Of a stretch of DNA of 64,000 nt, positions 1 through 64,000 are shown piece after piece. Below the pieces are notes generated by a model. It saw only the letters and a list, made by a program, of their open reading frames with translations. It was not told the origin of the DNA and did no database searches. The stretch is taken from contig OX337230.1 in the NCBI GenBank assembly GCA_946965045.2, positions 1,736,001-1,800,000 of the forward strand, read 5' to 3'. The first letter of the stretch is position 1; the number at the start of each line of letters is the position of its first letter. The position numbers and the translations under genes are program-made. The DNA comes from Epithemia pelagica. Lineage: Eukaryota > Protista > Bacillariophyta.

Positions 1-1584
1 GACCATCTCTTCTCTTTCCAGAATCATTTTGCCTCGGGGTGAAAATGACGTGAAAAGGTGAAAGAGCGTACTTCCCAGTGCATAAATATCTACCTTTTCA
101 TTGAGCAGTACAGGGTCTGAGGTTGCATTGTTGCTTCGAACTTCTTCGGGACTACGCCACCATGGTGAATGCATGCGCGATTTGAAACCACATGCTTGTT
201 TCCGGGAAGGATTGTATCGAATGAATTCCGCAATATTGAAATCGTTGATTTTAGGTCGTCCTCCATTAAATAAGGCAATGTTTCGTGGATTGATATCATA
301 ATGAACTATGAGAGCAGGATATGCTTGGTCCTGTGGCATAACTTGAGCAGGTAGATCAGTACGCCACTGGGAACCAGCGCGATGTACATGAGCCAAGCCA
401 GTGGCCACACTAGAGGCAACAAACAACCGAAGCAACATGGATCGAGGTTCATATTTACCACGCATCCGACGACTGAGTTTCTCCAATGACTTGATATCAT
501 CACCGTGGGGGAAGTCAGCATATTCGTTAATGGCGGACTGTCCACAGTATCCATAAATGTTCACAACGTGGGGTGAAAAGGTGAGGCGTTCCATAGCCAC
601 AGCATCGCGGTTGTGAAGATTGTAGTATTCGAAAAGAAACTCGCGTTCCAGCCTCAGTGTTTTTAACACAACAATATTGCTGTTTTCTCCTTCTACATCA
701 TCCCAACCCGTATGCCACTCCCACGTTGTACGAAACCATCCGTTGGCTAAAATGCGTAGTTCATGTGTAAGGGACGATGTCACTGGTTCTTCCTCTGTTC
801 CCTCTGTTTCGTTGGTATTACTGGGACTAGTCTCGGCCTGTGTGGTGATTTGTGGGATGTTTGGCTTGGACCACTGCGATAAAATATACGCCCTCATATC
901 TATATCATGCATATTGTTGCATGTAGGATAGGATGCTTGCTGCCAATTTGCCATGGGAACGCAATCCTGATCACTGTCCGATATCGGAACGGGAGGCTGA
1001 GTGGATTGTGCCATGTTCTCAGACTCATCTTCTGAATTGTTACGAGAAAGTACCAACTCTGGAAGGTAGGGTATTCTTTCTCTTGTTGAGGGGAACACCA
1101 AAAGTTGTTGCTCGAAAAAGGATGGTTTCAGCTCGTATACGCGTGGATGCCACGTGTTGGCAGGTTTTGGAAGAGTCGCTCTTGTCCTCCTAGGTTTGTC
1201 TTTTAGGTTTTCATTCTTCCATAGTATGGCTGCGGAAAGTGATGAGGAAGAGGCCTCGGATGATTGACGGCCCAAAATCACGAGATTCACCGTGGACAGC
1301 ATCAGCAACAGGAGCACCGTCAAAGCTGCAAGACTGTTCCGAAGAGTCTTCCAGGAAGAAAATGATCTGCTTGATGTCTGATTACAGCACACATTCGAGA
1401 TGAAAAACAATTTGGCTATCGATACTGTTGGAGACAAGATTCTGGATTTGGATGCTTCCATGCCCTTCTCGTCGTCCACACTGAAATGGGATGCTTGTAG
1501 TTCGATAGTGTTCACGGGTGAGACACGCGCTTGGCTTTTGCTCGTCCGTTGACGGATTCCCATCCTTCTTCCAAATCTTTGCAT
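1..1584 (-). CDS. Protein kinase-like protein with N-terminal membrane anchor (3' end runs off the window)
   Basis: Missing from the ORF track because it has no stop in the window. Manual translation gives an open frame from ATG 1584 to base 1: hydrophobic helix LAALTVLLLLMLSTVNLVIL, CVPMANWQQASYPTCNNMHD, Gly-loop LANGWFRTTW, VVLK, PHVVNIYGYCG, catalytic HYDINPRN, NDFN (DFG equivalent), WWRSPEE, EKVDIYALG. An upstream in-frame ATG exists at 1743. Confidence 0.88.
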   Translation of the reverse strand, partial: MQRFGRRMGIRQRTSKSQARVSPVNTIELQASHFSVDDEKGMEASKSRILSPTVSIAKLFFISNVCCNQTSSRSFSSWKTLRNSLAALTVLLLLMLSTVNLVILGRQSSEASSSSLSAAILWKNENLKDKPRRTRATLPKPANTWHPRVYELKPSFFEQQLLVFPSTRERIPYLPELVLSRNNSEDESENMAQSTQPPVPISDSDQDCVPMANWQQASYPTCNNMHDIDMRAYILSQWSKPNIPQITTQAETSPSNTNETEGTEEEPVTSSLTHELRILANGWFRTTWEWHTGWDDVEGENSNIVVLKTLRLEREFLFEYYNLHNRDAVAMERLTFSPHVVNIYGYCGQSAINEYADFPHGDDIKSLEKLSRRMRGKYEPRSMLLRLFVASSVATGLAHVHRAGSQWRTDLPAQVMPQDQAYPALIVHYDINPRNIALFNGGRPKINDFNIAEFIRYNPSRKQACGFKSRMHSPWWRSPEEVRSNNATSDPVLLNEKVDIYALGSTLFHLFTSFSPRGKMILEREEMV

Positions 1585-1909
1585 TAGAATAGGGGAACAA
1601 CACGCACACACACAAGGAGTAGAATGAGCTCTGCAAATGGTTTTTCGCTTTGTTTCTTCTTGTTTGGACCTTCCTTGTTCCTGGCCCGAACACAAAAAAG
1701 ACGCAGACCAAACCAAAATGTGAGAATCGACGACAAGGACCATGCTTGATCGGCTTTCCGGCGCGCGAGGCTCGCTCTATGTGCACGGTGCACGCATGAG
1801 CATCCAAAATTTCTCCACGCTCCACGTGGAAGATCGATGCGCAAAGATCTCCAACCGATGCAGATCCCACGATCTTGACTCTTGACACCTCAGTCGAGTC
1901 ACCCTCACC

Positions 1910-2801
1910 ATGGCGACCATCAAGTTTTTTCTCCTTGCGGCGATACTGCTTCCGTTCTCAGTCTTGAGCTTCCATTCTGTTGCGTCCAATAATCATGGCC
2001 GGTCGCCGGCATCTGAATCGCAAGAGAGATCGCGATTGCTAAGACCAACTTCCGAGACAGAATCTTGTGACGACAACAAACCAACGATTGGATCCACAGC
2101 TCCAACTTCGACTCGTCGTGTAATGTTTCGGAACGCATTCCTTCCCGTACTTGCATTATCCTTTGCCTCTGAGGCTCCAAAGGCTGCCTCCGCCGCAACC
2201 ACAGCGACACGACTTCCCCTGAGTGACTTGTTGTATATCATTTTGCGTGTGCGAGAAGCCACGGAACAAGAGACGAGACTCATTCGAACGGGCAAGTTCA
2301 AGGATATTCAACGTGCCAATATCAAATTAGCTGTCAAATTCATGGTGGAAAATTATCGGTTGGCGGATACTCTGGTAGCAGCGGCGGCCTATATTGAAGG
2401 GGGGAATGACCGCCGTCTCGAGGCCGGTCAGTTGGGCCAAAATGCCGTTCAAAATTTGCTCACGATTCTAGAGTACTTTGATGCAGCCGATGTGCAAAAT
2501 CTTAAGGTACGCTCGCACGGATTGTGGGTTGAAATAGGGTGCGTAGCAAACAGCATGTCCTGACTGACTTGTTTCTGTTGACCTTGTTCAGGTGGGTGCC
2601 GATAGTTTGGCGGGAAAGGAACAGATTGTATTAAAAGGATTGGATTCTGTTAGGCGTAACTTGGATGACTTTTTGGGATATTTCCCTGCAAGCGAGATTG
2701 ATGCTGCAAAGAAGCGCATACAAGAAGAGAATGATCTCAACGAGAAGGAATTTGACCCCAGTTTGGGAGTGATTATCAATCTCAGACCAGTTAAAGACTG
2801 A
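1910..2801 (+). CDS. Plastid-targeted protein, probably thylakoid-lumenal; join(1910..2506,2592..2801)
   Basis: Signal peptide ending VLS-F, then an S/T/R-rich transit-like region and an RR motif followed by a hydrophobic stretch ending AASA. GT-AG intron 2507-2591 joins the two ORFs in frame. Confidence 0.75.
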
Positions 2802-2977
2802 AAATAACGTTCTCTATCTTACTTTGACCTCATTAGATTCACCTCTACCTTTCTCGACATGTTCCACGTCCAAAAAGTCAACACTTTGTGAAACTAATGT
2901 CCATTGAAACTACATTTTACGAATACTCGTATACTTGCACTTCTTCGTTCGCAAGACCAACGGCAACTGTAAAAGGA

Positions 2978-5900
2978 TTACTCGTCATCGCTATCGATGC
3001 GACGTTTGAATTCATCCGTGGACTTGTGGAAACTTCGGTCCAGCTTCCGTTCTGTGGCATACAAGCATGATAATAGCAAACGGTGAGCCACCAATGAACA
3101 AAATATGGCAACAACAATCCTCAACACTGCAATTTGCTCCGAACGTCTCCAACTTACCGCCTTGCCATACACACGGTACAGACCACCGGATATTCCCTCT
3201 GTTCCTGCAGCGACACGGCCATTTTCACCACAAAGTGTTGCTCCCAGCCGTTCGCCGACCAAACCTTCCACGTCCATTACCTTTAGATAGGATAGTCCAG
3301 ACTTTTCGTATATTCGTACTGCTCCACGGCCCCCGTTCCAGTTCGGAGATCCTATCGCAATGGTTGTCCCGTCATTCGTGACAAAGCTAACTTGAATTCC
3401 GAGTTCTTCTCCGAATCCAACGACTCCTTGCCACATAAAAATTTCGCTCCATTCGACACCCGTCCACTCGAACAGAAACGCGGATCCATCACCGCCACCG
3501 TCGAGAGGTGCCCCAGCCAACAAAAGAGATCCATCACTCGAAATGTCAACCGAAGCACCCAAGAACATACCCAATCTGGGCCCTAACAGTGGATCACCTT
3601 TTTGTTCCCAGTCAACTCCATTGAAATCAAAGACGAAAACTATCCCGCTATCCTTTGTCGAAGTTGTCCCACTGCTGTCCGGTGCCCCCACTGCGATCCG
3701 TTGAATATCCCATGCCACTGAGACAGAAGTCCCAAACTTACCAGAGGCTTCCAGAAAACTGGACGTATTTGGTAGAATCTCGCCTCCAATTTCGTTCCAT
3801 TCTTGTCCATTGTATTCAAACGAGTGGGATGATCCAAACTTCAGGGATCCCACCTGTTCGTTTGGCCGACGGGAAGTCTCAATGGCACCGACGAGAGCAC
3901 TTGGTTTTCCCGCAATAACTGCTGCGTCGACGGCTGTACCAAACTTTGATACCTCATGAGTCGTCTCAAAGGCTACAACAGTCCAGTCTTCTGATGATCG
4001 TTGCAAAACTGTTACACGTCCAGTGGAATCAAAGTCGGGCTCTCCAATGAACAAAACGTCGTCGAGAATTGCAACAGCATGGCCAAAGGCAGTGGCCGGG
4101 ACCGAACTTACAAAAGGTCCACCAACAAGCCGCCACTCTTTTGTTCTAGTGGGTGATTCTGATGGAGAACAAGTTGGGTGCTTTGTAGGTGCCGATGATG
4201 GACGTAGTGATGGGCTGAATGATTGTGTCGGGCTTGGCGACGGAGCGGAGGTTGTCGGAGCCCGAGTAGTCGGCCGCATGCTTGGGCTCTTGGTAGGAGC
4301 CAGTGTCGTGGGAGTACTGGGGAGCGTCTCAGAATACAAGACGGCGGAGGTCGCGCCACTAAAACCTACCAAGACAGAAATCTCATTCTCTAGACGCAAC
4401 GAAGACACAGAAGCCACCGCGTCTGTGTAGTCCACCGTGAAACGCCTCAACCATCGGTTCACCGAGGCATCATAGTCAAACCTCTCCAAAGCTCCATTCT
4501 TGGTCCCAACCACAACCTCCGGACCCTGTGGACCCTCTTGACCGCTCAGAGAATGACGCCCGCCCAAATAATCTCCTTCCACGAGCCCCGCAATGGTTGG
4601 AAGAGCCGTCCAGATCCCTCCGCTTCCCCTCGCAAAAACCTGTATCACACCTCGCTCCCCGTTGAATGAAGGGGCCCCGACTGCAAGATAATTGTCGGAA
4701 AGAAAAGTGACCGAGCTCCCAAAATCTTGCGAGTTCGATACACTGAGGGTGATGGTTTGGTCCCAGGCCGCACCATCCCATGTGTATATACTGAATCTAC
4801 TTTGTCCAGGTTCACCCACCGCGATATCGTTGCCCTCCGGTGTAATGTCTAGTGCCTCGCCGAACCTTGAACCTGGACCAGAGCCTGGAAGAGGAGTGGC
4901 AACCAAGGGGTCCGCACTGAGAACACCGTTTGCTGCCTCGCTGAGCGTAAATGTATATACCAGACCACTGTCCAAATTGGCACCCGGAGCTCCAATCACT
5001 GCATGCATATTGTCGCTTAGCGCTACGGAATAACCAAATTCCTCAAGGGTGGAGTTTGATCCCAGTATTGGTGGCCCTTGGATTTTCCATTGATTGTTTC
5101 CCTCGTCAAAACTATAAAGGTAGACACTGCCAGACGAATTGTCCCCATCCTGAGGAGCTCCAACCAATAAAATAGAGTTGCCGCCATCACCGTCATATAC
5201 GTCGATATCTGACCCATACGCACTCTCTGATGAATCTGTCAACGCGGGAACTGGTGTCCATTCCTCAGAGTCATTACCATTGTTGAAAAATGTCGAAACC
5301 ATTCCAGTTTCGTTCGATTGTGATCCCATGAGAATGAAACGCGAAACGTGCAATACAACGGATACAAAACGTGACGATTCCTCGTCAAAGGAACGAAGCA
5401 ACTGAAGGTCAACCTGTGGTACAGTAGGACTGGGAGTAGGCTGCAAAAAAAACGTGGGTTAACGTGAGGTCAACAGCGAGAATTCCATGGCGATGCTATT
5501 CTCGGCACTTGCTCGTCACATCAGTCTTACTTTAGCTTCGGAAGGCGCTGATGCAGGAGGATCGGATGGCATGAAACTTGTAGGGACATTTGAGGAGTCT
5601 CTTGACGCGGGTGTTGCATCATTCGACGACGAGTCTCCTCCAAGCAAAAATACGACGGCACCGACAACAGCACCAACAATAATAATAGCAACGACAACGA
5701 CAGTAATAATGACACATCGTGTTCTCGCCTGTCTGGCCTCCCATTCGCTTTCAGTGGTGGAAAACGAATCTTGTTTCGAATGAAGCCCACCCATCCGGGC
5801 TTGCTCCTGTAGATGTAGACCGTGCGCTTCGTCGAGGACCACCTCATCAGGTTCGAGTCTCGTCGTTGTGTCGTCCATCTGATCTTCAGCAGTTTGCTCC

Positions 5901-6499
5901 ATTTGATTGTACCATTCTTCTACTCTGGCATTATATTCATTTCTCTTGCTTGTTTCTGGAGCGTCATAGTTGACATTGTTGCTATCGTTTTCGTAGGAGG
6001 CATGACTGGGTGGCAGACCTTGAGGCGGAAGATCTGGCGGACGATCCATACCTCTAATGTCCTGGCTCGTCGGGTACTCCTCGTTGTACTGACGGTGTTG
6101 CGGAGCGCCACTATTGTTTGTAGATGCATCATGCAGATCATGCGGATCATCTGGAGGCAAGTATGCTCCGACAGGGTCGAAATCGTCTGGACCGAGACCC
6201 TGGGGATCAAAGTCGTCCTCTGGAGCAAACTGTGACGGTGAGTTGTAAAAGTTGTTGTTGTAGCCTTCGTTTTCATCCTCTCCCACACCCTCTTCTTCAG
6301 CTTCATCGTATCGATAGCTTGGAGGGATGTCGTTTGGCTCAGGAGGCAAATAAACACCCACAGGGTCAAAGTCGCCGCCGTGCCCAATAGGGCCAGTGAT
6401 GGTGCTGACACCATCCGAGCTCATGACGTCGACATACATCTGCGGGTCATTCCGACGATCATAGTATTCTTCATCGAGAGGTCTATGGAAGTTGGACAT
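2978..6499 (-). CDS. Type II membrane protein with FG-GAP (integrin-alpha-like) beta-propeller repeats; join complement(2978..5440,5531..6499)
   Basis: TM helix CVIITVVVVAIIIVGAVVGAVVFLL. Repeated FGxxVA...VGAP motifs fall in two blocks separated by a PTxAPT mucin-like linker. Phase-0 GT-AG intron 5441-5530. Confidence 0.85.
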
Positions 6500-7059
6500 G
6501 GTACAGCTCTACCCACGTCAAAAGTCAAGGCTTGAAAGACAACGATGTGTAAGGTAGAGAAGGTGACCTCATCCATTAAAAAATGTAAAGGTCATCCCAT
6601 GAGTCCAAGATACTTTCAAAAGAATTGTGGTGTTTCTGTGGGGGTCATCGACTCGAGGCAATACTAATTGGAGCAAAAATTTTCCTGTGAGCGATGAGCC
6701 CGACAGATTCGAGTGGTCGACCCAACAAACTTTCGCTCATCGCAGTAGCTCCATGGGCATGTCCGCAAAACACTTCGTTTTGGAAAAAGAGGGGGGACAA
6801 AAACGAAGAACACAAGTACTTGTAGTGCCCCCAAACCCAAACAGACGACCTTACCATGAGTGATCTTTCCGCGACCATAAAAGAGGCGGATCGCGCGATG
6901 CAGTACACAAAACCCTTGAGTCCAAAACAGCCGTTAAAATACTTCGTCAATCGTCAATGCTGCTCCATCCACAGCACCATTGAAACACACCGACCGTTGC
7001 GTTCCGACGACAAAACTTGAAAGCCATAACACCGCCACAATACAAACACAAGAACCACA

Positions 7060-7544
7060 ATGACTGAATCAAGCACTGGAATTCAAGAGCTCATGGCTGC
7101 TGAAACACGCGCCTCCCAAATTGTTGCCGAAGCTCGTATTGGTAAGTTGTGTGATATCGCATTGGTCAAGCTAGGCAGCGTCCAAGAATGCGATCGTTGT
7201 GGAATTTCATTTCATCTCATGCTTGATTGTTGTCTGAAATTGCAGGACGCGGCGATCGTATGAAGCAGGCCAAGGATGAAGCCCAAGTATTGATTGATGC
7301 CTATCGTTCCGAGAAACAAGAAGAATTTAACAACATGGTATTGAGCAAGGGAGGCTCCGAGGGCAATGCCAGTGCCAAGTTGCAGGCCGATACCAACAAG
7401 GAAATTCAGGACATGCAATCTTCTTTCCAAAAGAACGCCACACAGGCTGTCGATCTTCTTTTGTCCAAATGCTGCGAAGTTAGTCTCGAAGTCCCAACTG
7501 CACGTATTCGTGCCACTCAAAAGAATGCTGGAATTGTTTCTTAA
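7060..7544 (+). CDS. VMA10: V-type H+-ATPase subunit G; join(7060..7141,7246..7544)
   Basis: GIQELMAAETRASQIVAEAR...RMKQAKDEA signature; GTAAG...TGCAG intron 7142-7245 restores the frame. Confidence 0.95.
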
Positions 7545-8436
7545 ACACACTATCACTCATGTAGCAACCCTCATTCAGTGGTGAAACCACTTGCATTGCA
7601 CCGAAGCCACGACGACGACCACAATTAACCAAATTGCATCCGCATCATTTAGTAGCTACACCTCACATCACCCCATTTACCTCGTGGAATTATCTGAAAT
7701 GTGAACGTGGATCTTGTGCACCATATTGCTTGAATGGAAGAGCTATTCTTCCACGATTTTCTTCGCGAGTTCTGAAAAGATGACGGATCATTGCGCGATT
7801 CTTTCATTGCATGTCGCGTGGTCTTAGCGTTTTGTGTCGAAAGGATCAATGCGTCAGTAACGGTACACAGTGCATCCTATGTCTTCCGGGCTTTGATGCC
7901 AACAAGAAACTTTGTCCATAGGAGAACGAGTCGTGAGGACGAGGACGGTTCCGTGCATGCTCTGCGAACCCGTGTTACTTGTTCACTAGCCTTTGGTGTC
8001 CCTTCCATTCTGATAACCGTATGGAATGCAAGTGGCTTGTCCATGGGTCAGTCATGCTGGTGGGCCTTCTGAGTAGACGACATCTACATCGAACAAAACG
8101 TTAACTAACTTCACGAGCACAACAACTCGATATAGCAGTCATCAACAAAAGCATAGCATAAACATTTTCGACAAGCAATATACATGATGCTTTGCTTGGT
8201 TGCACCAAGCGACAGCTACGCGCAACAGAATCCTAGCTAGACGTGGATCCCTTATTCATTACTCATTTCATCTAATTCCTAGTGCATATCTAGAGATGGC
8301 TTTTCAACCGGTTCGATCCAAGTGAGTATGTTCAGATGTTCTCCTGATAACGTCAGCTCTATCGTATCTCGTGATTGCACTTACAAGTGCGAATGTATCT
8401 CCCCCGTGACTTTCTGAGCACATACTTTTCTACAGT

Positions 8437-9174
8437 TTACTTGGAGGGCGAGTCATCATTGGTAGGTGATACGGTCCCACTTCGCTGTTTCTTGGTGGCA
8501 GGTTCAGAAGAAACACCAGTGCTCCCGAAACCTCCTTGTCCACGAACAGTGTCTGGAAGTTCGGTATGGCATTCTTCAACGACTGGCAACACAATCTTCT
8601 CAAGGATCAACTGGGCGATACGGTCTCCCTGCGTGATGTGAAAGTCGGCCGACCCCCAATTGAAGAGAATGACACCCACGGGTCCACGATAGTCGGCATC
8701 AATGACACCCGCGCCCACGTCAATGCCAAACTTTAGGGCCAGACCACTGCGGGGGGCAATGCGTCCGTACGTGCCAGCGGGGCAACAAATGGCCAAATCG
8801 GTGGGAACCAATTTCCGCTCGCCAGCCGGAATGGTCAACGTCTTGGACGAACATAAATCCATTCCAGCAGCAAATTCAGATCCACGCTTGGGAAGTGTGG
8901 CATCCTCAGACAGGCGCTTGACCACCAAACGAGGTTCGGGAGAACTGTGATCGGGAATGGAGTCTGATGAGGAAGAGGCGGCAATCGCAACTGTACTCAT
9001 GGCTGTAGCGGCAGGGTTCGAAAGAGCCGAATCGACAAGGGTCATGACTGGAGGTGTACGCAAAAGTATCGGGAGCAAAAGAAGGCAACGTCGTATTCCT
9101 GGATAAGAAGGAGAGCTTTGAATCGTTCTCATAGAAATCAATGACAGAGTTGTACGACACTTGATGTGATTCAT
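8437..9174 (-). CDS. DUT: dUTP diphosphatase (trimeric dUTPase) with N-terminal extension
   Basis: Motifs [37 protein letters not shown], followed by a basic PATKKQR NLS-like tail. The true start could be a downstream ATG. Confidence 0.95.
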
Positions 9175-9280
9175 GTCTTCTGGAATTTGCCTCCATTGAA
9201 AAAGACGCGCCCCCCGCCATTTCGGTGGGTCAACAGGCGCGACTTCTAACGCGCCAGCTCAATACTCGGCTTGCTGCTTT

Positions 9281-9771
9281 TCCGCAGCTATGGGTCCCAA
9301 CGCCGTGCTTTACACGTGGAATTTCAACCATTGCACTGGTGCAAATGAACGTTACCATCAGACTAATTTGACCATGGCGGATTTTTCTGGACGATTTTCA
9401 TCTCTCCATTTCTATTACAACGGTAGATCTAGGTTAGTCACTAGCGCTAGGGACTCGGTTCGCTCGATTGGTGTTGTTGCGCGCTCCTTGCGCTTCTGAG
9501 AGCAACGACGAGGGGACCTTTTACGATCAGGCTTTGTGGCACAAGGACAAGGAGTTTTTCTTATCCCTCGTAGCAATCAAACAAATAGAACGAATAGAAC
9601 GGATCTCTGCGAGGGATAAGAAAACGAAGATAGTTATGGACCATAACAGATTGACGGAATGCATGCCATGGTGAAGCCACCATACACCGCGACAAACTTG
9701 ATGCCAAACGTGACGTCATGTACTAGGAAAAATTACGTAGGCTCTACTGCGTTGGGACCCATAGCAGCGGA
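9281..9771. mobile_element. MITE-like segment bounded by a 26-bp inverted repeat
   Basis: 9281-9306 TCCGCAGCTATGGGTCCCAACGCCGT matches the reverse complement of 9746-9771 at 24/26 positions. No convincing ORF inside and no TSD identified. Confidence 0.5.
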
Positions 9772-10572
9772 CGCCCTTCTTCAGGGGTTTCGCGCGCGTC
9801 GACCTTCTTTCACCTCCACAAAGACAAGAATCCTACCCCCTAGCGGGGGTGAGTCATGAGGATTAGTGACCGGAATTTGATGAGCAGTTTGCACACCAAA
9901 AGCACGACACACATGCGACCCGACCACTCACCCCTACTTGGGGGTAACAAGAAGCCTTGGATCTGTTGCGCCACTAACTCTCCTTGACACTTGTCCTTCT
10001 TGGGACCGTCTTCGCGTCCAACCCGTCCGAAAAACGAGACTCTGAACAACGAGGCCTTTTTGCATGGTCTCGCAAATTTTCTCGTAGAGTCTCCGATGGG
10101 GAATGGGGAACGACCGACAATCCCAGAGTGGGCTGTGGCAAGAAACAATGTTCCGTCCTACTACATTTCACCATTCGACTGCAATTGCTCGAACAGATTG
10201 ATGGTTTGACATGTGAAGTAAACTTCTCTTGACGGACAGACAGTACTTTCGGATTTCATGCAGACTCCTCTCTTCTCTTGGTACCACCCAAACATCACGT
10301 CCTATTCGACTGAGTTCAGAATGAACGTGTCGGGTAAGCCGGCAGGCTAAGGGGGCTTCATGGGGCCTCAGAAATACATGGCAGATACATGATTGGGTTA
10401 GAAATTTCACAAGACATAGACAAGACAGCAAAATACTTAACGAAAACTCACACAAGACATGTCTTCTCTTACCTGTAGACATCGCGCGCCACGCGCAAAA
10501 AGCCACGGAATCTTGTCGACTTCCCCACGAAAAAGATGAAAACGACGAGGAGTTCCGCTCCAACACGATTCC

Positions 10573-13500
10573 ATGCCAATGAGACCGGTCGCGGTTACCG
10601 TGGCCCAGGACATGGACAATGGTGTCCATGTTTCTGGAAGGACAATGGACAGAGAGACGATGACTGGCACAGAGGATGACTCTCCACCACCTCCAGCACC
10701 AAGGGTGGTGCTGCACAACCCATACAAAAGGAAACCCAGTGAACAGGAGGGCATGGGTTGCCAAAGCCAACGACGAAACAACCAAACAAAACGGGCGAAA
10801 TCGTTAGCACAACACCAAACAAGCAACAAGAAAAGGAAACAAAAAGAGGCAAGGGAATTGAGACAGCTCACAGTGGAAAAGAAAAAGGCCTTTGAGCCTG
10901 AAAGGGACTGCAAGATCTGCAGTGCCAAGAGGCTTGGGACGAAGCCACCCAAACGACCACACCACGTCTTCTGCCCGAGAAACACAAAGACAAGAGGCAT
11001 ACCAGACCACTTGGTAGAGGCCATGAAGGAAGAAGAAAGGCTCAAGAAAGAGGCAAACAAGGAGGTCACTTACAACCCAATCATCATGACCCAAGAGGAC
11101 TTTAACCTCTTCTTCCAACTCAACAATAAAGCAGTTTGTGATGCTTCAAACGAAGCCACAACCATAACGGCGGCGGATATTGAGATTTCAAGTAAACGGG
11201 GAGGAAGGAAGAACTGTGTTGCGCGCACGGACGCTCTCATCAATAACAAAGTTTTGTCTTCGGTTGGGTCGGCGGAGTATGTCTTTATGAAATCGGTACT
11301 CAACAAATATAAAGAAATCACGCCAGACAGTTCGATTACATGTCCGAAGATGATTTTCGCGCTGGCCAAGACGATCGCTGAAACTTGTTTAGAGAAGAAG
11401 CGTGACCTGTCGTCACTTAAGGCATACATGCGCAACATGGAGTTCTGTGTGCCCGACGTGCGTGACAACAACAATGCCCTGTGGGACTCAATAGTAGGGT
11501 GCAAATTATACATTGTGGATTGGGGGCTATTTCTACCGGAAGAATTTAAAAATATTGGGCTCAAGTGTCCGAAGTGTAAGACTTGTACACTAAAAAGAGA
11601 CCGCACAAACCTGTCCAGGAGTAAGAGTTTGTTCCCGATTTTTAATCTTGGTGGTGCTCCACACTACGCCCTGGTCACGAACTACTACTGCCCGGAGTGC
11701 AAGGTGACGCATGCCGGCAACGACGGCGCACTTCTGAACATGATGCCCTCACATTTTCAGAAATGGTACCCAGTCAAGGCAAAGTGGGCTCGAGGTGCAC
11801 AGCACTTGGATGTCATCTCTACAACCATGATTGAGGAGTTGATGATCACCCATGGGAATGGAGATCTCGTCAGTGACCTAATATATGCTGCAATCAATCG
11901 TGATTATAGAGACAGGGTGACTAACTATATGTCCTTTTGTGACTCTACACATCAGAGGGCCCACGACTATCCAGAGAAAGATGGAGAATGGTTGACCAGG
12001 TTCCCTCCATTGGGCGAAACCATCCGAAAAGCCTATCTAGAGGCCAGTCAGAGCACCTGGAATCCGTGGAGATTGAGTGACAAAGACAGGCACACGCGCG
12101 AAATACAAGCAGTCAAATGCTCGACAAGCTTTGCTCAAGATCATACTTACCAAGTTGTAAAAAATTATCCCAAAAGGATACAAGCCGAGGCCCTGTTTGA
12201 TTGTTGTAATGAACATGGGGAAGTGCTCTTGGCTGTTCTTGTCAAAAGTACAGAAACCAAGCATTTCTCACACGCCGCAACCCAACTGGCCAAGCGACCA
12301 GGATTCCGACCATCTATCATGTATTCGGACACCTTCCCGCACAAAAAAGGCTATTGGGAGGAATTGTTGGGTAAAGGCAAAGAAGGGAATAATGTCCAAG
12401 GTAGACTGGGCCTGTTCCATTTCATTCGCCGAATCACCAAGACCATGCGTCCGAGTCACATAGACTATGGTGATGCAATGCGTGACCTCCTCGACTGTCT
12501 ATACGAGTATGACGACGGCGACTTTGGCAGACTCGTGACAGCCCTAAAGAATGGAGAAATGTCGGCAACAGGTGAGAAGTACAGTGACAAAGGCATTGCA
12601 GAGATGCGCCAAACAAAAACCTTTCGACAAAGGTATGGAAAGTACTTACGGAAGAAGATTCGGGGGAAACAGGCCATCACAACAAAACTAGAAGAATGGA
12701 AAACCAAGTACAAGGTGAGAGCTTCCGAGGGTTCGAGTCCAGCACGAGGGAGGCTTGATCCGCGTACACAGCAATCTCTGTTCACTGCTGAAACGCACCA
12801 GGCAATCGAAAACTGCAAAAACAAAGCGGAGTTCTTGTCGGATCCACTGCCAACAAAGAAAATGTATCGTGAGATCAAGGCCCATCCCAATTCAAAGCAC
12901 GGGTTGAGTGAGTTTGTGTCTTACCGTGGTGAAAGTAAGCTCGAATCGTGGCACGACAACCTTGCCCATTTTGGGAATGGAGGTATGAACGAGGCACTCA
13001 GCGATGTGCTGAATCTCTGTGGAACAGCACGATACAACAAGAAAATACGACAAAACGTCCGTTTAGCCAATCTCAATTCGCAACAACGCAACAAGAACAT
13101 GCCTGCAGCATGGGAAGGAGTTGTGAGTCACTGGAATCACTGCGAGTTGGCATTCATCAACAAGCTTGCCGTTCGCTGCGGGGCAAAGAAACCGTTCGAC
13201 TACGTGGAGGACTTACCGGACGACAACGGTGAACGCTTCTTCTCGGAATATCTCTCAATCCAAACAGAGATCCAGCAACAATGGCCGCTCCAATTCTTCC
13301 ACAATGACCACTGTCCCTGCAATGGCTGTTCCAGTTATCTCCACAATAAAACACAACTTGCAATTGAAGAAATGAGAGACGATCATGAAGACAACAATGA
13401 TGACAACAACAACGGACAGCACGACGAGGAAGATGAATCAGATGAAGAGCAAGACATGAATGAAGAAAAAGAAAAGGAGAGTGACAGCGAAGATATCAAT

Positions 13501-13947
13501 ATGGCAGAGGAGGAGGGTGAGACAAACAGTATGCAAGCTGAATCATCTCCAGTGGCCGCCCATTTCCAGCCTGCAAAGAATCCAAATGCAACAACAACAA
13601 CAACAACAACAAACATTACCATGCCTCCAACACAACAACAAATGATCCAGCACCAAGCGGTGCCATCCATGCAACACAACCAGACCAAGGTCTATCACTA
13701 CCAGCAGCAATTGCTGCAGCAGGCAGCTTTCTTGTCCACGATCCTCTGCCAGCAAACAACGGCCGTGCCCAATCCGGCCCATCAACAAATACTGCTGCCA
13801 AATCAACCACCACCACAATTCCCCCCGCAACTTCCAACCAACAACTGTTGCATCCGCAACATTCAGTACTGGAATCGCCCCAATCGAAGGGGCATCCCAC
13901 CGCATGACAAATCATGCCGAAACCATGCGAGCAATCGTCTGTGTTGA
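10573..13947 (+). CDS. Large DDE transposase-like protein (MULE-related architecture; resembles DUF6729-type proteins)
   Basis: Intact 1124-aa ORF. N-terminal CxxC..HH..C knuckle and CPKC / YYCPEC zinc ligands; ordered motifs AQDHTY, CCNEHGEVL, MYSDT, LGLFHFIRR and YRGESKLESWH consistent with D-D-(xxH)-E; acidic and Q/T-rich tail; C-terminal CC..PPH..C. Element ends not found. Confidence 0.7.
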   Translation: MPMRPVAVTVAQDMDNGVHVSGRTMDRETMTGTEDDSPPPPAPRVVLHNPYKRKPSEQEGMGCQSQRRNNQTKRAKSLAQHQTSNKKRKQKEARELRQLTVEKKKAFEPERDCKICSAKRLGTKPPKRPHHVFCPRNTKTRGIPDHLVEAMKEEERLKKEANKEVTYNPIIMTQEDFNLFFQLNNKAVCDASNEATTITAADIEISSKRGGRKNCVARTDALINNKVLSSVGSAEYVFMKSVLNKYKEITPDSSITCPKMIFALAKTIAETCLEKKRDLSSLKAYMRNMEFCVPDVRDNNNALWDSIVGCKLYIVDWGLFLPEEFKNIGLKCPKCKTCTLKRDRTNLSRSKSLFPIFNLGGAPHYALVTNYYCPECKVTHAGNDGALLNMMPSHFQKWYPVKAKWARGAQHLDVISTTMIEELMITHGNGDLVSDLIYAAINRDYRDRVTNYMSFCDSTHQRAHDYPEKDGEWLTRFPPLGETIRKAYLEASQSTWNPWRLSDKDRHTREIQAVKCSTSFAQDHTYQVVKNYPKRIQAEALFDCCNEHGEVLLAVLVKSTETKHFSHAATQLAKRPGFRPSIMYSDTFPHKKGYWEELLGKGKEGNNVQGRLGLFHFIRRITKTMRPSHIDYGDAMRDLLDCLYEYDDGDFGRLVTALKNGEMSATGEKYSDKGIAEMRQTKTFRQRYGKYLRKKIRGKQAITTKLEEWKTKYKVRASEGSSPARGRLDPRTQQSLFTAETHQAIENCKNKAEFLSDPLPTKKMYREIKAHPNSKHGLSEFVSYRGESKLESWHDNLAHFGNGGMNEALSDVLNLCGTARYNKKIRQNVRLANLNSQQRNKNMPAAWEGVVSHWNHCELAFINKLAVRCGAKKPFDYVEDLPDDNGERFFSEYLSIQTEIQQQWPLQFFHNDHCPCNGCSSYLHNKTQLAIEEMRDDHEDNNDDNNNGQHDEEDESDEEQDMNEEKEKESDSEDINMAEEEGETNSMQAESSPVAAHFQPAKNPNATTTTTTTNITMPPTQQQMIQHQAVPSMQHNQTKVYHYQQQLLQQAAFLSTILCQQTTAVPNPAHQQILLPNQPPPQFPPQLPTNNCCIRNIQYWNRPNRRGIPPHDKSCRNHASNRLC

Positions 13948-14753
13948 GAAAAAATAAAAATAGTTAGTGAAATGAAAAAAGCAACATGATTCGGGCACCA
14001 GCAGTGCTTGAGCACTTACCATGGTGCTGTTACCGGAAACAGAAGAACGAAAGAAAACAGTATTGGCAAGAACACAACAACAGTAGTGAGAAAACCATCG
14101 TCCAAGAAATAATGAGCTAGAGGAAAATGAGCAACCACTTCCGAAATCCTGCCGTAGCTAGGCTTACCTTGTACCAGTGGTACGAGACTTCTACGCACTC
14201 TTTTGTGGTGAATGCTAATATCTTCGCTGGAGAAGCAATCGGGCATATGTGAGTATGACACTGTTTACCTTAAGCAAAAGACAGTCGCTTCAGGCACTTG
14301 CCGTGGACTCATACGTACTGTGGTAGTGGGGATCTGCCAAATCCCCTCCTTCCTGCTTCGTGGTCCACCACGCACTCACCACACATTGCACACATGGGCA
14401 GAAACAGTGACAAAGACAACAGCCAATTAGATCACATTCTGATAGCGGCAATCGCACGTTCTCGACGAAGGGAATCTTACCATAATTTCTTCCTTCTTTT
14501 TCTTTTTTCCTTTTCTTCTTCTTTTTTTCTCCTCCTTTTTTCCCCTCCTCTTCTGTAAGATCCCCCTATATTTTCCGTCATGGGTGGGAAAACAACAAAG
14601 ACTAGAAAGAATTTTTTTAGCTCAAGAGTCGAAATTCAGTACTTTTCACCAAAAGCTTCCCACGTTAGGCAGAAAACGCCGGGCCAACCCCTATTCAAAA
14701 CCATTCAGCCCCGAAGAAAAACAATGATCGAAGAACGGTCATCCATTGTTTTA

Positions 14754-14772
14754 TCAATCCATTAAATAAAAA
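14754..14772. repeat. Left target-site duplication of the LINE (19 bp)
   Basis: TCAATCCATTAAATAAAAA is identical to 23592-23610; the boundary inside the A run is slightly ambiguous. Confidence 0.92.
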
Positions 14773-14976
14773 AAAAATAATAATAACGCAATGATTAGTT
14801 TAACGATAAACTGCCGAAGGCTTTAACGTCGCTTGTGTACCTAGGGGAGACGAATCCCGCCCGGACAAGTCGACCAATTGAAACATGAAAAAAGGAGGAA
14901 ATGGAAGATGTGAAAAAGAGTAAAATGCACACAGTCGAGAACACAACACATCGAGAATAGGGGCGCTCCACCCGGG

Positions 14977-17900
14977 CTAGGAAGACGAAGCCCGTGGCTG
15001 GAGGAAAAAGGACCGAAAGGCGCGCTGTTGTCGTCGCAGGGACCGAGCAGCAGCAGAGACAATCGGAGTAGAAAGCCGACGAAGAAAAGCCTGTTGGATG
15101 TGAGGCGGATCTTGGAGACGGCGCTCCAAGGGACGGCGAAAAAGGAGACGTAAAAGAGGAGTAGAACGGAGAGGGCCCGAATACGCCAGTCGGATGGCGT
15201 CCTGACGCTCCGCGTGGAGGCGGAGAGCCCCGTTGGCATGGTAAATCGCGTTGCGATGTTCCCATTGGTCCCACGAGGTGTTCCAAATCTGCTGGATGAG
15301 CAACGCAAGCCACCGTCGACCGGAGTACCTTTTCCCGAGGAATCTATAATGCGCTTGTTGTATTTCTGCCCAGTGGTTCGACCAAAATCCCATGACTGCA
15401 GCCGTCCATCCCATTTGTGCTTGGTCTGTCACCGCTTCCCGCAAACCAGGAACGGACGTAAAGGGAGCCACGTACTCCGTGTCCTCAACCCATGCGCGCA
15501 GATGGTCTAAAATGAACCGTGCCACCGTGGGCTGGGTGTGCCGTAAGGCCATCCATCGGTCAAGGCGGGCCAATGCCTCATGCCAGAGAGCTTTGGCCTC
15601 CGGATGGGAACACTGAAGGACATGATCCGCCGACTCCACCGCTGCGCCACACCGGGGGCATCGAGGGTCGCGCCACTTCCGACGCCGAACCATCTCGACG
15701 CCCACTGCCGAGCGAGTCGCCGTATGCTTGATCACCCAGTGGCGGCGGTTTTGTTGGAGTTGTCCGAGGGCGAGGGAGCGAGCAGCCCAATCAACCGACG
15801 ACGAGGGAGCCCGACCAAATCGTTGGAGTCTCTGCCAATGATCGACCAATGGTGGCCGAAGGACGTGTTCCCGGATGGTAGCTGCCAGGGAGGAAACCAC
15901 CTCCTTTTCGCCCACAGAGAGCGAAGGGAGGGGCGCGGTAGGAAAAGACGGGAAGCAATTCGGAGAAACAAGCGAGTACACTGCCGAGGCACATGAATCC
16001 ATGTAAATATTCCGTCGCGCCCATATATCCAATTGAGCAGTACCCTGGTCCTGATGCCCTTTGACGTGGAACCCATGCCAGTGGATTGCTGGGAGGCCAT
16101 CTAAAAGAAAGCGGCAGTAGGACAACAGGTCCCAACTGTGATCCGCGACAGTAGCCGGAGTGGGTCGACGGAATACTCTGCCCAACACCGAGTCGCTATC
16201 CGTTGCAAAATGGACAGTGCCCTGGAGGTCTGGCACCCAGCGGGCGACACAGCGCAAAAGGGACGCGATCCCAATTACTCCAGCCAACTCACTTCGAAAG
16301 GAACAATGGGCCGCAACTGGGCCAGGAATACGAAAACCGGCGGCGAGGACGGCAACCTCAGAATCAGTCGTCGCGATCCCCCAGGCACAAGTACCAGCCA
16401 CGGATTCCCGAGCGGAGCCATCCGAAAAAGCAGCCAACTGACCCAAATGGAGGGCCGACACGATACGCGACAGCACCGCGTCCGAGGGCGGGATAAACCA
16501 AACCGGAGTCACTTGAGCCAAGACCGGACAACCCCAATCAAAAGAGACAGGGGTTGAAGGGGGAGGGGGGAATAAGACGGACAGGTCCACAGGGACTGAG
16601 TCGGTGTACAAAAGGATCGGCGATGCAGATGGGCCATAGATGTCGGCTGCAAATAAGGGAGGATACAAGGCCAAACTAGCAACTGACAAATATTTTGGAG
16701 AGAGATCAAAAACGGGGCGACCACGAAGAGAAGGGCGTGCAATCGCCAGCTGCCAGATGCCATCCCCGCGGGGAAGGCACAGTCGGTTCCAATGGGGACA
16801 AAACAACGCTAAAGAGGAAAGGACGGACGGGACCTCCCAAGACCCCAGAGTCGTAACCACTCGACGAAAACGGGCCTCCACCCCAAAGGTAGACATTAGG
16901 GCTTCCCGCCATTCATGCCAGGCAAGGGCAGATGTCGGCGGGGAACGAGGCCACCATTCAAGATGCGGTCGGCGGCTGCACGGACCGGACCCAGTCCAGG
17001 CGTCCAGAAGGATATACCGCCCATCAACCGAAGTGATATCAGCTAGAGTAAAGGCTCGAAGGAACATACGACACGCGTTGAGCCGGGCCAGGGCAGTAGG
17101 ATTGCGAATACCAGCCGACCAAAAAGCCGCCATGAGAAAGGAGTCACCCGCGCGTAATATAGGGATGGCCGGAATGGGAGATGAGAGCGCGACGGAGTAG
17201 CGAGAACAAAAAGACCATAAGCTCGTACACCACGTGGGCACCGCGCATTTGGACCAGTCCTGGAAATTTAACGCAAGGGGATTACCTGCAGTGCCCAACT
17301 CCAGCTGCAGAAACTCAAGGGTGTTGCGAAGGAGGAAGCCGGTAATAGACGATTCAGAGTGTCCAAAAGAGATGAAGGCCGTCAGGTGAGCAATAGCTTG
17401 CTCCACGTACAAGTCAGGAACCGCAAACCCACCCGTCACCTGAGGACCGTGGACCACGGGCCGCGGCATCGACCGAACAATGTGCGAGCGACTGAGGCCA
17501 ATCTTCAGTAGCGGAGAGCAAAGTGATCGGCATTCAGCTTCGGAAAACGTCGTAGCAGCTAGTGGGTATTGGAGCGTTTTGAAGATACCGGTGTGGAGTG
17601 ACATCCAGACGAGGTGGTGGGGCAAGGTCCTGACGCAAATCCGTTCGGTCCAGTTTTTAACTTTCGACTCCAAATAGGCATATTCCGCTTTCATGCTACC
17701 ATCAGGCGCCGTCCAAACCCCGAGCGTTTTGCGAGCCTCCATGGGAGAAACGCGCTCAATAGGAACTACGCGGCCGGAAGGTGACCGTATCCGCAAAGTG
17801 GCAGGAGAGTCAGCCGGAGCTACCAAGCGCCACTGGCCGTCATGCCAACGATGATCCACAAGGTACCAGTGGCATTTGGCCGGCGACAACGCACCACCAG

Positions 17901-20778
17901 AGGCCCGAAGAGACGCCTCCCAAAAGTTGGCACTAGCTTGGAGTCGCTCGGCCACCTGAGTCGCTGTCGCGGAAGCAGACACACCATCGACGACCAGGTC
18001 TGTGTCGTCCACGAACGCATAGCCCACGAACAAAAAGGACGAGCCCGAATGGGGGGAGCGAAGAAAAAGACCATAACCGCGTTGCCTCATAGCATTGAAA
18101 ATCGGGGTACTGACGACCGCCCAAATTGCGGGTCCAGCCCCATTGCCTTGACCGATGCCTTGGACCGGAACCAAGTGCCCAGCAGCCGAGAAAGATGTCG
18201 TTGAGTCACCATACGCTGTACGAATAAAGTGGCGAAGGTGTTGGATCGGCCCCAACGACGCGTCTACCAAAGAGGGAGGAACACCACAGCGCTGCATGGC
18301 TAACCCCGCCGAGCTATGGCCAATACGGTCGTAGCACGACTTCGCGTCGTTGGAACACAGACCACCGGGACGGCGTGTTTGTCGCATAAGGTCAAAGGTT
18401 AGAACCTTGTTCAAACACTGGTAAATGGCGCTATGGCCTCGCCGACTGCCATACTGTTCTGGGGCTAACAAGGAATTCGCCTCGGCGTATCGCATCATCG
18501 ACCGCCCCATCAGCTTGTTGTTGTGGTTAAAGTCAGCTTCGTACAGAAGAATGGTACGAAGCTTGGAGACTTTAACCACGCCGGGTTTCTTCTCCAACAT
18601 TACATTCAACCCTTGTTGCCACCGGACCGGAAGGTACCCAGAAATAGAGGGAATCCGGCCCAATGCGGCGTCCACCGAACCCAAGGACGGCGAGAGACTA
18701 TTAGCCATGAAATGGCCAAAATGAAGACCTGAAGGACCGGAGGCGGTATACTCGTCCATCTTCTGCCACGAGGCACAGTAAGCCGGAGTACGAAAGTCAA
18801 GATCAAATGGATGAGGCGCGACGAGTACAGAGGGTCGGCGGTGGTGGGAGAGGTAAACCGCGGCTTCTGGGGAGATGAGATCAGCCACACGCGAAGGATC
18901 CCCCGAGGTCAATAACTGGTCGGCATAGGCCGAAGTACCGGTAGGCCCCAAAGCCTGAACAAGGGCGGGTTGTAAAAGATCCGTATCAGACGCCTGGCGG
19001 AACCGTCGATTGTTTTCCGCGAGACAACCAGTTTCCATCCCATCACGGTCTGTCCTGGTCACCCAAGCACCGTCCCATTCGCCGTCCACCCAGGCCCCGG
19101 GGCCCGAGGGGAGCTGAACTTCTGTGAGGCCTTTCCGAGACGTAGGAGCAAGAACTTGGCGGAGAGTCCGAGCATCCTGGCGCTGTTGCTCACGGCGGAG
19201 AAGGTTGGCTAAGCCGGATTTGGCCGAATCCCAACCCGCAGCGGCGCGTGCGTCTATCAGAGAATGGAGGAAGGCCTGCCGAGCGTGGGGAGCATCTCGC
19301 TTGAGCCGTTTGTATTCGGCCCAAGCCGTCTGCCTGTGCAGCAGGATTTCATCCACCGGCATGCACGAGGGAAGTTCAAGACCGGCTTTGGTGGCCAACC
19401 GACGGAGAAATTTCGGACTCACATGGCGCCCAATCGCCGAAGTGTACAGCCGGTCCCAGAAACGGTGAACTGCCAGTGCACGCGCTAAGATAGGAGACCA
19501 CGGAACAGCACCCGTCCGCAGTTTCCGGCATTTGCTGTCGGCCAGAAAGATGCCTTGAACACGGAGAGCATCGAGTCGTTCCCATTCCAGCGCCTGCTCC
19601 TCAGAGAGTGGCCCAGTTATTGACTGTTCCAGGAGAAAGGTACGGCGCTGAACATCATGCTGGGAGTAGAATTCGTGGAGGGTTGTTTGGTACCGACGAA
19701 CAACGCGCGGGTCCCGACACTGGAGGCGACGTGCGACGCGTGGAGCGACAGGGGCCGACATGACACCGAAAACCTCAACCAAGGGGATGTCTACCCACAG
19801 GGCGCGATGATCCCCAGGGGCCTCACCAAAGGAGAAATATCCGCACTGGCTGCCCGTCAAAGAGGGGGACGACCCGAACATAGCATCAATAGGTCGCGAC
19901 CCACGGTTGTGGGTCGGTGGTGCAGTAGCTCTGTCATGACGATGGAAGTGAAGGTTAGGCATGGAAAACGGAGCCATAGCTTGGTCGACCACGTTGGCTG
20001 GCGTCCACAGCAGGGGTTCGTTGGCGTCAAGGGCCAACAAGATCTGTTCCCCAGAATCGTAGGCCGACTGAAGCATCACCTGGAGGTCGTCGAGAAATAG
20101 TTGCCGTGGGTCCCCAAGTCGGGGAGGGTCGGAAGATTCAAAAACCCGAGAGTGCTGATTCCACGTTGAGCCCGCGTCACGGGGATTGAGAACCGGGCGA
20201 TACGCGCTGACAATGCGTAATAAGGAGCCATGGTGACCCCGTAAGCGCACCCAGACCCACCGGCCAAGGCCGGACGGGTCACTGCCCGACCCACACACCC
20301 GCCCTGTATGACTATCCCGGACCAACAAACCCACGCCACCGCGTTGTAAAGGGGAGGACCAATCGCGGTCAGTGTGCCACGCTACTTTGGTGAAGGTAGA
20401 CTGAAACCACGGGCGTACTAAATGGGAGAATTGTTGTTCTTCTTGTAGGTTGTGCCAGGCAATATTTAGTTCCGAAAGGCACAGGACATCGATTTTGTTG
20501 TCAATGATAAAAGCTTGGAGTTCCGCGTATTTGGGGTGTGTAGCCTGCAGGGGCAGACCAGACACATTTTGCGCCACCACACGGAGAATTTGATCTGATG
20601 GAGAAGTGGCTAGGGGGTCCCCCCACTCCTCAGAGACAGAGGGGGAGGAAAGGGGCCTTATTGCAGTCCTCTCGGTGTCCCGGGTCGTAAGGTGCGAGCG
20701 CCGGGACGAGGTGGAGGGACTAATGGCCCTGCCCCGTCGCCGAGGGCGGGGTCGACGGGGAAGCGGAAGAAGCCGAGG
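14977..20778 (-). CDS. LINE ORF2: AP endonuclease, reverse transcriptase, RNase H, C-terminal CCHC
   Basis: APE: QNVSGL, LSELN, SAYRP, LDANE, THNRGSRPID, GDHRAL. RT: KLRTILL, SNDAKSCYD, QGIGQG, FVDDTD. RNase H: FSDGS, RSELAG, TDSDS, HVKGHQD. CPRC..ESADHVLQC. The frame is open from 20778 but has no ATG before the endonuclease domain. Confidence 0.93.
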   Translation of the reverse strand, partial: PRLLPLPRRPRPRRRGRAISPSTSSRRSHLTTRDTERTAIRPLSSPSVSEEWGDPLATSPSDQILRVVAQNVSGLPLQATHPKYAELQAFIIDNKIDVLCLSELNIAWHNLQEEQQFSHLVRPWFQSTFTKVAWHTDRDWSSPLQRGGVGLLVRDSHTGRVCGSGSDPSGLGRWVWVRLRGHHGSLLRIVSAYRPVLNPRDAGSTWNQHSRVFESSDPPRLGDPRQLFLDDLQVMLQSAYDSGEQILLALDANEPLLWTPANVVDQAMAPFSMPNLHFHRHDRATAPPTHNRGSRPIDAMFGSSPSLTGSQCGYFSFGEAPGDHRALWVDIPLVEVFGVMSAPVAPRVARRLQCRDPRVVRRYQTTLHEFYSQHDVQRRTFLLEQSITGPLSEEQALEWERLDALRVQGIFLADSKCRKLRTGAVPWSPILARALAVHRFWDRLYTSAIGRHVSPKFLRRLATKAGLELPSCMPVDEILLHRQTAWAEYKRLKRDAPHARQAFLHSLIDARAAAGWDSAKSGLANLLRREQQRQDARTLRQVLAPTSRKGLTEVQLPSGPGAWVDGEWDGAWVTRTDRDGMETGCLAENNRRFRQASDTDLLQPALVQALGPTGTSAYADQLLTSGDPSRVADLISPEAAVYLSHHRRPSVLVAPHPFDLDFRTPAYCASWQKMDEYTASGPSGLHFGHFMANSLSPSLGSVDAALGRIPSISGYLPVRWQQGLNVMLEKKPGVVKVSKLRTILLYEADFNHNNKLMGRSMMRYAEANSLLAPEQYGSRRGHSAIYQCLNKVLTFDLMRQTRRPGGLCSNDAKSCYDRIGHSSAGLAMQRCGVPPSLVDASLGPIQHLRHFIRTAYGDSTTSFSAAGHLVPVQGIGQGNGAGPAIWAVVSTPIFNAMRQRGYGLFLRSPHSGSSFLFVGYAFVDDTDLVVDGVSASATATQVAERLQASANFWEASLRASGGALSPAKCHWYLVDHRWHDGQWRLVAPADSPATLRIRSPSGRVVPIERVSPMEARKTLGVWTAPDGSMKAEYAYLESKVKNWTERICVRTLPHHLVWMSLHTGIFKTLQYPLAATTFSEAECRSLCSPLLKIGLSRSHIVRSMPRPVVHGPQVTGGFAVPDLYVEQAIAHLTAFISFGHSESSITGFLLRNTLEFLQLELGTAGNPLALNFQDWSKCAVPTWCTSLWSFCSRYSVALSSPIPAIPILRAGDSFLMAAFWSAGIRNPTALARLNACRMFLRAFTLADITSVDGRYILLDAWTGSGPCSRRPHLEWWPRSPPTSALAWHEWREALMSTFGVEARFRRVVTTLGSWEVPSVLSSLALFCPHWNRLCLPRGDGIWQLAIARPSLRGRPVFDLSPKYLSVASLALYPPLFAADIYGPSASPILLYTDSVPVDLSVLFPPPPSTPVSFDWGCPVLAQVTPVWFIPPSDAVLSRIVSALHLGQLAAFSDGSARESVAGTCAWGIATTDSEVAVLAAGFRIPGPVAAHCSFRSELAGVIGIASLLRCVARWVPDLQGTVHFATDSDSVLGRVFRRPTPATVADHSWDLLSYCRFLLDGLPAIHWHGFHVKGHQDQGTAQLDIWARRNIYMDSCASAVYSLVSPNCFPSFPTAPLPSLSVGEKEVVSSLAATIREHVLRPPLVDHWQRLQRFGRAPSSSVDWAARSLALGQLQQNRRHWVIKHTATRSAVGVEMVRRRKWRDPRCPRCGAAVESADHVLQCSHPEAKALWHEALARLDRWMALRHTQPTVARFILDHLRAWVEDTEYVAPFTSVPGLREAVTDQAQMGWTAAVMGFWSNHWAEIQQAHYRFLGKRYSGRRWLALLIQQIWNTSWDQWEHRNAIYHANGALRLHAERQDAIRLAYSGPLRSTPLLRLLFRRPLERRLQDPPHIQQAFLRRLSTPIVSAAARSLRRQQRAFRSFFLQPRASSS

Positions 20779-23494
20779 TCAAAGAAGCGAGCTGGGAGCG
20801 AAGGTCTTGGGTCTGCGCCGAGTCGGGTAACGTGGAGAGCAGAGAGGTCAAAGAAGTCAAAAACGATTGAAGATTAGGGTTCTGGAAAAGGTGATCCGAG
20901 GGAGAGGAAATCGACGAGGCCGTAGTGGCCGCAGACGGGCCCACTCCGGGGTCGGGTGGGCCACGATTGGTGGTAGATTGCGAACCAGTGCTAGCAGTAG
21001 AGGCCAGCGAGGTGCCTTGGGGCAAGGTAGAAACACTGTCCTGATCCCCGGCAGCGTCGTGGGGCCGAACAAGGGGAGACGTAATGGCCGTCGTCAAAGT
21101 CGAGGCAGGAGTGGCGTCGTCGCCAAAGCCAGAACAATCCAACTCGCCATCGCCCGAATCAAAGACCCAACCGTTGTAGTCGTCTGCCGGGGAATCCACG
21201 GTCATGGTGGTGGGATTCCACACGGCACCCACTGCTCGATCGAGGGCATCCTTGCTAAAATGGCAGTAAAGAGTTTTTGCGAAAAAACGCTCACGAGCAA
21301 CATCCGACAAGTTAGGCACTTCTTCAGCCATCTTCCAACGTAGATATGGAATGAGAGCGATAATCATCGCCCGGGCTTCTTGTTCGCGGGCGGGGTGAAA
21401 GGCAAACTGCATGGCACCCTCCCCAATATGGCTGGGGTCCACCGAATGGAATAACTGATGACCATCAACCGTACTACGAATTTCCATCAATCGAGCGCGG
21501 AGGGTTAAATTGGTTTCCGAATCCGGCTGGTCGATCGAGTGTAACTCCCATGTCCGCATGCCCCTCATGTGGGTGCAGAATTGGAGTTGCCGAAGGCGGA
21601 GGGCAGCCACTTTCTCGCGAGTCCGGAGGTTCATGACATCCGACAACGGCCACACGAGACGCATTTTGATCCCTAACGGGAAACGCGTCGCAGTACGGGC
21701 ATACAGGTCAGCCAGACGACGTTTGGCCTCACGCTTGTGGAGACGGTTGACCTCAAAATGGAGAGCCTTCGCCATCTGGTCTGGAGGAATGGCACCCGCT
21801 TGACCAGTTTGGATGGTACGCCAACGCAGCCCGAGAGGGAATCCGAGCGCTTCTTCCAGTACCCGCTTGAGGGCCGGAACATCAATGGATTGTAGCGAGT
21901 ACAAACCCCAACCCACAATATAGGTAGATTCACATTGTAGTTGTCTGGGCCACAAACCATGGCGCTCGCTTTGAAACCACCAGGATAGGTCGTGCTTGAG
22001 TGACGTAAACGGCCGAGAATGCCCGAGATGAATGGAGGGGTAGACGAAGCCGCCAGTGGGTTTAGGCAAAGCGCGCGGGAAGTACCGCCTCATCCCATCC
22101 ATAGTAGCAGGGATATCGTCGGGTTTGGCCAGGGAGCGCCACTGGCGTTGACCGTTTTGTTGCGTGGTGTTGTCGCGATCCGACCATGGATGAATGACGA
22201 GAGTAGGATCGTACTCCCGCAATTTGGCAAAAAACGCTACCAAGGTAGACCGGAGTTCCGCGTCGGCATTACTAGAAGGCGCCAGCTGAAGCCGCATCTC
22301 GTAACGGGCCTCGACCGAGCGCGGCGGAAGAAGCTCTGTACGAAGATACGGATTGGTGGATTGGAGCGTCGGACCCGGGGGACGAGGAGCCGTCGATTGT
22401 CTGGGACGAGGGGCAATGCCCACCGAGGTGGGGACCGTCGCAGCCACCGGTTGGTGGACAAACATTTGAACGAAGGAGCCCTCCGTGTTGTCGGTGGCAA
22501 CAGTCGCCGCGTCGGACATGTCCGTATCCTCGCCAGGGGCCGAGGGGGCCGTGGCCGCAGCCCCACCGGAAGCCGTATCTTCAGCTTGTTGATTGCGCTC
22601 CGCCTGAAGCGCCTGTACTTCAGCATCCAAAAGGGCTTGAAAACCACCGCGATTGGGAGACGTCTGGGACGAGTTCTGAGTAGTGCGCTCACGACTAGAC
22701 TGGGACGACGAGGCGGGGGGACGAGCGGGGGGATTGGGTGCCAGAACACTGGCCATCGCCACCGCTGGAGCAGCCCTCTGGGAGCACGTCGTAACGCCGT
22801 CGGACACAAGTCGAGCTTCAGCCATGGGAACATCCTGCATAGAAGCCGATCGGGGGGTCCGAGATTCCTGGATGGAACGGCCGCGTCCACGACCGCTGCT
22901 CGATGAAACGCTACCCACCGGAGCGCGACCACCTCGACCTGGAACCAAAGGAGCCAAAGGCGTGGCTGTGGTGGTAGCCGGAGACGTGGGTGCCGAACGA
23001 TTGCGAGAGCGATGGGAGCGAGACCGACGAGAGCTCGGAGAACCACGTCCCGATGGCGACCGTTGTTGAGATTGCGACCGGCGGGCCCTGGAATTAGGAG
23101 GCGAACGGGGCGGGCGGATCGAGTCCGGAGCAATACCACGGCGGGGGGAGGAGTCGACAATGGGATCAGCTGGATCCTCTCGAGAAGGACCGGATTCGAC
23201 TTCCATGGCCGCCACTCCAGCATAAGTCGGTCGAATTGTCGACGCCGGAGCGGGCGCCGTCGAAGAACTCATGCGTGGACCGGAGGCCGGGCCAGAGGAA
23301 GCCGCTGGGGTTTCGGTAGGACGACGCGACGTCGCAGCAGAACGAGATGCCGAGTTGGTGGCCTGGGCGGGTGTCGCTGAAAAGAATTGAGTCACATTCG
23401 ATTGCACCGTGGCGGACGCTGAAGGAGAGGACGACGAATGGTTGCGACCATGGGATCTACCTCCCGCGGTAGGAGGAGAACGTCGATTCGTCAT
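20720..23494 (-). CDS. LINE ORF1 (gag-like)
   Basis: ATG at 23494 near the element 5' end; R/S/P-rich disordered N-terminus and an ordered central domain; no CCHC knuckle seen; overlaps the ORF2 open frame by 59 nt. Confidence 0.85.
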   Translation of the reverse strand: MTNRRSPPTAGGRSHGRNHSSSSPSASATVQSNVTQFFSATPAQATNSASRSAATSRRPTETPAASSGPASGPRMSSSTAPAPASTIRPTYAGVAAMEVESGPSREDPADPIVDSSPRRGIAPDSIRPPRSPPNSRARRSQSQQRSPSGRGSPSSRRSRSHRSRNRSAPTSPATTTATPLAPLVPGRGGRAPVGSVSSSSGRGRGRSIQESRTPRSASMQDVPMAEARLVSDGVTTCSQRAAPAVAMASVLAPNPPARPPASSSQSSRERTTQNSSQTSPNRGGFQALLDAEVQALQAERNQQAEDTASGGAAATAPSAPGEDTDMSDAATVATDNTEGSFVQMFVHQPVAATVPTSVGIAPRPRQSTAPRPPGPTLQSTNPYLRTELLPPRSVEARYEMRLQLAPSSNADAELRSTLVAFFAKLREYDPTLVIHPWSDRDNTTQQNGQRQWRSLAKPDDIPATMDGMRRYFPRALPKPTGGFVYPSIHLGHSRPFTSLKHDLSWWFQSERHGLWPRQLQCESTYIVGWGLYSLQSIDVPALKRVLEEALGFPLGLRWRTIQTGQAGAIPPDQMAKALHFEVNRLHKREAKRRLADLYARTATRFPLGIKMRLVWPLSDVMNLRTREKVAALRLRQLQFCTHMRGMRTWELHSIDQPDSETNLTLRARLMEIRSTVDGHQLFHSVDPSHIGEGAMQFAFHPAREQEARAMIIALIPYLRWKMAEEVPNLSDVARERFFAKTLYCHFSKDALDRAVGAVWNPTTMTVDSPADDYNGWVFDSGDGELDCSGFGDDATPASTLTTAITSPLVRPHDAAGDQDSVSTLPQGTSLASTASTGSQSTTNRGPPDPGVGPSAATTASSISSPSDHLFQNPNLQSFLTSLTSLLSTLPDSAQTQDLRSQLASLTSASSASPSTPPSATGQGH

Positions 23495-23591
23495 GGTGAG
23501 AACACACACGTAGGATCACACGTAGAACTTAGTAGGAAGGGACTATAGGCATAAGTAGTAGGCTTAGCAAAAAGATCGACATCGAAAAAGT

Positions 23592-23610
23592 TCAATCCAT
23601 TAAATAAAAA
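23592..23610. repeat. Right target-site duplication of the LINE (19 bp)
   Basis: Identical to 14754-14772. Confidence 0.92.
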
Positions 23611-23704
23611 CCATTTCACCACGCTGTTCCACGTCAGAATCTCGTCTGTTTTATCAATCCATTAATAAACTCATTTTTTCACCACGCTGTTCCACGTCAG
23701 AATC
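23592..23704. repeat. Two tandem copies of an approx. 62-bp unit; the first copy is the LINE target
   Basis: TCAATCCATTAA...TTCACCACGCTGTTCCACGTCAGAATC at 23592 and 23654. The leading TGTTTTA of copy 1 lies at 14747, on the other side of the LINE. Confidence 0.85.
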
Positions 23705-24000
23705 ACGCCCAACGAACCAACCCACGAAACATCCCCCCACGCCATAAGGAGTTTAGCAACTTTGTCAATAACACCTAGCCAAACATAGAAGCTGAAGACC
23801 CAGACTTGTAGAAATGCATCCGAAGGCAACACAAATTGGAGTAAGATCCCCCCAGACATAGGCATTCTTAGTAAGAATCAGGCGTGCCGACGAAAAATCG
23901 TACAGTATTAGCATACTAAAGTTTTTTTAGAATATAGGCGGGATTACGTTTCTACAACCGATCGTACCCATTCACTCTCTGTTTTCCTCGTACTTTCCGA

Positions 24001-24789
24001 TTAGACGAGATCCACACGCGGAAAATAGTTCAAGTACTGATGTTCCTGTACAACGGCATCCATCAATCCCACGTTAAATTCAAGCTCCAATGTCACGATA
24101 GCATTGTCGTCGAAAATCGTTTCAACCACAGTCGCATTAATGCCCAATTGGTCGCTCGTCCCCAATTTTTTGAGAATCATGAAACCAGGGTCAACCCCCG
24201 GTAGGTAGGTCTTGTACAACTCAGCCATCACATCACGAATCTCCCAGAAACGATTAACATGAACAATCAACTCACCCATCAAATTGTTGGTCTTGACACG
24301 GCAAGGGAGCCAGTCGTGAGATGGACTACCAAACGTGACAGGGCGTTGAATACCAGACGGAAAGCGATTACGAAATCCTCCCTCAATCGTCGACAACTTG
24401 TCAATCGGAAAGGGTCTGGACGTAGTAGGCGGACGAAAATAGATCTTGTAGCTACCCTTCAATACCAAATCTTGCTCAACCGTAGGCAATCCCCAGCTGT
24501 GTCCTTCACTCGAATCCACTGACCACCGAACTTGCATGATTCGTCCGTCATGACCAAGAGACTCACCACCATCGATCACCTGGTTTGTCTGTTCATCTGC
24601 CAAGCCAATCAAAGTTTCCGGAACCTCCACCGCTTCGGAAACGCGAAGCCGAATGACGTCGAGTGGAGTGTCTTGCATGCACATTGCACCGAATCCCCAC
24701 GTCGGCGAAACTTTAACAATAAACTGCGCCATCTCGTCGTCGGCCCCAACAACAAAGTGCCGCGACGGCAAAACAACCAACTGAACCAT
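24001..24789 (-). CDS. Helitron cargo protein A, two putative ubiquitin-like (beta-grasp) domains; paralog of 35464..36231
   Basis: First ATG 24789. Aligns by eye over its full length with the 35464 ORF (LIGL, VRW.V, FPSG...PVTF, WL.CRV.TN.L.GE, AELYK..GVDP.FMILKK). Confidence 0.72.
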   Translation of the reverse strand: MVQLVVLPSRHFVVGADDEMAQFIVKVSPTWGFGAMCMQDTPLDVIRLRVSEAVEVPETLIGLADEQTNQVIDGGESLGHDGRIMQVRWSVDSSEGHSWGLPTVEQDLVLKGSYKIYFRPPTTSRPFPIDKLSTIEGGFRNRFPSGIQRPVTFGSPSHDWLPCRVKTNNLMGELIVHVNRFWEIRDVMAELYKTYLPGVDPGFMILKKLGTSDQLGINATVVETIFDDNAIVTLELEFNVGLMDAVVQEHQYLNYFPRVDLV

Positions 24790-25092
24790 AGTCTTGACAA
24801 CTGAGGTAAGTGCACAAAAGCAGACTGTGGTGGACACGAAAATTTATGAGACAACTTCGTCTCTAACCTTTTCCTCTATTCTGTTACCAAAAAAACCCAC
24901 CCGCAAACCTATTTGACAGAAACCAACCGTAACCACACCTCCACGGAGGTCGTGCCGTGGAAACTCGTCACGGTGGACAGAAACCGACCGACACGACAAC
25001 CAACCGAAAACCCACCCAACAATCAAACACATTTCGACGACTGACCGTGCCATGGCTATAAAGCTACGTTGGTTGTTCCATTGTTTTGTTAC

Positions 25093-25758
25093 ATGTATCC
25101 TCGTCGTGCCATCTACCGTAACCGTGCCGGCTTTTTGCGTCATCCAGGCATGCCTGGTTATCGTGCACGCACAACGATCGACGGCGGCTGTTCCTTCCAA
25201 CCCGTGGATTGTTACGTGCGTGTGAGTGATACGGTCGACTTCCGTACCTGCGTAGTCGAAAAGTACTCCACGGCAATTCACGTTTTACGCACCATTGCAA
25301 AAAAGATGCGGATTCCACTATGTGACATTCGCCTAACCAAGCAAAACGGAAAACGGATTGCTATGAAGGCATATGTGTACGAAAACGACAGCGATCTCAC
25401 TAACGGTGCTATTACACTGGCTATGGTGATGGGAAGTCATCGTGATTTCAGCGAGACTTACCTTCCCGAGAATTTTTCGCTTTCGTCAACACCAGAATGC
25501 AAACAGGAGAGCGACAATGAGCAAGACGACGAGGATGAGGAAGACGATTCCGAAGAGGAGCTAGATGGGCGAGACCATTAGGACGAGGAAGATGATTCAG
25601 AAGAAGAGAAACAAGACGGGCAAGACCATGAGGACGATGATTCAGAAGAAGATGATGATTCCGTTGTGTTGGTTGACAAGAACGAACAAATGGAGAGCAA
25701 TGGAGGCAAGCGAGACTCGTGCCGATCGTCGCGTTTGGTTGAAGAGGCGCATGTCTGA
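25093..25758 (+). pseudogene. Helitron cargo B: putative ubiquitin-like domain plus acidic tail, with premature TAG at 25579-25581
   Basis: VDCYVRVSD...STAIHVLRTIAKKMRIPLCDIRLTKQNGKRI fits a beta-grasp pattern. The acidic repeat continues in frame after the TAG, and the sister repeat reads GAC CAT GAG where this one reads GAC CAT TAG. Confidence 0.6.
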
Positions 25759-26395
25759 TTGTTGCGGCTCGTCTCCAGTTGCGGCGGATCAAGAAACCAA
25801 ACACCATTGTTTTTTGACGTGAAAAATTGAGTACCTTTCCGCCGTCTGTCGTCTTTACCACGTCTCAATTTAGATGACAGTAGTTTCTCTTGCATCACAT
25901 CTTCTTGTTCATTTCCATAGGGATCTTCTTGTTGGGATCTTCTTGTTCATTTCCATAGGGAGTGAGAGCCAAATGGACAACGGCAGCCTTGAGAGCCTCC
26001 ATTTGGCCGTATCGCCATTGTTCCCCGATCTTTTTGGACAATCCTTTGCCAATTAGGCATCTTTGGTCTTTGGCATGTCGTCGATGATGGATGGTCAACA
26101 AATAACGCTAAACGCACGTCTCGTATTCTTCCATGTCCACGTAGGTGTCTCTCTGTCTCTCGCTTTGTCAATTGTCAATGGTGCCAACCAAAGATCCGTC
26201 ATCGCTCCCATGTGCAGAGCGAGAGGAAAATGAAAGTAGGAGAATCACCGCGAATCGCAATGAAGGACAACCACCTGTATCTGTATGCAACCTTATAAGC
26301 ACGAAACACTTGCGGCGCCGGCCTTAAGACTTAAAGATTAGATTACTACAACAACTAATCAAAGGCCAATCTCTCCGTGCTCTCCATACAAGACC

Positions 26396-27178
26396 TCAGC
26401 CTTGAGTCATGCCGGGATATCCGAACTTAAAGCGCGCGACATTCGAATAACGACCGTTACGGTCGACGCTGAAAACCGAGTCATGTTCCACGTGTTCACC
26501 ACCTTCACCACCGTCAAAAAACTGGGAATAAAAATCCGTCGTGGGACTCCCTTCCACGGCCAAGTAGCTATCGATTATTTCCGCCACGTGCTCATCTGTA
26601 AATAAATGATCAAGCGCGCGAGGCGGGCTCTGAGTGTGGTCGAACTCCGCCTTGTAAATATAGTCCTTTTCCCAAGTAACATTGGGGTTCTCATTGTCCG
26701 CGCGCTCAAGAATCTCGATTAGCTTCTCCGCGAATTCTTTCTTGAGCTGCGCGTGCGCAGTGCTATCAACCAACGGATCGTGCTCGGTAGGCGGGCACGC
26801 GACAACACATGGCCAGAAAAAAACACCTTGGTTCGGCTTGGGGGGGCCCTTCACCAACGGAAGGTTCTTCTCGCGCGACACACGACGGTGTAGGGTCGTG
26901 ATGCGCATGTCATACGATTCGAGATCGCCTTGCGCACTATTGAGAATTTCGTCAGTGACTGGCTTCAGATATCCCGATTCTTCAACACCCGCCTTCTGAA
27001 GCTTAAGATACCCAACAATAAACGCTCCCTTCGGACCACACTGTTCGAGGTGAACTTCCGTCACCTGTGGCCCAGCCGCAGATGCACGGACGTCCTTCAC
27101 TTTCTTCTTCCCTTTCGAAGCAAATGGACTCCTCTTGAGCTTAACGGGAGTAACCACTCTGTGTGCACCCTGGGACAC
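26396..27178 (-). CDS. Helitron cargo C: unknown 260-aa protein with basic NLS-like N-terminus
   Basis: ATG-initiated ORF of globular-looking composition, with KLKRSPFASKGKKKVK at the N-terminus; no family recognised. Confidence 0.65.
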   Translation of the reverse strand: MSQGAHRVVTPVKLKRSPFASKGKKKVKDVRASAAGPQVTEVHLEQCGPKGAFIVGYLKLQKAGVEESGYLKPVTDEILNSAQGDLESYDMRITTLHRRVSREKNLPLVKGPPKPNQGVFFWPCVVACPPTEHDPLVDSTAHAQLKKEFAEKLIEILERADNENPNVTWEKDYIYKAEFDHTQSPPRALDHLFTDEHVAEIIDSYLAVEGSPTTDFYSQFFDGGEGGEHVEHDSVFSVDRNGRYSNVARFKFGYPGMTQG

Positions 27179-27458
27179 ATTGGATGTTTCTGTTGCGTTG
27201 GTCTACAAAAATGGGGAAGGTAAGTAAGCGCCGGGCCAAGCACCATGGTTATTGCACGACGAACGGAACTCACCATGCTGTCTTACTCAACTTTCTCCAG
27301 ATAAGACACAAATTGTTCTCAGCCGGATTTATGAGATCAACAGGAAATGAATGCTGTTAAGGTTGATTGTCGTGCCATCTCCATCAGTCCATTAACGTCG
27401 AATCCAGGTCGAGTCGTACCGTGGACTGCAACGGTCCATTTATGTCATCATCAGGACA

Positions 27459-27755
27459 CACAACAATTTACACACATACCCAACAATCAACCACGAATGC
27501 AGCAGCGTGAATCACCGGACGAAGTGCCAATGCAATCGGAGACACCACAAACAGCACACAGATTCAACAATCAACCACGACCGCAAGAGGACCGTGGAAC
27601 ACAACCGACAACAATTTACACACATACCCAACAATCAACCACGAATGCAGCAGCGTGAACCACCCGACGAAGTGCCAATGCAATCGGAGACACCACAAAC
27701 ACCAACAGATTCAACAATCAACCACGACCGCAAGAGGACCGTGGAACACAAGAGC
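27459..27755. repeat. Tandem duplication with 148-bp period and CAACAATCAACCACGA sub-repeats
   Basis: ACAATTTACACACATACCC starts at 27463 and 27611. The sub-motif occurs four times in the array, with a variant at 27901. Confidence 0.85.
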
Positions 27756-28591
27756 GTGAAACACCACGCCGTACCGGGGGAGATGCCAATGCTGACGGAG
27801 ACACAACAACGCGATGCACAGCAATCAAACTACCTAGTCCGTTCCCATCAGCCCACGGCGTGCAGTCTATTTTCACGATCTTTCAAGCACCACACATATT
27901 CAACAATCAAACACGACCGCAGCGTGAAACACAACACTAGTACAGTCTGTGGTACTATTCTAGCGTGGTGATTAACGTAGTAGTCCGGCGTGTTGGTTGT
28001 GTGCCGTCCACGTTTTTCTAGTACATTACGGATTGGAACTGATCAGCATCCACTCCATCCATCTTGTCTCATTATTTCTTGCTTTCATTATTTTGTTTTC
28101 CGGTGCTGGTTCACAGTTCACAGCTCACAGCATAATTTGTCGGTTGGTTGTTGGTACTTGGTACGAAGTTTATCACACGTATTGTTGTGTAACCGCGTGT
28201 TCTTGTGGCGGCTGAGTAACCACGTGTAACCACGTGTGTTTGTGTGAAACGATCTGAGGAAGGAAGTGTGTCGCTTGATTCCGTGTGTGAGTTCTGTGTC
28301 TTTGCTAACAAAATCCGGGGAACCATCGGTGGTAACCAATCCAACCGGCAACTGGATTTCCAATCCCTAGAGATTGTTGTACACCCCCATCCCATACCTT
28401 GAGTACAAGTAGACCGAAAGGTTGAAAAGAGGGCGATCCTTGCCAGACCGGCTGGATACCGTCAGGGGGGCGGAGTTTAAAGTACTCGACAGGTACAACT
28501 CCGCGTGCTACGGCACATCATTGCGCACTAACGAAACATCTGTCGCGGCTCTGCTCGCCACATAGTCGGTACTCTTTTCTGCATCACGGAC

Positions 28592-28745
28592 AGGGCGACT
28601 GATTCCGAGGGACCGAAACTGAATCTCGGTTGTCTTACGACATCGTCTGTCGTCGGCCGTGTGAAGAGGGCGACTGATTCGCGATCTGAACGGAAATCTG
28701 AATCTTGGTTGACCGTGGACGCCGTCTGTTGTCGGCCGTGTGGAG
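28592..28745. repeat. Two degenerate tandem copies of an approx. 75-bp unit
   Basis: AGGGCGACTGATT...GAATCT.GGTTG...GTCGGCCGTGTG at 28592 and 28667. Confidence 0.75.
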
Positions 28746-29042
28746 TACGGGCAAGGGACTGGCGATCCCACAGTGATTGGGCAAGACTCAAGTATCAAGA
28801 CTACAAGGACAGGCTCAGTGCGTGGATCCCTAACAGGTGAAGCTGCCAGTCACGTGACATTATTGTCTGTGATATACTGACAACCTGGATTACTACGGTG
28901 TGAGGGGCCCGCGTTTCGTAATTAGTCGGGTACTACGGCAACGCGGCTGTTGGAAAAGAGGCTTCCTCAATAGTTGTTTCTGACAACAAAGGAATTCCCG
29001 CCACAGCTTTCGTGCTTACAGCGACTTACGCTGAGTAACATA

Positions 29043-29706
<664 letters not shown>

Positions 29707-29713
29707 CAGCGAC

Positions 29714-32700
29714 ATGCATTTTGTTTATTTGATTTTTAGCTTCATTTTAGTCATGAATGCAGATGTTAGGGCAAGATCTCAGGGCATTAGAAATGCAGAA
29801 TCCACGCGCAATGGGTTGTTGTACACAGACGCACAGGGCAACTCCAACGCAAAAATATGCTGTGTTTGTGACACATTGATTCCATACGGTGATGAGAAAT
29901 GCTTGACCATACAGGACATCCGTCACAAACGTTTGTGTTCTGTGTTGTCGAAGAAGAACTTGGGTTTGTTGGAGTATGGGATTAAACAGGAAGGGCAGGT
30001 TGCTATCCAGAAGCACTATACACAGCTCTGTTATACGACTAGGCAAAAGGAGTATAAGTTTCTGAACAATTTGGTTTTGTCCCCCAAATCATACCCCGCC
30101 AAAAAGGGCACAAAAGAAGGCCTTGGATGCTGTAGGGCTTGTCACTCGCACCTTCAGAACATGAAAAACAAGAAAGGTGACTGCACCCCACCACGCTATG
30201 CCATTGTTAACGGCCTATCGATTGGAAAGCCTCCTGTGTGTTTGACAGACCTTAATGAGGTTGAATTGGCTATGATAGCGCCCGCTAGGACAAACAAACA
30301 CATTTTTTCATTTACCGCTGGTAGCCATAAATCAATCAGGGGATGGCATTCGCTGTACTATAATGACCTTGATGCCGTCAATGGCGTTGTTAATTGGTGT
30401 AATGAGGCAACCACACAACGACACCAGCAAGGAGAAAGCAATGATAGCTTGGGTGGGGAAGAAAACGCAGAAAAGAAGTTATACATTCCTACAATCGCGG
30501 TGGTATTGTGCGGCCCGTTTACGTCGGCCCAGCGTGCAAAAGTGAGGGAGAAAACCGAAGTGAGATGGGAAAAAATGCAAAATGCACTGGTATGGTTAAA
30601 AGCAAATAACCCACTATATGCAGAATATGATCTCCCAACAGACGCAATGCTGAAACCAATTTTCCTTGACAAAGCAGAGATTGTTCCTGAATCGTCGTCA
30701 AATGTCGAGCTGGTTTTTGAAATCAATGCGGTTTTCCCGGACTCTGATGAACCCAAAACAGGTAATGGTGGGTTCGCGACTCAGCAGGAGTTCAGAAATG
30801 CTTCTGTAGAAAATTTAGTAACACCAGAGTCTGACAAGCAAGCAACATTGATATCCCGGCCAACCCCACATCTACTCCGTGATTATGAGGGTGACAACTT
30901 GATTCGTGCGTTCCCCCTTCAGTTTCCCTACGGAATTGGCGGTCGTAATTCGGAGGGTGAATCGCGGCAGGGGGTTGGGTATCTGAAACATTTGTCTATG
31001 TTAGCCCCATCACGTTTTCATGGGGCAGCCGTTATATGTGTCCTTCATAATATGTTTGAGAGACAAAGAATGGTTGCCAATACTTTCCTTAGGGTGTCTG
31101 ATTCACAAGCACAGTCGTTTCCAGATATTTCGACAGAGGCAATTGAGGAGGCCTTGCGGATGATGCAGGACAACGTGTCATGTTCCACCCCGGGATACAT
31201 GTTTCTTCAAAAGCTGAGAGCGATTACTTCTTCCATGGGCCATACGTCGGGTGCGGCAAAAAGGGCCCGACAGAGAATGTTTTCGATGATTTCGCATCAT
31301 GGTTTGCCGTCTTTGTTGTTTACCATTACACCAGAGGATGCAATTAACTACAGAATCAGGGTAATGTCGACGGGCGGGACGGGCGAGCGTCCACCACCCG
31401 ATCCATTCACTTGTGATTTCAGTGAACTTGCAAAATATGCTAAGGAATGTAAGGAAATTAGGGTTGATAATCCAGGGCTGTGTGCATTTGATTTTGAGAA
31501 TGTACTCCGGATTACAATCGCACATTTGATAGGGTGGGACGAAACAGAAAAACAAACCCTGCTTTGGAATATTTGGAGACATAAGTGGGTGGTGTTACGC
31601 AGTTGAGGAACAGGGACGAAAAACCCTACATGCACATTTTCTGCTGTGGGTGAAAGATTGGGCAAAATTGCTAAATGGGCTATCAGATGAAAGCCTCAGG
31701 GATACGTTCAAGAAGCAAATGGAGAAATATGTGTCAGCCGTGTCAAGTGCGGAATTGCATGGTAACGATTGTCAACCGGTGTGCACAAATGATGGCTGCT
31801 CTGGGTCTGTCTTGGAGCACTGCAGTGCGCAGGACTTGCGAAATCTCCGTACACGGGCAGGAAAGACGGCTTTCGGTGGGAAACAAATTATGAAGTGTGG
31901 GACCTGTGACAAAGGCTACTCAAGTGAGGATCTGGTAAAAATCCTACTTGACCCAATGTTTTCTCTGCAGGGGGGGGACGATGAACCGTTTTGGCCACAT
32001 GTTTCTTCACAACACACAAAATATCAGCTACTTATGGAGTTTGCATTGATGCGGCATAATCATCCGTTTGTTCCGAAGATCCTCGACGATAAACAAGCTG
32101 CAAGGTTTGTCGCAGCTTTGAGGAACCTACATAATTTGAATCACTGTACAGCATGTTTCAAAAAAGGGGGAGAATGCCGGATGAAGATTTCCAACCTTCC
32201 CTTTGAAAAAACCACTTTGGTTTTTGATGAGCATTACACTAATTGGTACGACTGGAAAGGGAACAACCGTGCACGACAGCTTTTCCATGTAGGTCATAAG
32301 CGTTCCAGAGCAGATGTTATGATGAATATCCATAATCGTGCGGCAAGTAATCTGTTTGCTTGTAACACCAATGTGGTTGCGGGTGTCGGTGGTGGTAGTG
32401 TCATGTATATGACATGCTATGTGTTGAAGAATACGCAGAATGAGGACAATGAGCATTTTGCATCTGCCGCGAAGCATATGGTTCGTAAAATGAAGACGTA
32501 TTTAAGCAACGATTTAGAGGACAATGAGAATCGGGAGAACAACACTGCCGATACTGATAATGACAGAGTCCTGCACGGTATGCGTGGGCTAATTGGTGCT
32601 GTTTTGCTTTCTACGGGGGCACACGTATGCAGTGCACCAATGGCAGCGTTTTTGTTGAGGAATGAGTCTCGTTTTGGGTTTTCGCATGAATTTGCATATG

Positions 32701-35165
32701 TTGATCTCAGGGATTTTGAGTCAGACAAACTTGAGAAGTTTTCGTGTGATGCCTATGACGGCGAGGTTTTCCTGAAATCGTCTGTGGCTGATTACTTATA
32801 TAGGCCACATGATTTAGAGGGTGTGTGTCTTTATGACTTCCTCTGCAGTTATTCTGTTGGGCGTGCAACCTCTAAAAACCGTGGAATGGAGTGGGTAGCA
32901 GAGCATCCGTCGCGGGGTAATTTGGTGTTGAAAAAAAATAAGAAAGACAAAATTCCACTTGTTTCCTTTCTGGATTTTGTTGATACAAAATTTTTTGGGG
33001 ACAGGTCAATTGACAATGTTGATGCATCGGGAGATGTTGTTCTTGATTCTGGTTTGGCAGCCATGGAATCTTATGCAAAGAAGGCCTGCCTTCTTTTTTA
33101 CCCCTTTCGGCAGACAGGAGATCTTAGATCAGGGAACGGGAGATATCTGGGGAAATTCCAGCAGGGTTTGGCTGGTGGTATCATTTTAGAACAGCATTTG
33201 ACGGTTCTTTCAAACATACAAGACTGTCGTAATAGTCTTCATTGCGGGAGACCGAGCGATTCTCTAGAAAGAGTGACAGAGCAACCATCGCTTGTTGTTG
33301 GTGATGCAGGTGATTCTGAGGAAGAGTGCGAAACAGGAATCGACCCTGGCATGGAAGCAGTTTTTGATGAATTGATTTCGTGCCTGGATGTGAGTCGGCC
33401 GATGTTAAGAAACGCTGATGGATTGTTGGCAGTTGATAGCAGGTTTATTCGGTCATGTGGGACAAACAAATGTGGTGAAAACTTGGTGGTCTGTCCGGAG
33501 TTGCCTGACTCGTCGCCATCAGTGTTTCGTGTCAGTTCGGATGAGCAGGCAGACAGTACTACCTTTGTACAGCATGCAAGTGTGGATGAGGAGGTATTTG
33601 AATCAAGAAGAATCACTTATAGAAGTTTGCATGAACTGTCTGTCCGTTTTCGTGAGCGTGTGATGGGTGTAGATGCTAACAGTCACCTGCAGGCAACTGG
33701 GACATTGGAGAATATTCGGGCGTATGCAGATGTGTGTTTTGGATCTGATGTGGATCAAAAAAGAGCTTTTGAGTCAATAGTAGCTGCGTTTGTGCTGGAA
33801 TTATATAAGGAGGCAAATAGAACACAAGCAGCAGTCGACACCGAAGATGAACTGGAGGCAAACCACCAGAATACGAGGTTTCTTAGTTTACGCAAAAAAG
33901 AATTGGAAAAAGTGAATAGAGGTCATCAATACATCCCGTTCCTTTCTGGTGCAGGTGGTACGGGGAAAAGCCATGTTTTAAAATCGGTTGTCCGATATGC
34001 CAAGAGCATGTGCCGCAATTTGAGTGTTAAGTACGACAAGCGGACTATTGTTGTGACCGCGCTTACTGGTGCGGCTGCTGTTGGTATAAATGGTGAAACA
34101 ACCCATAATGCCTGTGCTATAAATCAAGAGGTTGATGGAGAGGTCGAGGAGTGGACAAATGCGTATATGTTGGTTGTGGACGGTGAACTGCTTTTAAGGT
34201 ATAGAGATATTGGGCCTGATGCAATAGATCTGGATAAATTGAATACACGTGTTGTTGGTAGTCCTGGGGGGCCACGAGAGAGCGACATACCGTCTACGGC
34301 AGATTATGCCACAAAGTCCAACATTGATCGTGCGGCTATTAACGATGCCATCTTTTGCAAACATTTGGCAGAAACACATTCAAAGGATCCGGAAAGGGAC
34401 CCCCCTTTGCATACGATTTGCGTTCGTGCGTCTGACTTGCGTTGGAAGAAGCCAAAGACGAGAAGGGACTATGTGGACTTTAATTCGGCCAGTAAAGACA
34501 TGTTATATGCGTATTGTGGTGAAGGACATGTTAAGAGTAAAGATAATAAGCATTACGACCCATTGTTGAAATTTTACTATGGTCGTCCATTGATGATTAA
34601 TGACAATATCGATGTTGAGAGGTGTGTTGCTAATGGGGCAATGTGCACTTTCCGTGAAGTTGTGTTGATGCCGGGAGTTACAGTTGGTGATATGGAGAAG
34701 ATATGTATTGATGGCTACTTTGTTTGGTGTGTTAGTGTGTCACAAGTTCGGGGTTTGAGAGTGACAATGCAAGATGGTGTTGAAGGTTTCGTAGTGAATT
34801 TGGAGGCTACAAAAGTTACAGCGACTGTTCAGTTTCTTCTGCCGGAATTTGGTAGGAATGTGAGGATTAAGAAGACTATGAGGCTGAAGCAGTTTCCGAT
34901 TAATGTATCAAATGCACGAACAGGACATAAATTGCAGGGAAGGTCGTTGCGTCATTTGGTGATTAGTTCATGGGACTATACGGATGATTGGGTGTATGTG
35001 TGTTTGTCTCGTTGTGCTACTTTGAATGGTTTGTTTTTGCGACAGCCGTTAAATTTGGACAAAACAAGAGGCATTTCGGAAGAGTGTGCGAGATTCTATG
35101 AGTTGTTCAGGGAGACTAAACAGCTACCAGAAAAGGTTGTTCTGTTTGAGGAGGAGAGGGGATAG
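29714..35165 (+). pseudogene. Helitron RepHel (HUH Rep endonuclease plus Pif1-family helicase) with a frameshift and an internal deletion
   Basis: PPRYAIVNGLSIG..P..L.DLNEVE, FPLQFPYGIGG, PSLLFTITP, GIFG...AVEEQGRKTLHAHFLLW (HUH), YMTCYVLK (two Tyr), Walker A GAGGTGKS, ALTGAAA, and C-terminal NARTGHKLQG / YVCLSR. One extra base near 31550 splits the ORF, and the sequence after Walker B VVD jumps straight to GELLLRYR. Confidence 0.9.
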
Positions 35166-35463
35166 TACTGCTTTTGATGTTTTTGGATTGACACCAGTCC
35201 ATTTCCGTCAAAAATTTGATTCGTGAGGCCCAGTTCTATCATCCGTCGGCCTTGCGTCGTTCCTTGTCCGTTCCAATCGATTGTTTGTGTACAAATCAAA
35301 CATGCATTGATGGTTTTGGATTGACAGTCCATTTCCGTCAGAAATTTGTGTCGTGAAGTCCGGTTCTATCATCCGTCATCAGACAGCCAAATCGGGCTTT
35401 CATTGGTCTCATAAATTCTGTGAGATAGATTTCTGTTGGGTTGTTGGTTAAATAGTCAAGATC

Positions 35464-36231
35464 ATGTGCCGTTATATTGAATTGTCCTTGGATAGTTGTG
35501 ATTCTGAGACAAGCGATAAGTCAGTGGAGTTTCAGGTTCAGGTTGGTCTGTCGGATCGCTGGCGGTTCAAGGGAGTGTGTCCACGGAACACACGGATGGC
35601 TGTGCTTCGCCAGAAGCTTGCTGATGCATTGGAAGTTGAGGCTTGTTTGATTGGGTTAGTCTGTTTCACGACAAATCGGGCGGTCAGTGGTCATGAATGT
35701 GTCGGTGACCAGTGCTGTGTGGGAGTTCGGTGGGCTGTGAATCCAAATGAGAGGAATGATACCTGGGGGTTCGAACGTGCAACACCAGATGACTTCGTGC
35801 TGCGTGATACCTACAATAGATATTTTTGTTGTGAGGCCAACGAGTATGTTGATCTGTTGAATGAGTGGGAGCGTGGGTATGATTGTTCCTTTCCGTCTGG
35901 TTGCGAATGGCCGGTCACGTTCCAAGAAAATGTGGTTAATTGGCTGTCTTGTCGTGTGGCTACGAATGCATTGTTAGGGGAGTTCACCGTCATTATTAAC
36001 TGTTATTGGAAGGTTCGCCATGTTAAAGCGGAGTTGTATAAGTTTTTGGGGGTCGATCCAACTTTTATGATTCTTAAAAAGTCGGGAGAGAGTGCGGAAT
36101 TAGATGACGATGCAGCGGTGATCCAAGAGATTTATGGAGAGAATTGTACGGCGGTTTTGCAGTTGTCCTTGGATGTTGAAATGATGGTCAAGTTGGTGGC
36201 AGAGCATCCATTGTTGTGTTTCTTTCGTTAA
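35464..36231 (+). CDS. Helitron cargo protein A', two putative ubiquitin-like domains; paralog of 24001..24789
   Basis: CRVATNALLGEFTVII..WKVRHVKAELYKFLGVDPTFMILKKSG..ELDDD follows the ubiquitin pattern [41 protein letters not shown].QLED. No terminal GG. Confidence 0.72.
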   Translation: MCRYIELSLDSCDSETSDKSVEFQVQVGLSDRWRFKGVCPRNTRMAVLRQKLADALEVEACLIGLVCFTTNRAVSGHECVGDQCCVGVRWAVNPNERNDTWGFERATPDDFVLRDTYNRYFCCEANEYVDLLNEWERGYDCSFPSGCEWPVTFQENVVNWLSCRVATNALLGEFTVIINCYWKVRHVKAELYKFLGVDPTFMILKKSGESAELDDDAAVIQEIYGENCTAVLQLSLDVEMMVKLVAEHPLLCFFR

Positions 36232-36799
36232 ATCGATTTGGTCATGTGAGCGGGTAGACAGGGGTCTTGAGTGTTGCTGTATGGTTTGGATGGCATAATG
36301 TTACTCTTGAAATTTAATTTATTCTACTAGTCATGATTGTTATGGAACTTTAGAGTCCCATCTCATAGTGGGTGGATTTCAGGTTGTTTTGATCTACTCT
36401 TTCCTCTTCTTGTTTTGACGTGGACCGACGTGGTGAGGTGGTTGTGATTTATTGTGGACGCCAGCCCCAGCCGTCATGGGAGGTATGGGTGGGTCAGGTT
36501 GGCGTGGTAGGTTATGAGCCCTTTTATGTTTGGGTGATCGTTGAACTCAGACGTTCTATCCCGAAGGGTACTGTCCTATGATGTGGAATAGGAGTAGTTG
36601 GTACCTCTAAGGTTAGCCTACCTATACCACGGGACATTCTGCTTCGTCGATTCTTGAGTCGCGAATTCAGTCACCCTAAATCGAGAATCTTCAATCTCGT
36701 CCACTAAAAAATGGCCAATGCATTATTCTAATCATCGACATTGACAAAGGTGACCCATCCAACCCACGCTAAGACAAGTAGAATAGAATTTCAATCTCC

Positions 36800-38368
36800 A
36801 TGATGAGTCTAGGCCGACTCACTCATCGACCAAGAGGGAAATCAATCTTTCCAGAAATGCCTCGTTCTTTTCGTGGTCCTGACAATCACCGAACAGCCGT
36901 TGAACTGCTCCACAGAAGATACGGCCTCCCCGACCCCACCAGAACTTGGTTTGGCTCGGTCTCGAAATCCACAAAATCGCGAACCCTTGCAGCAACCCTT
37001 CCCGTCCGTGGATCATTTCCAAGAAAGCGGGTAAATGGCCGTCGACAGTTTTCCAATGAGCTCCACCGTAAAGATCCAATGGACGTTGAAGCAAAAATGG
37101 AAGGGGTTGACAAAGATTTTCGTGTGGACCTGATTGAAGGACAACTGAAACAACTGATAAAAGACCCTTCGTCCATGGAAACATTTTCCAAACTACTAAC
37201 GTCGTCACAACGAAGAAGATTGGCCAAGTTGATTTCGGAACAACGTGCACACAACGCTTCTACGGCTACCGACGCTGTGAAGGAACCCAGTGCTCGAGAT
37301 TTGCGGCTGCTTATCTTGAACACATCTATTCCATTCATTGGATTTGGATTGATGGACAATGCTATTCTCATTCTTGCGGGAGATGCAATTGATCATCATT
37401 TGGGTGTCTTGTTGGGAATCTCTACATTGTGTGCCGCCGCGATAGGGAATATTGTATCGGATGTCGCCGGTGTCATGCTGGGGACAGCGATTGAAGATTT
37501 TTGTGGTGCTCGATACTTGAGTCTGCCTGTTCCTCATCTGACAACGGCGCAAAGACAATTGCGATCGGTGCGATTTGCCAATCAATTTGGCTGTGCCTTG
37601 GGATTGGTCATTGGCTGCGTCATTGGTATGTTCCCTTTGCTGCTTCTGGATTCAAACCGTGCTCAGGTTGAGAAAATGCAAGAGACGTTGGACAATATTT
37701 TTCGTCACGTTGTCAGTGAAACCAAGGAATTAGTCTGTGCTGAGAAAATCCGTCTTCACATCTTGGTACAAAGACACAGGTCCGAAGACAACATGACAGA
37801 TTCCAAGTTCCAAAATACTTTTTCATCGGGATGGGACAAGTCTGGACTGATTGTACCAACCACTGACGGCGATTTTCTGTATAACAAAGACTTGTCTCTG
37901 GATGGGACTGCCACTGGGAATTTAGCACACACCCCAGATACTTCTTCAGGCCCGAAAAAAGATGATCTGGTTGAAACATGGATTCCGGTAGGCCGAGGTA
38001 TAGTAAGCCAGACGGCCTTGACCGGAAAGGTCTTGAACATTGAGAACATAGAAGGTGAAGATGACTATCACCGCGATATATCTGGGATTGACAAAGATTT
38101 TGAACCTCGAAATATGCTCTGCGTCCCCGTCATGGACGGCGAAGGAAATACAATCGCGGTGCTACAAGCTCTCAACAAAGTTAACCATGAAAAAGGCACT
38201 GTATCCTCATTCACTGATCGTGATGTAAATGTTTTGCAAGCGCTGGCCAGTCATATCAGCGTTTCGCTACAAGAGCTATGCAGTGAAGCCTTGGAGAAAA
38301 CCAACGGGGAAGAGTCTTCTTTGAAACAGAAGATACAGGTGCTCAAAGAGTCGGGTTTCGGCGTTTGA
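36800..38368 (+). CDS. TMEM65-domain membrane protein fused to a C-terminal GAF domain
   Basis: PFIGFGLMDNAILILAGDAID...AAAIGNIVSDVAG is the TMEM65 signature; GRGIVSQTALTGKVLNI...RNMLCVPV...IAVLQALNK...FTDRD is a GAF signature. Confidence 0.85.
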   Translation: MMSLGRLTHRPRGKSIFPEMPRSFRGPDNHRTAVELLHRRYGLPDPTRTWFGSVSKSTKSRTLAATLPVRGSFPRKRVNGRRQFSNELHRKDPMDVEAKMEGVDKDFRVDLIEGQLKQLIKDPSSMETFSKLLTSSQRRRLAKLISEQRAHNASTATDAVKEPSARDLRLLILNTSIPFIGFGLMDNAILILAGDAIDHHLGVLLGISTLCAAAIGNIVSDVAGVMLGTAIEDFCGARYLSLPVPHLTTAQRQLRSVRFANQFGCALGLVIGCVIGMFPLLLLDSNRAQVEKMQETLDNIFRHVVSETKELVCAEKIRLHILVQRHRSEDNMTDSKFQNTFSSGWDKSGLIVPTTDGDFLYNKDLSLDGTATGNLAHTPDTSSGPKKDDLVETWIPVGRGIVSQTALTGKVLNIENIEGEDDYHRDISGIDKDFEPRNMLCVPVMDGEGNTIAVLQALNKVNHEKGTVSSFTDRDVNVLQALASHISVSLQELCSEALEKTNGEESSLKQKIQVLKESGFGV

Positions 38369-38736
38369 TCACAAGTATGGTCATTGGGAGTCGACTGGCT
38401 AGGGCAGTAAATCCGATGAGACTCAAGTTGAAACATCAGACAGAGAACCTGTGGTTTCCGTACTGCACATCCTCTTTCATGTAATGGACAGTGCAATCGT
38501 TTTTCCTAACTCCTCGAGCAATCATAGGTTCTGAAATGAAGAGAACTCCTGCAAGGCCAGTCTTGACTATAAATGGTGTAGTTTGGTCTCTATTGTGGAT
38601 CCATCTGTTGACTCCAGCTCTTAACCTATAACATAGACTACTCTGCTCTTGACATGTTTTTCTACTGAGCAAGAACTTCGAAACCATCCCCTTTCACCCA
38701 ATCATCTCGTACGACGGTCAAGCAGGATGTCCCACG

Positions 38737-41468
38737 TTAGCTGTCCAGGATTGCATCTAATTCACCGTCAACAGAATCTTGATTCTCATGGTTACCTGTA
38801 GCCGTCCATGGGTCCACACTTTTCAAAATAGCAGTGAGTTCAGGGTCGTCTCTGGTATTCGTGTCATCGTCATCATTTTCAGCCGGTGAAAATGTGATTT
38901 CTGCAGCTTGGTCATCATCAAGAATGGCAGCAAGTGCCGAGTCTTCCGCACTAGGGGTCATTTCCATTTTCGTGAGGGATTTCGTGGAAGGCGTGACAGA
39001 GATGGAGGTGGAAGCAGTTGCTCGCTGTGGTTTGGGAGTAGATGCTGCTTTGGGTGACGACAAAGTGCCGCTTTTGGAAATCTTAGGGGAAACCTTTGGC
39101 CTGGTAATGGGTCGGAAGGTCGATTGTCTTTGAGGGGAATGATACGTAGACTTAGGAACCGGCCTGGCTCGAAAAGTCTTCTTTTCGGAATCACCGCTCT
39201 TGTGATCGACCGCATTTTTCTTCGGTGTTTTCACCGAAAGGTGAAACTCTTCCCTTGACGAGTTCAGTGATCCAGACTCGTTCTTCGAAGCTTTCAGTGT
39301 GTTGGTTGAGGCCTTGACAGGAGTTGGCCTGGGCTTCGGTGACAATGCTGAGGGTTGGTATGTTGTAACTGGAACAGGTCTTGCGCGGAACATTGGACTT
39401 TTGTGCTCAGAATCCCTGTGATATTGTCGGCTCGGAGTCTCACCACCCTTTTTCTCAGGTCCATCTTGTTTCTTTGTTGATCTCATCGGTGATTTCTTTG
39501 TTGATCTCATCGGTGATACATATTGGGGCTTATGCGTCGATTTCGGCAGAGGACGGGCGTGGAAAGTGAACACATGTTCACCGTCCTGTCCAGGGTGATT
39601 GCTAGCCTTTGACATTGTATGAGTCGATATTGAGGGTGACATGACGGAGGACGTGTCCCTGGGTGAAGTCATATGCGGAACCATTTCAGGCTTGTATGTC
39701 GTTTTTGGCAATGGCCGCGCCCGAAAACTACTTTCTTCACTCCTGGACGCAGGAGCTGCTCGCTGCCGCTTTTGTTCGCTCAATGTTTCTCTTGTTGAGA
39801 TTCGCTTCGGCGAATACGTTGTCGACGGCAACGGTCGCGACTTGTAGTGGAATTCAGCTTCCTCTTTCTCACGTTTTTCTACTTCTTTCTTTTTCAGCTC
39901 ATCTAGTTTTTGCTGCCCAGTTGCCTTTATGTTTCGCAACGAGTCCTCATACCTTGGCGAGAAAGAGGGCGATTTATATGTTGTTGGGGGAACAGGACGA
40001 GAACGGAACGCCTCTGCGTTGCCGTCTTCATGTTCCATTTTTTTAAGTTCTTCCAGCTTTTTTTCACGCGTCAGAGCAGCATCCTCCATTGCTTTTTTCT
40101 CAAGCTCAGGTGAGATAGGCTTGGGTTCGTATGTGGTTGGGGGAGCAGGGCGAGGCTTGTAATGAAATTCGGCCTCTTCGCGCGATTTCTCTTCTTCTCT
40201 CTTTCTCTGTTCTTCTAATTTTATTTCTTTCAGTTCTTCGGCGCGGCGAAGTGCTTCCTCTTCACGCGCTGAGTCTGTAATGGGCTTTGATTCGTAAGTC
40301 GTTTTCGGCACTGGGCGTGAATGAAACTCTGCTTCCTTTTCTTTTTCAAGTTTTTTCCTCTCTTCCACCTTCTGTTTGTGAAGCTGCTCGAACCGACGCA
40401 TGGACTCCGATTTCGCCTGAAAACTAGATATCGGAACATGTTTGTACGTTGTCTGAGGAACAGGGCGAGAATGGAACTCCTGAAGCTTGAGTTCGTCCTC
40501 TTTCTCTTTTTCTTTTTCCTCCTGGAGACGTTGGTTAAGCTTGGCTTGGTAAGCTTCATGACGTGTCGAGGATCGCAATTCAAACGGATCGGCTATGGTA
40601 ATTCTCCTCTTGTTGCTGTTTGCCTTGGTCGGAGGAGATGGGCTTTTGAATTTGTAATCACGAGCGCGGAACGACACGGTCATGAGTTTCCGCTCCTTCT
40701 CTTCTTCCGATCGTTTCTCTTCCAGCTTTAATTGTGACTCTTCCCATCTCTTTTGACCACCGAAAGAGAAGGGATGTGAAGGTGTAGAGACTGGCTTTGA
40801 ATTATTTGATCGGGCTATTTCTGCCTCGTGCTTCTGCCGCTTGAAAGCTTCAAGTTGCATTGCTTTTTCCTTTCTCGCACGTTCGGCATGTTCACTAAAT
40901 ACATCAGCTTTGGCAAGGCGATCCTTCGATCGGGCAGCTGTTTGAAGTTTCGGCGGAGAGGAACGCTTCAAAAGAACCGATGCCCGATTTCGTTTCTCTA
41001 AGGATGGGGGAGGAGAGGGATGGTGTGTTGTCTTGGGCACAGGGCGTGCCTTGAACGGCTTATACTCTGGGAAATTGTAAAGAACTCGTGAAATGAATGG
41101 TACAATCCCAAAAAGCAGCAACAAGGCAACATTTGTTCGAGATACTTGAACTTACCAACGCTGGATGTCGTTTTTGAGGGGGTCCGCCAGGTCGGAAGCT
41201 GCGGCCGATTCGGGCTCAATCCTGAAGACCGTGAAGAGTGGGAGGAAGGCAATACGTGCCGAGGTGATTGTCCATTTTTCGACTCAGGTGGGTCACTTGT
41301 CGTGTTCTGATTGGTTTTTCCATTTTCTGCAGGGTTGGGCTCCAAAGTAATGGAATCAAGCAGATGCGATAAGAGTTCGACGTCGTCCTTGGAACCACTT
41401 GTCATGCTGGTCGTATGCGTTGCAGACACCGATTGATTGGTCAGGGATTCGTTGATGGAAGCAAGCAT
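38737..41468 (-). CDS. TPX2-like repeat protein, putative microtubule-associated; join complement(38737..41066,41156..41468)
   Basis: About ten F/Y-x-[AS]-R-P-x-P-x-T-T-Y repeats alternating with E/K coiled coils; a GTAAG...CCCAG intron 41067-41155 joins the exons in frame. Confidence 0.72.
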
Positions 41469-42159
41469 GCGTCAAAGCCCGAACACTATCCTCTCTAGAG
41501 ATCCTTTCTCAGAGCCATAGACCAAGGGTATAATCCAAGTTCCGTTCGCTGCTGAGCCCGGTTAGGAGAAGCTGCCACCGTCAGCCCGCAATCTTAACGT
41601 GCCTCTCCCTCAATCTGGGCTTTGTCGGTTGTGCACGACGAACCGCCGAAAAACAAAGGTTGTCTTCCCGTTGCGGTGGCAATTCCTGTGTTGTTCATAT
41701 GAATGAGACTGCATAAAATCCCAATCCACATCGCTAGGCACCCCCAAATCCAAACAGTACCCGCACCCGATAATCTGGTGCCTTCACGCTGTTCTCGTTG
41801 CGAATCGTCAATGCTATTCGCGACTCATTTATCTCGAACAATAATTATTCCCCAGCGGTGAAGAGTTTGTGACCGGAATTCCTCCTGGTTACATTGATGG
41901 TGATTCTCAAAAATCATTCTGAAGTCAAGTCGCCTCCGCTGGGGAATCCTCTGGGATGGCACCCCCCCCCCAAAGCCAAAGATTCTCTTGGATGATGGAC
42001 GATGGGGCGTATCATTCGAGAATCTCCCTCCATTTCAGGAAGTCATTATTTTTTTGTGGCATCTTCCCAATCTTGCGATTTTGTCACAAAACAGTTTCGA
42101 CGACGCTCTGTCCATTGACTACTAGGAGTATATACAGCCTGTAGAAGACTTTGACCACC

Positions 42160-43949
42160 ATGTCGGACTCTGCTCTGAAATCCTCGGTTCAAGCAATGAA
42201 CCAAAGTGAGCCATTTGATGTCACAATCATTTGTACGACCGACGATCACCAAGCATCCTACTGGATGGAACGATTGGCCAAGGGGGTTTGCGCAAGTGAC
42301 AACTCTGGCACCTACCCGATTGTTTTGGCTGTCTCGGAGGACTGGGGAGGCTCGGGTGCAGGGAATGGGTTGGGAACGCTGTACGCAACGCAAAAGGCCG
42401 CGAAATTGGCAAAGGAAATGTACAACGTTGATTTGATGGATGCATTGGAAAAGAAGGAAGTTTCAGCTGCTTTGTTCCACACCGCGGGCAAGGGAACGCG
42501 GTTGGCACCTCTTCCAGCTGGAGAGAACAACAACAAACCTGGAGTGGTGAGTACTCTCAGCTGAATGCGATGGACTGGTTGCCCGTCCTGTTCATCACCC
42601 GTCTCACTTTCGTTGTTTGTACTTCGTTTCTTCCTTCCTTTCTAGAAACTGCCGTTTGGGCTAAAAACCAAAGACGGGAAGTTTCAGAGCCTCACAGTTC
42701 TGGAAGCTGTTGTAAAGCAGACTGGTATTTATGCAAGTAGTCGAAAAGGCCGTCTATCTGTTTTTTGGGGTGACCAAGTCTTCTTACCTTCAGCACCTTT
42801 CCAATACACACCTACGCATCACGTGGACATTCTCTGCACCCTTTTTGGCGATAAGGCACCCACTGCTGAGGAATGGACAGAGCAGGGCCTAGACAAGTAC
42901 GGTGTCATTGCCTGTTTGGAAACGTCAGACCCCAATCGTTTAGATGCTGCTCAAGTGGAGAAAGTCTCTCATGAGACGGCCACAGAAATGCTTGGCAAGT
43001 TGGGTACGCTACGGTAGGTGGCATGAAAGAATCACTACCACTTCTTGAAAGATGCCCTATAGTCAAACTCAATCGTTGTTTCTTTCGTTTCAGGCAAGTC
43101 GGCCCGAGTTTGGGTTCATTTTCTGTCTCTGCAGCCATTCTAACAGCGTTGACGAAAGAATTCGAAACGGAACTTAACGAGAAGACGGCAAAATTCGATA
43201 CCGATCCGCACTTTTGGATGCCGTTGACATTATCCGAGGATGACTACGTAAAACTCATGGAGCAAAAAGGCACCGACGCAGCTGTTTCTAAGTCACATCA
43301 CGAACGTATGAGTAAGATGAAAGCCTCATTTGATCTTGGAGAGTACGGACTTTTTGGTGCTGTCGACGTGGGCAAAGAAGCTTGTTGGTGGGACTATGGA
43401 CAACTCAAGTTGTATTCCAAGAACTCGCTGCTTCTACTTGAAAAATCTCTCTCTGCAGATCTCTTGCGTCAGTTTTTGGGAGTTGAATCGCACTTGGTGG
43501 ATTGCAGTGTTGATGGTGTTAGCATTGATGATATTTCCTATGCCTTCGACACTCAAGCGAAATCTGGAAGTGTTCAAAAATCAACTGTTGCTGGAGTTCG
43601 AGCTGTCGAACTTTCCCTCGATGGAGCCATTGTTGTCAACTGTGCTGCAAAGAAGATTTCCGCCGGCCCAGGCGCAATTCTATACAACATTATTGATGAG
43701 AGTGATGAAGGCATCGTGGCAAGTGCCGGTGAAGTCATGGTTGCTGTTGCGGAAGAAGATGGCTCATCCAATGTGTTGAAAAGTCGCATGGACATTGACG
43801 GGGGCAAGGCGTGGAAGCAAGTCTTGGAAGGTGTGAACAGCGTCTCTTTCGAAGATGTTCACAAAAAGAACAAAATGGCCAACATTGTTGCCATTCAAGC
43901 AAAGCGCAAGGAGCTCTATGACAAGGTCACTTCTTCCATGGGCTTGTAA
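42160..43949 (+). CDS. Sugar-phosphate nucleotidyltransferase-like protein; join(42160..42546,42646..43013,43094..43949)
   Basis: FHTAGKGTRLAPL (GxGTRL motif), FWGDQ, WWDYG, and a C-terminal beta-helix-like V/I/S-rich segment. Two GT-AG introns give a continuous frame. Confidence 0.75.
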
Positions 43950-44399
43950 ACGGTATTGATTCCAAGATTGCCTGTAGACTTGTTTTTGACAGATTCATTT
44001 ATAGGGGCAAGTCCCCTGGGACCTGGGAGATCGTGTCAACAGTTGGCCGCCATGACACTTCATATAGAGGTAGCCTCAGCATCATCCAAACACTCCTGAA
44101 CTCTCCCTCACAGCCATAACATACCTAGCCCCTTTCTCGCTTTGTACAATAATCCCATCTTCTGGAAAAGACATGCCAATGCCAGCTACTCTAAAGTCCA
44201 AAGGAGAAGACAACGGCCGACACTCATGGCCTCATCATGCCTCTCTAACTAGAGGCCGAGCTACCTACCTCCGTGGTAGGGATTGCGCATTTGGGGGGCG
44301 CGAGGAATCTCGCCGAACCTTCGAATTCGTCCACATTCGCTTTTTTTTCAACGTCCTCCGACTTCCAACACATCAAACACGCAGTCTCAATCAACGTCC

Positions 44400-47300
44400 A
44401 TGGTTGTGGTCGGTGTCCCAGCAGCCACAATGACGTCGTCGAATTCATCCACATCGCTTTCCATGGTGCCTAGTCCACCACCGTCCGAGGGCATTACGCC
44501 ACTTATTGTGACAGAGACGGCGGGTGGCACTCCAACCTACGCGACGACGACCACCACGACAAACCATGCGTCTCCTCGCAACAGCAACAGCAACAACAAC
44601 AACCACTCCGGAACTCCCTCGGCTTGCGCACAAGACCAACAAGTGGACTTTGTGGGAAGTAGTGCAGCTGTCAAAGACCTCTTTTCCTTGCCCTATACAT
44701 CCGACAACGACTGTTCCTTGAGTGTGGCCATTCACAATGTCCAAGGAACATTGGTGGTGGATCGAGACCCACAACCAGACCAAGGAAAGGGTTGGTGCGA
44801 ACAACCCACCAAGATTCGCTTTCCCCAAAGCGAATCGAAGCCGACCATGTCGCTGCCCGAACAACATGAAAACAGCAACAACAACCAACAACAACAAGAA
44901 GACACGGAAATTTCGGAAGCGGACGACGACTTTGGTCAGGCACTTGTGGCGTTTTCGAGTTTGGACCAGCTGGCAATGAAAGCCAGTGGTGGCACCACGG
45001 CTCCCACGAGCCCGAGTTCGACGCAAAGTAGCAGTGACGTGTTAACGGTCGTCAACTCGTTTGTGGGAGCCATGGAGTCCCTGAAACAACAACCACTACA
45101 ACCACAACAACATCCAACGAGACGACGTGGGTCGCATTCGACGTTGGAACGTGACACTGTTGCCACACTCCACCACCGACCGCAGACTCGTCTACCACAA
45201 CAGGAAGGCAGTCCGGAACATGATGAGGCTCGAAATCATGCCCTTGGACTTCCCAGACCCGAAGATTATGTTCATCAGCATATTCCACCAACACCCGAAC
45301 CACGTGAATACTTATCGTGGAAGTTTCATGACATGAGATTGTGGGTTGGTTCCGATGCGCTCATTCTCCGAGGTGGTGGTGGAGGAGGGGGAGGAACGGG
45401 CGAGGACACTAGCAACACGAGTAGTAGTACCAGTAACAGCAGCAGCAATGACGAGGACAAGAACAGAGAACTGTGCTTGACCGTACGAGTCGAGGATGCG
45501 AATGAAATGCAAGCATTGGTCAAGAGACATGACTGGGCAGTTCAGACAGGAGCGTTTCTTCCCGATCATCAACGATCCTTTCTGCAGCAACGCGGCAAGC
45601 CTTCGTATGCAGCCGCTACCATCAAAAATACAAAGTCCCGAAAACTGATTGAGGCCCCAACGGCGCAGGAGGATGACAAACAGTCCTTGGAAGCACAATA
45701 CATGACAACATCCCACATCTCAGACGAAACGACGACAGATCCCTCTGTCGAGGAGGAGAAAACGGTTGGATTTTCAGCTCCCAATCTCGATGAAGTCAAA
45801 CTTCAAACGTGCATTGTCCCTTCCTTGACCATTCCGGCCCATGGCTTTCTAGAACCCAGTCCAACGAATCCATCACCGATTCATTTGCAGGAAAAACAAA
45901 ATACAGACGTTCGACCAGCAGTAGTGTCTCCCGTGTCAACAGTTCTCGACGCCTATCTGGACAATATCATGGCAAATGTCCCCCAACTGGCCTTGTGCTT
46001 ACGAGAGAAAGGATTTATTCAAAGTGTGAAGCTGCTGGAGACGGAGAATATTCCATCAGCCTTTCTTCATCCATCCACCATGGATACATCAACACCCTTT
46101 GGGGTGGCACGAGATGAAGCCGACAAGGTGTTTTCTCCTCAGGTAATGGAAATGAACGCCGCAGCTCTCTTAAAGTTTCTCAAGTTGAACTGCACAAAAG
46201 ACAATGCAACCTACCTCCTCCGACGAGAAAATGGTCAAACGAACATTCATCTGTACGACATTTCATCCATATCTGCAATGAAACAAAGAAAATGGATATG
46301 GTGGCTGGCCATGATGTCTTGCCGGTTTGCACATCGGCTTCGTAATATCTCTGTACATACAGAGGACACGGGCATGAGGCGATCGTTTCGGCATCGTGAA
46401 CGGGCACTCTTACACAATGCTCTTGAGTTGTTGGAAGTCCTTTTGGATATGGATGGTTCGACACACGAAAGCATGGCTGCAGGCGTTCGCGAGAACCTTG
46501 CCGATACCTTTCTACGCGGAGACGATTCTGGAACAACCCTTGTTCCCACTAAAGAGTCGACGACGACAACTCCTGAGCCAGCACAATCCTCTCCAGAACC
46601 AGCGACGTCTCTCTCATCGTCGCAACATCCATATGCCACTTTAACGGTAGATGCTTTGAATAAGGCCCACGATCATCTGTCGCTTGCGATCAAGACCTTG
46701 TTTCCCTGTTTGGAAAGCAAAATATCATCGCAACGGGATCGCTCCGGAGAATCCTCACCGCCTGTGCGGGTATCCTCCATTGATGGAACATCCAGTGACG
46801 AATCCGATGAGGAAAATGACAATTCTGAGTCGGGTAGCCTGAACAGTCTGGAAGTCATTGCAACGGCAACTCAGCTCTTTGGTTTGCACGAAAAGATTAT
46901 TAACGTTTCACTGCGACTGGCGGAAATCCATTTACGCAACTATTATTCCTCGAGCGCGATGCAGGCCCTCCGATCAGCAGCAAGACGGATCGCTGATGCT
47001 CTGGGTATCCTGAACGTTTTGTCGTTCGTGGATGCAAACAAGGAGCGTGATAATGCCTGGTTCAGGCATGTGCAAACGCAGTATGTTTGGCTTTGGGAGC
47101 ATTGTGGTCACTTTGCCAGGTCTTTTGCGGGCGATGGATTGTGGAGAGATCGTGGACATGCCGCGGCAGATGACATTCTGATTGTTTTGCTTGATGCTGA
47201 ATCTGCGTTTTCGGAACATAGATTTTTCGAAGTCAAAGGTTCTACTATTAACCTGAGACTCTTCTTGAAACCCAATCCACTTTCTGTCAAGACGAACAAT

Positions 47301-48677
47301 TCTGTCAACTTGAGTTCTTTGAGTGGAATTGTGCAAACCACGGAAGTCAATATCCATTCTCAATCAGACGATGCCGGGATAACGGAAGCGAGAGAAACAA
47401 TGCGAAGGCAGAAATTTCTTGTGCGTGAGGAACGAAAAGTAATCATCGCGGCATGCCTAGCCTATCAACGTGCTGTTGATGCCTTGAAGCACCTCACAAA
47501 CACAGACTCTCGGCTTTTGGACAAGTCGTTTTTAAGTGTGTTGCAACAGCGTCTGGGAGATTCATGCAATGAAGCCGGGAAAATTCTCCTAGACGAGTTA
47601 AGGACGCAACTATCACAACGGAACGATGAATCACCCTCGGACGAAGCTGCGAAGGCACTTCTATCTTCGGCTGAATTCTGGTTTCTGGAAGCCTTGAACG
47701 CATTTCAGGAACCAGGCGATTTGAGAAATCTTGTCTTGTTGCGATGCAACCTCTGCCAATGTTTCAAATTACGTGCAAACGCCGTCTTTTCAACAGGTGT
47801 CTCTGCATCGGACCAATCATCTCATGCAGAGAGCTGTCTACAGGAAGCTTCGAATCATCTTGAACGAGCTCACGAAGCGCTTGGAGAGAGGGCAACGGAC
47901 GCTATGCTTTGGGATATGGTGAGCGCTGAACTCGCGGCAACATTTCTTGTCCTTGGCGTGCGTCGGCGGCAATCGTTGATCGGTTCTGGCAATACGCCCA
48001 TGATATCACAATCGCATCGACTTTCCCCCGGGCAAGAAAGGTCTATCGTCGAGCCAATGGATCGTGCGCTCAAAATTTACGAGAACAGTGGCAATCTGCA
48101 CCAAGCTGCCGCAGCGCATTATCAGCTAGCTTTGTTCTATTCAAAGGTCTGGACATGCCAAAGGGACGAAACAAAGACCAGGGAGAAACTCGCAGCAGCA
48201 TTCACGCACTACAGCGCAGCGCACGCATTTTTCAGCCAAGCGGTCGAAGGAAATGAGCTTACACTTTGTCTAGTTTGCTTGGATCTGTCGAATCTGTACT
48301 CATCGGTTCAAGGTGAAGAAGGAAATGCCAAGGCTCTGTTTTGTTGTCTGGATACCATGTGCGCTTTGTCTGGTTTGGTACAAGAGAAAACACCCGAGCG
48401 AGTTTCGAGGACGGATGACTGGTATTGCCAAATGGAAACAGTGGTATCGTCTGTTGAAGAGCGAGTGTTCAAATTGTTGCGGAGCCTAGTCAAGCTGTAT
48501 GATGATGGTGAAACCAGAATTCCATACAAGGACGTATACCGGTCCTCACTAAGAGCTAAAATGATGACGACAAAACCGGAATCGACTGGACAACAACTTG
48601 TTCTTGATCGTTTGGCCAACGTGTACAAGATTTTAGAGGCCACCGATGAAGGAATATCACAGCTCGGTCTAAAGTAA
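44400..48677 (+). CDS. EDRF1: Erythroid differentiation-related factor 1 (EDRF1)-like protein
   Basis: VDFVGS..VKDLFSLPY, YLDNIMANVPQLALC..KGFIQSVKLLETENIP, MEMNAAALLKFLK.NC......Y.L.R...LYD, and a TPR-like C-terminus. First ATG at 44400; the frame is open from 44283. Confidence 0.75.
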   Translation: MVVVGVPAATMTSSNSSTSLSMVPSPPPSEGITPLIVTETAGGTPTYATTTTTTNHASPRNSNSNNNNHSGTPSACAQDQQVDFVGSSAAVKDLFSLPYTSDNDCSLSVAIHNVQGTLVVDRDPQPDQGKGWCEQPTKIRFPQSESKPTMSLPEQHENSNNNQQQQEDTEISEADDDFGQALVAFSSLDQLAMKASGGTTAPTSPSSTQSSSDVLTVVNSFVGAMESLKQQPLQPQQHPTRRRGSHSTLERDTVATLHHRPQTRLPQQEGSPEHDEARNHALGLPRPEDYVHQHIPPTPEPREYLSWKFHDMRLWVGSDALILRGGGGGGGGTGEDTSNTSSSTSNSSSNDEDKNRELCLTVRVEDANEMQALVKRHDWAVQTGAFLPDHQRSFLQQRGKPSYAAATIKNTKSRKLIEAPTAQEDDKQSLEAQYMTTSHISDETTTDPSVEEEKTVGFSAPNLDEVKLQTCIVPSLTIPAHGFLEPSPTNPSPIHLQEKQNTDVRPAVVSPVSTVLDAYLDNIMANVPQLALCLREKGFIQSVKLLETENIPSAFLHPSTMDTSTPFGVARDEADKVFSPQVMEMNAAALLKFLKLNCTKDNATYLLRRENGQTNIHLYDISSISAMKQRKWIWWLAMMSCRFAHRLRNISVHTEDTGMRRSFRHRERALLHNALELLEVLLDMDGSTHESMAAGVRENLADTFLRGDDSGTTLVPTKESTTTTPEPAQSSPEPATSLSSSQHPYATLTVDALNKAHDHLSLAIKTLFPCLESKISSQRDRSGESSPPVRVSSIDGTSSDESDEENDNSESGSLNSLEVIATATQLFGLHEKIINVSLRLAEIHLRNYYSSSAMQALRSAARRIADALGILNVLSFVDANKERDNAWFRHVQTQYVWLWEHCGHFARSFAGDGLWRDRGHAAADDILIVLLDAESAFSEHRFFEVKGSTINLRLFLKPNPLSVKTNNSVNLSSLSGIVQTTEVNIHSQSDDAGITEARETMRRQKFLVREERKVIIAACLAYQRAVDALKHLTNTDSRLLDKSFLSVLQQRLGDSCNEAGKILLDELRTQLSQRNDESPSDEAAKALLSSAEFWFLEALNAFQEPGDLRNLVLLRCNLCQCFKLRANAVFSTGVSASDQSSHAESCLQEASNHLERAHEALGERATDAMLWDMVSAELAATFLVLGVRRRQSLIGSGNTPMISQSHRLSPGQERSIVEPMDRALKIYENSGNLHQAAAAHYQLALFYSKVWTCQRDETKTREKLAAAFTHYSAAHAFFSQAVEGNELTLCLVCLDLSNLYSSVQGEEGNAKALFCCLDTMCALSGLVQEKTPERVSRTDDWYCQMETVVSSVEERVFKLLRSLVKLYDDGETRIPYKDVYRSSLRAKMMTTKPESTGQQLVLDRLANVYKILEATDEGISQLGLK

Positions 48678-48702
48678 CTTGCACGTCGGATCTCTTCAAG
48701 TG

Positions 48703-49359
48703 CTAAGTCGTCATTTGAAAGATGTAATTGGTGTATATGACTTCGTGAATGGTCCAAAAGCCTTGTCGAGGAGGTCGTCGCTCTTTTACCATTGTCCAGA
48801 GGAAGCGTCTCGGAGTCGTGTCACCGGAATCACCTTCAGGAGTGTCTGAAGATGATTGTTTGGCATCCATGAGGATGGTTTGCATGGCACCGCGAGTGGG
48901 CGTCCCTTGTATTTCTGGACCGACACTCACAATTTCATATTCGGAACAATGCACCAAGTACCCGAATATTGGGTTATTTGCGTATTGATTGAATTCATCA
49001 AGAGACCCACCCAAGGCAGCTCTACATCGATCGGATGCAAAATTGAAGCATACTTCCAGGCCAGCGTCACGATGATCCAACAATGTTTTCATACATGCAT
49101 GGACGACTTCAACAGCTTCAAGATCAGGACCTGGTTGCGGCAAGAAGTCGTCGTACTCTATTACTGTTGTCGTTCCTCGCCGAGGACTTTTCGAGAGACA
49201 CGGACCAGGCATTGGTGAAAGTCTTCGCCAAGGTGGAGCAATCAAAGCCGTGGACCAAGTTTGCAGTGGGAAGAACTCTGCCGATGTGCGGGACAAAAGT
49301 ACTGTCAGCATCACCGCAGCCCTCGTTCCGATGAGGAACGTAAACGAGGGCATTCTCAT
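48703..49359 (-). CDS. Putative plastid-targeted protein (DUF4864/NTF2-like)
   Basis: Signal peptide ending TSA-EFF, transit-like region, CFNFASDRCR and RFLWTMVKERRPPRQGFWTIHEV. Confidence 0.6.
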   Translation of the reverse strand: MRMPSFTFLIGTRAAVMLTVLLSRTSAEFFPLQTWSTALIAPPWRRLSPMPGPCLSKSPRRGTTTVIEYDDFLPQPGPDLEAVEVVHACMKTLLDHRDAGLEVCFNFASDRCRAALGGSLDEFNQYANNPIFGYLVHCSEYEIVSVGPEIQGTPTRGAMQTILMDAKQSSSDTPEGDSGDTTPRRFLWTMVKERRPPRQGFWTIHEVIYTNYIFQMTT

Positions 49360-49939
49360 GCCTTAACAATGATATTACTCTCCCTTGTTTCAGAGGAAGA
49401 CGTTCTTGGCAACAAAACTGTCAAAACTGTGTCTTCCGAAGATGACGTAAATGAACGGTGATTCTGATGGGGATGCGTATGCGTGATCCGACTTGACTCA
49501 GGTGCGACTAATATGCGAAACATACACGATCCTTGCTATGTGTGCATCGAATTGGACCACATAGTATATAGTCCGATCGTTCTTCTTCTTCTCATCGGAA
49601 TAGACGTAAACCGTATAGGGAAGAGAGGCACCGACAAAAGCATAACGGGCTCTTGAACGTCTCCTATCATAATAACTAGGTAGGATGAACAATAACCACC
49701 GGGCATAGCAAGTGTGCTTGCTTACAGTCACAATGTTGACACTGATAATTAATAATTTTCCACTGTCCACCTCCTCTTTGTTTTTCGAGAAAGCCCATTG
49801 TGTTCTCTCTCACAAACAATGCTTTGTAACGAAGACAGAGATTGGAGCAAAGTGCTCATGATTCTAACGCGCATGATTACCGAGGATTCTTCCACCCGCT
49901 CATCCTTGCAGGTTTTGTTTGGGACTCTGACCGGTAAAA

Positions 49940-51646
49940 TTAATCTGTCGTGGGTTCACCTGCTGCTGCTCCTCCTCCAACAACATAGCGCACGGTAGGT
50001 CGACCACTGCGAGCGGCAATGCTCAAAGTGTAGGCTCCCATGCAATCAAAGACCAACCAGTCCCCCACAACCAATTCCGGAAGAAGCAAATCAGGGCAAA
50101 TGACATCATAGTCCTTTCCAGAGGGACCATGCACCGTACTTGGAAGGAGGGTGTTGGAGGAGGAGGATGCCTCTGCTGTCTCTGCACTAGCCATTTTCAA
50201 CGGCGTTGGGGTAAAGGTTTCATTGCACAAGACACAGTCCTTGAAGACTCCCTGTACGCCTTGCGCAATGTAGTAATGACGACGAGCCATTGAGGTGCGA
50301 GTCGAAGTATCGATGTTATCGGTATCTCCCTCATCGTCGACTTGAATGCGATAGATGCGACTACACAAACAAAAGGCCTCCTCGACAAAATACCGCCCCG
50401 GTTCCGATATAATATGCACTGCTTGTGTAGTGTCACGTTGAGATGGGAACAATTCTTCAATCAAGGGAGTGACTGCCATGGCAATGTTGGCTGCCGTTTC
50501 TTGTGAATCCTTACTAGTTGAAGAGCCGTTTCCTGTGACTGGAGTCACCTGTTGAGTGTCTGTCATTGTGCCATTTGATTTGGAATCAAGACACCGCTTG
50601 CCAGAGAAACGACCATGACTTGCTCCAGCTCCATCCGCACCAGGATATCCACCACCAATGTCCAGAAGCCAGCATTTAGGAGGGAGAGATGTTTGTTGTA
50701 GATGCTCTGAAGGTTGCTGTTGTATGTCATCCACTACTTGCATGGCTTGACGAGCAAGCCGGATTGCCTGAACGTAGGAATCTGGATCATGATTACCGGA
50801 ACCACAATGAAAGCTCACTCCGATAATTGGCAATTGCAATTCCATAGCCAAACGAACCAAGGACGGAATCCGATCTGGAGGAGCCCCAAACTTTTCTCCC
50901 AGAGGAACGACCGAATGTTCGTCTGGTACTAGTATTCGGAGGACCAAATGAGGTGTAGCGACCAGTGATGATTTGGCTGTGTCATGTGGCCCGGATGAAT
51001 CCGAGTGCCCGAGCGTGGTTTTCTGTTCTTGTTGATGTGACCGATGAATTTTATACAATTCCTCTGGACCATCAAAAGTCAGGACGCGAACCTGATGCTT
51101 CCGTAGTGCTGTATCGAGATCATGTTCTGCCCTTTGCGGATTGGCATAGACAGCACCTCGAGATGACACGTATTGCAAGGCTAGTTCAATTTCGGGAATC
51201 GAGGCACAATCAAATCCAGCCGCTGAAACAGGTGGTGGTGTAGAGAGAGCATTCAAAGGCGCCTGTTTATTTCTTTCAAGGCCAAGGGTCAAACCCAAAA
51301 TGGCGGCCACCATTGGATCGGGGTTGCATTTGATGGCATAAAATGGTTTGATACGAGGAAACAGCTTCCTCCACGCCAAAAGCTTTTGGAAAACGACATT
51401 CAGATCACAGAGAAAGAATCCATCATCAAGTGCATCTTCGTCATATTCGCTGTAGCTCTCTTGTTCAAGCAAGCATTGAATCTGGTGCCTTGCACATTCC
51501 ACAGCACTATCGACATGTTCCGGAATTATCGTGAACGTGGAATCGGATGTTTCAGAGTCGGAAAATGAACACTTCACAGCAGCAAGAGTGTTCTCAAGGT
51601 CCCAAATTTCTTCAGGGATTGTTATGTCCACAGGCAATTTGTTCAT
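49940..51646 (-). CDS. ODC: Ornithine decarboxylase-family protein lacking the active-site Cys-Asp
   Basis: PFYAIKCNP (PLP Lys), GFDCAS, HCGSG, LDIGGGY, EPGRYF and MGAYT are present, but GPTCD is replaced by GPSGK. Confidence 0.85.
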   Translation of the reverse strand: MNKLPVDITIPEEIWDLENTLAAVKCSFSDSETSDSTFTIIPEHVDSAVECARHQIQCLLEQESYSEYDEDALDDGFFLCDLNVVFQKLLAWRKLFPRIKPFYAIKCNPDPMVAAILGLTLGLERNKQAPLNALSTPPPVSAAGFDCASIPEIELALQYVSSRGAVYANPQRAEHDLDTALRKHQVRVLTFDGPEELYKIHRSHQQEQKTTLGHSDSSGPHDTAKSSLVATPHLVLRILVPDEHSVVPLGEKFGAPPDRIPSLVRLAMELQLPIIGVSFHCGSGNHDPDSYVQAIRLARQAMQVVDDIQQQPSEHLQQTSLPPKCWLLDIGGGYPGADGAGASHGRFSGKRCLDSKSNGTMTDTQQVTPVTGNGSSTSKDSQETAANIAMAVTPLIEELFPSQRDTTQAVHIISEPGRYFVEEAFCLCSRIYRIQVDDEGDTDNIDTSTRTSMARRHYYIAQGVQGVFKDCVLCNETFTPTPLKMASAETAEASSSSNTLLPSTVHGPSGKDYDVICPDLLLPELVVGDWLVFDCMGAYTLSIAARSGRPTVRYVVGGGAAAGEPTTD

Positions 51647-51716
51647 CTTTGTTGGTCTCTATTGCGTGTTTTGATTTCGTCACTCGCTCTATTTTCTCGA
51701 AAGATATCGGCTCTTC

Positions 51717-51946
51717 TGAATAAATAATCACGGGCGCCCCCTTTGTAACCTACGAAGGGCCTCGCTACGCACCGCCTGGCATCGCCCGGCCCCTAGCTAT
51801 GTGTTCGCTAGTGGGTACCGTGGTCGCTATTTGGCCCCTACGTGAGCGATTTGCCCCCAAAGGGCACCCCTAGTTTAGTCATCATAATTTCTGATAGTTT
51901 GATTGTTGCAAGCCGTATATTGCGTCTGTCCGTCAGTTTTTATTCA
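51717..51946 (+). repeat. 5' LTR (230 bp)
   Basis: TGAATAAA...TTTATTCA with an 8-bp terminal inverted repeat; no difference from the 3' LTR found by eye. Confidence 0.97.
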
Positions 51947-51963
51947 GTTTATCAGACCCAGTG
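51947..51963 (+). promoter_or_regulatory. Putative primer-binding site, non-canonical
   Basis: GTTTATCAGACCCAGTG directly follows the LTR. It lacks the TGG start and resembles half-tRNA PBSs. Confidence 0.55.
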
Positions 51964-52441
51964 TCTGTTGTTTCCCCACTGTTCGCCGGACGGCAAGCGC
52001 CTGATCAACGCTCGGGAGTTGTTCGCGCTAAGCGGCTTCGTCACTCGCTCGCTTGCGTCATCTCTGTGACTTGTTTTGTCACTGTGGGACCCACTCGCTA
52101 ATTTGTGACTTGCGACTGCACAACGTATCGTGCACGTGCTCGTACACGTGGACCGTCCATCCACGCGCTCCGTACGACTCAATTATATAAGCCTGCTGGC
52201 TTTCGACACGTGCCTGCTTGCTCGCGGAATCGCCGGTTCGCCGACTCGCGGATTCGCCGATCGCCAGCTCGCTCGCTCGCGGAATCGCCGGACGACTACT
52301 CGCCGATTCACTCGCAGATTGTTGGCTCACAGAAATTCGCTTCTCTCATCACAATTGCAAATTTCTGCACAAGAACAAGCCTTCCCTTGCCATCCGTTTG
52401 ACCTTCTACTACCCTCCTACCCTTCATCCGACCCTTGAACC

Positions 52442-54517
52442 ATGGCCGCAAATGCCTTCCGTACTGCACTGGGCCGCTGTGGCTACGACAATGCTACCGT
52501 TGGGTACCTAACGCAACAGGGCTTCACGACAACGGATCAGTTCCTGGAGTTTCCTATCAACAAAGTCAAGCCCATGCTGAAGACATTAGCCAAGAACCTA
52601 CCTGACGGTGTCACCCTACCCTACCAATTCAACCTCAAGTTCCTTGGCTTCCGAATGTGGTTGGAATACCGTTCTGTCCGTGGTCAGGACCTTGATGCTG
52701 GTGCTTATACTGGTGACGTAATCACCAAGTGGATGAGACGCGTAACGGAACTCGCGAATGCCACCACCACTGATGGTCAGGATGACCCAGTACCACCCAA
52801 AAGGCTAACGAACCTAGCCGATTGGGAACGTCACGACGGAATGTGGCGCACGTACTTGGGTCAGCACCGTAATCCGACAACGGGAGTGCCGCTCACCTAC
52901 GTATTGCGTGAGGAGTCCGACGTACCGGACGACGCACTAACCGCCGATTACGACTGCATTGACGACGACCTAGTCGCGACCACTCGTCATGAGGGGGACC
53001 AGTACAAAGCCGACCGACGCAGAGTGTATGAGCTGTACTACCCTCTTATCTACGATGGTCGGGCATGGACGTTTGCTAAAACGCACGCGAAATCGAAGGA
53101 CGGCCGTGAGGCCTACCTAACCGTCAAGCGGCAAGCCACTGGACAGGCCGCGAGCATCCTGCGCAAGAAACAGGCTTATGCGCAGATCGCAAATGCTAAG
53201 TTTACAGGACGAGGGAAGTACCGCTTCCATGACTACATCCACCGTCACCAACATGCGCACAACACCCTGGAAGAGCTTGGCGAAACGGTCGCGGAAACGA
53301 AAAAAGTGACCGATTTCATGAATGGGATCACCGATCCGACGCTCGTCCAAGCAAAGACCGTCGTCAACGGTGACCAGGAGAAGTTGGAGAACTTCGAAGC
53401 GTGCCAGCAATACTTCTTGACTGTGCACAGCGCCGCCAAAACCGAAACGCAGGACGACTCTCGCAAGATCGCCGCTGCTAGTACCACTCCAAGTAAAGGA
53501 AAGGGCAAAGGGCGCAATCAGAAAAAGAGCAAGAAAAAGAAGGACCGCGTTCATGCTGGTCACTACGATGCCGACGAATGGGCAGACCTGACGGAGGACG
53601 AACGCAAACAAGTCCAGGCTCTTCGCAAAGAGCGCAAAGAAAAGCAGAAGCTTGGATCCGTCACCACAGACGACTCTTCCAACGCATCGTCGAAGAGATC
53701 GAAAACGTCGCATGGGAGTACTGCTGAGGACGCAATCTCAGTAGACATTGATGACGACGCTAAGCCTGAGGCTAAGACCAACGTATCGGTCATTATGGAA
53801 GTGGACGAGAACTTGCTTGACTCCTCTGTTGACAACGTACCGTCGCCAGACAAGCACTCTAAGTTCCGCGCTTCCGCCTCACCTGCAAAATCATCCGAAG
53901 ATGATTCGCAGCCGACAAAGTCCTCAGCTGGCAACAGCTTTGGACGTTTCGCGCATAAGGCTAAAGCACAACCGAACGAACCCGGATCTGCGTCCGTCAA
54001 ATCCGTACGTACTCGCCCCATGGGGGAATACGAGACCTATCCACCGATGTGGCAATGGGAAGAGGACGGACGTCCTGATATGAGTCATATGACCATCCCA
54101 CCAGTCCCGGAACACGGCGACATCTTTGTAAAGCTGCCGCTACCGGTCAAAGGCAAGTTTGCTGAAGGGCCTCGCAACGTCCGCTCACTTACCAAGCATG
54201 ACCAAAGTATGCTGAAAGGAAGCTTCCGCGAAGAGATCGACACTATTGTACACAATAGTCCAATTTGGTCTTGGCGCTGGTCTAAAATGTCAGGCTATGA
54301 ACGAGAAGAGCGCCAAATGTACCATGTGTGCAGACGCTTAGCCGAGCACACGGAAGTGTTCGACGAAGCTTTGAAATACACTATGCTTGCCAATGGACAA
54401 TTGGCTGCCGCAGAGCGAAGGCGTAATGTATGCGGTCGTTATTCCGCCGATCTTGAATTCGATGTCCGTGACCCGAATGTCTCTGACAAGTCTGCCGACA
54501 AGTCTAATTCCTCCTGA
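52442..54517 (+). CDS. gag: Copia gag with C-terminal extension
   Basis: GVPLTYVLRE, DGREAY, AYAQIANAKFTG, KKVTDFMNGI and Y..DEWADLTEDERKQV are gag motifs seen in diatom Copia elements; about 180 extra aa follow SAGNSFGR. Confidence 0.88.
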   Translation: MAANAFRTALGRCGYDNATVGYLTQQGFTTTDQFLEFPINKVKPMLKTLAKNLPDGVTLPYQFNLKFLGFRMWLEYRSVRGQDLDAGAYTGDVITKWMRRVTELANATTTDGQDDPVPPKRLTNLADWERHDGMWRTYLGQHRNPTTGVPLTYVLREESDVPDDALTADYDCIDDDLVATTRHEGDQYKADRRRVYELYYPLIYDGRAWTFAKTHAKSKDGREAYLTVKRQATGQAASILRKKQAYAQIANAKFTGRGKYRFHDYIHRHQHAHNTLEELGETVAETKKVTDFMNGITDPTLVQAKTVVNGDQEKLENFEACQQYFLTVHSAAKTETQDDSRKIAAASTTPSKGKGKGRNQKKSKKKKDRVHAGHYDADEWADLTEDERKQVQALRKERKEKQKLGSVTTDDSSNASSKRSKTSHGSTAEDAISVDIDDDAKPEAKTNVSVIMEVDENLLDSSVDNVPSPDKHSKFRASASPAKSSEDDSQPTKSSAGNSFGRFAHKAKAQPNEPGSASVKSVRTRPMGEYETYPPMWQWEEDGRPDMSHMTIPPVPEHGDIFVKLPLPVKGKFAEGPRNVRSLTKHDQSMLKGSFREEIDTIVHNSPIWSWRWSKMSGYEREERQMYHVCRRLAEHTEVFDEALKYTMLANGQLAAAERRRNVCGRYSADLEFDVRDPNVSDKSADKSNSS

Positions 54518-57500
54518 TGGAGTGTGCCCTGTGCATCCGCTGCCGAAGCAGTAAAAATTGATAAAACGAATCTTATTGTTCAATCGAATGCACACGTAGG
54601 CACCCATTATAGTTATTCTAAACGTTTCGCACATCGTCTATGTGCTATGAACACCGACGAATATGGTGTTGAGACCATTGAGCTCACCTGTGAGTTGGAC
54701 TCACATGCGGACACCTGTGCCGTGGGAAGAGACTTCGTAATGCTCTCCGAAGCCCACCGCTATATCAGTGTGCATCCGTTCGCGGAGGAATACAACCCGC
54801 TGACCAATGTCCCTATTGCGACTGTTGCTACTGTCTGGACTGACAGCGAAAACCAGTCTTACTTGCTTGTTATCCACCAAGCATTGTTTTTAGGGGACCG
54901 TATGGGCAGTTCGTTACTCTGTCCGAACCAGATGCGTGCCCATGGCATCGTTGTCAACGACGTACCTAAACAGTTTGACCCGCACAGCACGCATAGTATC
55001 CACGTACCGGAAGCCGATCTCACTATCCCGCTCACCATGGCTGGTGTGATAAGTGGTTTCGCCACTCGCAAACCCACTTCTGACGAGTTGGAACACTTGC
55101 CACAAGTTGTGCTAACTGCCGATAGCCCATGGCAACCTCGTTCTACCGCCTTTGCGGACGCGGAGGAGAAACTGGGTGTAGCTGCCGCTACTGTCGTTCG
55201 CAATGGCGATCCGAATTCGATTGCCGCATCCTCCATTCCACGACTCATCAAAGCAGTGCGAACGTACCAGCATGCTTTTGCCAATCCATCACCCGATCTG
55301 GACGCCGACGCACAAGGCGACGACCTATACGAACGCTTGATAGCGACGGTCACTGTTCATCCAGAGAAGGAGGAGCCTGATGTAGTCCCGGAGGACAAAC
55401 GTGAACGTCGGCTGTACATGATCAAGACTGCTAACGAGTCTTCCCCAGCCGATCCTGCTGGAAAGGGAGTGCTTGACGCAGCTGTACTGTCACAACGTTG
55501 GGGCATTGGTTTACCCAAAGCAAAGAATACGCTTAAAGTGACGACGCAGGCTGGAGTACGAAACGTATTAATCCCATCTGAGCGTAAGGTCCGTAAGAAG
55601 GCACCGTGGCTCAAATTCCCCAATGTGAAAGGCCGTTGGTTCTCGGACGAGATGTTTGCCAAGGAAGTTTCCAGTGCGAACGTACCAGCATGCTTTTGCC
55701 AATCCATCACCCGATCTGGACGCCGACGCACAAGGCGACGACCTATACGAACGCTTGATAGCGACGGTCACTGTTCATCCAGAGAAGGAGGAGCCTGATG
55801 TAGTCCCGGAGGACAAACGTGAACGTCGGCTGTACATGATCAAGACTGCTAACGAGTCTTCCCCAGCCGATCCTGCTGGAAAGGGAGTGCTTGACGCAGC
55901 TGTACTGTCACAACGTTGGGGCATTGGTTTACCCAAAGCAAAGAATACGCTTAAAGTGACGACGCAGGCTGGAGTACGAAAGGTATTAATCCCATCTGAG
56001 CGTAAGGTCCGTAAGAAGGCACCGTGGCTCAAATTCCCCAATGTGAAAGGCCGTTGGTTCTCGGACGAGATGTTTGCCAAGGAAGTTTCACTGAACGGGG
56101 ACACGGGCGCCTCGATCTTTACAGACGGTAAAGGATTCGACCACGTTTATCCCTGGAAGTCGAAAAAGCAACATCCTGAAGGATTGATGTCTCTGATTCA
56201 CAATGTTGGGATTCCCCAAACAATGGTATCTGATGGTGCCCGAGAATTGTTCCTAGGGAAGTCCCGTGAAATATGCAACGAGTACCGCATAAAGATGGAG
56301 AAAACGGTTCCTTATAGTCCATGGCAGAACGCCGCCGAAGCGAGCATTCGTGAACTAAAGAAGGGAGTTGTCAAGATTATGAGGACGACCGGCGCACCAC
56401 GACGTTTATGGAGCTATGCTCTTAAATGGTGCTCACACGTACGGCAACTCACGGCATCCGATATCCCTGAATTAGATGGATGTACACCGTTCGAGCATGT
56501 AATTGGCTCAACGCCAGACATCTCTCCATTAGCCATGTTCCAATTCTATCAGCCGGTGTATTATCGCATGCCCATGGCACAGTTTCCCTTCGAAAAAAGA
56601 CTGATTGGCCGATGGTTGGGTTTAGCCGATGATTGCACCGATGATATGGCCTATGAAATCCTAACGCAAGAGGGCAATCATGTCACACGGAAAGATGTGT
56701 GGGCCATTCCGGAAGACGACCTGAAGAATCCGACGATTCATCAGCAGTTGTTGGACTATGATGCCGCTATTCAAACGCAAATGAAAGAGCCGCCATCTGA
56801 TGGCACAACTGGGAGCGATCCACCCCCAGACCTCTTTGACGAAGGTGAACTTCTAGAGCCCTTGTTCCCAGAGGCCGAAGCCCTGGAATCCGACGCGTAC
56901 ACGCCGGAGGAACTAGACGAATATCTCACCGCTGAAGTCATGCTGCCGCGAGGAGGTGAAAGCGCTCGAGCGAAAATCATTGGACGCACGAAAGATGCTC
57001 ATGGGCGACCTATTGGTGAGCGCGACGCCAACCCAATCCTTGATACCCGGTACTACGATGTACAGTTTCCGGATGGATCGGTCGAGTCGTATGCAACCAA
57101 TATGATCGCAGAGAATCTGTATTCGCAAGTTGACCCGGAGGGTAATGCGTTCAACACATTGAAAGCCATTGTGGGGCACCGCAGTGATGAGACCGCAGTT
57201 AAGCGAACAGACGCATCGTTCCTTGACGGCACATCACACCACACAACGAAAGGCTGGGAATTGCAATGTGAACTGTCCGATCAATCGACTGTTTGGCTGC
57301 CGCTCAAAGACGTCAAGAATGGAAATATGATTGAAGCCGCCGAATACGCAGTATCCACTGGCATCGCAAAAGAGCCTGCTTTCGCATGGTGGGTCCCACG
57401 TGCACTTCGCAAACGAGACCGTATTATCAAAAAGGTAAAGTCACGTTATTGGAAGCGAACGCACAAGTATGGCATTGAGTTGCCCCACTCTGTGGAAGAA

Positions 57501-59171
57501 GCCCTGGCAATTGACCGCCGAACGGGGACTGACTTCTGGCGTAAGGCTATTGAGAAAGAAATGAAGAACGTTGGCATTGCTTTCGAATTTCCAGCTGATG
57601 GCGAAGTGCCTTCTGGATACAAGCATATCCCCTGTCATATGGTTTTTGACATCAAATCAGACCTGCGACGAAAAGCACGGTTAGTGGCCGGAGGCCACAA
57701 AACTGATCCACCCAAAGAATCGACCTATTCTAGTGTGGTATCACGCGATAGCGTACGCATTGCTTTTACTATCGCTGCACTAAATGGTCTCGATGTTCTC
57801 GTCGGGGACGTGCAAAACGCATATCTCAACGCACCGACTAAAGAGAAGACCTATACCACCGCGGGACTCGAATTTGGACCAGATAAGGTTGGACAACCTG
57901 CACTGATAGTGCGCGCATTATATGGTCTCAAAAGTTCTGCCGCAAGGTGGCGTGATCACATCGCCGCAACGCTCCGCGACATGGGATTTAAGATGTGTCA
58001 AGCTGATCCGGACGTATGGCTTCGAGCGAACACTCGACCATCTGATGGGTTCCAGTATTACGAGTATGTTTTGGTCTATATTGATGATCTGCTGATTGTT
58101 AGTCATGATCCCAAAACCGTGATGCAGGACCTGCAGAGGCGCTATACGATCAAGCCCGACAGTATCAAACCACCAGACGAATACTTGGGATCCGAAATAC
58201 GGCGTTATACCATACCCGACACGCAAGATCCGTCGAACCGTGATCGTTGGGCCATGTCCGCTGACAAGTATTGTAAGCGTGCTCTTGCCGAAGTCGAAAC
58301 GGAACTGGAGAAATCCGGAGAAAAGCTGAAGTCAAAAGTGACGACGCCGATCGCCGATGGATATCGCCCGGAATTAGATGCGACTCCTGAACTCGACGCA
58401 AGACGTGCGAACTACTACCAAGGACTGATCGGTATTCTCCGTTGGATTGTTGAACTCGGTCGTATCGACATTACAACCGCAGTCTCTCATATGTCCCGTT
58501 TTATGGCGAATCCACGAGAAGGACATCTCGAGCAGACGTTGCACATCTTCGCGTATCTGAAGAAGTACGATAGATCCGCCATTGTGTTCGACGACACAAC
58601 CCCAGACTTCGACGAGTCACGTTTTACCAGACCGGATTGGTCTGAGTATTATCCTGATGCTGCCGAGCCGATTCCGCCAAACGCACCAGCACCGCGTGGA
58701 AACGCTGTCACCACGACTTGCTTTGTCGATGCTGATCATGCTGGATGCCGTGTCACACGGCGCTCTCAAACAGGAGTCCTACTGTTCTTGCAACGAGCAC
58801 CGATCATGTGGTATTCAAAACGACAAAACACTGTTGAGACGTCTACATTTGGCAGTGAGTTCGTGGCGATAAAGACTGCCATTGAAATGATCGAAGCATT
58901 TCGTTATAAGTTGCGAATGATGGGTATCCCGTTGGATGGAGAGACGAATGTGTTCTGCGACAATGAATCTGTGTTTAAGAACTCGACGCAGCCGGAATCA
59001 GTCCTAAAGAAGAAGCACAACGCAATTGCTTATCATCGGACTCGTGAAGCGCAAGCTGCTGGACTTGTGCGCATTGCATGGGAAGAAGGTGAAACGAATC
59101 TTGCCGATATCCTAACCAAACTGCTACCCGGACCTCGATTGCGATTCCTGGCCCAACGTATCATGTGGTAG
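54518..59171 (+). pseudogene. pol: Copia pol (PR, IN, chromo-like, RT, RNase H) frameshifted by a 418-bp tandem duplication
   Basis: ELDSHADT; IN FSDEMF / VSDGA / QNAAE; RT DVQNAYL, RALYGLK, YIDD; RNase H DADHAG, STFGSE, CDN, ADILTK. The 5' frame stops at 55798 inside the second copy of the duplication. Confidence 0.9.
55254..56089 (+). repeat. 418-bp direct tandem duplication in pol (55254-55671 / 55672-56089)
   Basis: The copies match except one substitution noticed (GAAACGTA versus GAAAGGTA); 418 is not a multiple of 3. Confidence 0.93.
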
Positions 59172-59284
59172 CACCCCTTTTAGATCCAAAATGGGATCGC
59201 CCCTTTTGAAGAATAGTCCGACGTACTGGACCGGCCTCTGCTGACATGACGAACTAAACGAAGTTGCCCACCCCGATTTTGTTC

Positions 59285-59292
59285 GCGGGGAC
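59285..59292 (+). promoter_or_regulatory. Short polypurine tract
   Basis: GCGGGGAC directly precedes the 3' LTR. Confidence 0.55.
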
Positions 59293-59522
59293 TGAATAAA
59301 TAATCACGGGCGCCCCCTTTGTAACCTACGAAGGGCCTCGCTACGCACCGCCTGGCATCGCCCGGCCCCTAGCTATGTGTTCGCTAGTGGGTACCGTGGT
59401 CGCTATTTGGCCCCTACGTGAGCGATTTGCCCCCAAAGGGCACCCCTAGTTTAGTCATCATAATTTCTGATAGTTTGATTGTTGCAAGCCGTATATTGCG
59501 TCTGTCCGTCAGTTTTTATTCA
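59293..59522 (+). repeat. 3' LTR (230 bp)
   Basis: Identical to 51717-51946. Confidence 0.97.
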
Positions 59523-59695
59523 CTTCTTTCGGTCGCGCATTATTTAAGTGACAGTGCAAGATCAAAAGGGGTTGACATATTTTTACCTTGAACCTCTCGA
59601 CCACATAATATGAGTAGTCTCTATTATTGAACGAAGAATGAGCATGGATATACTTATCTCACCGATTCGTCGAATGTGTCTCTTGTAACAATCGA

Positions 59696-62687
59696 ATGGA
59701 ACAATTGAAGACGTACTCCATGTATGCCATGGCCTGCAGCACCTTCGCTAAGGTGCATCTCTTGATCCTTTCTCTTTGGCCAATCAACTGTTGCCAGTTA
59801 TTCCTGTTTCTTTCGTTGTCGGTACATTCTCTGCGGACTGTGCAGTCGCAAGATTTGGAAGATGCACTCGACGCTACAGGGACTCTACCTCGTCCAGTGG
59901 TGGTCAACTTGCCTGATTTGGGTCGTATCCAAGGCATTCGGGAAGCAGGTCTCGACTTTTTTGGTCGCTTGCCCTATGCAGCCCCTCCTGTTGGCACACG
60001 TCGATGGGCTCCGCCCGAGCCAGGTGCTCCCTGGGCTCCAGCCAAACTGGATGCCACTCAATACGGGCCTGACTGTTGGCAACTTGTGGATCCCCTCATG
60101 AATCCAGGAGCCGACGCCAATCAAATGTCCGAAGATTGTCTCTTTTTGAACATTCATGTACCTTCCGATCGACAAAGACGGTCCTTGTTGCCAGTCATGG
60201 TTTGGCTACATGGAGGGGCTTTTCAACAGGGCGGGGCTCGGAGAGACGAATACGATGGACGGCGCTTGGCTGAACGTGGGACTGTGGTGGTCACGCTCAA
60301 CTATCGACTCGGAGCATTGGGATTCTTGGTGAGTAGTGAAGATGGTTTATTCGGAAACTTTGGCTTGATGGATCAACGAGCAGCCCTGCATTGGATACAA
60401 GATAACATTGTTCACTTTGGCGGTGACCCAAACAACGTAATGCTTTTTGGAGAATCGGCCGGTGCCGTCATGACACTCTTGCATCTTATGATGGAAGGGG
60501 CTGGGAAGCTTTTTCACAAAGTTGCCATTCAAAGTAATCCAACGGCATTGCAGTTTCGAAGTATTGTAGTAGCTGATTTCTTGGGCCAGGCGCTGAAAGC
60601 GGCCGTGGATTGCCGTGATCTGGCGTGCCTTCGCGGAGAGCGAGTGGAAGAAATCATGCGTGCACAAAGTTCTCTGATGGGCGTCCCTCGCAGTGTGGGA
60701 GATTTGTAAGTTTATGCGAAAATCATTAGATGACCTCTGAATAACTCACACTAATATTTCGGAATGGATCGTTTCTCGTATTCCGGACAACAGCTTCACG
60801 TGGGGTCCTACGTTGACGGACGAACTCAAACTGATTCTGGGCGGAACAGGGAACAAGGCATCAAACTCGCGTTTTTCTCCGCTCAGTCGGGAACACGTGA
60901 TGTTCCGTGACCTAGACTCATGGAAATGGCAGTCGCGACGAGACGATGCATGGTCAAGAGTGAATGTCACCCAGCCTCTGAAAGATTTTACTCTCATTCC
61001 AGACGATATTCCCATCATTATTGGCAGCAACAAACACGAAGGAGAGATGTTTGTACACAGCGCATTTCCATTAACAATGTCAAAGGCTGTGTATTGGATG
61101 TTTGCGGGGGCATTGTTTCGGGAAAGTGCATCCGCTGTTCTGAAACATTATCGTGGTCACGTGGACCAAATCGAGCAAGAAGCTGAAGAGCTGGCTCGAA
61201 TGCAGATTGAAGAAGAGGAGAATCGGCAGTACTATTTCGAACATCGAGAAGACCTCGACCGGGAGTATCAGACACTACTGTCCATGAACTCCAACAAAGG
61301 TTCAACGCATTCGCTCTTCCCCGGATCGACTCGCGGAGGCGCTGATAGCAACCATAACGAGGTTCATGAACGATATGCGAGCAATTCGAGCACGGTGGAA
61401 GCACGTTACGGCGTTGACCCGTCTTGGATCGATCGTTTGTTGTGGTTCAAACACAATATAACAACTGAAGAGAAACTGGCAAGAAAGATCTATAGGCAGC
61501 GCATGATGGATCAGCGAGCTAGAATGAAGGAAATCAGACGAAAAGAACAGGCGAAAGCAAAAGCTTTGAAGAAAGCTGCGAGAGTAGTGGTGGACTATCG
61601 GCCAGTTATGAGCAGGATCATTGACGACTACCTGTTTCGTTGTCCAGCCTGGCACTTAGCGCACTCTATTAGTCGACAAAGGGTTGAACGGGGAAATCCG
61701 AACAACGTCTATGTGTACCAATTCAGCCACTCGACCCACATTCCAGGATTTAAGGAATGCTGGGGAAAGAGCTGTCACACTGCTGAAATCCCGTACGTAT
61801 TTGAGGCCATGGAAATAATCAAGAGCAATTATTCAACGTTAGGTCCCTACGCCCAACAGGAAGCCCCGACGTCTCCAGAATATCCGTACACTGAAATGCT
61901 TGCCGCTTATCGTGGAGCCATGGAGGCTGCTGATCGCGTAGAGGAGGAGCCCCAACCTGGTGAAGCTGGCAATGCTACAAAATTCAGCAGTCGCTTTCAG
62001 CATCTTCTTAATCATTTATTTGGCGATTACTTCAAAGAAAATGCAGATGACGAAATCGCTCGAGATATGGCAGATCGCTGGGTCGCCTTCTCGCACACGG
62101 GTGACCCAAACTATGAAGGCTCTAAGGCAAAATGGCATCCATGGAGATATATCATGGATGACGCCTATACCCGAGACGATCGCTATCGTCCTTGGCAAAC
62201 GCAGGACTTTGATCGAATATTTGACCTTCAGGTTCCACAGGACGTGGACGAGCCCGATGATGAGAACGTTTTCGTTTGGTCCGATAACCCGGACGAACAA
62301 ATTTATCGTAGACGTGCGCTAAATGCAATGGGAATGGAAGTAGTTGAGGAAGATGTATTCCGTACAATTCTTCGGAGAAAATCAAGGGACGATGACTCAG
62401 AGCCTTTCTACGATTCTTTTCCTTTTGGAAGTACAGCTCGCCACAAGGAGGCCGCTGGGCAGAAGGAAAGAGCAAGGCGTGCTGTTGTCCAGCTTCAACA
62501 AATCGCACAAGATATGGGAGTGATTGGAACTGGACTACGTGGAGAACCAAAGAGAAACTCGAATACAGACACGTGGGAAGAAAATTTCTTTCCCGAGATG
62601 TTGGAGCTTAAATGGCCTCCAGAAGGTCGCCTTGTCGAGCGCGACTGCACGTGTGATTTCTGGGACAGGATAAGGTATCGCTACTGA
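59696..62687 (+). CDS. Type-B carboxylesterase/lipase; join(59696..60705,60794..62687)
   Basis: SEDCLFLNI, WLHGGAF, NYRLGALGF, GNFGLMDQ, FGESAG (Ser), GSNKHEG (Glu), CHTAEIPYVF (His); GT-AG intron 60706-60793; hydrophobic N-terminus. Start codon uncertain. Confidence 0.9.
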
Positions 62688-62951
62688 TTGGTTATTTAGA
62701 CGAAAGACAGGTACCATTTCTAGCCGTCAAGAAGATTTGGGACACTCAGAATGGGAAACCGAGTGCTTAATTCAGGATATGAACCACCTGGATTGAACAC
62801 CACCTCCTGGACCAGATTGAAAAGTCTTGGTTCTAATCATTGCGAGCAAAGAAAACTTAGTAAGGGTTGACCACAACGGACTGGAAAGAAAATGTAGCGG
62901 TGGAGATTCGGGCTCTTGCTCCGTACTAATATTCCACAACATGATATTATT

Positions 62952-63992
62952 TTAGGCTTCTGATACGGTAGGAAACAGGCTTTCGTACTGAAGGCGCTCG
63001 TCAAGGTATACGCCAACAGTGCCGATTTCAGGATTCGACTTACGTAGGTTGACGCTCTTTGTCTTCAGACGAAATCTCTTGGAGAGCTCATCCAAACTTT
63101 TCTGAGCTGCATGTGAAGGCAATTCCATGACAGTTACAATCTCACCCAATCTACGAAAGAGAAATTCGAAATCGCACAAAGCAACCAAATGCTCGTCTTC
63201 GGGGCACAGCTTCCACAACTCAAACTCCCTGCTATACTGGGCGTAGGTTTCAACGAGTTTCCACCCTCCCTGTCTTTCAATCTCTTCTTGGACTTTGGCT
63301 GATGACAAAAGACCACACAAAAAGTCAGTGGCTCTCTTGGCTGAAACGATATTGGCGGCCTCGTCAATGTCAGCAAAAACTTGCTTTACTTCTTCGTTGC
63401 TGAGTGCTCTAGGACCGCCATTCTTGAGAATACTGTGTTGCGATGCCGGTTTCTGGCAAAATGAAGTCGGAATAATTGATCCATCAAATTTGGTGGCCAG
63501 GAGTTGGTCGAGCCCGAAGTATTTACACAGAAAGTCCAGTGCACCAACAAACAAAGACTGTAGTCGATCTTCAGTGATTTCCTTGGCCTTCTTTGTTATT
63601 GGAGTCATAATAATCTGGTTATGAACCTGGGAATGTCGTTTTGACCAATTCATGTAGTCTTTGTCTTCTGGTGAAAGACGGGGTGGAGCAGGAAGAAGCA
63701 AAACACGGAGATGATATCGTAATGCCTGCCCAACAAATTCTGCTAGTCGTTTCTCAATAAACGATGGGGATTCATTGCCATCGAATCGACTTAGCAGTGC
63801 TCTGATTTCGTTACTGTACATGCTCACTGCCTTCCCGACACGCCTTAACGGATGATCTATTGAAACAGACGCAGCGCATGACTCGAGCCACGTGGCCGAC
63901 GGGGATGCAAGAAAATCATAAAGCTCCGAAAGAGATTCGCGTATCCGTATCCTTTCTTTCTCATCGTTGCGAAGGTAAAGAAGTCGATCCAT
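62952..63992 (-). CDS. Hypothetical protein (may continue upstream beyond the window)
   Basis: 346-aa ORF of helical, globular composition; no family recognised. Confidence 0.6.
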   Translation of the reverse strand: MDRLLYLRNDEKERIRIRESLSELYDFLASPSATWLESCAASVSIDHPLRRVGKAVSMYSNEIRALLSRFDGNESPSFIEKRLAEFVGQALRYHLRVLLLPAPPRLSPEDKDYMNWSKRHSQVHNQIIMTPITKKAKEITEDRLQSLFVGALDFLCKYFGLDQLLATKFDGSIIPTSFCQKPASQHSILKNGGPRALSNEEVKQVFADIDEAANIVSAKRATDFLCGLLSSAKVQEEIERQGGWKLVETYAQYSREFELWKLCPEDEHLVALCDFEFLFRRLGEIVTVMELPSHAAQKSLDELSKRFRLKTKSVNLRKSNPEIGTVGVYLDERLQYESLFPTVSEA

Positions 63993-64000
63993 TTCAATTT

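What the first reader, a model, noticed from the sequence alone, without database searches (positions are those of the whole stretch)
24001..36231. Helitron carrying a set of ubiquitin-like accessory genes, with paralogues mirrored at both ends
Seen: ORFs 24001..24789 (-) and 35464..36231 (+) are full-length but strongly diverged homologues pointing outward on either side of RepHel. Each has two segments that follow the beta-grasp hydrophobic pattern. ORF 25093 adds a third ubiquitin-like segment with an acidic tail. None ends in di-Gly. Known: some Helitrons carry OTU or Ulp1-type proteases or RPA, and Arabidopsis VANDAL elements encode VANC anti-silencing proteins; I know of no described Helitron UBL module. 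Inference: element-encoded non-conjugatable ubiquitin/SUMO mimics that may counter host silencing or proteolysis. Both frames staying open despite divergence suggests selection.
Basis: partly seen in the sequence, partly recalled or inferred. Interest (0 to 1): 0.82.

Follow-up and report, generated by a model that had tools for sequence, protein, structure and literature searches.

The report
Helitron carrying ubiquitin-like cargo genes
A dead copy of a rolling-circle transposon (Helitron2 type) carries two distantly related genes whose proteins are predicted to be two ubiquitin/SUMO-shaped domains that cannot be conjugated. These genes are kept under selection across the transposon family, but the youngest lineage has lost one of them.

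Summary
**Observation:** confirmed. ORF A (24001-24789, -) and ORF B (35464-36231, +) are paralogues (39% identity, E 7e-55). They point outward on either side of a RepHel gene.

**The element:** it is larger than stated, at window 10305-36575. It is a Helitron2-type (HLE2, no endonuclease) element of about 13.2 kb, split by two nested insertions (10356-14581 and 14773-23591). At least 10 loci in the same genome share its ends with unrelated flanks. This copy is dead: RepHel has a frameshift and a helicase deletion, and ORF C has a premature stop.

**Fold:** a low-confidence AlphaFold model of A matches ubiquitin, SUMO and di-ubiquitin almost exclusively. A tandem beta-grasp fold is therefore supported for A and B. 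It is not confirmed for the third ORF (25093). None of the proteins ends in Gly-Gly.

**Selection:** across copies omega is about 0.4 for the cargo genes, the same as for RepHel, against about 1.0 in out-of-frame controls.

**Loss of B:** B is deleted in the youngest, most prolific lineage, so it is dispensable.

**Relatives:** there are none outside this genome among 1.84 billion representative proteins.

**Function:** an adaptor or decoy role in the SUMO/ubiquitin pathway is inferred, not shown.

**Earlier work:** this scan already reported the same family on other DNA of this genome (s1-235313, s1-257003).

The parts
10305..10355 (+). Left (5') terminus of the Helitron2-type element, including the 5' arm of the asymmetric terminal inverted repeat (10307-10318)
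   Evidence: Seven loci share this end, starting TTCGACTGAG, with unrelated sequence before it. Positions 10307-10318 match the reverse complement of 36542-36553 at 11 of 12 bases (read).
10356..14581 (+). Nested insertion 1 (4.2 kb), absent from all other copies. It holds a 1124-aa ORF (10573-13947, +) with no significant Pfam family.
   Evidence: In the other copies, the sequences matching window 10355 and 14582 lie 5 bp apart. ORF; Pfam.
14582..14772 (+). Helitron segment between the two nested insertions
   Evidence: 95-98% identical to the other copies.
14773..23591 (-). Nested insertion 2: an 8.8-kb non-LTR retrotransposon with ORF1 (20720-23509) and ORF2 (14977-20580, weak match to the APE-type endonuclease family, YxDD reverse-transcriptase motif), flanked by a target-site duplication of about 18 bp
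   Evidence: Absent from all other copies. ORFs; weak Exo_endo_phos match, E 6.6e-4, below Pfam's cut-off; duplicated CAATCCATTAAATAAAAA at both junctions.
24001..24789 (-). ORF A: a 262-aa predicted tandem ubiquitin/SUMO-like (beta-grasp) protein with no C-terminal Gly-Gly. It is intact in all 7 copies examined.
   Evidence: AF2 model and fold searches. Omega 0.38 across 7 copies.
25093..25581 (+). ORF C: a small protein with an acidic tail. A stop at 25579 truncates it here to 162 aa (219 aa elsewhere). A ubiquitin-like fold is not confirmed.
   Evidence: One read set lacks the 6 bases that hold the stop.
26396..27178 (-). ORF D: a 260-aa protein of unknown fold that is conserved cargo
   Evidence: Open in all 9 copies aligned, although gene calls at some loci are 234-270 aa. 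Omega 0.32. No Pfam, Atlas or database relative found. A diverged D-like ORF lies next to an A-like ORF in L004.
29753..35165 (+). RepHel transposase gene (DUF6570, Helitron_like_N, PIF1 helicase). It is broken here by a frameshift near 31540-31650 and a 242-bp deletion at 34180 that keeps the downstream ORF open.
   Evidence: Intact ORFs of 1886-1901 aa exist in L005, L007, L010 and L011.
35464..36231 (+). ORF B: a 255-aa paralogue of A (39% identity). It is intact at 3 loci and deleted or truncated elsewhere.
36542..36575 (+). Right (3') end: the subterminal arm of the asymmetric inverted repeat (36542-36553) and the terminus ...GGGTACTGTC at 36575
   Evidence: Five loci share the sequence up to 36575 and then diverge.

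Best explanation
**What is shown.** Window 10305-36575 is one decayed insertion of a Helitron2-type (HLE2, endonuclease-less) rolling-circle transposon. The element is about 13.2 kb and was active recently, leaving at least 10 loci in this genome.
- Besides RepHel, the family carries a fixed cargo: A, C and D upstream of RepHel and B downstream.
- A and B are old paralogues. Each is predicted to form two ubiquitin/SUMO-like beta-grasp domains joined by a linker, without the C-terminal Gly-Gly needed for conjugation.
- The cargo genes evolve under the same purifying selection as RepHel, so they serve the element and are not random captured fragments.
- A is kept in every copy. B was lost stepwise in the lineage that multiplied last, so the two are probably redundant and the mirrored layout is not required.

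**What is inferred.** A and B may act as non-conjugatable ubiquitin/SUMO-like adaptors or decoys, in the manner of the tandem SUMO-like domains of Rad60/Esc2/NIP45. They would bind host E2 enzymes, SUMO- or ubiquitin-binding factors, or ubiquitin receptors. The effect would be to protect or assist the transposition machinery, or to blunt SUMO-dependent silencing.
For: **Paralogy.**

**Element-borne, multi-copy.**
- The same ends occur with unrelated flanks at 7 loci on the left and 5 on the right.
- RepHel domains include the HLE2-specific DUF6570 and no endonuclease domain (PMC11417382).
- The terminal inverted repeat is asymmetric, as defined for Helitron2 in PMC5148889. Its 3' arm lies 22 nt from the end.
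- Intact RepHel genes of 1886-1901 aa exist at four loci.

**Fold.**
- The AF2 secondary structure shows beta-beta-alpha-beta...beta twice.
- Foldseek hits are essentially all ubiquitin, SUMO, ISG15, other ubiquitin-like proteins or linear di-ubiquitin, with E 3e-5 to 1e-3, target TM 0.76-0.83 and rmsd about 2 A.
- An exhaustive VIA-align search matches residues 18-94 to SUMO, Smt3 and ubiquitin at Z 8-9.1 and rmsd 1.4-2.6 A.
- The Atlas shape search returns Rad60-SLD, SUMO, HUB1 and UBX.
- Language-model features point to ubiquitin and Rad60-SLD families at 0.84-0.87.
- There is a weak in-register Ubiquitin_2 hit, E 0.045.

**Selection.**
- Pooled omega for A-D is 0.40 in frame against 0.97 and 1.02 out of frame, Fisher p 0.008. 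RepHel N-terminus is 0.39.
- Between A and B, dN is 0.57 and dS 1.59.

**Loss of B.**; tree.

**Context.** Helitron-like elements repeatedly carry OTU, UCH, Ulp1 and tegument-type deubiquitinases, some shown to be active (PMC11417382, PMC9741609).
Against: - The model of A is low confidence: mean pLDDT 47, domain 1 at 61-75, domain 2 at 50-59, from an alignment of only 6 sequences.
- No sequence profile reaches significance for any ubiquitin family.
- No RNA data exist, so expression is unproven.
- No relative outside this genome could be found. Conservation across species and linkage to RepHel elsewhere therefore cannot be shown.
- The beta-grasp fold is used by many proteins unrelated to ubiquitin signalling, so the function is pure inference.
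- Loss of B in the most successful lineage shows that at least one of the pair is dispensable.
- Counts of substitutions per gene are small. Only the pooled test is significant.
Confidence: 0.6

Rival explanations
1. A and B have a true beta-grasp fold but are unconnected to ubiquitin or SUMO signalling. They would be generic protein-interaction modules (RA/RBD-, PB1- or UBX-like) that recruit some other host factor, for example the Cdc48/p97 segregase or a small GTPase, or that scaffold the transposition complex.
For: An RA domain and UBX domains are among the best VIA-align matches at Z 8.0-9.1. The Atlas lists FAF1/UBX and Cobl/RBD clusters. No sequence signature of ubiquitin or SUMO is present.
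Against: Most of the top matches in three searches are ubiquitin, SUMO or ISG15 proper. Di-ubiquitin aligns over both domains. Language-model features also point to ubiquitin and Rad60-SLD.
Confidence: 0.2
2. A, B, C and D are passenger genes that a Helitron once captured from the host. They carry no benefit for the element, and their open frames only reflect the youth of the copies.
For: Helitrons are well known for gene capture (PMC11417382). B has been deleted without stopping proliferation. Between the two haplotypes of this locus, B differs by 7 nonsynonymous and 1 synonymous change. C shows no clear constraint, with omega 0.63.
Against: - A and B have diverged to 39% identity while both stayed open, with dN/dS about 0.36.
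- In-frame omega equals that of RepHel and is well below the out-of-frame controls.
- A diverged remnant in L004 keeps the D-then-A arrangement, with 49-62% identity.
- No host original was found among 1.84 billion representatives.
Confidence: 0.12
3. The ubiquitin-like fold is an artefact of a poor model. A and B would then be orphan proteins of another or no stable fold.
For: Mean pLDDT is 47 and pTM 0.38, from an alignment of only 6 sequences. Profile searches against Pfam and PDB sequences find nothing significant. The tool itself warns that low-confidence models can give meaningless matches.
Against: Matches are almost exclusively one fold family in Foldseek, in an exhaustive aligner that does not depend on Foldseek, and in a separate library of predicted structures. 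The better-modelled domain 1 reaches rmsd 1.4-2.6 A over 69-77 residues. An independent language-model search points the same way. The poor model of ORF C, used as a comparison, gave no such matches.
Confidence: 0.08

Closest known systems
Helitron2 / HLE2 rolling-circle transposons without endonuclease (for example the FoHeli elements of Fusarium, PMC5148889; HLE2 classification in PMC11417382)
   Same: A RepHel protein with Rep and PIF1 helicase domains plus the HLE2-associated DUF6570. An asymmetric terminal inverted repeat whose 3' arm sits about 20-40 nt inside the 3' end. No target-site duplication. Multiple copies with identical ends. Accessory ORFs at fixed positions upstream and downstream of RepHel.
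   Different: None of the accessory domains the survey names in its text (19 of its 20), such as RPA, OTU, UCH, Ulp1, tegument-type DUB and HSP20, is present. Instead there are four ORFs with no Pfam family, two of them predicted tandem ubiquitin-like proteins. Insertion between T and T, and terminal hairpins, could not be established.
RENi family (Rad60, Esc2, NIP45/NFATC2IP): host proteins with two tandem SUMO-like domains (PMC549199, PMC2946365, PMC7849368)
   Same: Two consecutive ubiquitin/SUMO-shaped domains that lack the Gly-Gly end and so cannot be conjugated. A Rad60-SLD cluster is among the nearest structures. These proteins work as cofactors of the SUMO E2 enzyme in genome maintenance and silencing, which offers a plausible way of working.
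   Different: There is no detectable sequence similarity (no PF11976 hit). A and B lack the long N-terminal region with SUMO-binding motifs. They are encoded by a transposon, not the host. Binding to Ubc9 is untested.
ISG15 and FAT10: tandem di-ubiquitin-like modifiers
   Same: Two beta-grasp domains in one chain. ISG15 and di-ubiquitin chains are among the best structural matches.
   Different: ISG15 and FAT10 end in Gly-Gly and are conjugated. A and B have no such end and carry an extra C-terminal helix after the last strand.
Deubiquitinase and SUMO-protease domains carried by Helitrons (OTU, UCH, Ulp1, tegument-type VTD; PMC11417382, PMC9741609)
   Same: Transposon-borne proteins aimed at the host ubiquitin and ubiquitin-like systems. 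The VTD domains of fish Helentrons are active on ubiquitin and NEDD8 and are thought to protect transposition proteins from degradation.
   Different: Those are enzymes that remove the modifier. Here the cargo resembles the modifier itself and has no catalytic domain.
VANC anti-silencing proteins of Arabidopsis VANDAL (Mutator-like) elements
   Same: Accessory proteins encoded by a DNA transposon that benefit the element by acting on host control.
   Different: A different transposon superfamily, with no ubiquitin-like fold known to me and no similarity tested here. It is an analogy of role only.

Membership tests
Helitron-like element, HLE2 / Helitron2 variant | RepHel protein with an HUH Rep domain and a PIF1-type helicase | tested here: met
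   Helitron_like_N at 6.3e-16 and PIF1 at 8.2e-19 in the intact 1886-aa copy. The same domains are present, weaker, in the broken window copy.
Helitron-like element, HLE2 / Helitron2 variant | Asymmetric terminal inverted repeat: the 5' terminal sequence is repeated in inverse about 20-40 nt inside the 3' end (PMC5148889) | tested here: met
   Positions 10307-10318 match the reverse complement of 36542-36553 at 11 of 12 bases. The 3' arm ends 22 nt before the terminus (read).
Helitron-like element, HLE2 / Helitron2 variant | No apurinic/apyrimidinic endonuclease domain in RepHel (this separates Helitron2 from Helentron) | tested here: met
   No Exo_endo_phos hit in the 1886-aa RepHel at E up to 1.
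Helitron-like element, HLE2 / Helitron2 variant | Mobile: several copies with identical ends, unrelated flanks and no target-site duplication | tested here: met
   Seven left junctions and five right junctions. A CCTAT repeat flanks the window copy only, and the other loci have none.
Helitron-like element, HLE2 / Helitron2 variant | Insertion between T and T; hairpins at the termini | tested here: inconclusive
   The bases at both junctions are the same in every copy, so element and target cannot be told apart. The 3' 140 nt fold no better than shuffles, z -1.3.
Helitron-like element, HLE2 / Helitron2 variant | RepHel groups with HLE2 in a phylogeny | not tested
   No reference set of HLE1 and HLE2 transposases was available. 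DUF6570, reported as almost exclusive to HLE2 (PMC11417382), is present.
Ubiquitin-like beta-grasp fold (A and B) | beta-beta-alpha-beta-beta-(short helix)-beta topology superposable on ubiquitin or SUMO | tested here: met
   The secondary-structure order occurs twice. Foldseek target TM is 0.76-0.83 at rmsd about 2 A. VIA-align gives Z 8-9.1 for residues 18-94. The model is low confidence, and domain 2 is less well tested.
Ubiquitin-like beta-grasp fold (A and B) | Significant match to a ubiquitin-family sequence profile (PF00240, PF11976, PF14560) | tested here: not met
   The best hit is Ubiquitin_2 at E 0.045, 14.7 bits against a cut-off of 23.1, on domain 2 of B only. PDB sequence profile search: none.
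Ubiquitin-like beta-grasp fold (ORF C, 25093) | Predicted or detectable beta-grasp domain | tested here: inconclusive
   The model has pLDDT 39 and gives no ubiquitin-like match in Foldseek or VIA-align. hhalign against the A/B profile gives E 0.22. The hydrophobic pattern is compatible but unproven.
Conjugatable ubiquitin-like modifiers (ubiquitin, SUMO, NEDD8, ISG15, FAT10) | C-terminal Gly-Gly, exposed directly or after processing, at the end of the last beta-grasp domain | tested here: not met
   A ends in ...FPRVDLV and B in ...CFFR. The only GG in A lies in the linker (residues 137-138), and B does not share it.
RENi family (Rad60/Esc2/NIP45) | Two SUMO-like domains recognisable as Rad60-SLD (PF11976) | tested here: not met
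   No PF11976 hit at E up to 10. Only structural and feature-level resemblance exists.
RENi family (Rad60/Esc2/NIP45) | Binding of the second SUMO-like domain to the SUMO E2 enzyme Ubc9 | not testable with these tools
   Needs a binding assay or complex modelling.

The most novel reading that the evidence does not exclude
A eukaryotic DNA transposon encodes its own non-conjugatable ubiquitin/SUMO mimics. These would engage the host conjugation or recognition machinery to protect the transposition proteins or to blunt SUMO-dependent silencing. That would be the mirror image of the deubiquitinases carried by other Helitrons, and the first modifier-like decoy described in a transposable element.
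Probability: 0.25. Interest if true: 0.8.

Novelty: new variant of a known kind. Interest (0 to 1): 0.55.

Why it matters
Helitron-like elements repeatedly acquire enzymes that remove ubiquitin or SUMO. Some of these are proven active, but why the elements need them is unknown.

A family that instead carries modifier-shaped proteins, kept under the same selection as its transposase, offers a second and independent handle on that question. The proteins are small, the element is young, and several copies have intact transposase genes. Natural variants with and without the second paralogue also exist side by side.

Binding partners and effects on transposition or silencing could therefore be tested directly in a diatom system. 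It also shows that Pfam-based surveys of transposon cargo miss fold-level themes.

Tried and rejected
**Searches for relatives**
- Word-indexed searches for relatives of B, A and D found only each protein's own cluster.
- An exhaustive HMMER search with the A+B profile over 1.84 billion representatives found only fragments from the same genome.

**Sequence-based fold assignment**
- Pfam scans on whole proteins and on single domains gave no significant family.
- A PDB sequence profile search gave only a chance BTB hit at E 0.29.
- hhalign of A/B against C, and of domain 1 against domain 2, was not significant.

**Structure of C and D**
- The AF2 model of ORF C was too poor to use.
- The Atlas feature search for D gave no usable hit.

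**Expression**
- No run is on record as RNA. The three runs laid on the window behave as genomic DNA (longest contigs of hundreds of kb) and say nothing about expression.

**Other attempts**
- The DNA fold of the 3' end showed no convincing hairpin.
- Looking up the exact RepHel protein to fetch the right arms of the young copies returned only one contig. B's absence there rests on gene-call and cluster membership.

**Ideas rejected**
- A and B as host genes that merely flank the Helitron. Rejected because both lie inside shared termini.
- A large DNA-level inverted duplication of the ends. Rejected because only a 33-nt, 79% match inside the coding regions is present.
Full report
**1.

ORF A (24001-24789, minus strand, 262 aa from the ATG) and ORF B (35464-36231, plus strand, 255 aa) are present as described. 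BLASTP aligns them over 243 residues at 39% identity, E 7e-55. Nothing else in the window resembles them.

[quoted passage not shown] Neither protein ends in Gly-Gly.

ORF C (25093) has an acidic tail, but here a stop at 25579 cuts it short. Other copies encode 219 residues.

**2. What the element is, and where it ends**

Each protein was present in one public assembly (ENA ERZ21939226), which allowed related loci to be fetched.
- L006 is the window's own locus (99.98% identical) and L001 is its other haplotype (99.3-99.5%).
- L003, L005 (also fetched as L012 and L014), L007, L008, L009, L010, L011 and L013 are other insertions with unrelated flanking genes.

Homology to those copies runs through window 10305-10355, 14582-14772 and 23592-36575. 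Seven loci share the left end and five the right end, and sequence diverges immediately outside.

The element therefore spans 10305-36575, about 13.2 kb of its own sequence. Two later insertions split it:
- A 4.2-kb element at 10356-14581.
- An 8.8-kb non-LTR retrotransposon at 14773-23591, flanked by a target-site duplication of about 18 bp.

Several features mark it as Helitron2-type (HLE2):
- The first 12-14 bases recur in inverse 22 nt inside the 3' end at 11 of 12 bases. This is the asymmetric terminal inverted repeat that defines Helitron2 (PMC5148889).
- DUF6570 is reported as almost exclusive to HLE2 (PMC11417382).
- The intact RepHel has no endonuclease domain.

**3. This copy is dead**

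Compared with the intact 1886-aa RepHel of L005, the window copy has a frameshift near 31540-31650. It also lacks 242 bp of the helicase at 34180.

The other haplotype carries different lesions, so the decay followed insertion. ORF C is truncated.

**4. The fold**

An AlphaFold2 model of A was built from the six available sequences. It is low confidence, with mean pLDDT 47, domain 1 at 61-75 and domain 2 at 50-59. Its secondary structure nevertheless shows the ubiquitin order of strands and helix twice, at residues 20-93 and 163-239.

The fold searches agree:
- Foldseek against the PDB returns essentially only ubiquitin, SUMO, ISG15, other ubiquitin-like proteins and linear di-ubiquitin. E ranges from 3e-5 to 1e-3, target TM from 0.76 to 0.83 at about 2 A, and di-ubiquitin aligns across both domains.
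- An exhaustive aligner that does not depend on Foldseek matches residues 18-94 to SUMO, Smt3 and ubiquitin at Z 8-9.1 and rmsd 1.4-2.6 A.
- A library of predicted structures returns Rad60-SLD, SUMO, HUB1 and UBX clusters.
- A language-model feature search points to the same families at 0.84-0.87, which is a lead only.

Sequence profiles do not reach significance. The best is Ubiquitin_2 at E 0.045.

I take a tandem beta-grasp fold as likely, about 0.8, for A and B.

For ORF C the model is unusable (pLDDT 39) and gives no such matches. The third ubiquitin-like domain is therefore unconfirmed.

**5. Selection**

Between A and B, dN is 0.57 and dS 1.59, a ratio of about 0.36 with dS near saturation.

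Omega was estimated from changes across copies relative to the consensus.

| Gene or test | Omega |
|---|---|
| A | 0.38 |
| B | 0.39 |
| D | 0.32 |
| C | 0.63 |
| RepHel N-terminus | 0.39 |
| A-D pooled, in frame | 0.40 |
| A-D pooled, out-of-frame controls | 0.97 and 1.02 |

The out-of-frame rows score the same substitutions in the two wrong frames. The pooled in-frame value differs from them at Fisher p 0.008.

Per-gene counts are small. Between the two haplotypes of this locus, B differs by 7 nonsynonymous and 1 synonymous change, as expected for neutral decay after insertion.

**6. Fate of B**

B is intact at the window locus, in L007 (which also has an intact RepHel) and in L008. It carries a 250-bp internal deletion in L003 and a nested 947-bp deletion in L005.

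No B ORF was called on the contigs of L009, L010, L011 and L013.

A tree of 6.5 kb of shared sequence shows this pattern:
- L005, L009, L010, L011 and L013 form a young clade, 0.2-0.5% apart. Three of its members have intact RepHel genes.
- L003 is sister to that clade.
- The copies that keep B are on older branches.

B was therefore lost stepwise in the lineage that multiplied last. A is kept everywhere. The mirrored arrangement is ancestral but not required.

**7. Relatives**

An exhaustive profile search of 1.84 billion representatives found only fragments from the same genome. Among them is a third, more distant A-like N-terminus, P0004. In L004 it sits beside a diverged D-like ORF in a decayed tandem array that has no RepHel.

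Linkage to RepHel in other species could not be tested.

**8. How it may work**

This section is inference.
- Non-conjugatable tandem SUMO-like domains are known from Rad60, Esc2 and NIP45, which act as cofactors of the SUMO E2 enzyme (PMC549199, PMC7849368).
- Helitron-like elements often carry OTU, UCH, Ulp1 or tegument-type deubiquitinases. Some are proven active and are thought to protect transposition proteins (PMC11417382, PMC9741609).
- A modifier-shaped adaptor or decoy fits that theme. The full-length tail of C has an acidic run followed by VVLVD, which resembles a SUMO-interaction motif (my reading).
- No expression or binding data exist.

**9. Novelty**

The Pfam-based survey of Helitron cargo counts 20 stably included accessory domains, and none of the 19 named in its text is ubiquitin-like. 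No paper in the library links a Helitron to a ubiquitin-like cargo gene.

This scan had already noted the same family on other DNA of this genome (s1-235313, with a follow-up, and s1-257003).

My results agree on the Helitron2 type, the ubiquitin-like shape of A and B, and the selection. Two of that follow-up's claims I could not confirm: a ubiquitin-like fold for C, and metagenomic relatives of D. My results add the true borders of this copy, its nested insertions, and the loss of B in the youngest lineage.

Noticed in passing
window 14773-23591: An apparently intact non-LTR retrotransposon lies inside the Helitron's left arm. It has ORF1 of 929 aa and ORF2 of 1867 aa with a weak match to the APE-type endonuclease family and a YxDD motif. 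A target-site duplication of about 18 bp flanks it, so it looks like a young insertion.
   Followed up: partly
window 10356-14581: A 4.2-kb insertion absent from all other Helitron copies. It holds a 1124-aa ORF (10573-13947, +) with no significant Pfam family (weak PAZ_3 hit, E 0.011). Both ends carry TCATGGG. Its nature is unknown.
   Followed up: partly
window 25579-25770 and L003:5573-5743: In other copies ORF C continues past the window's stop for 57 more residues. These hold a second acidic run followed by VVLVD, which looks like a SUMO-interaction motif. One public read set lacks the 6 bases that contain the stop.
   Followed up: partly
window 28926-29730: A trinucleotide microsatellite of about 0.7 kb (AAC/GTT type) lies just upstream of RepHel. 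Its length differs between copies and haplotypes.
   Followed up: no
L004:8400-11200 and 18800-20100: A decayed tandem array (period about 8.3 kb) of a related, older element. It has a D-like ORF (48-62% identity) next to a third A-like N-terminal domain (P0004, 49% to A), with no RepHel within 10 kb.
   Followed up: partly
L003:16029-16033 and the right junction of L005: In two of five loci the first bases after the 3' terminus read GAC, so the junction reads GTCGAC. This echoes the element's 5' start, TTCGAC. It could be chance, a target preference, or slight read-through of a joined-end intermediate.
   Followed up: no
window 29753-35165 versus L001:4044-9702: The two haplotypes of this one insertion carry different disabling lesions in RepHel. 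The window has a frameshift near codon 598 plus a helicase deletion. L001 has frameshifts near codons 810 and 1385.
   Followed up: yes
window 25802-26190: L005 and L010 carry about 520 bp more than the window between ORF C and ORF D. This indel marks part of the young subfamily.
   Followed up: no
window 36800-38368: The first host gene to the right of the element encodes a TMEM65 domain fused to a GAF domain (522 aa).
   Followed up: no
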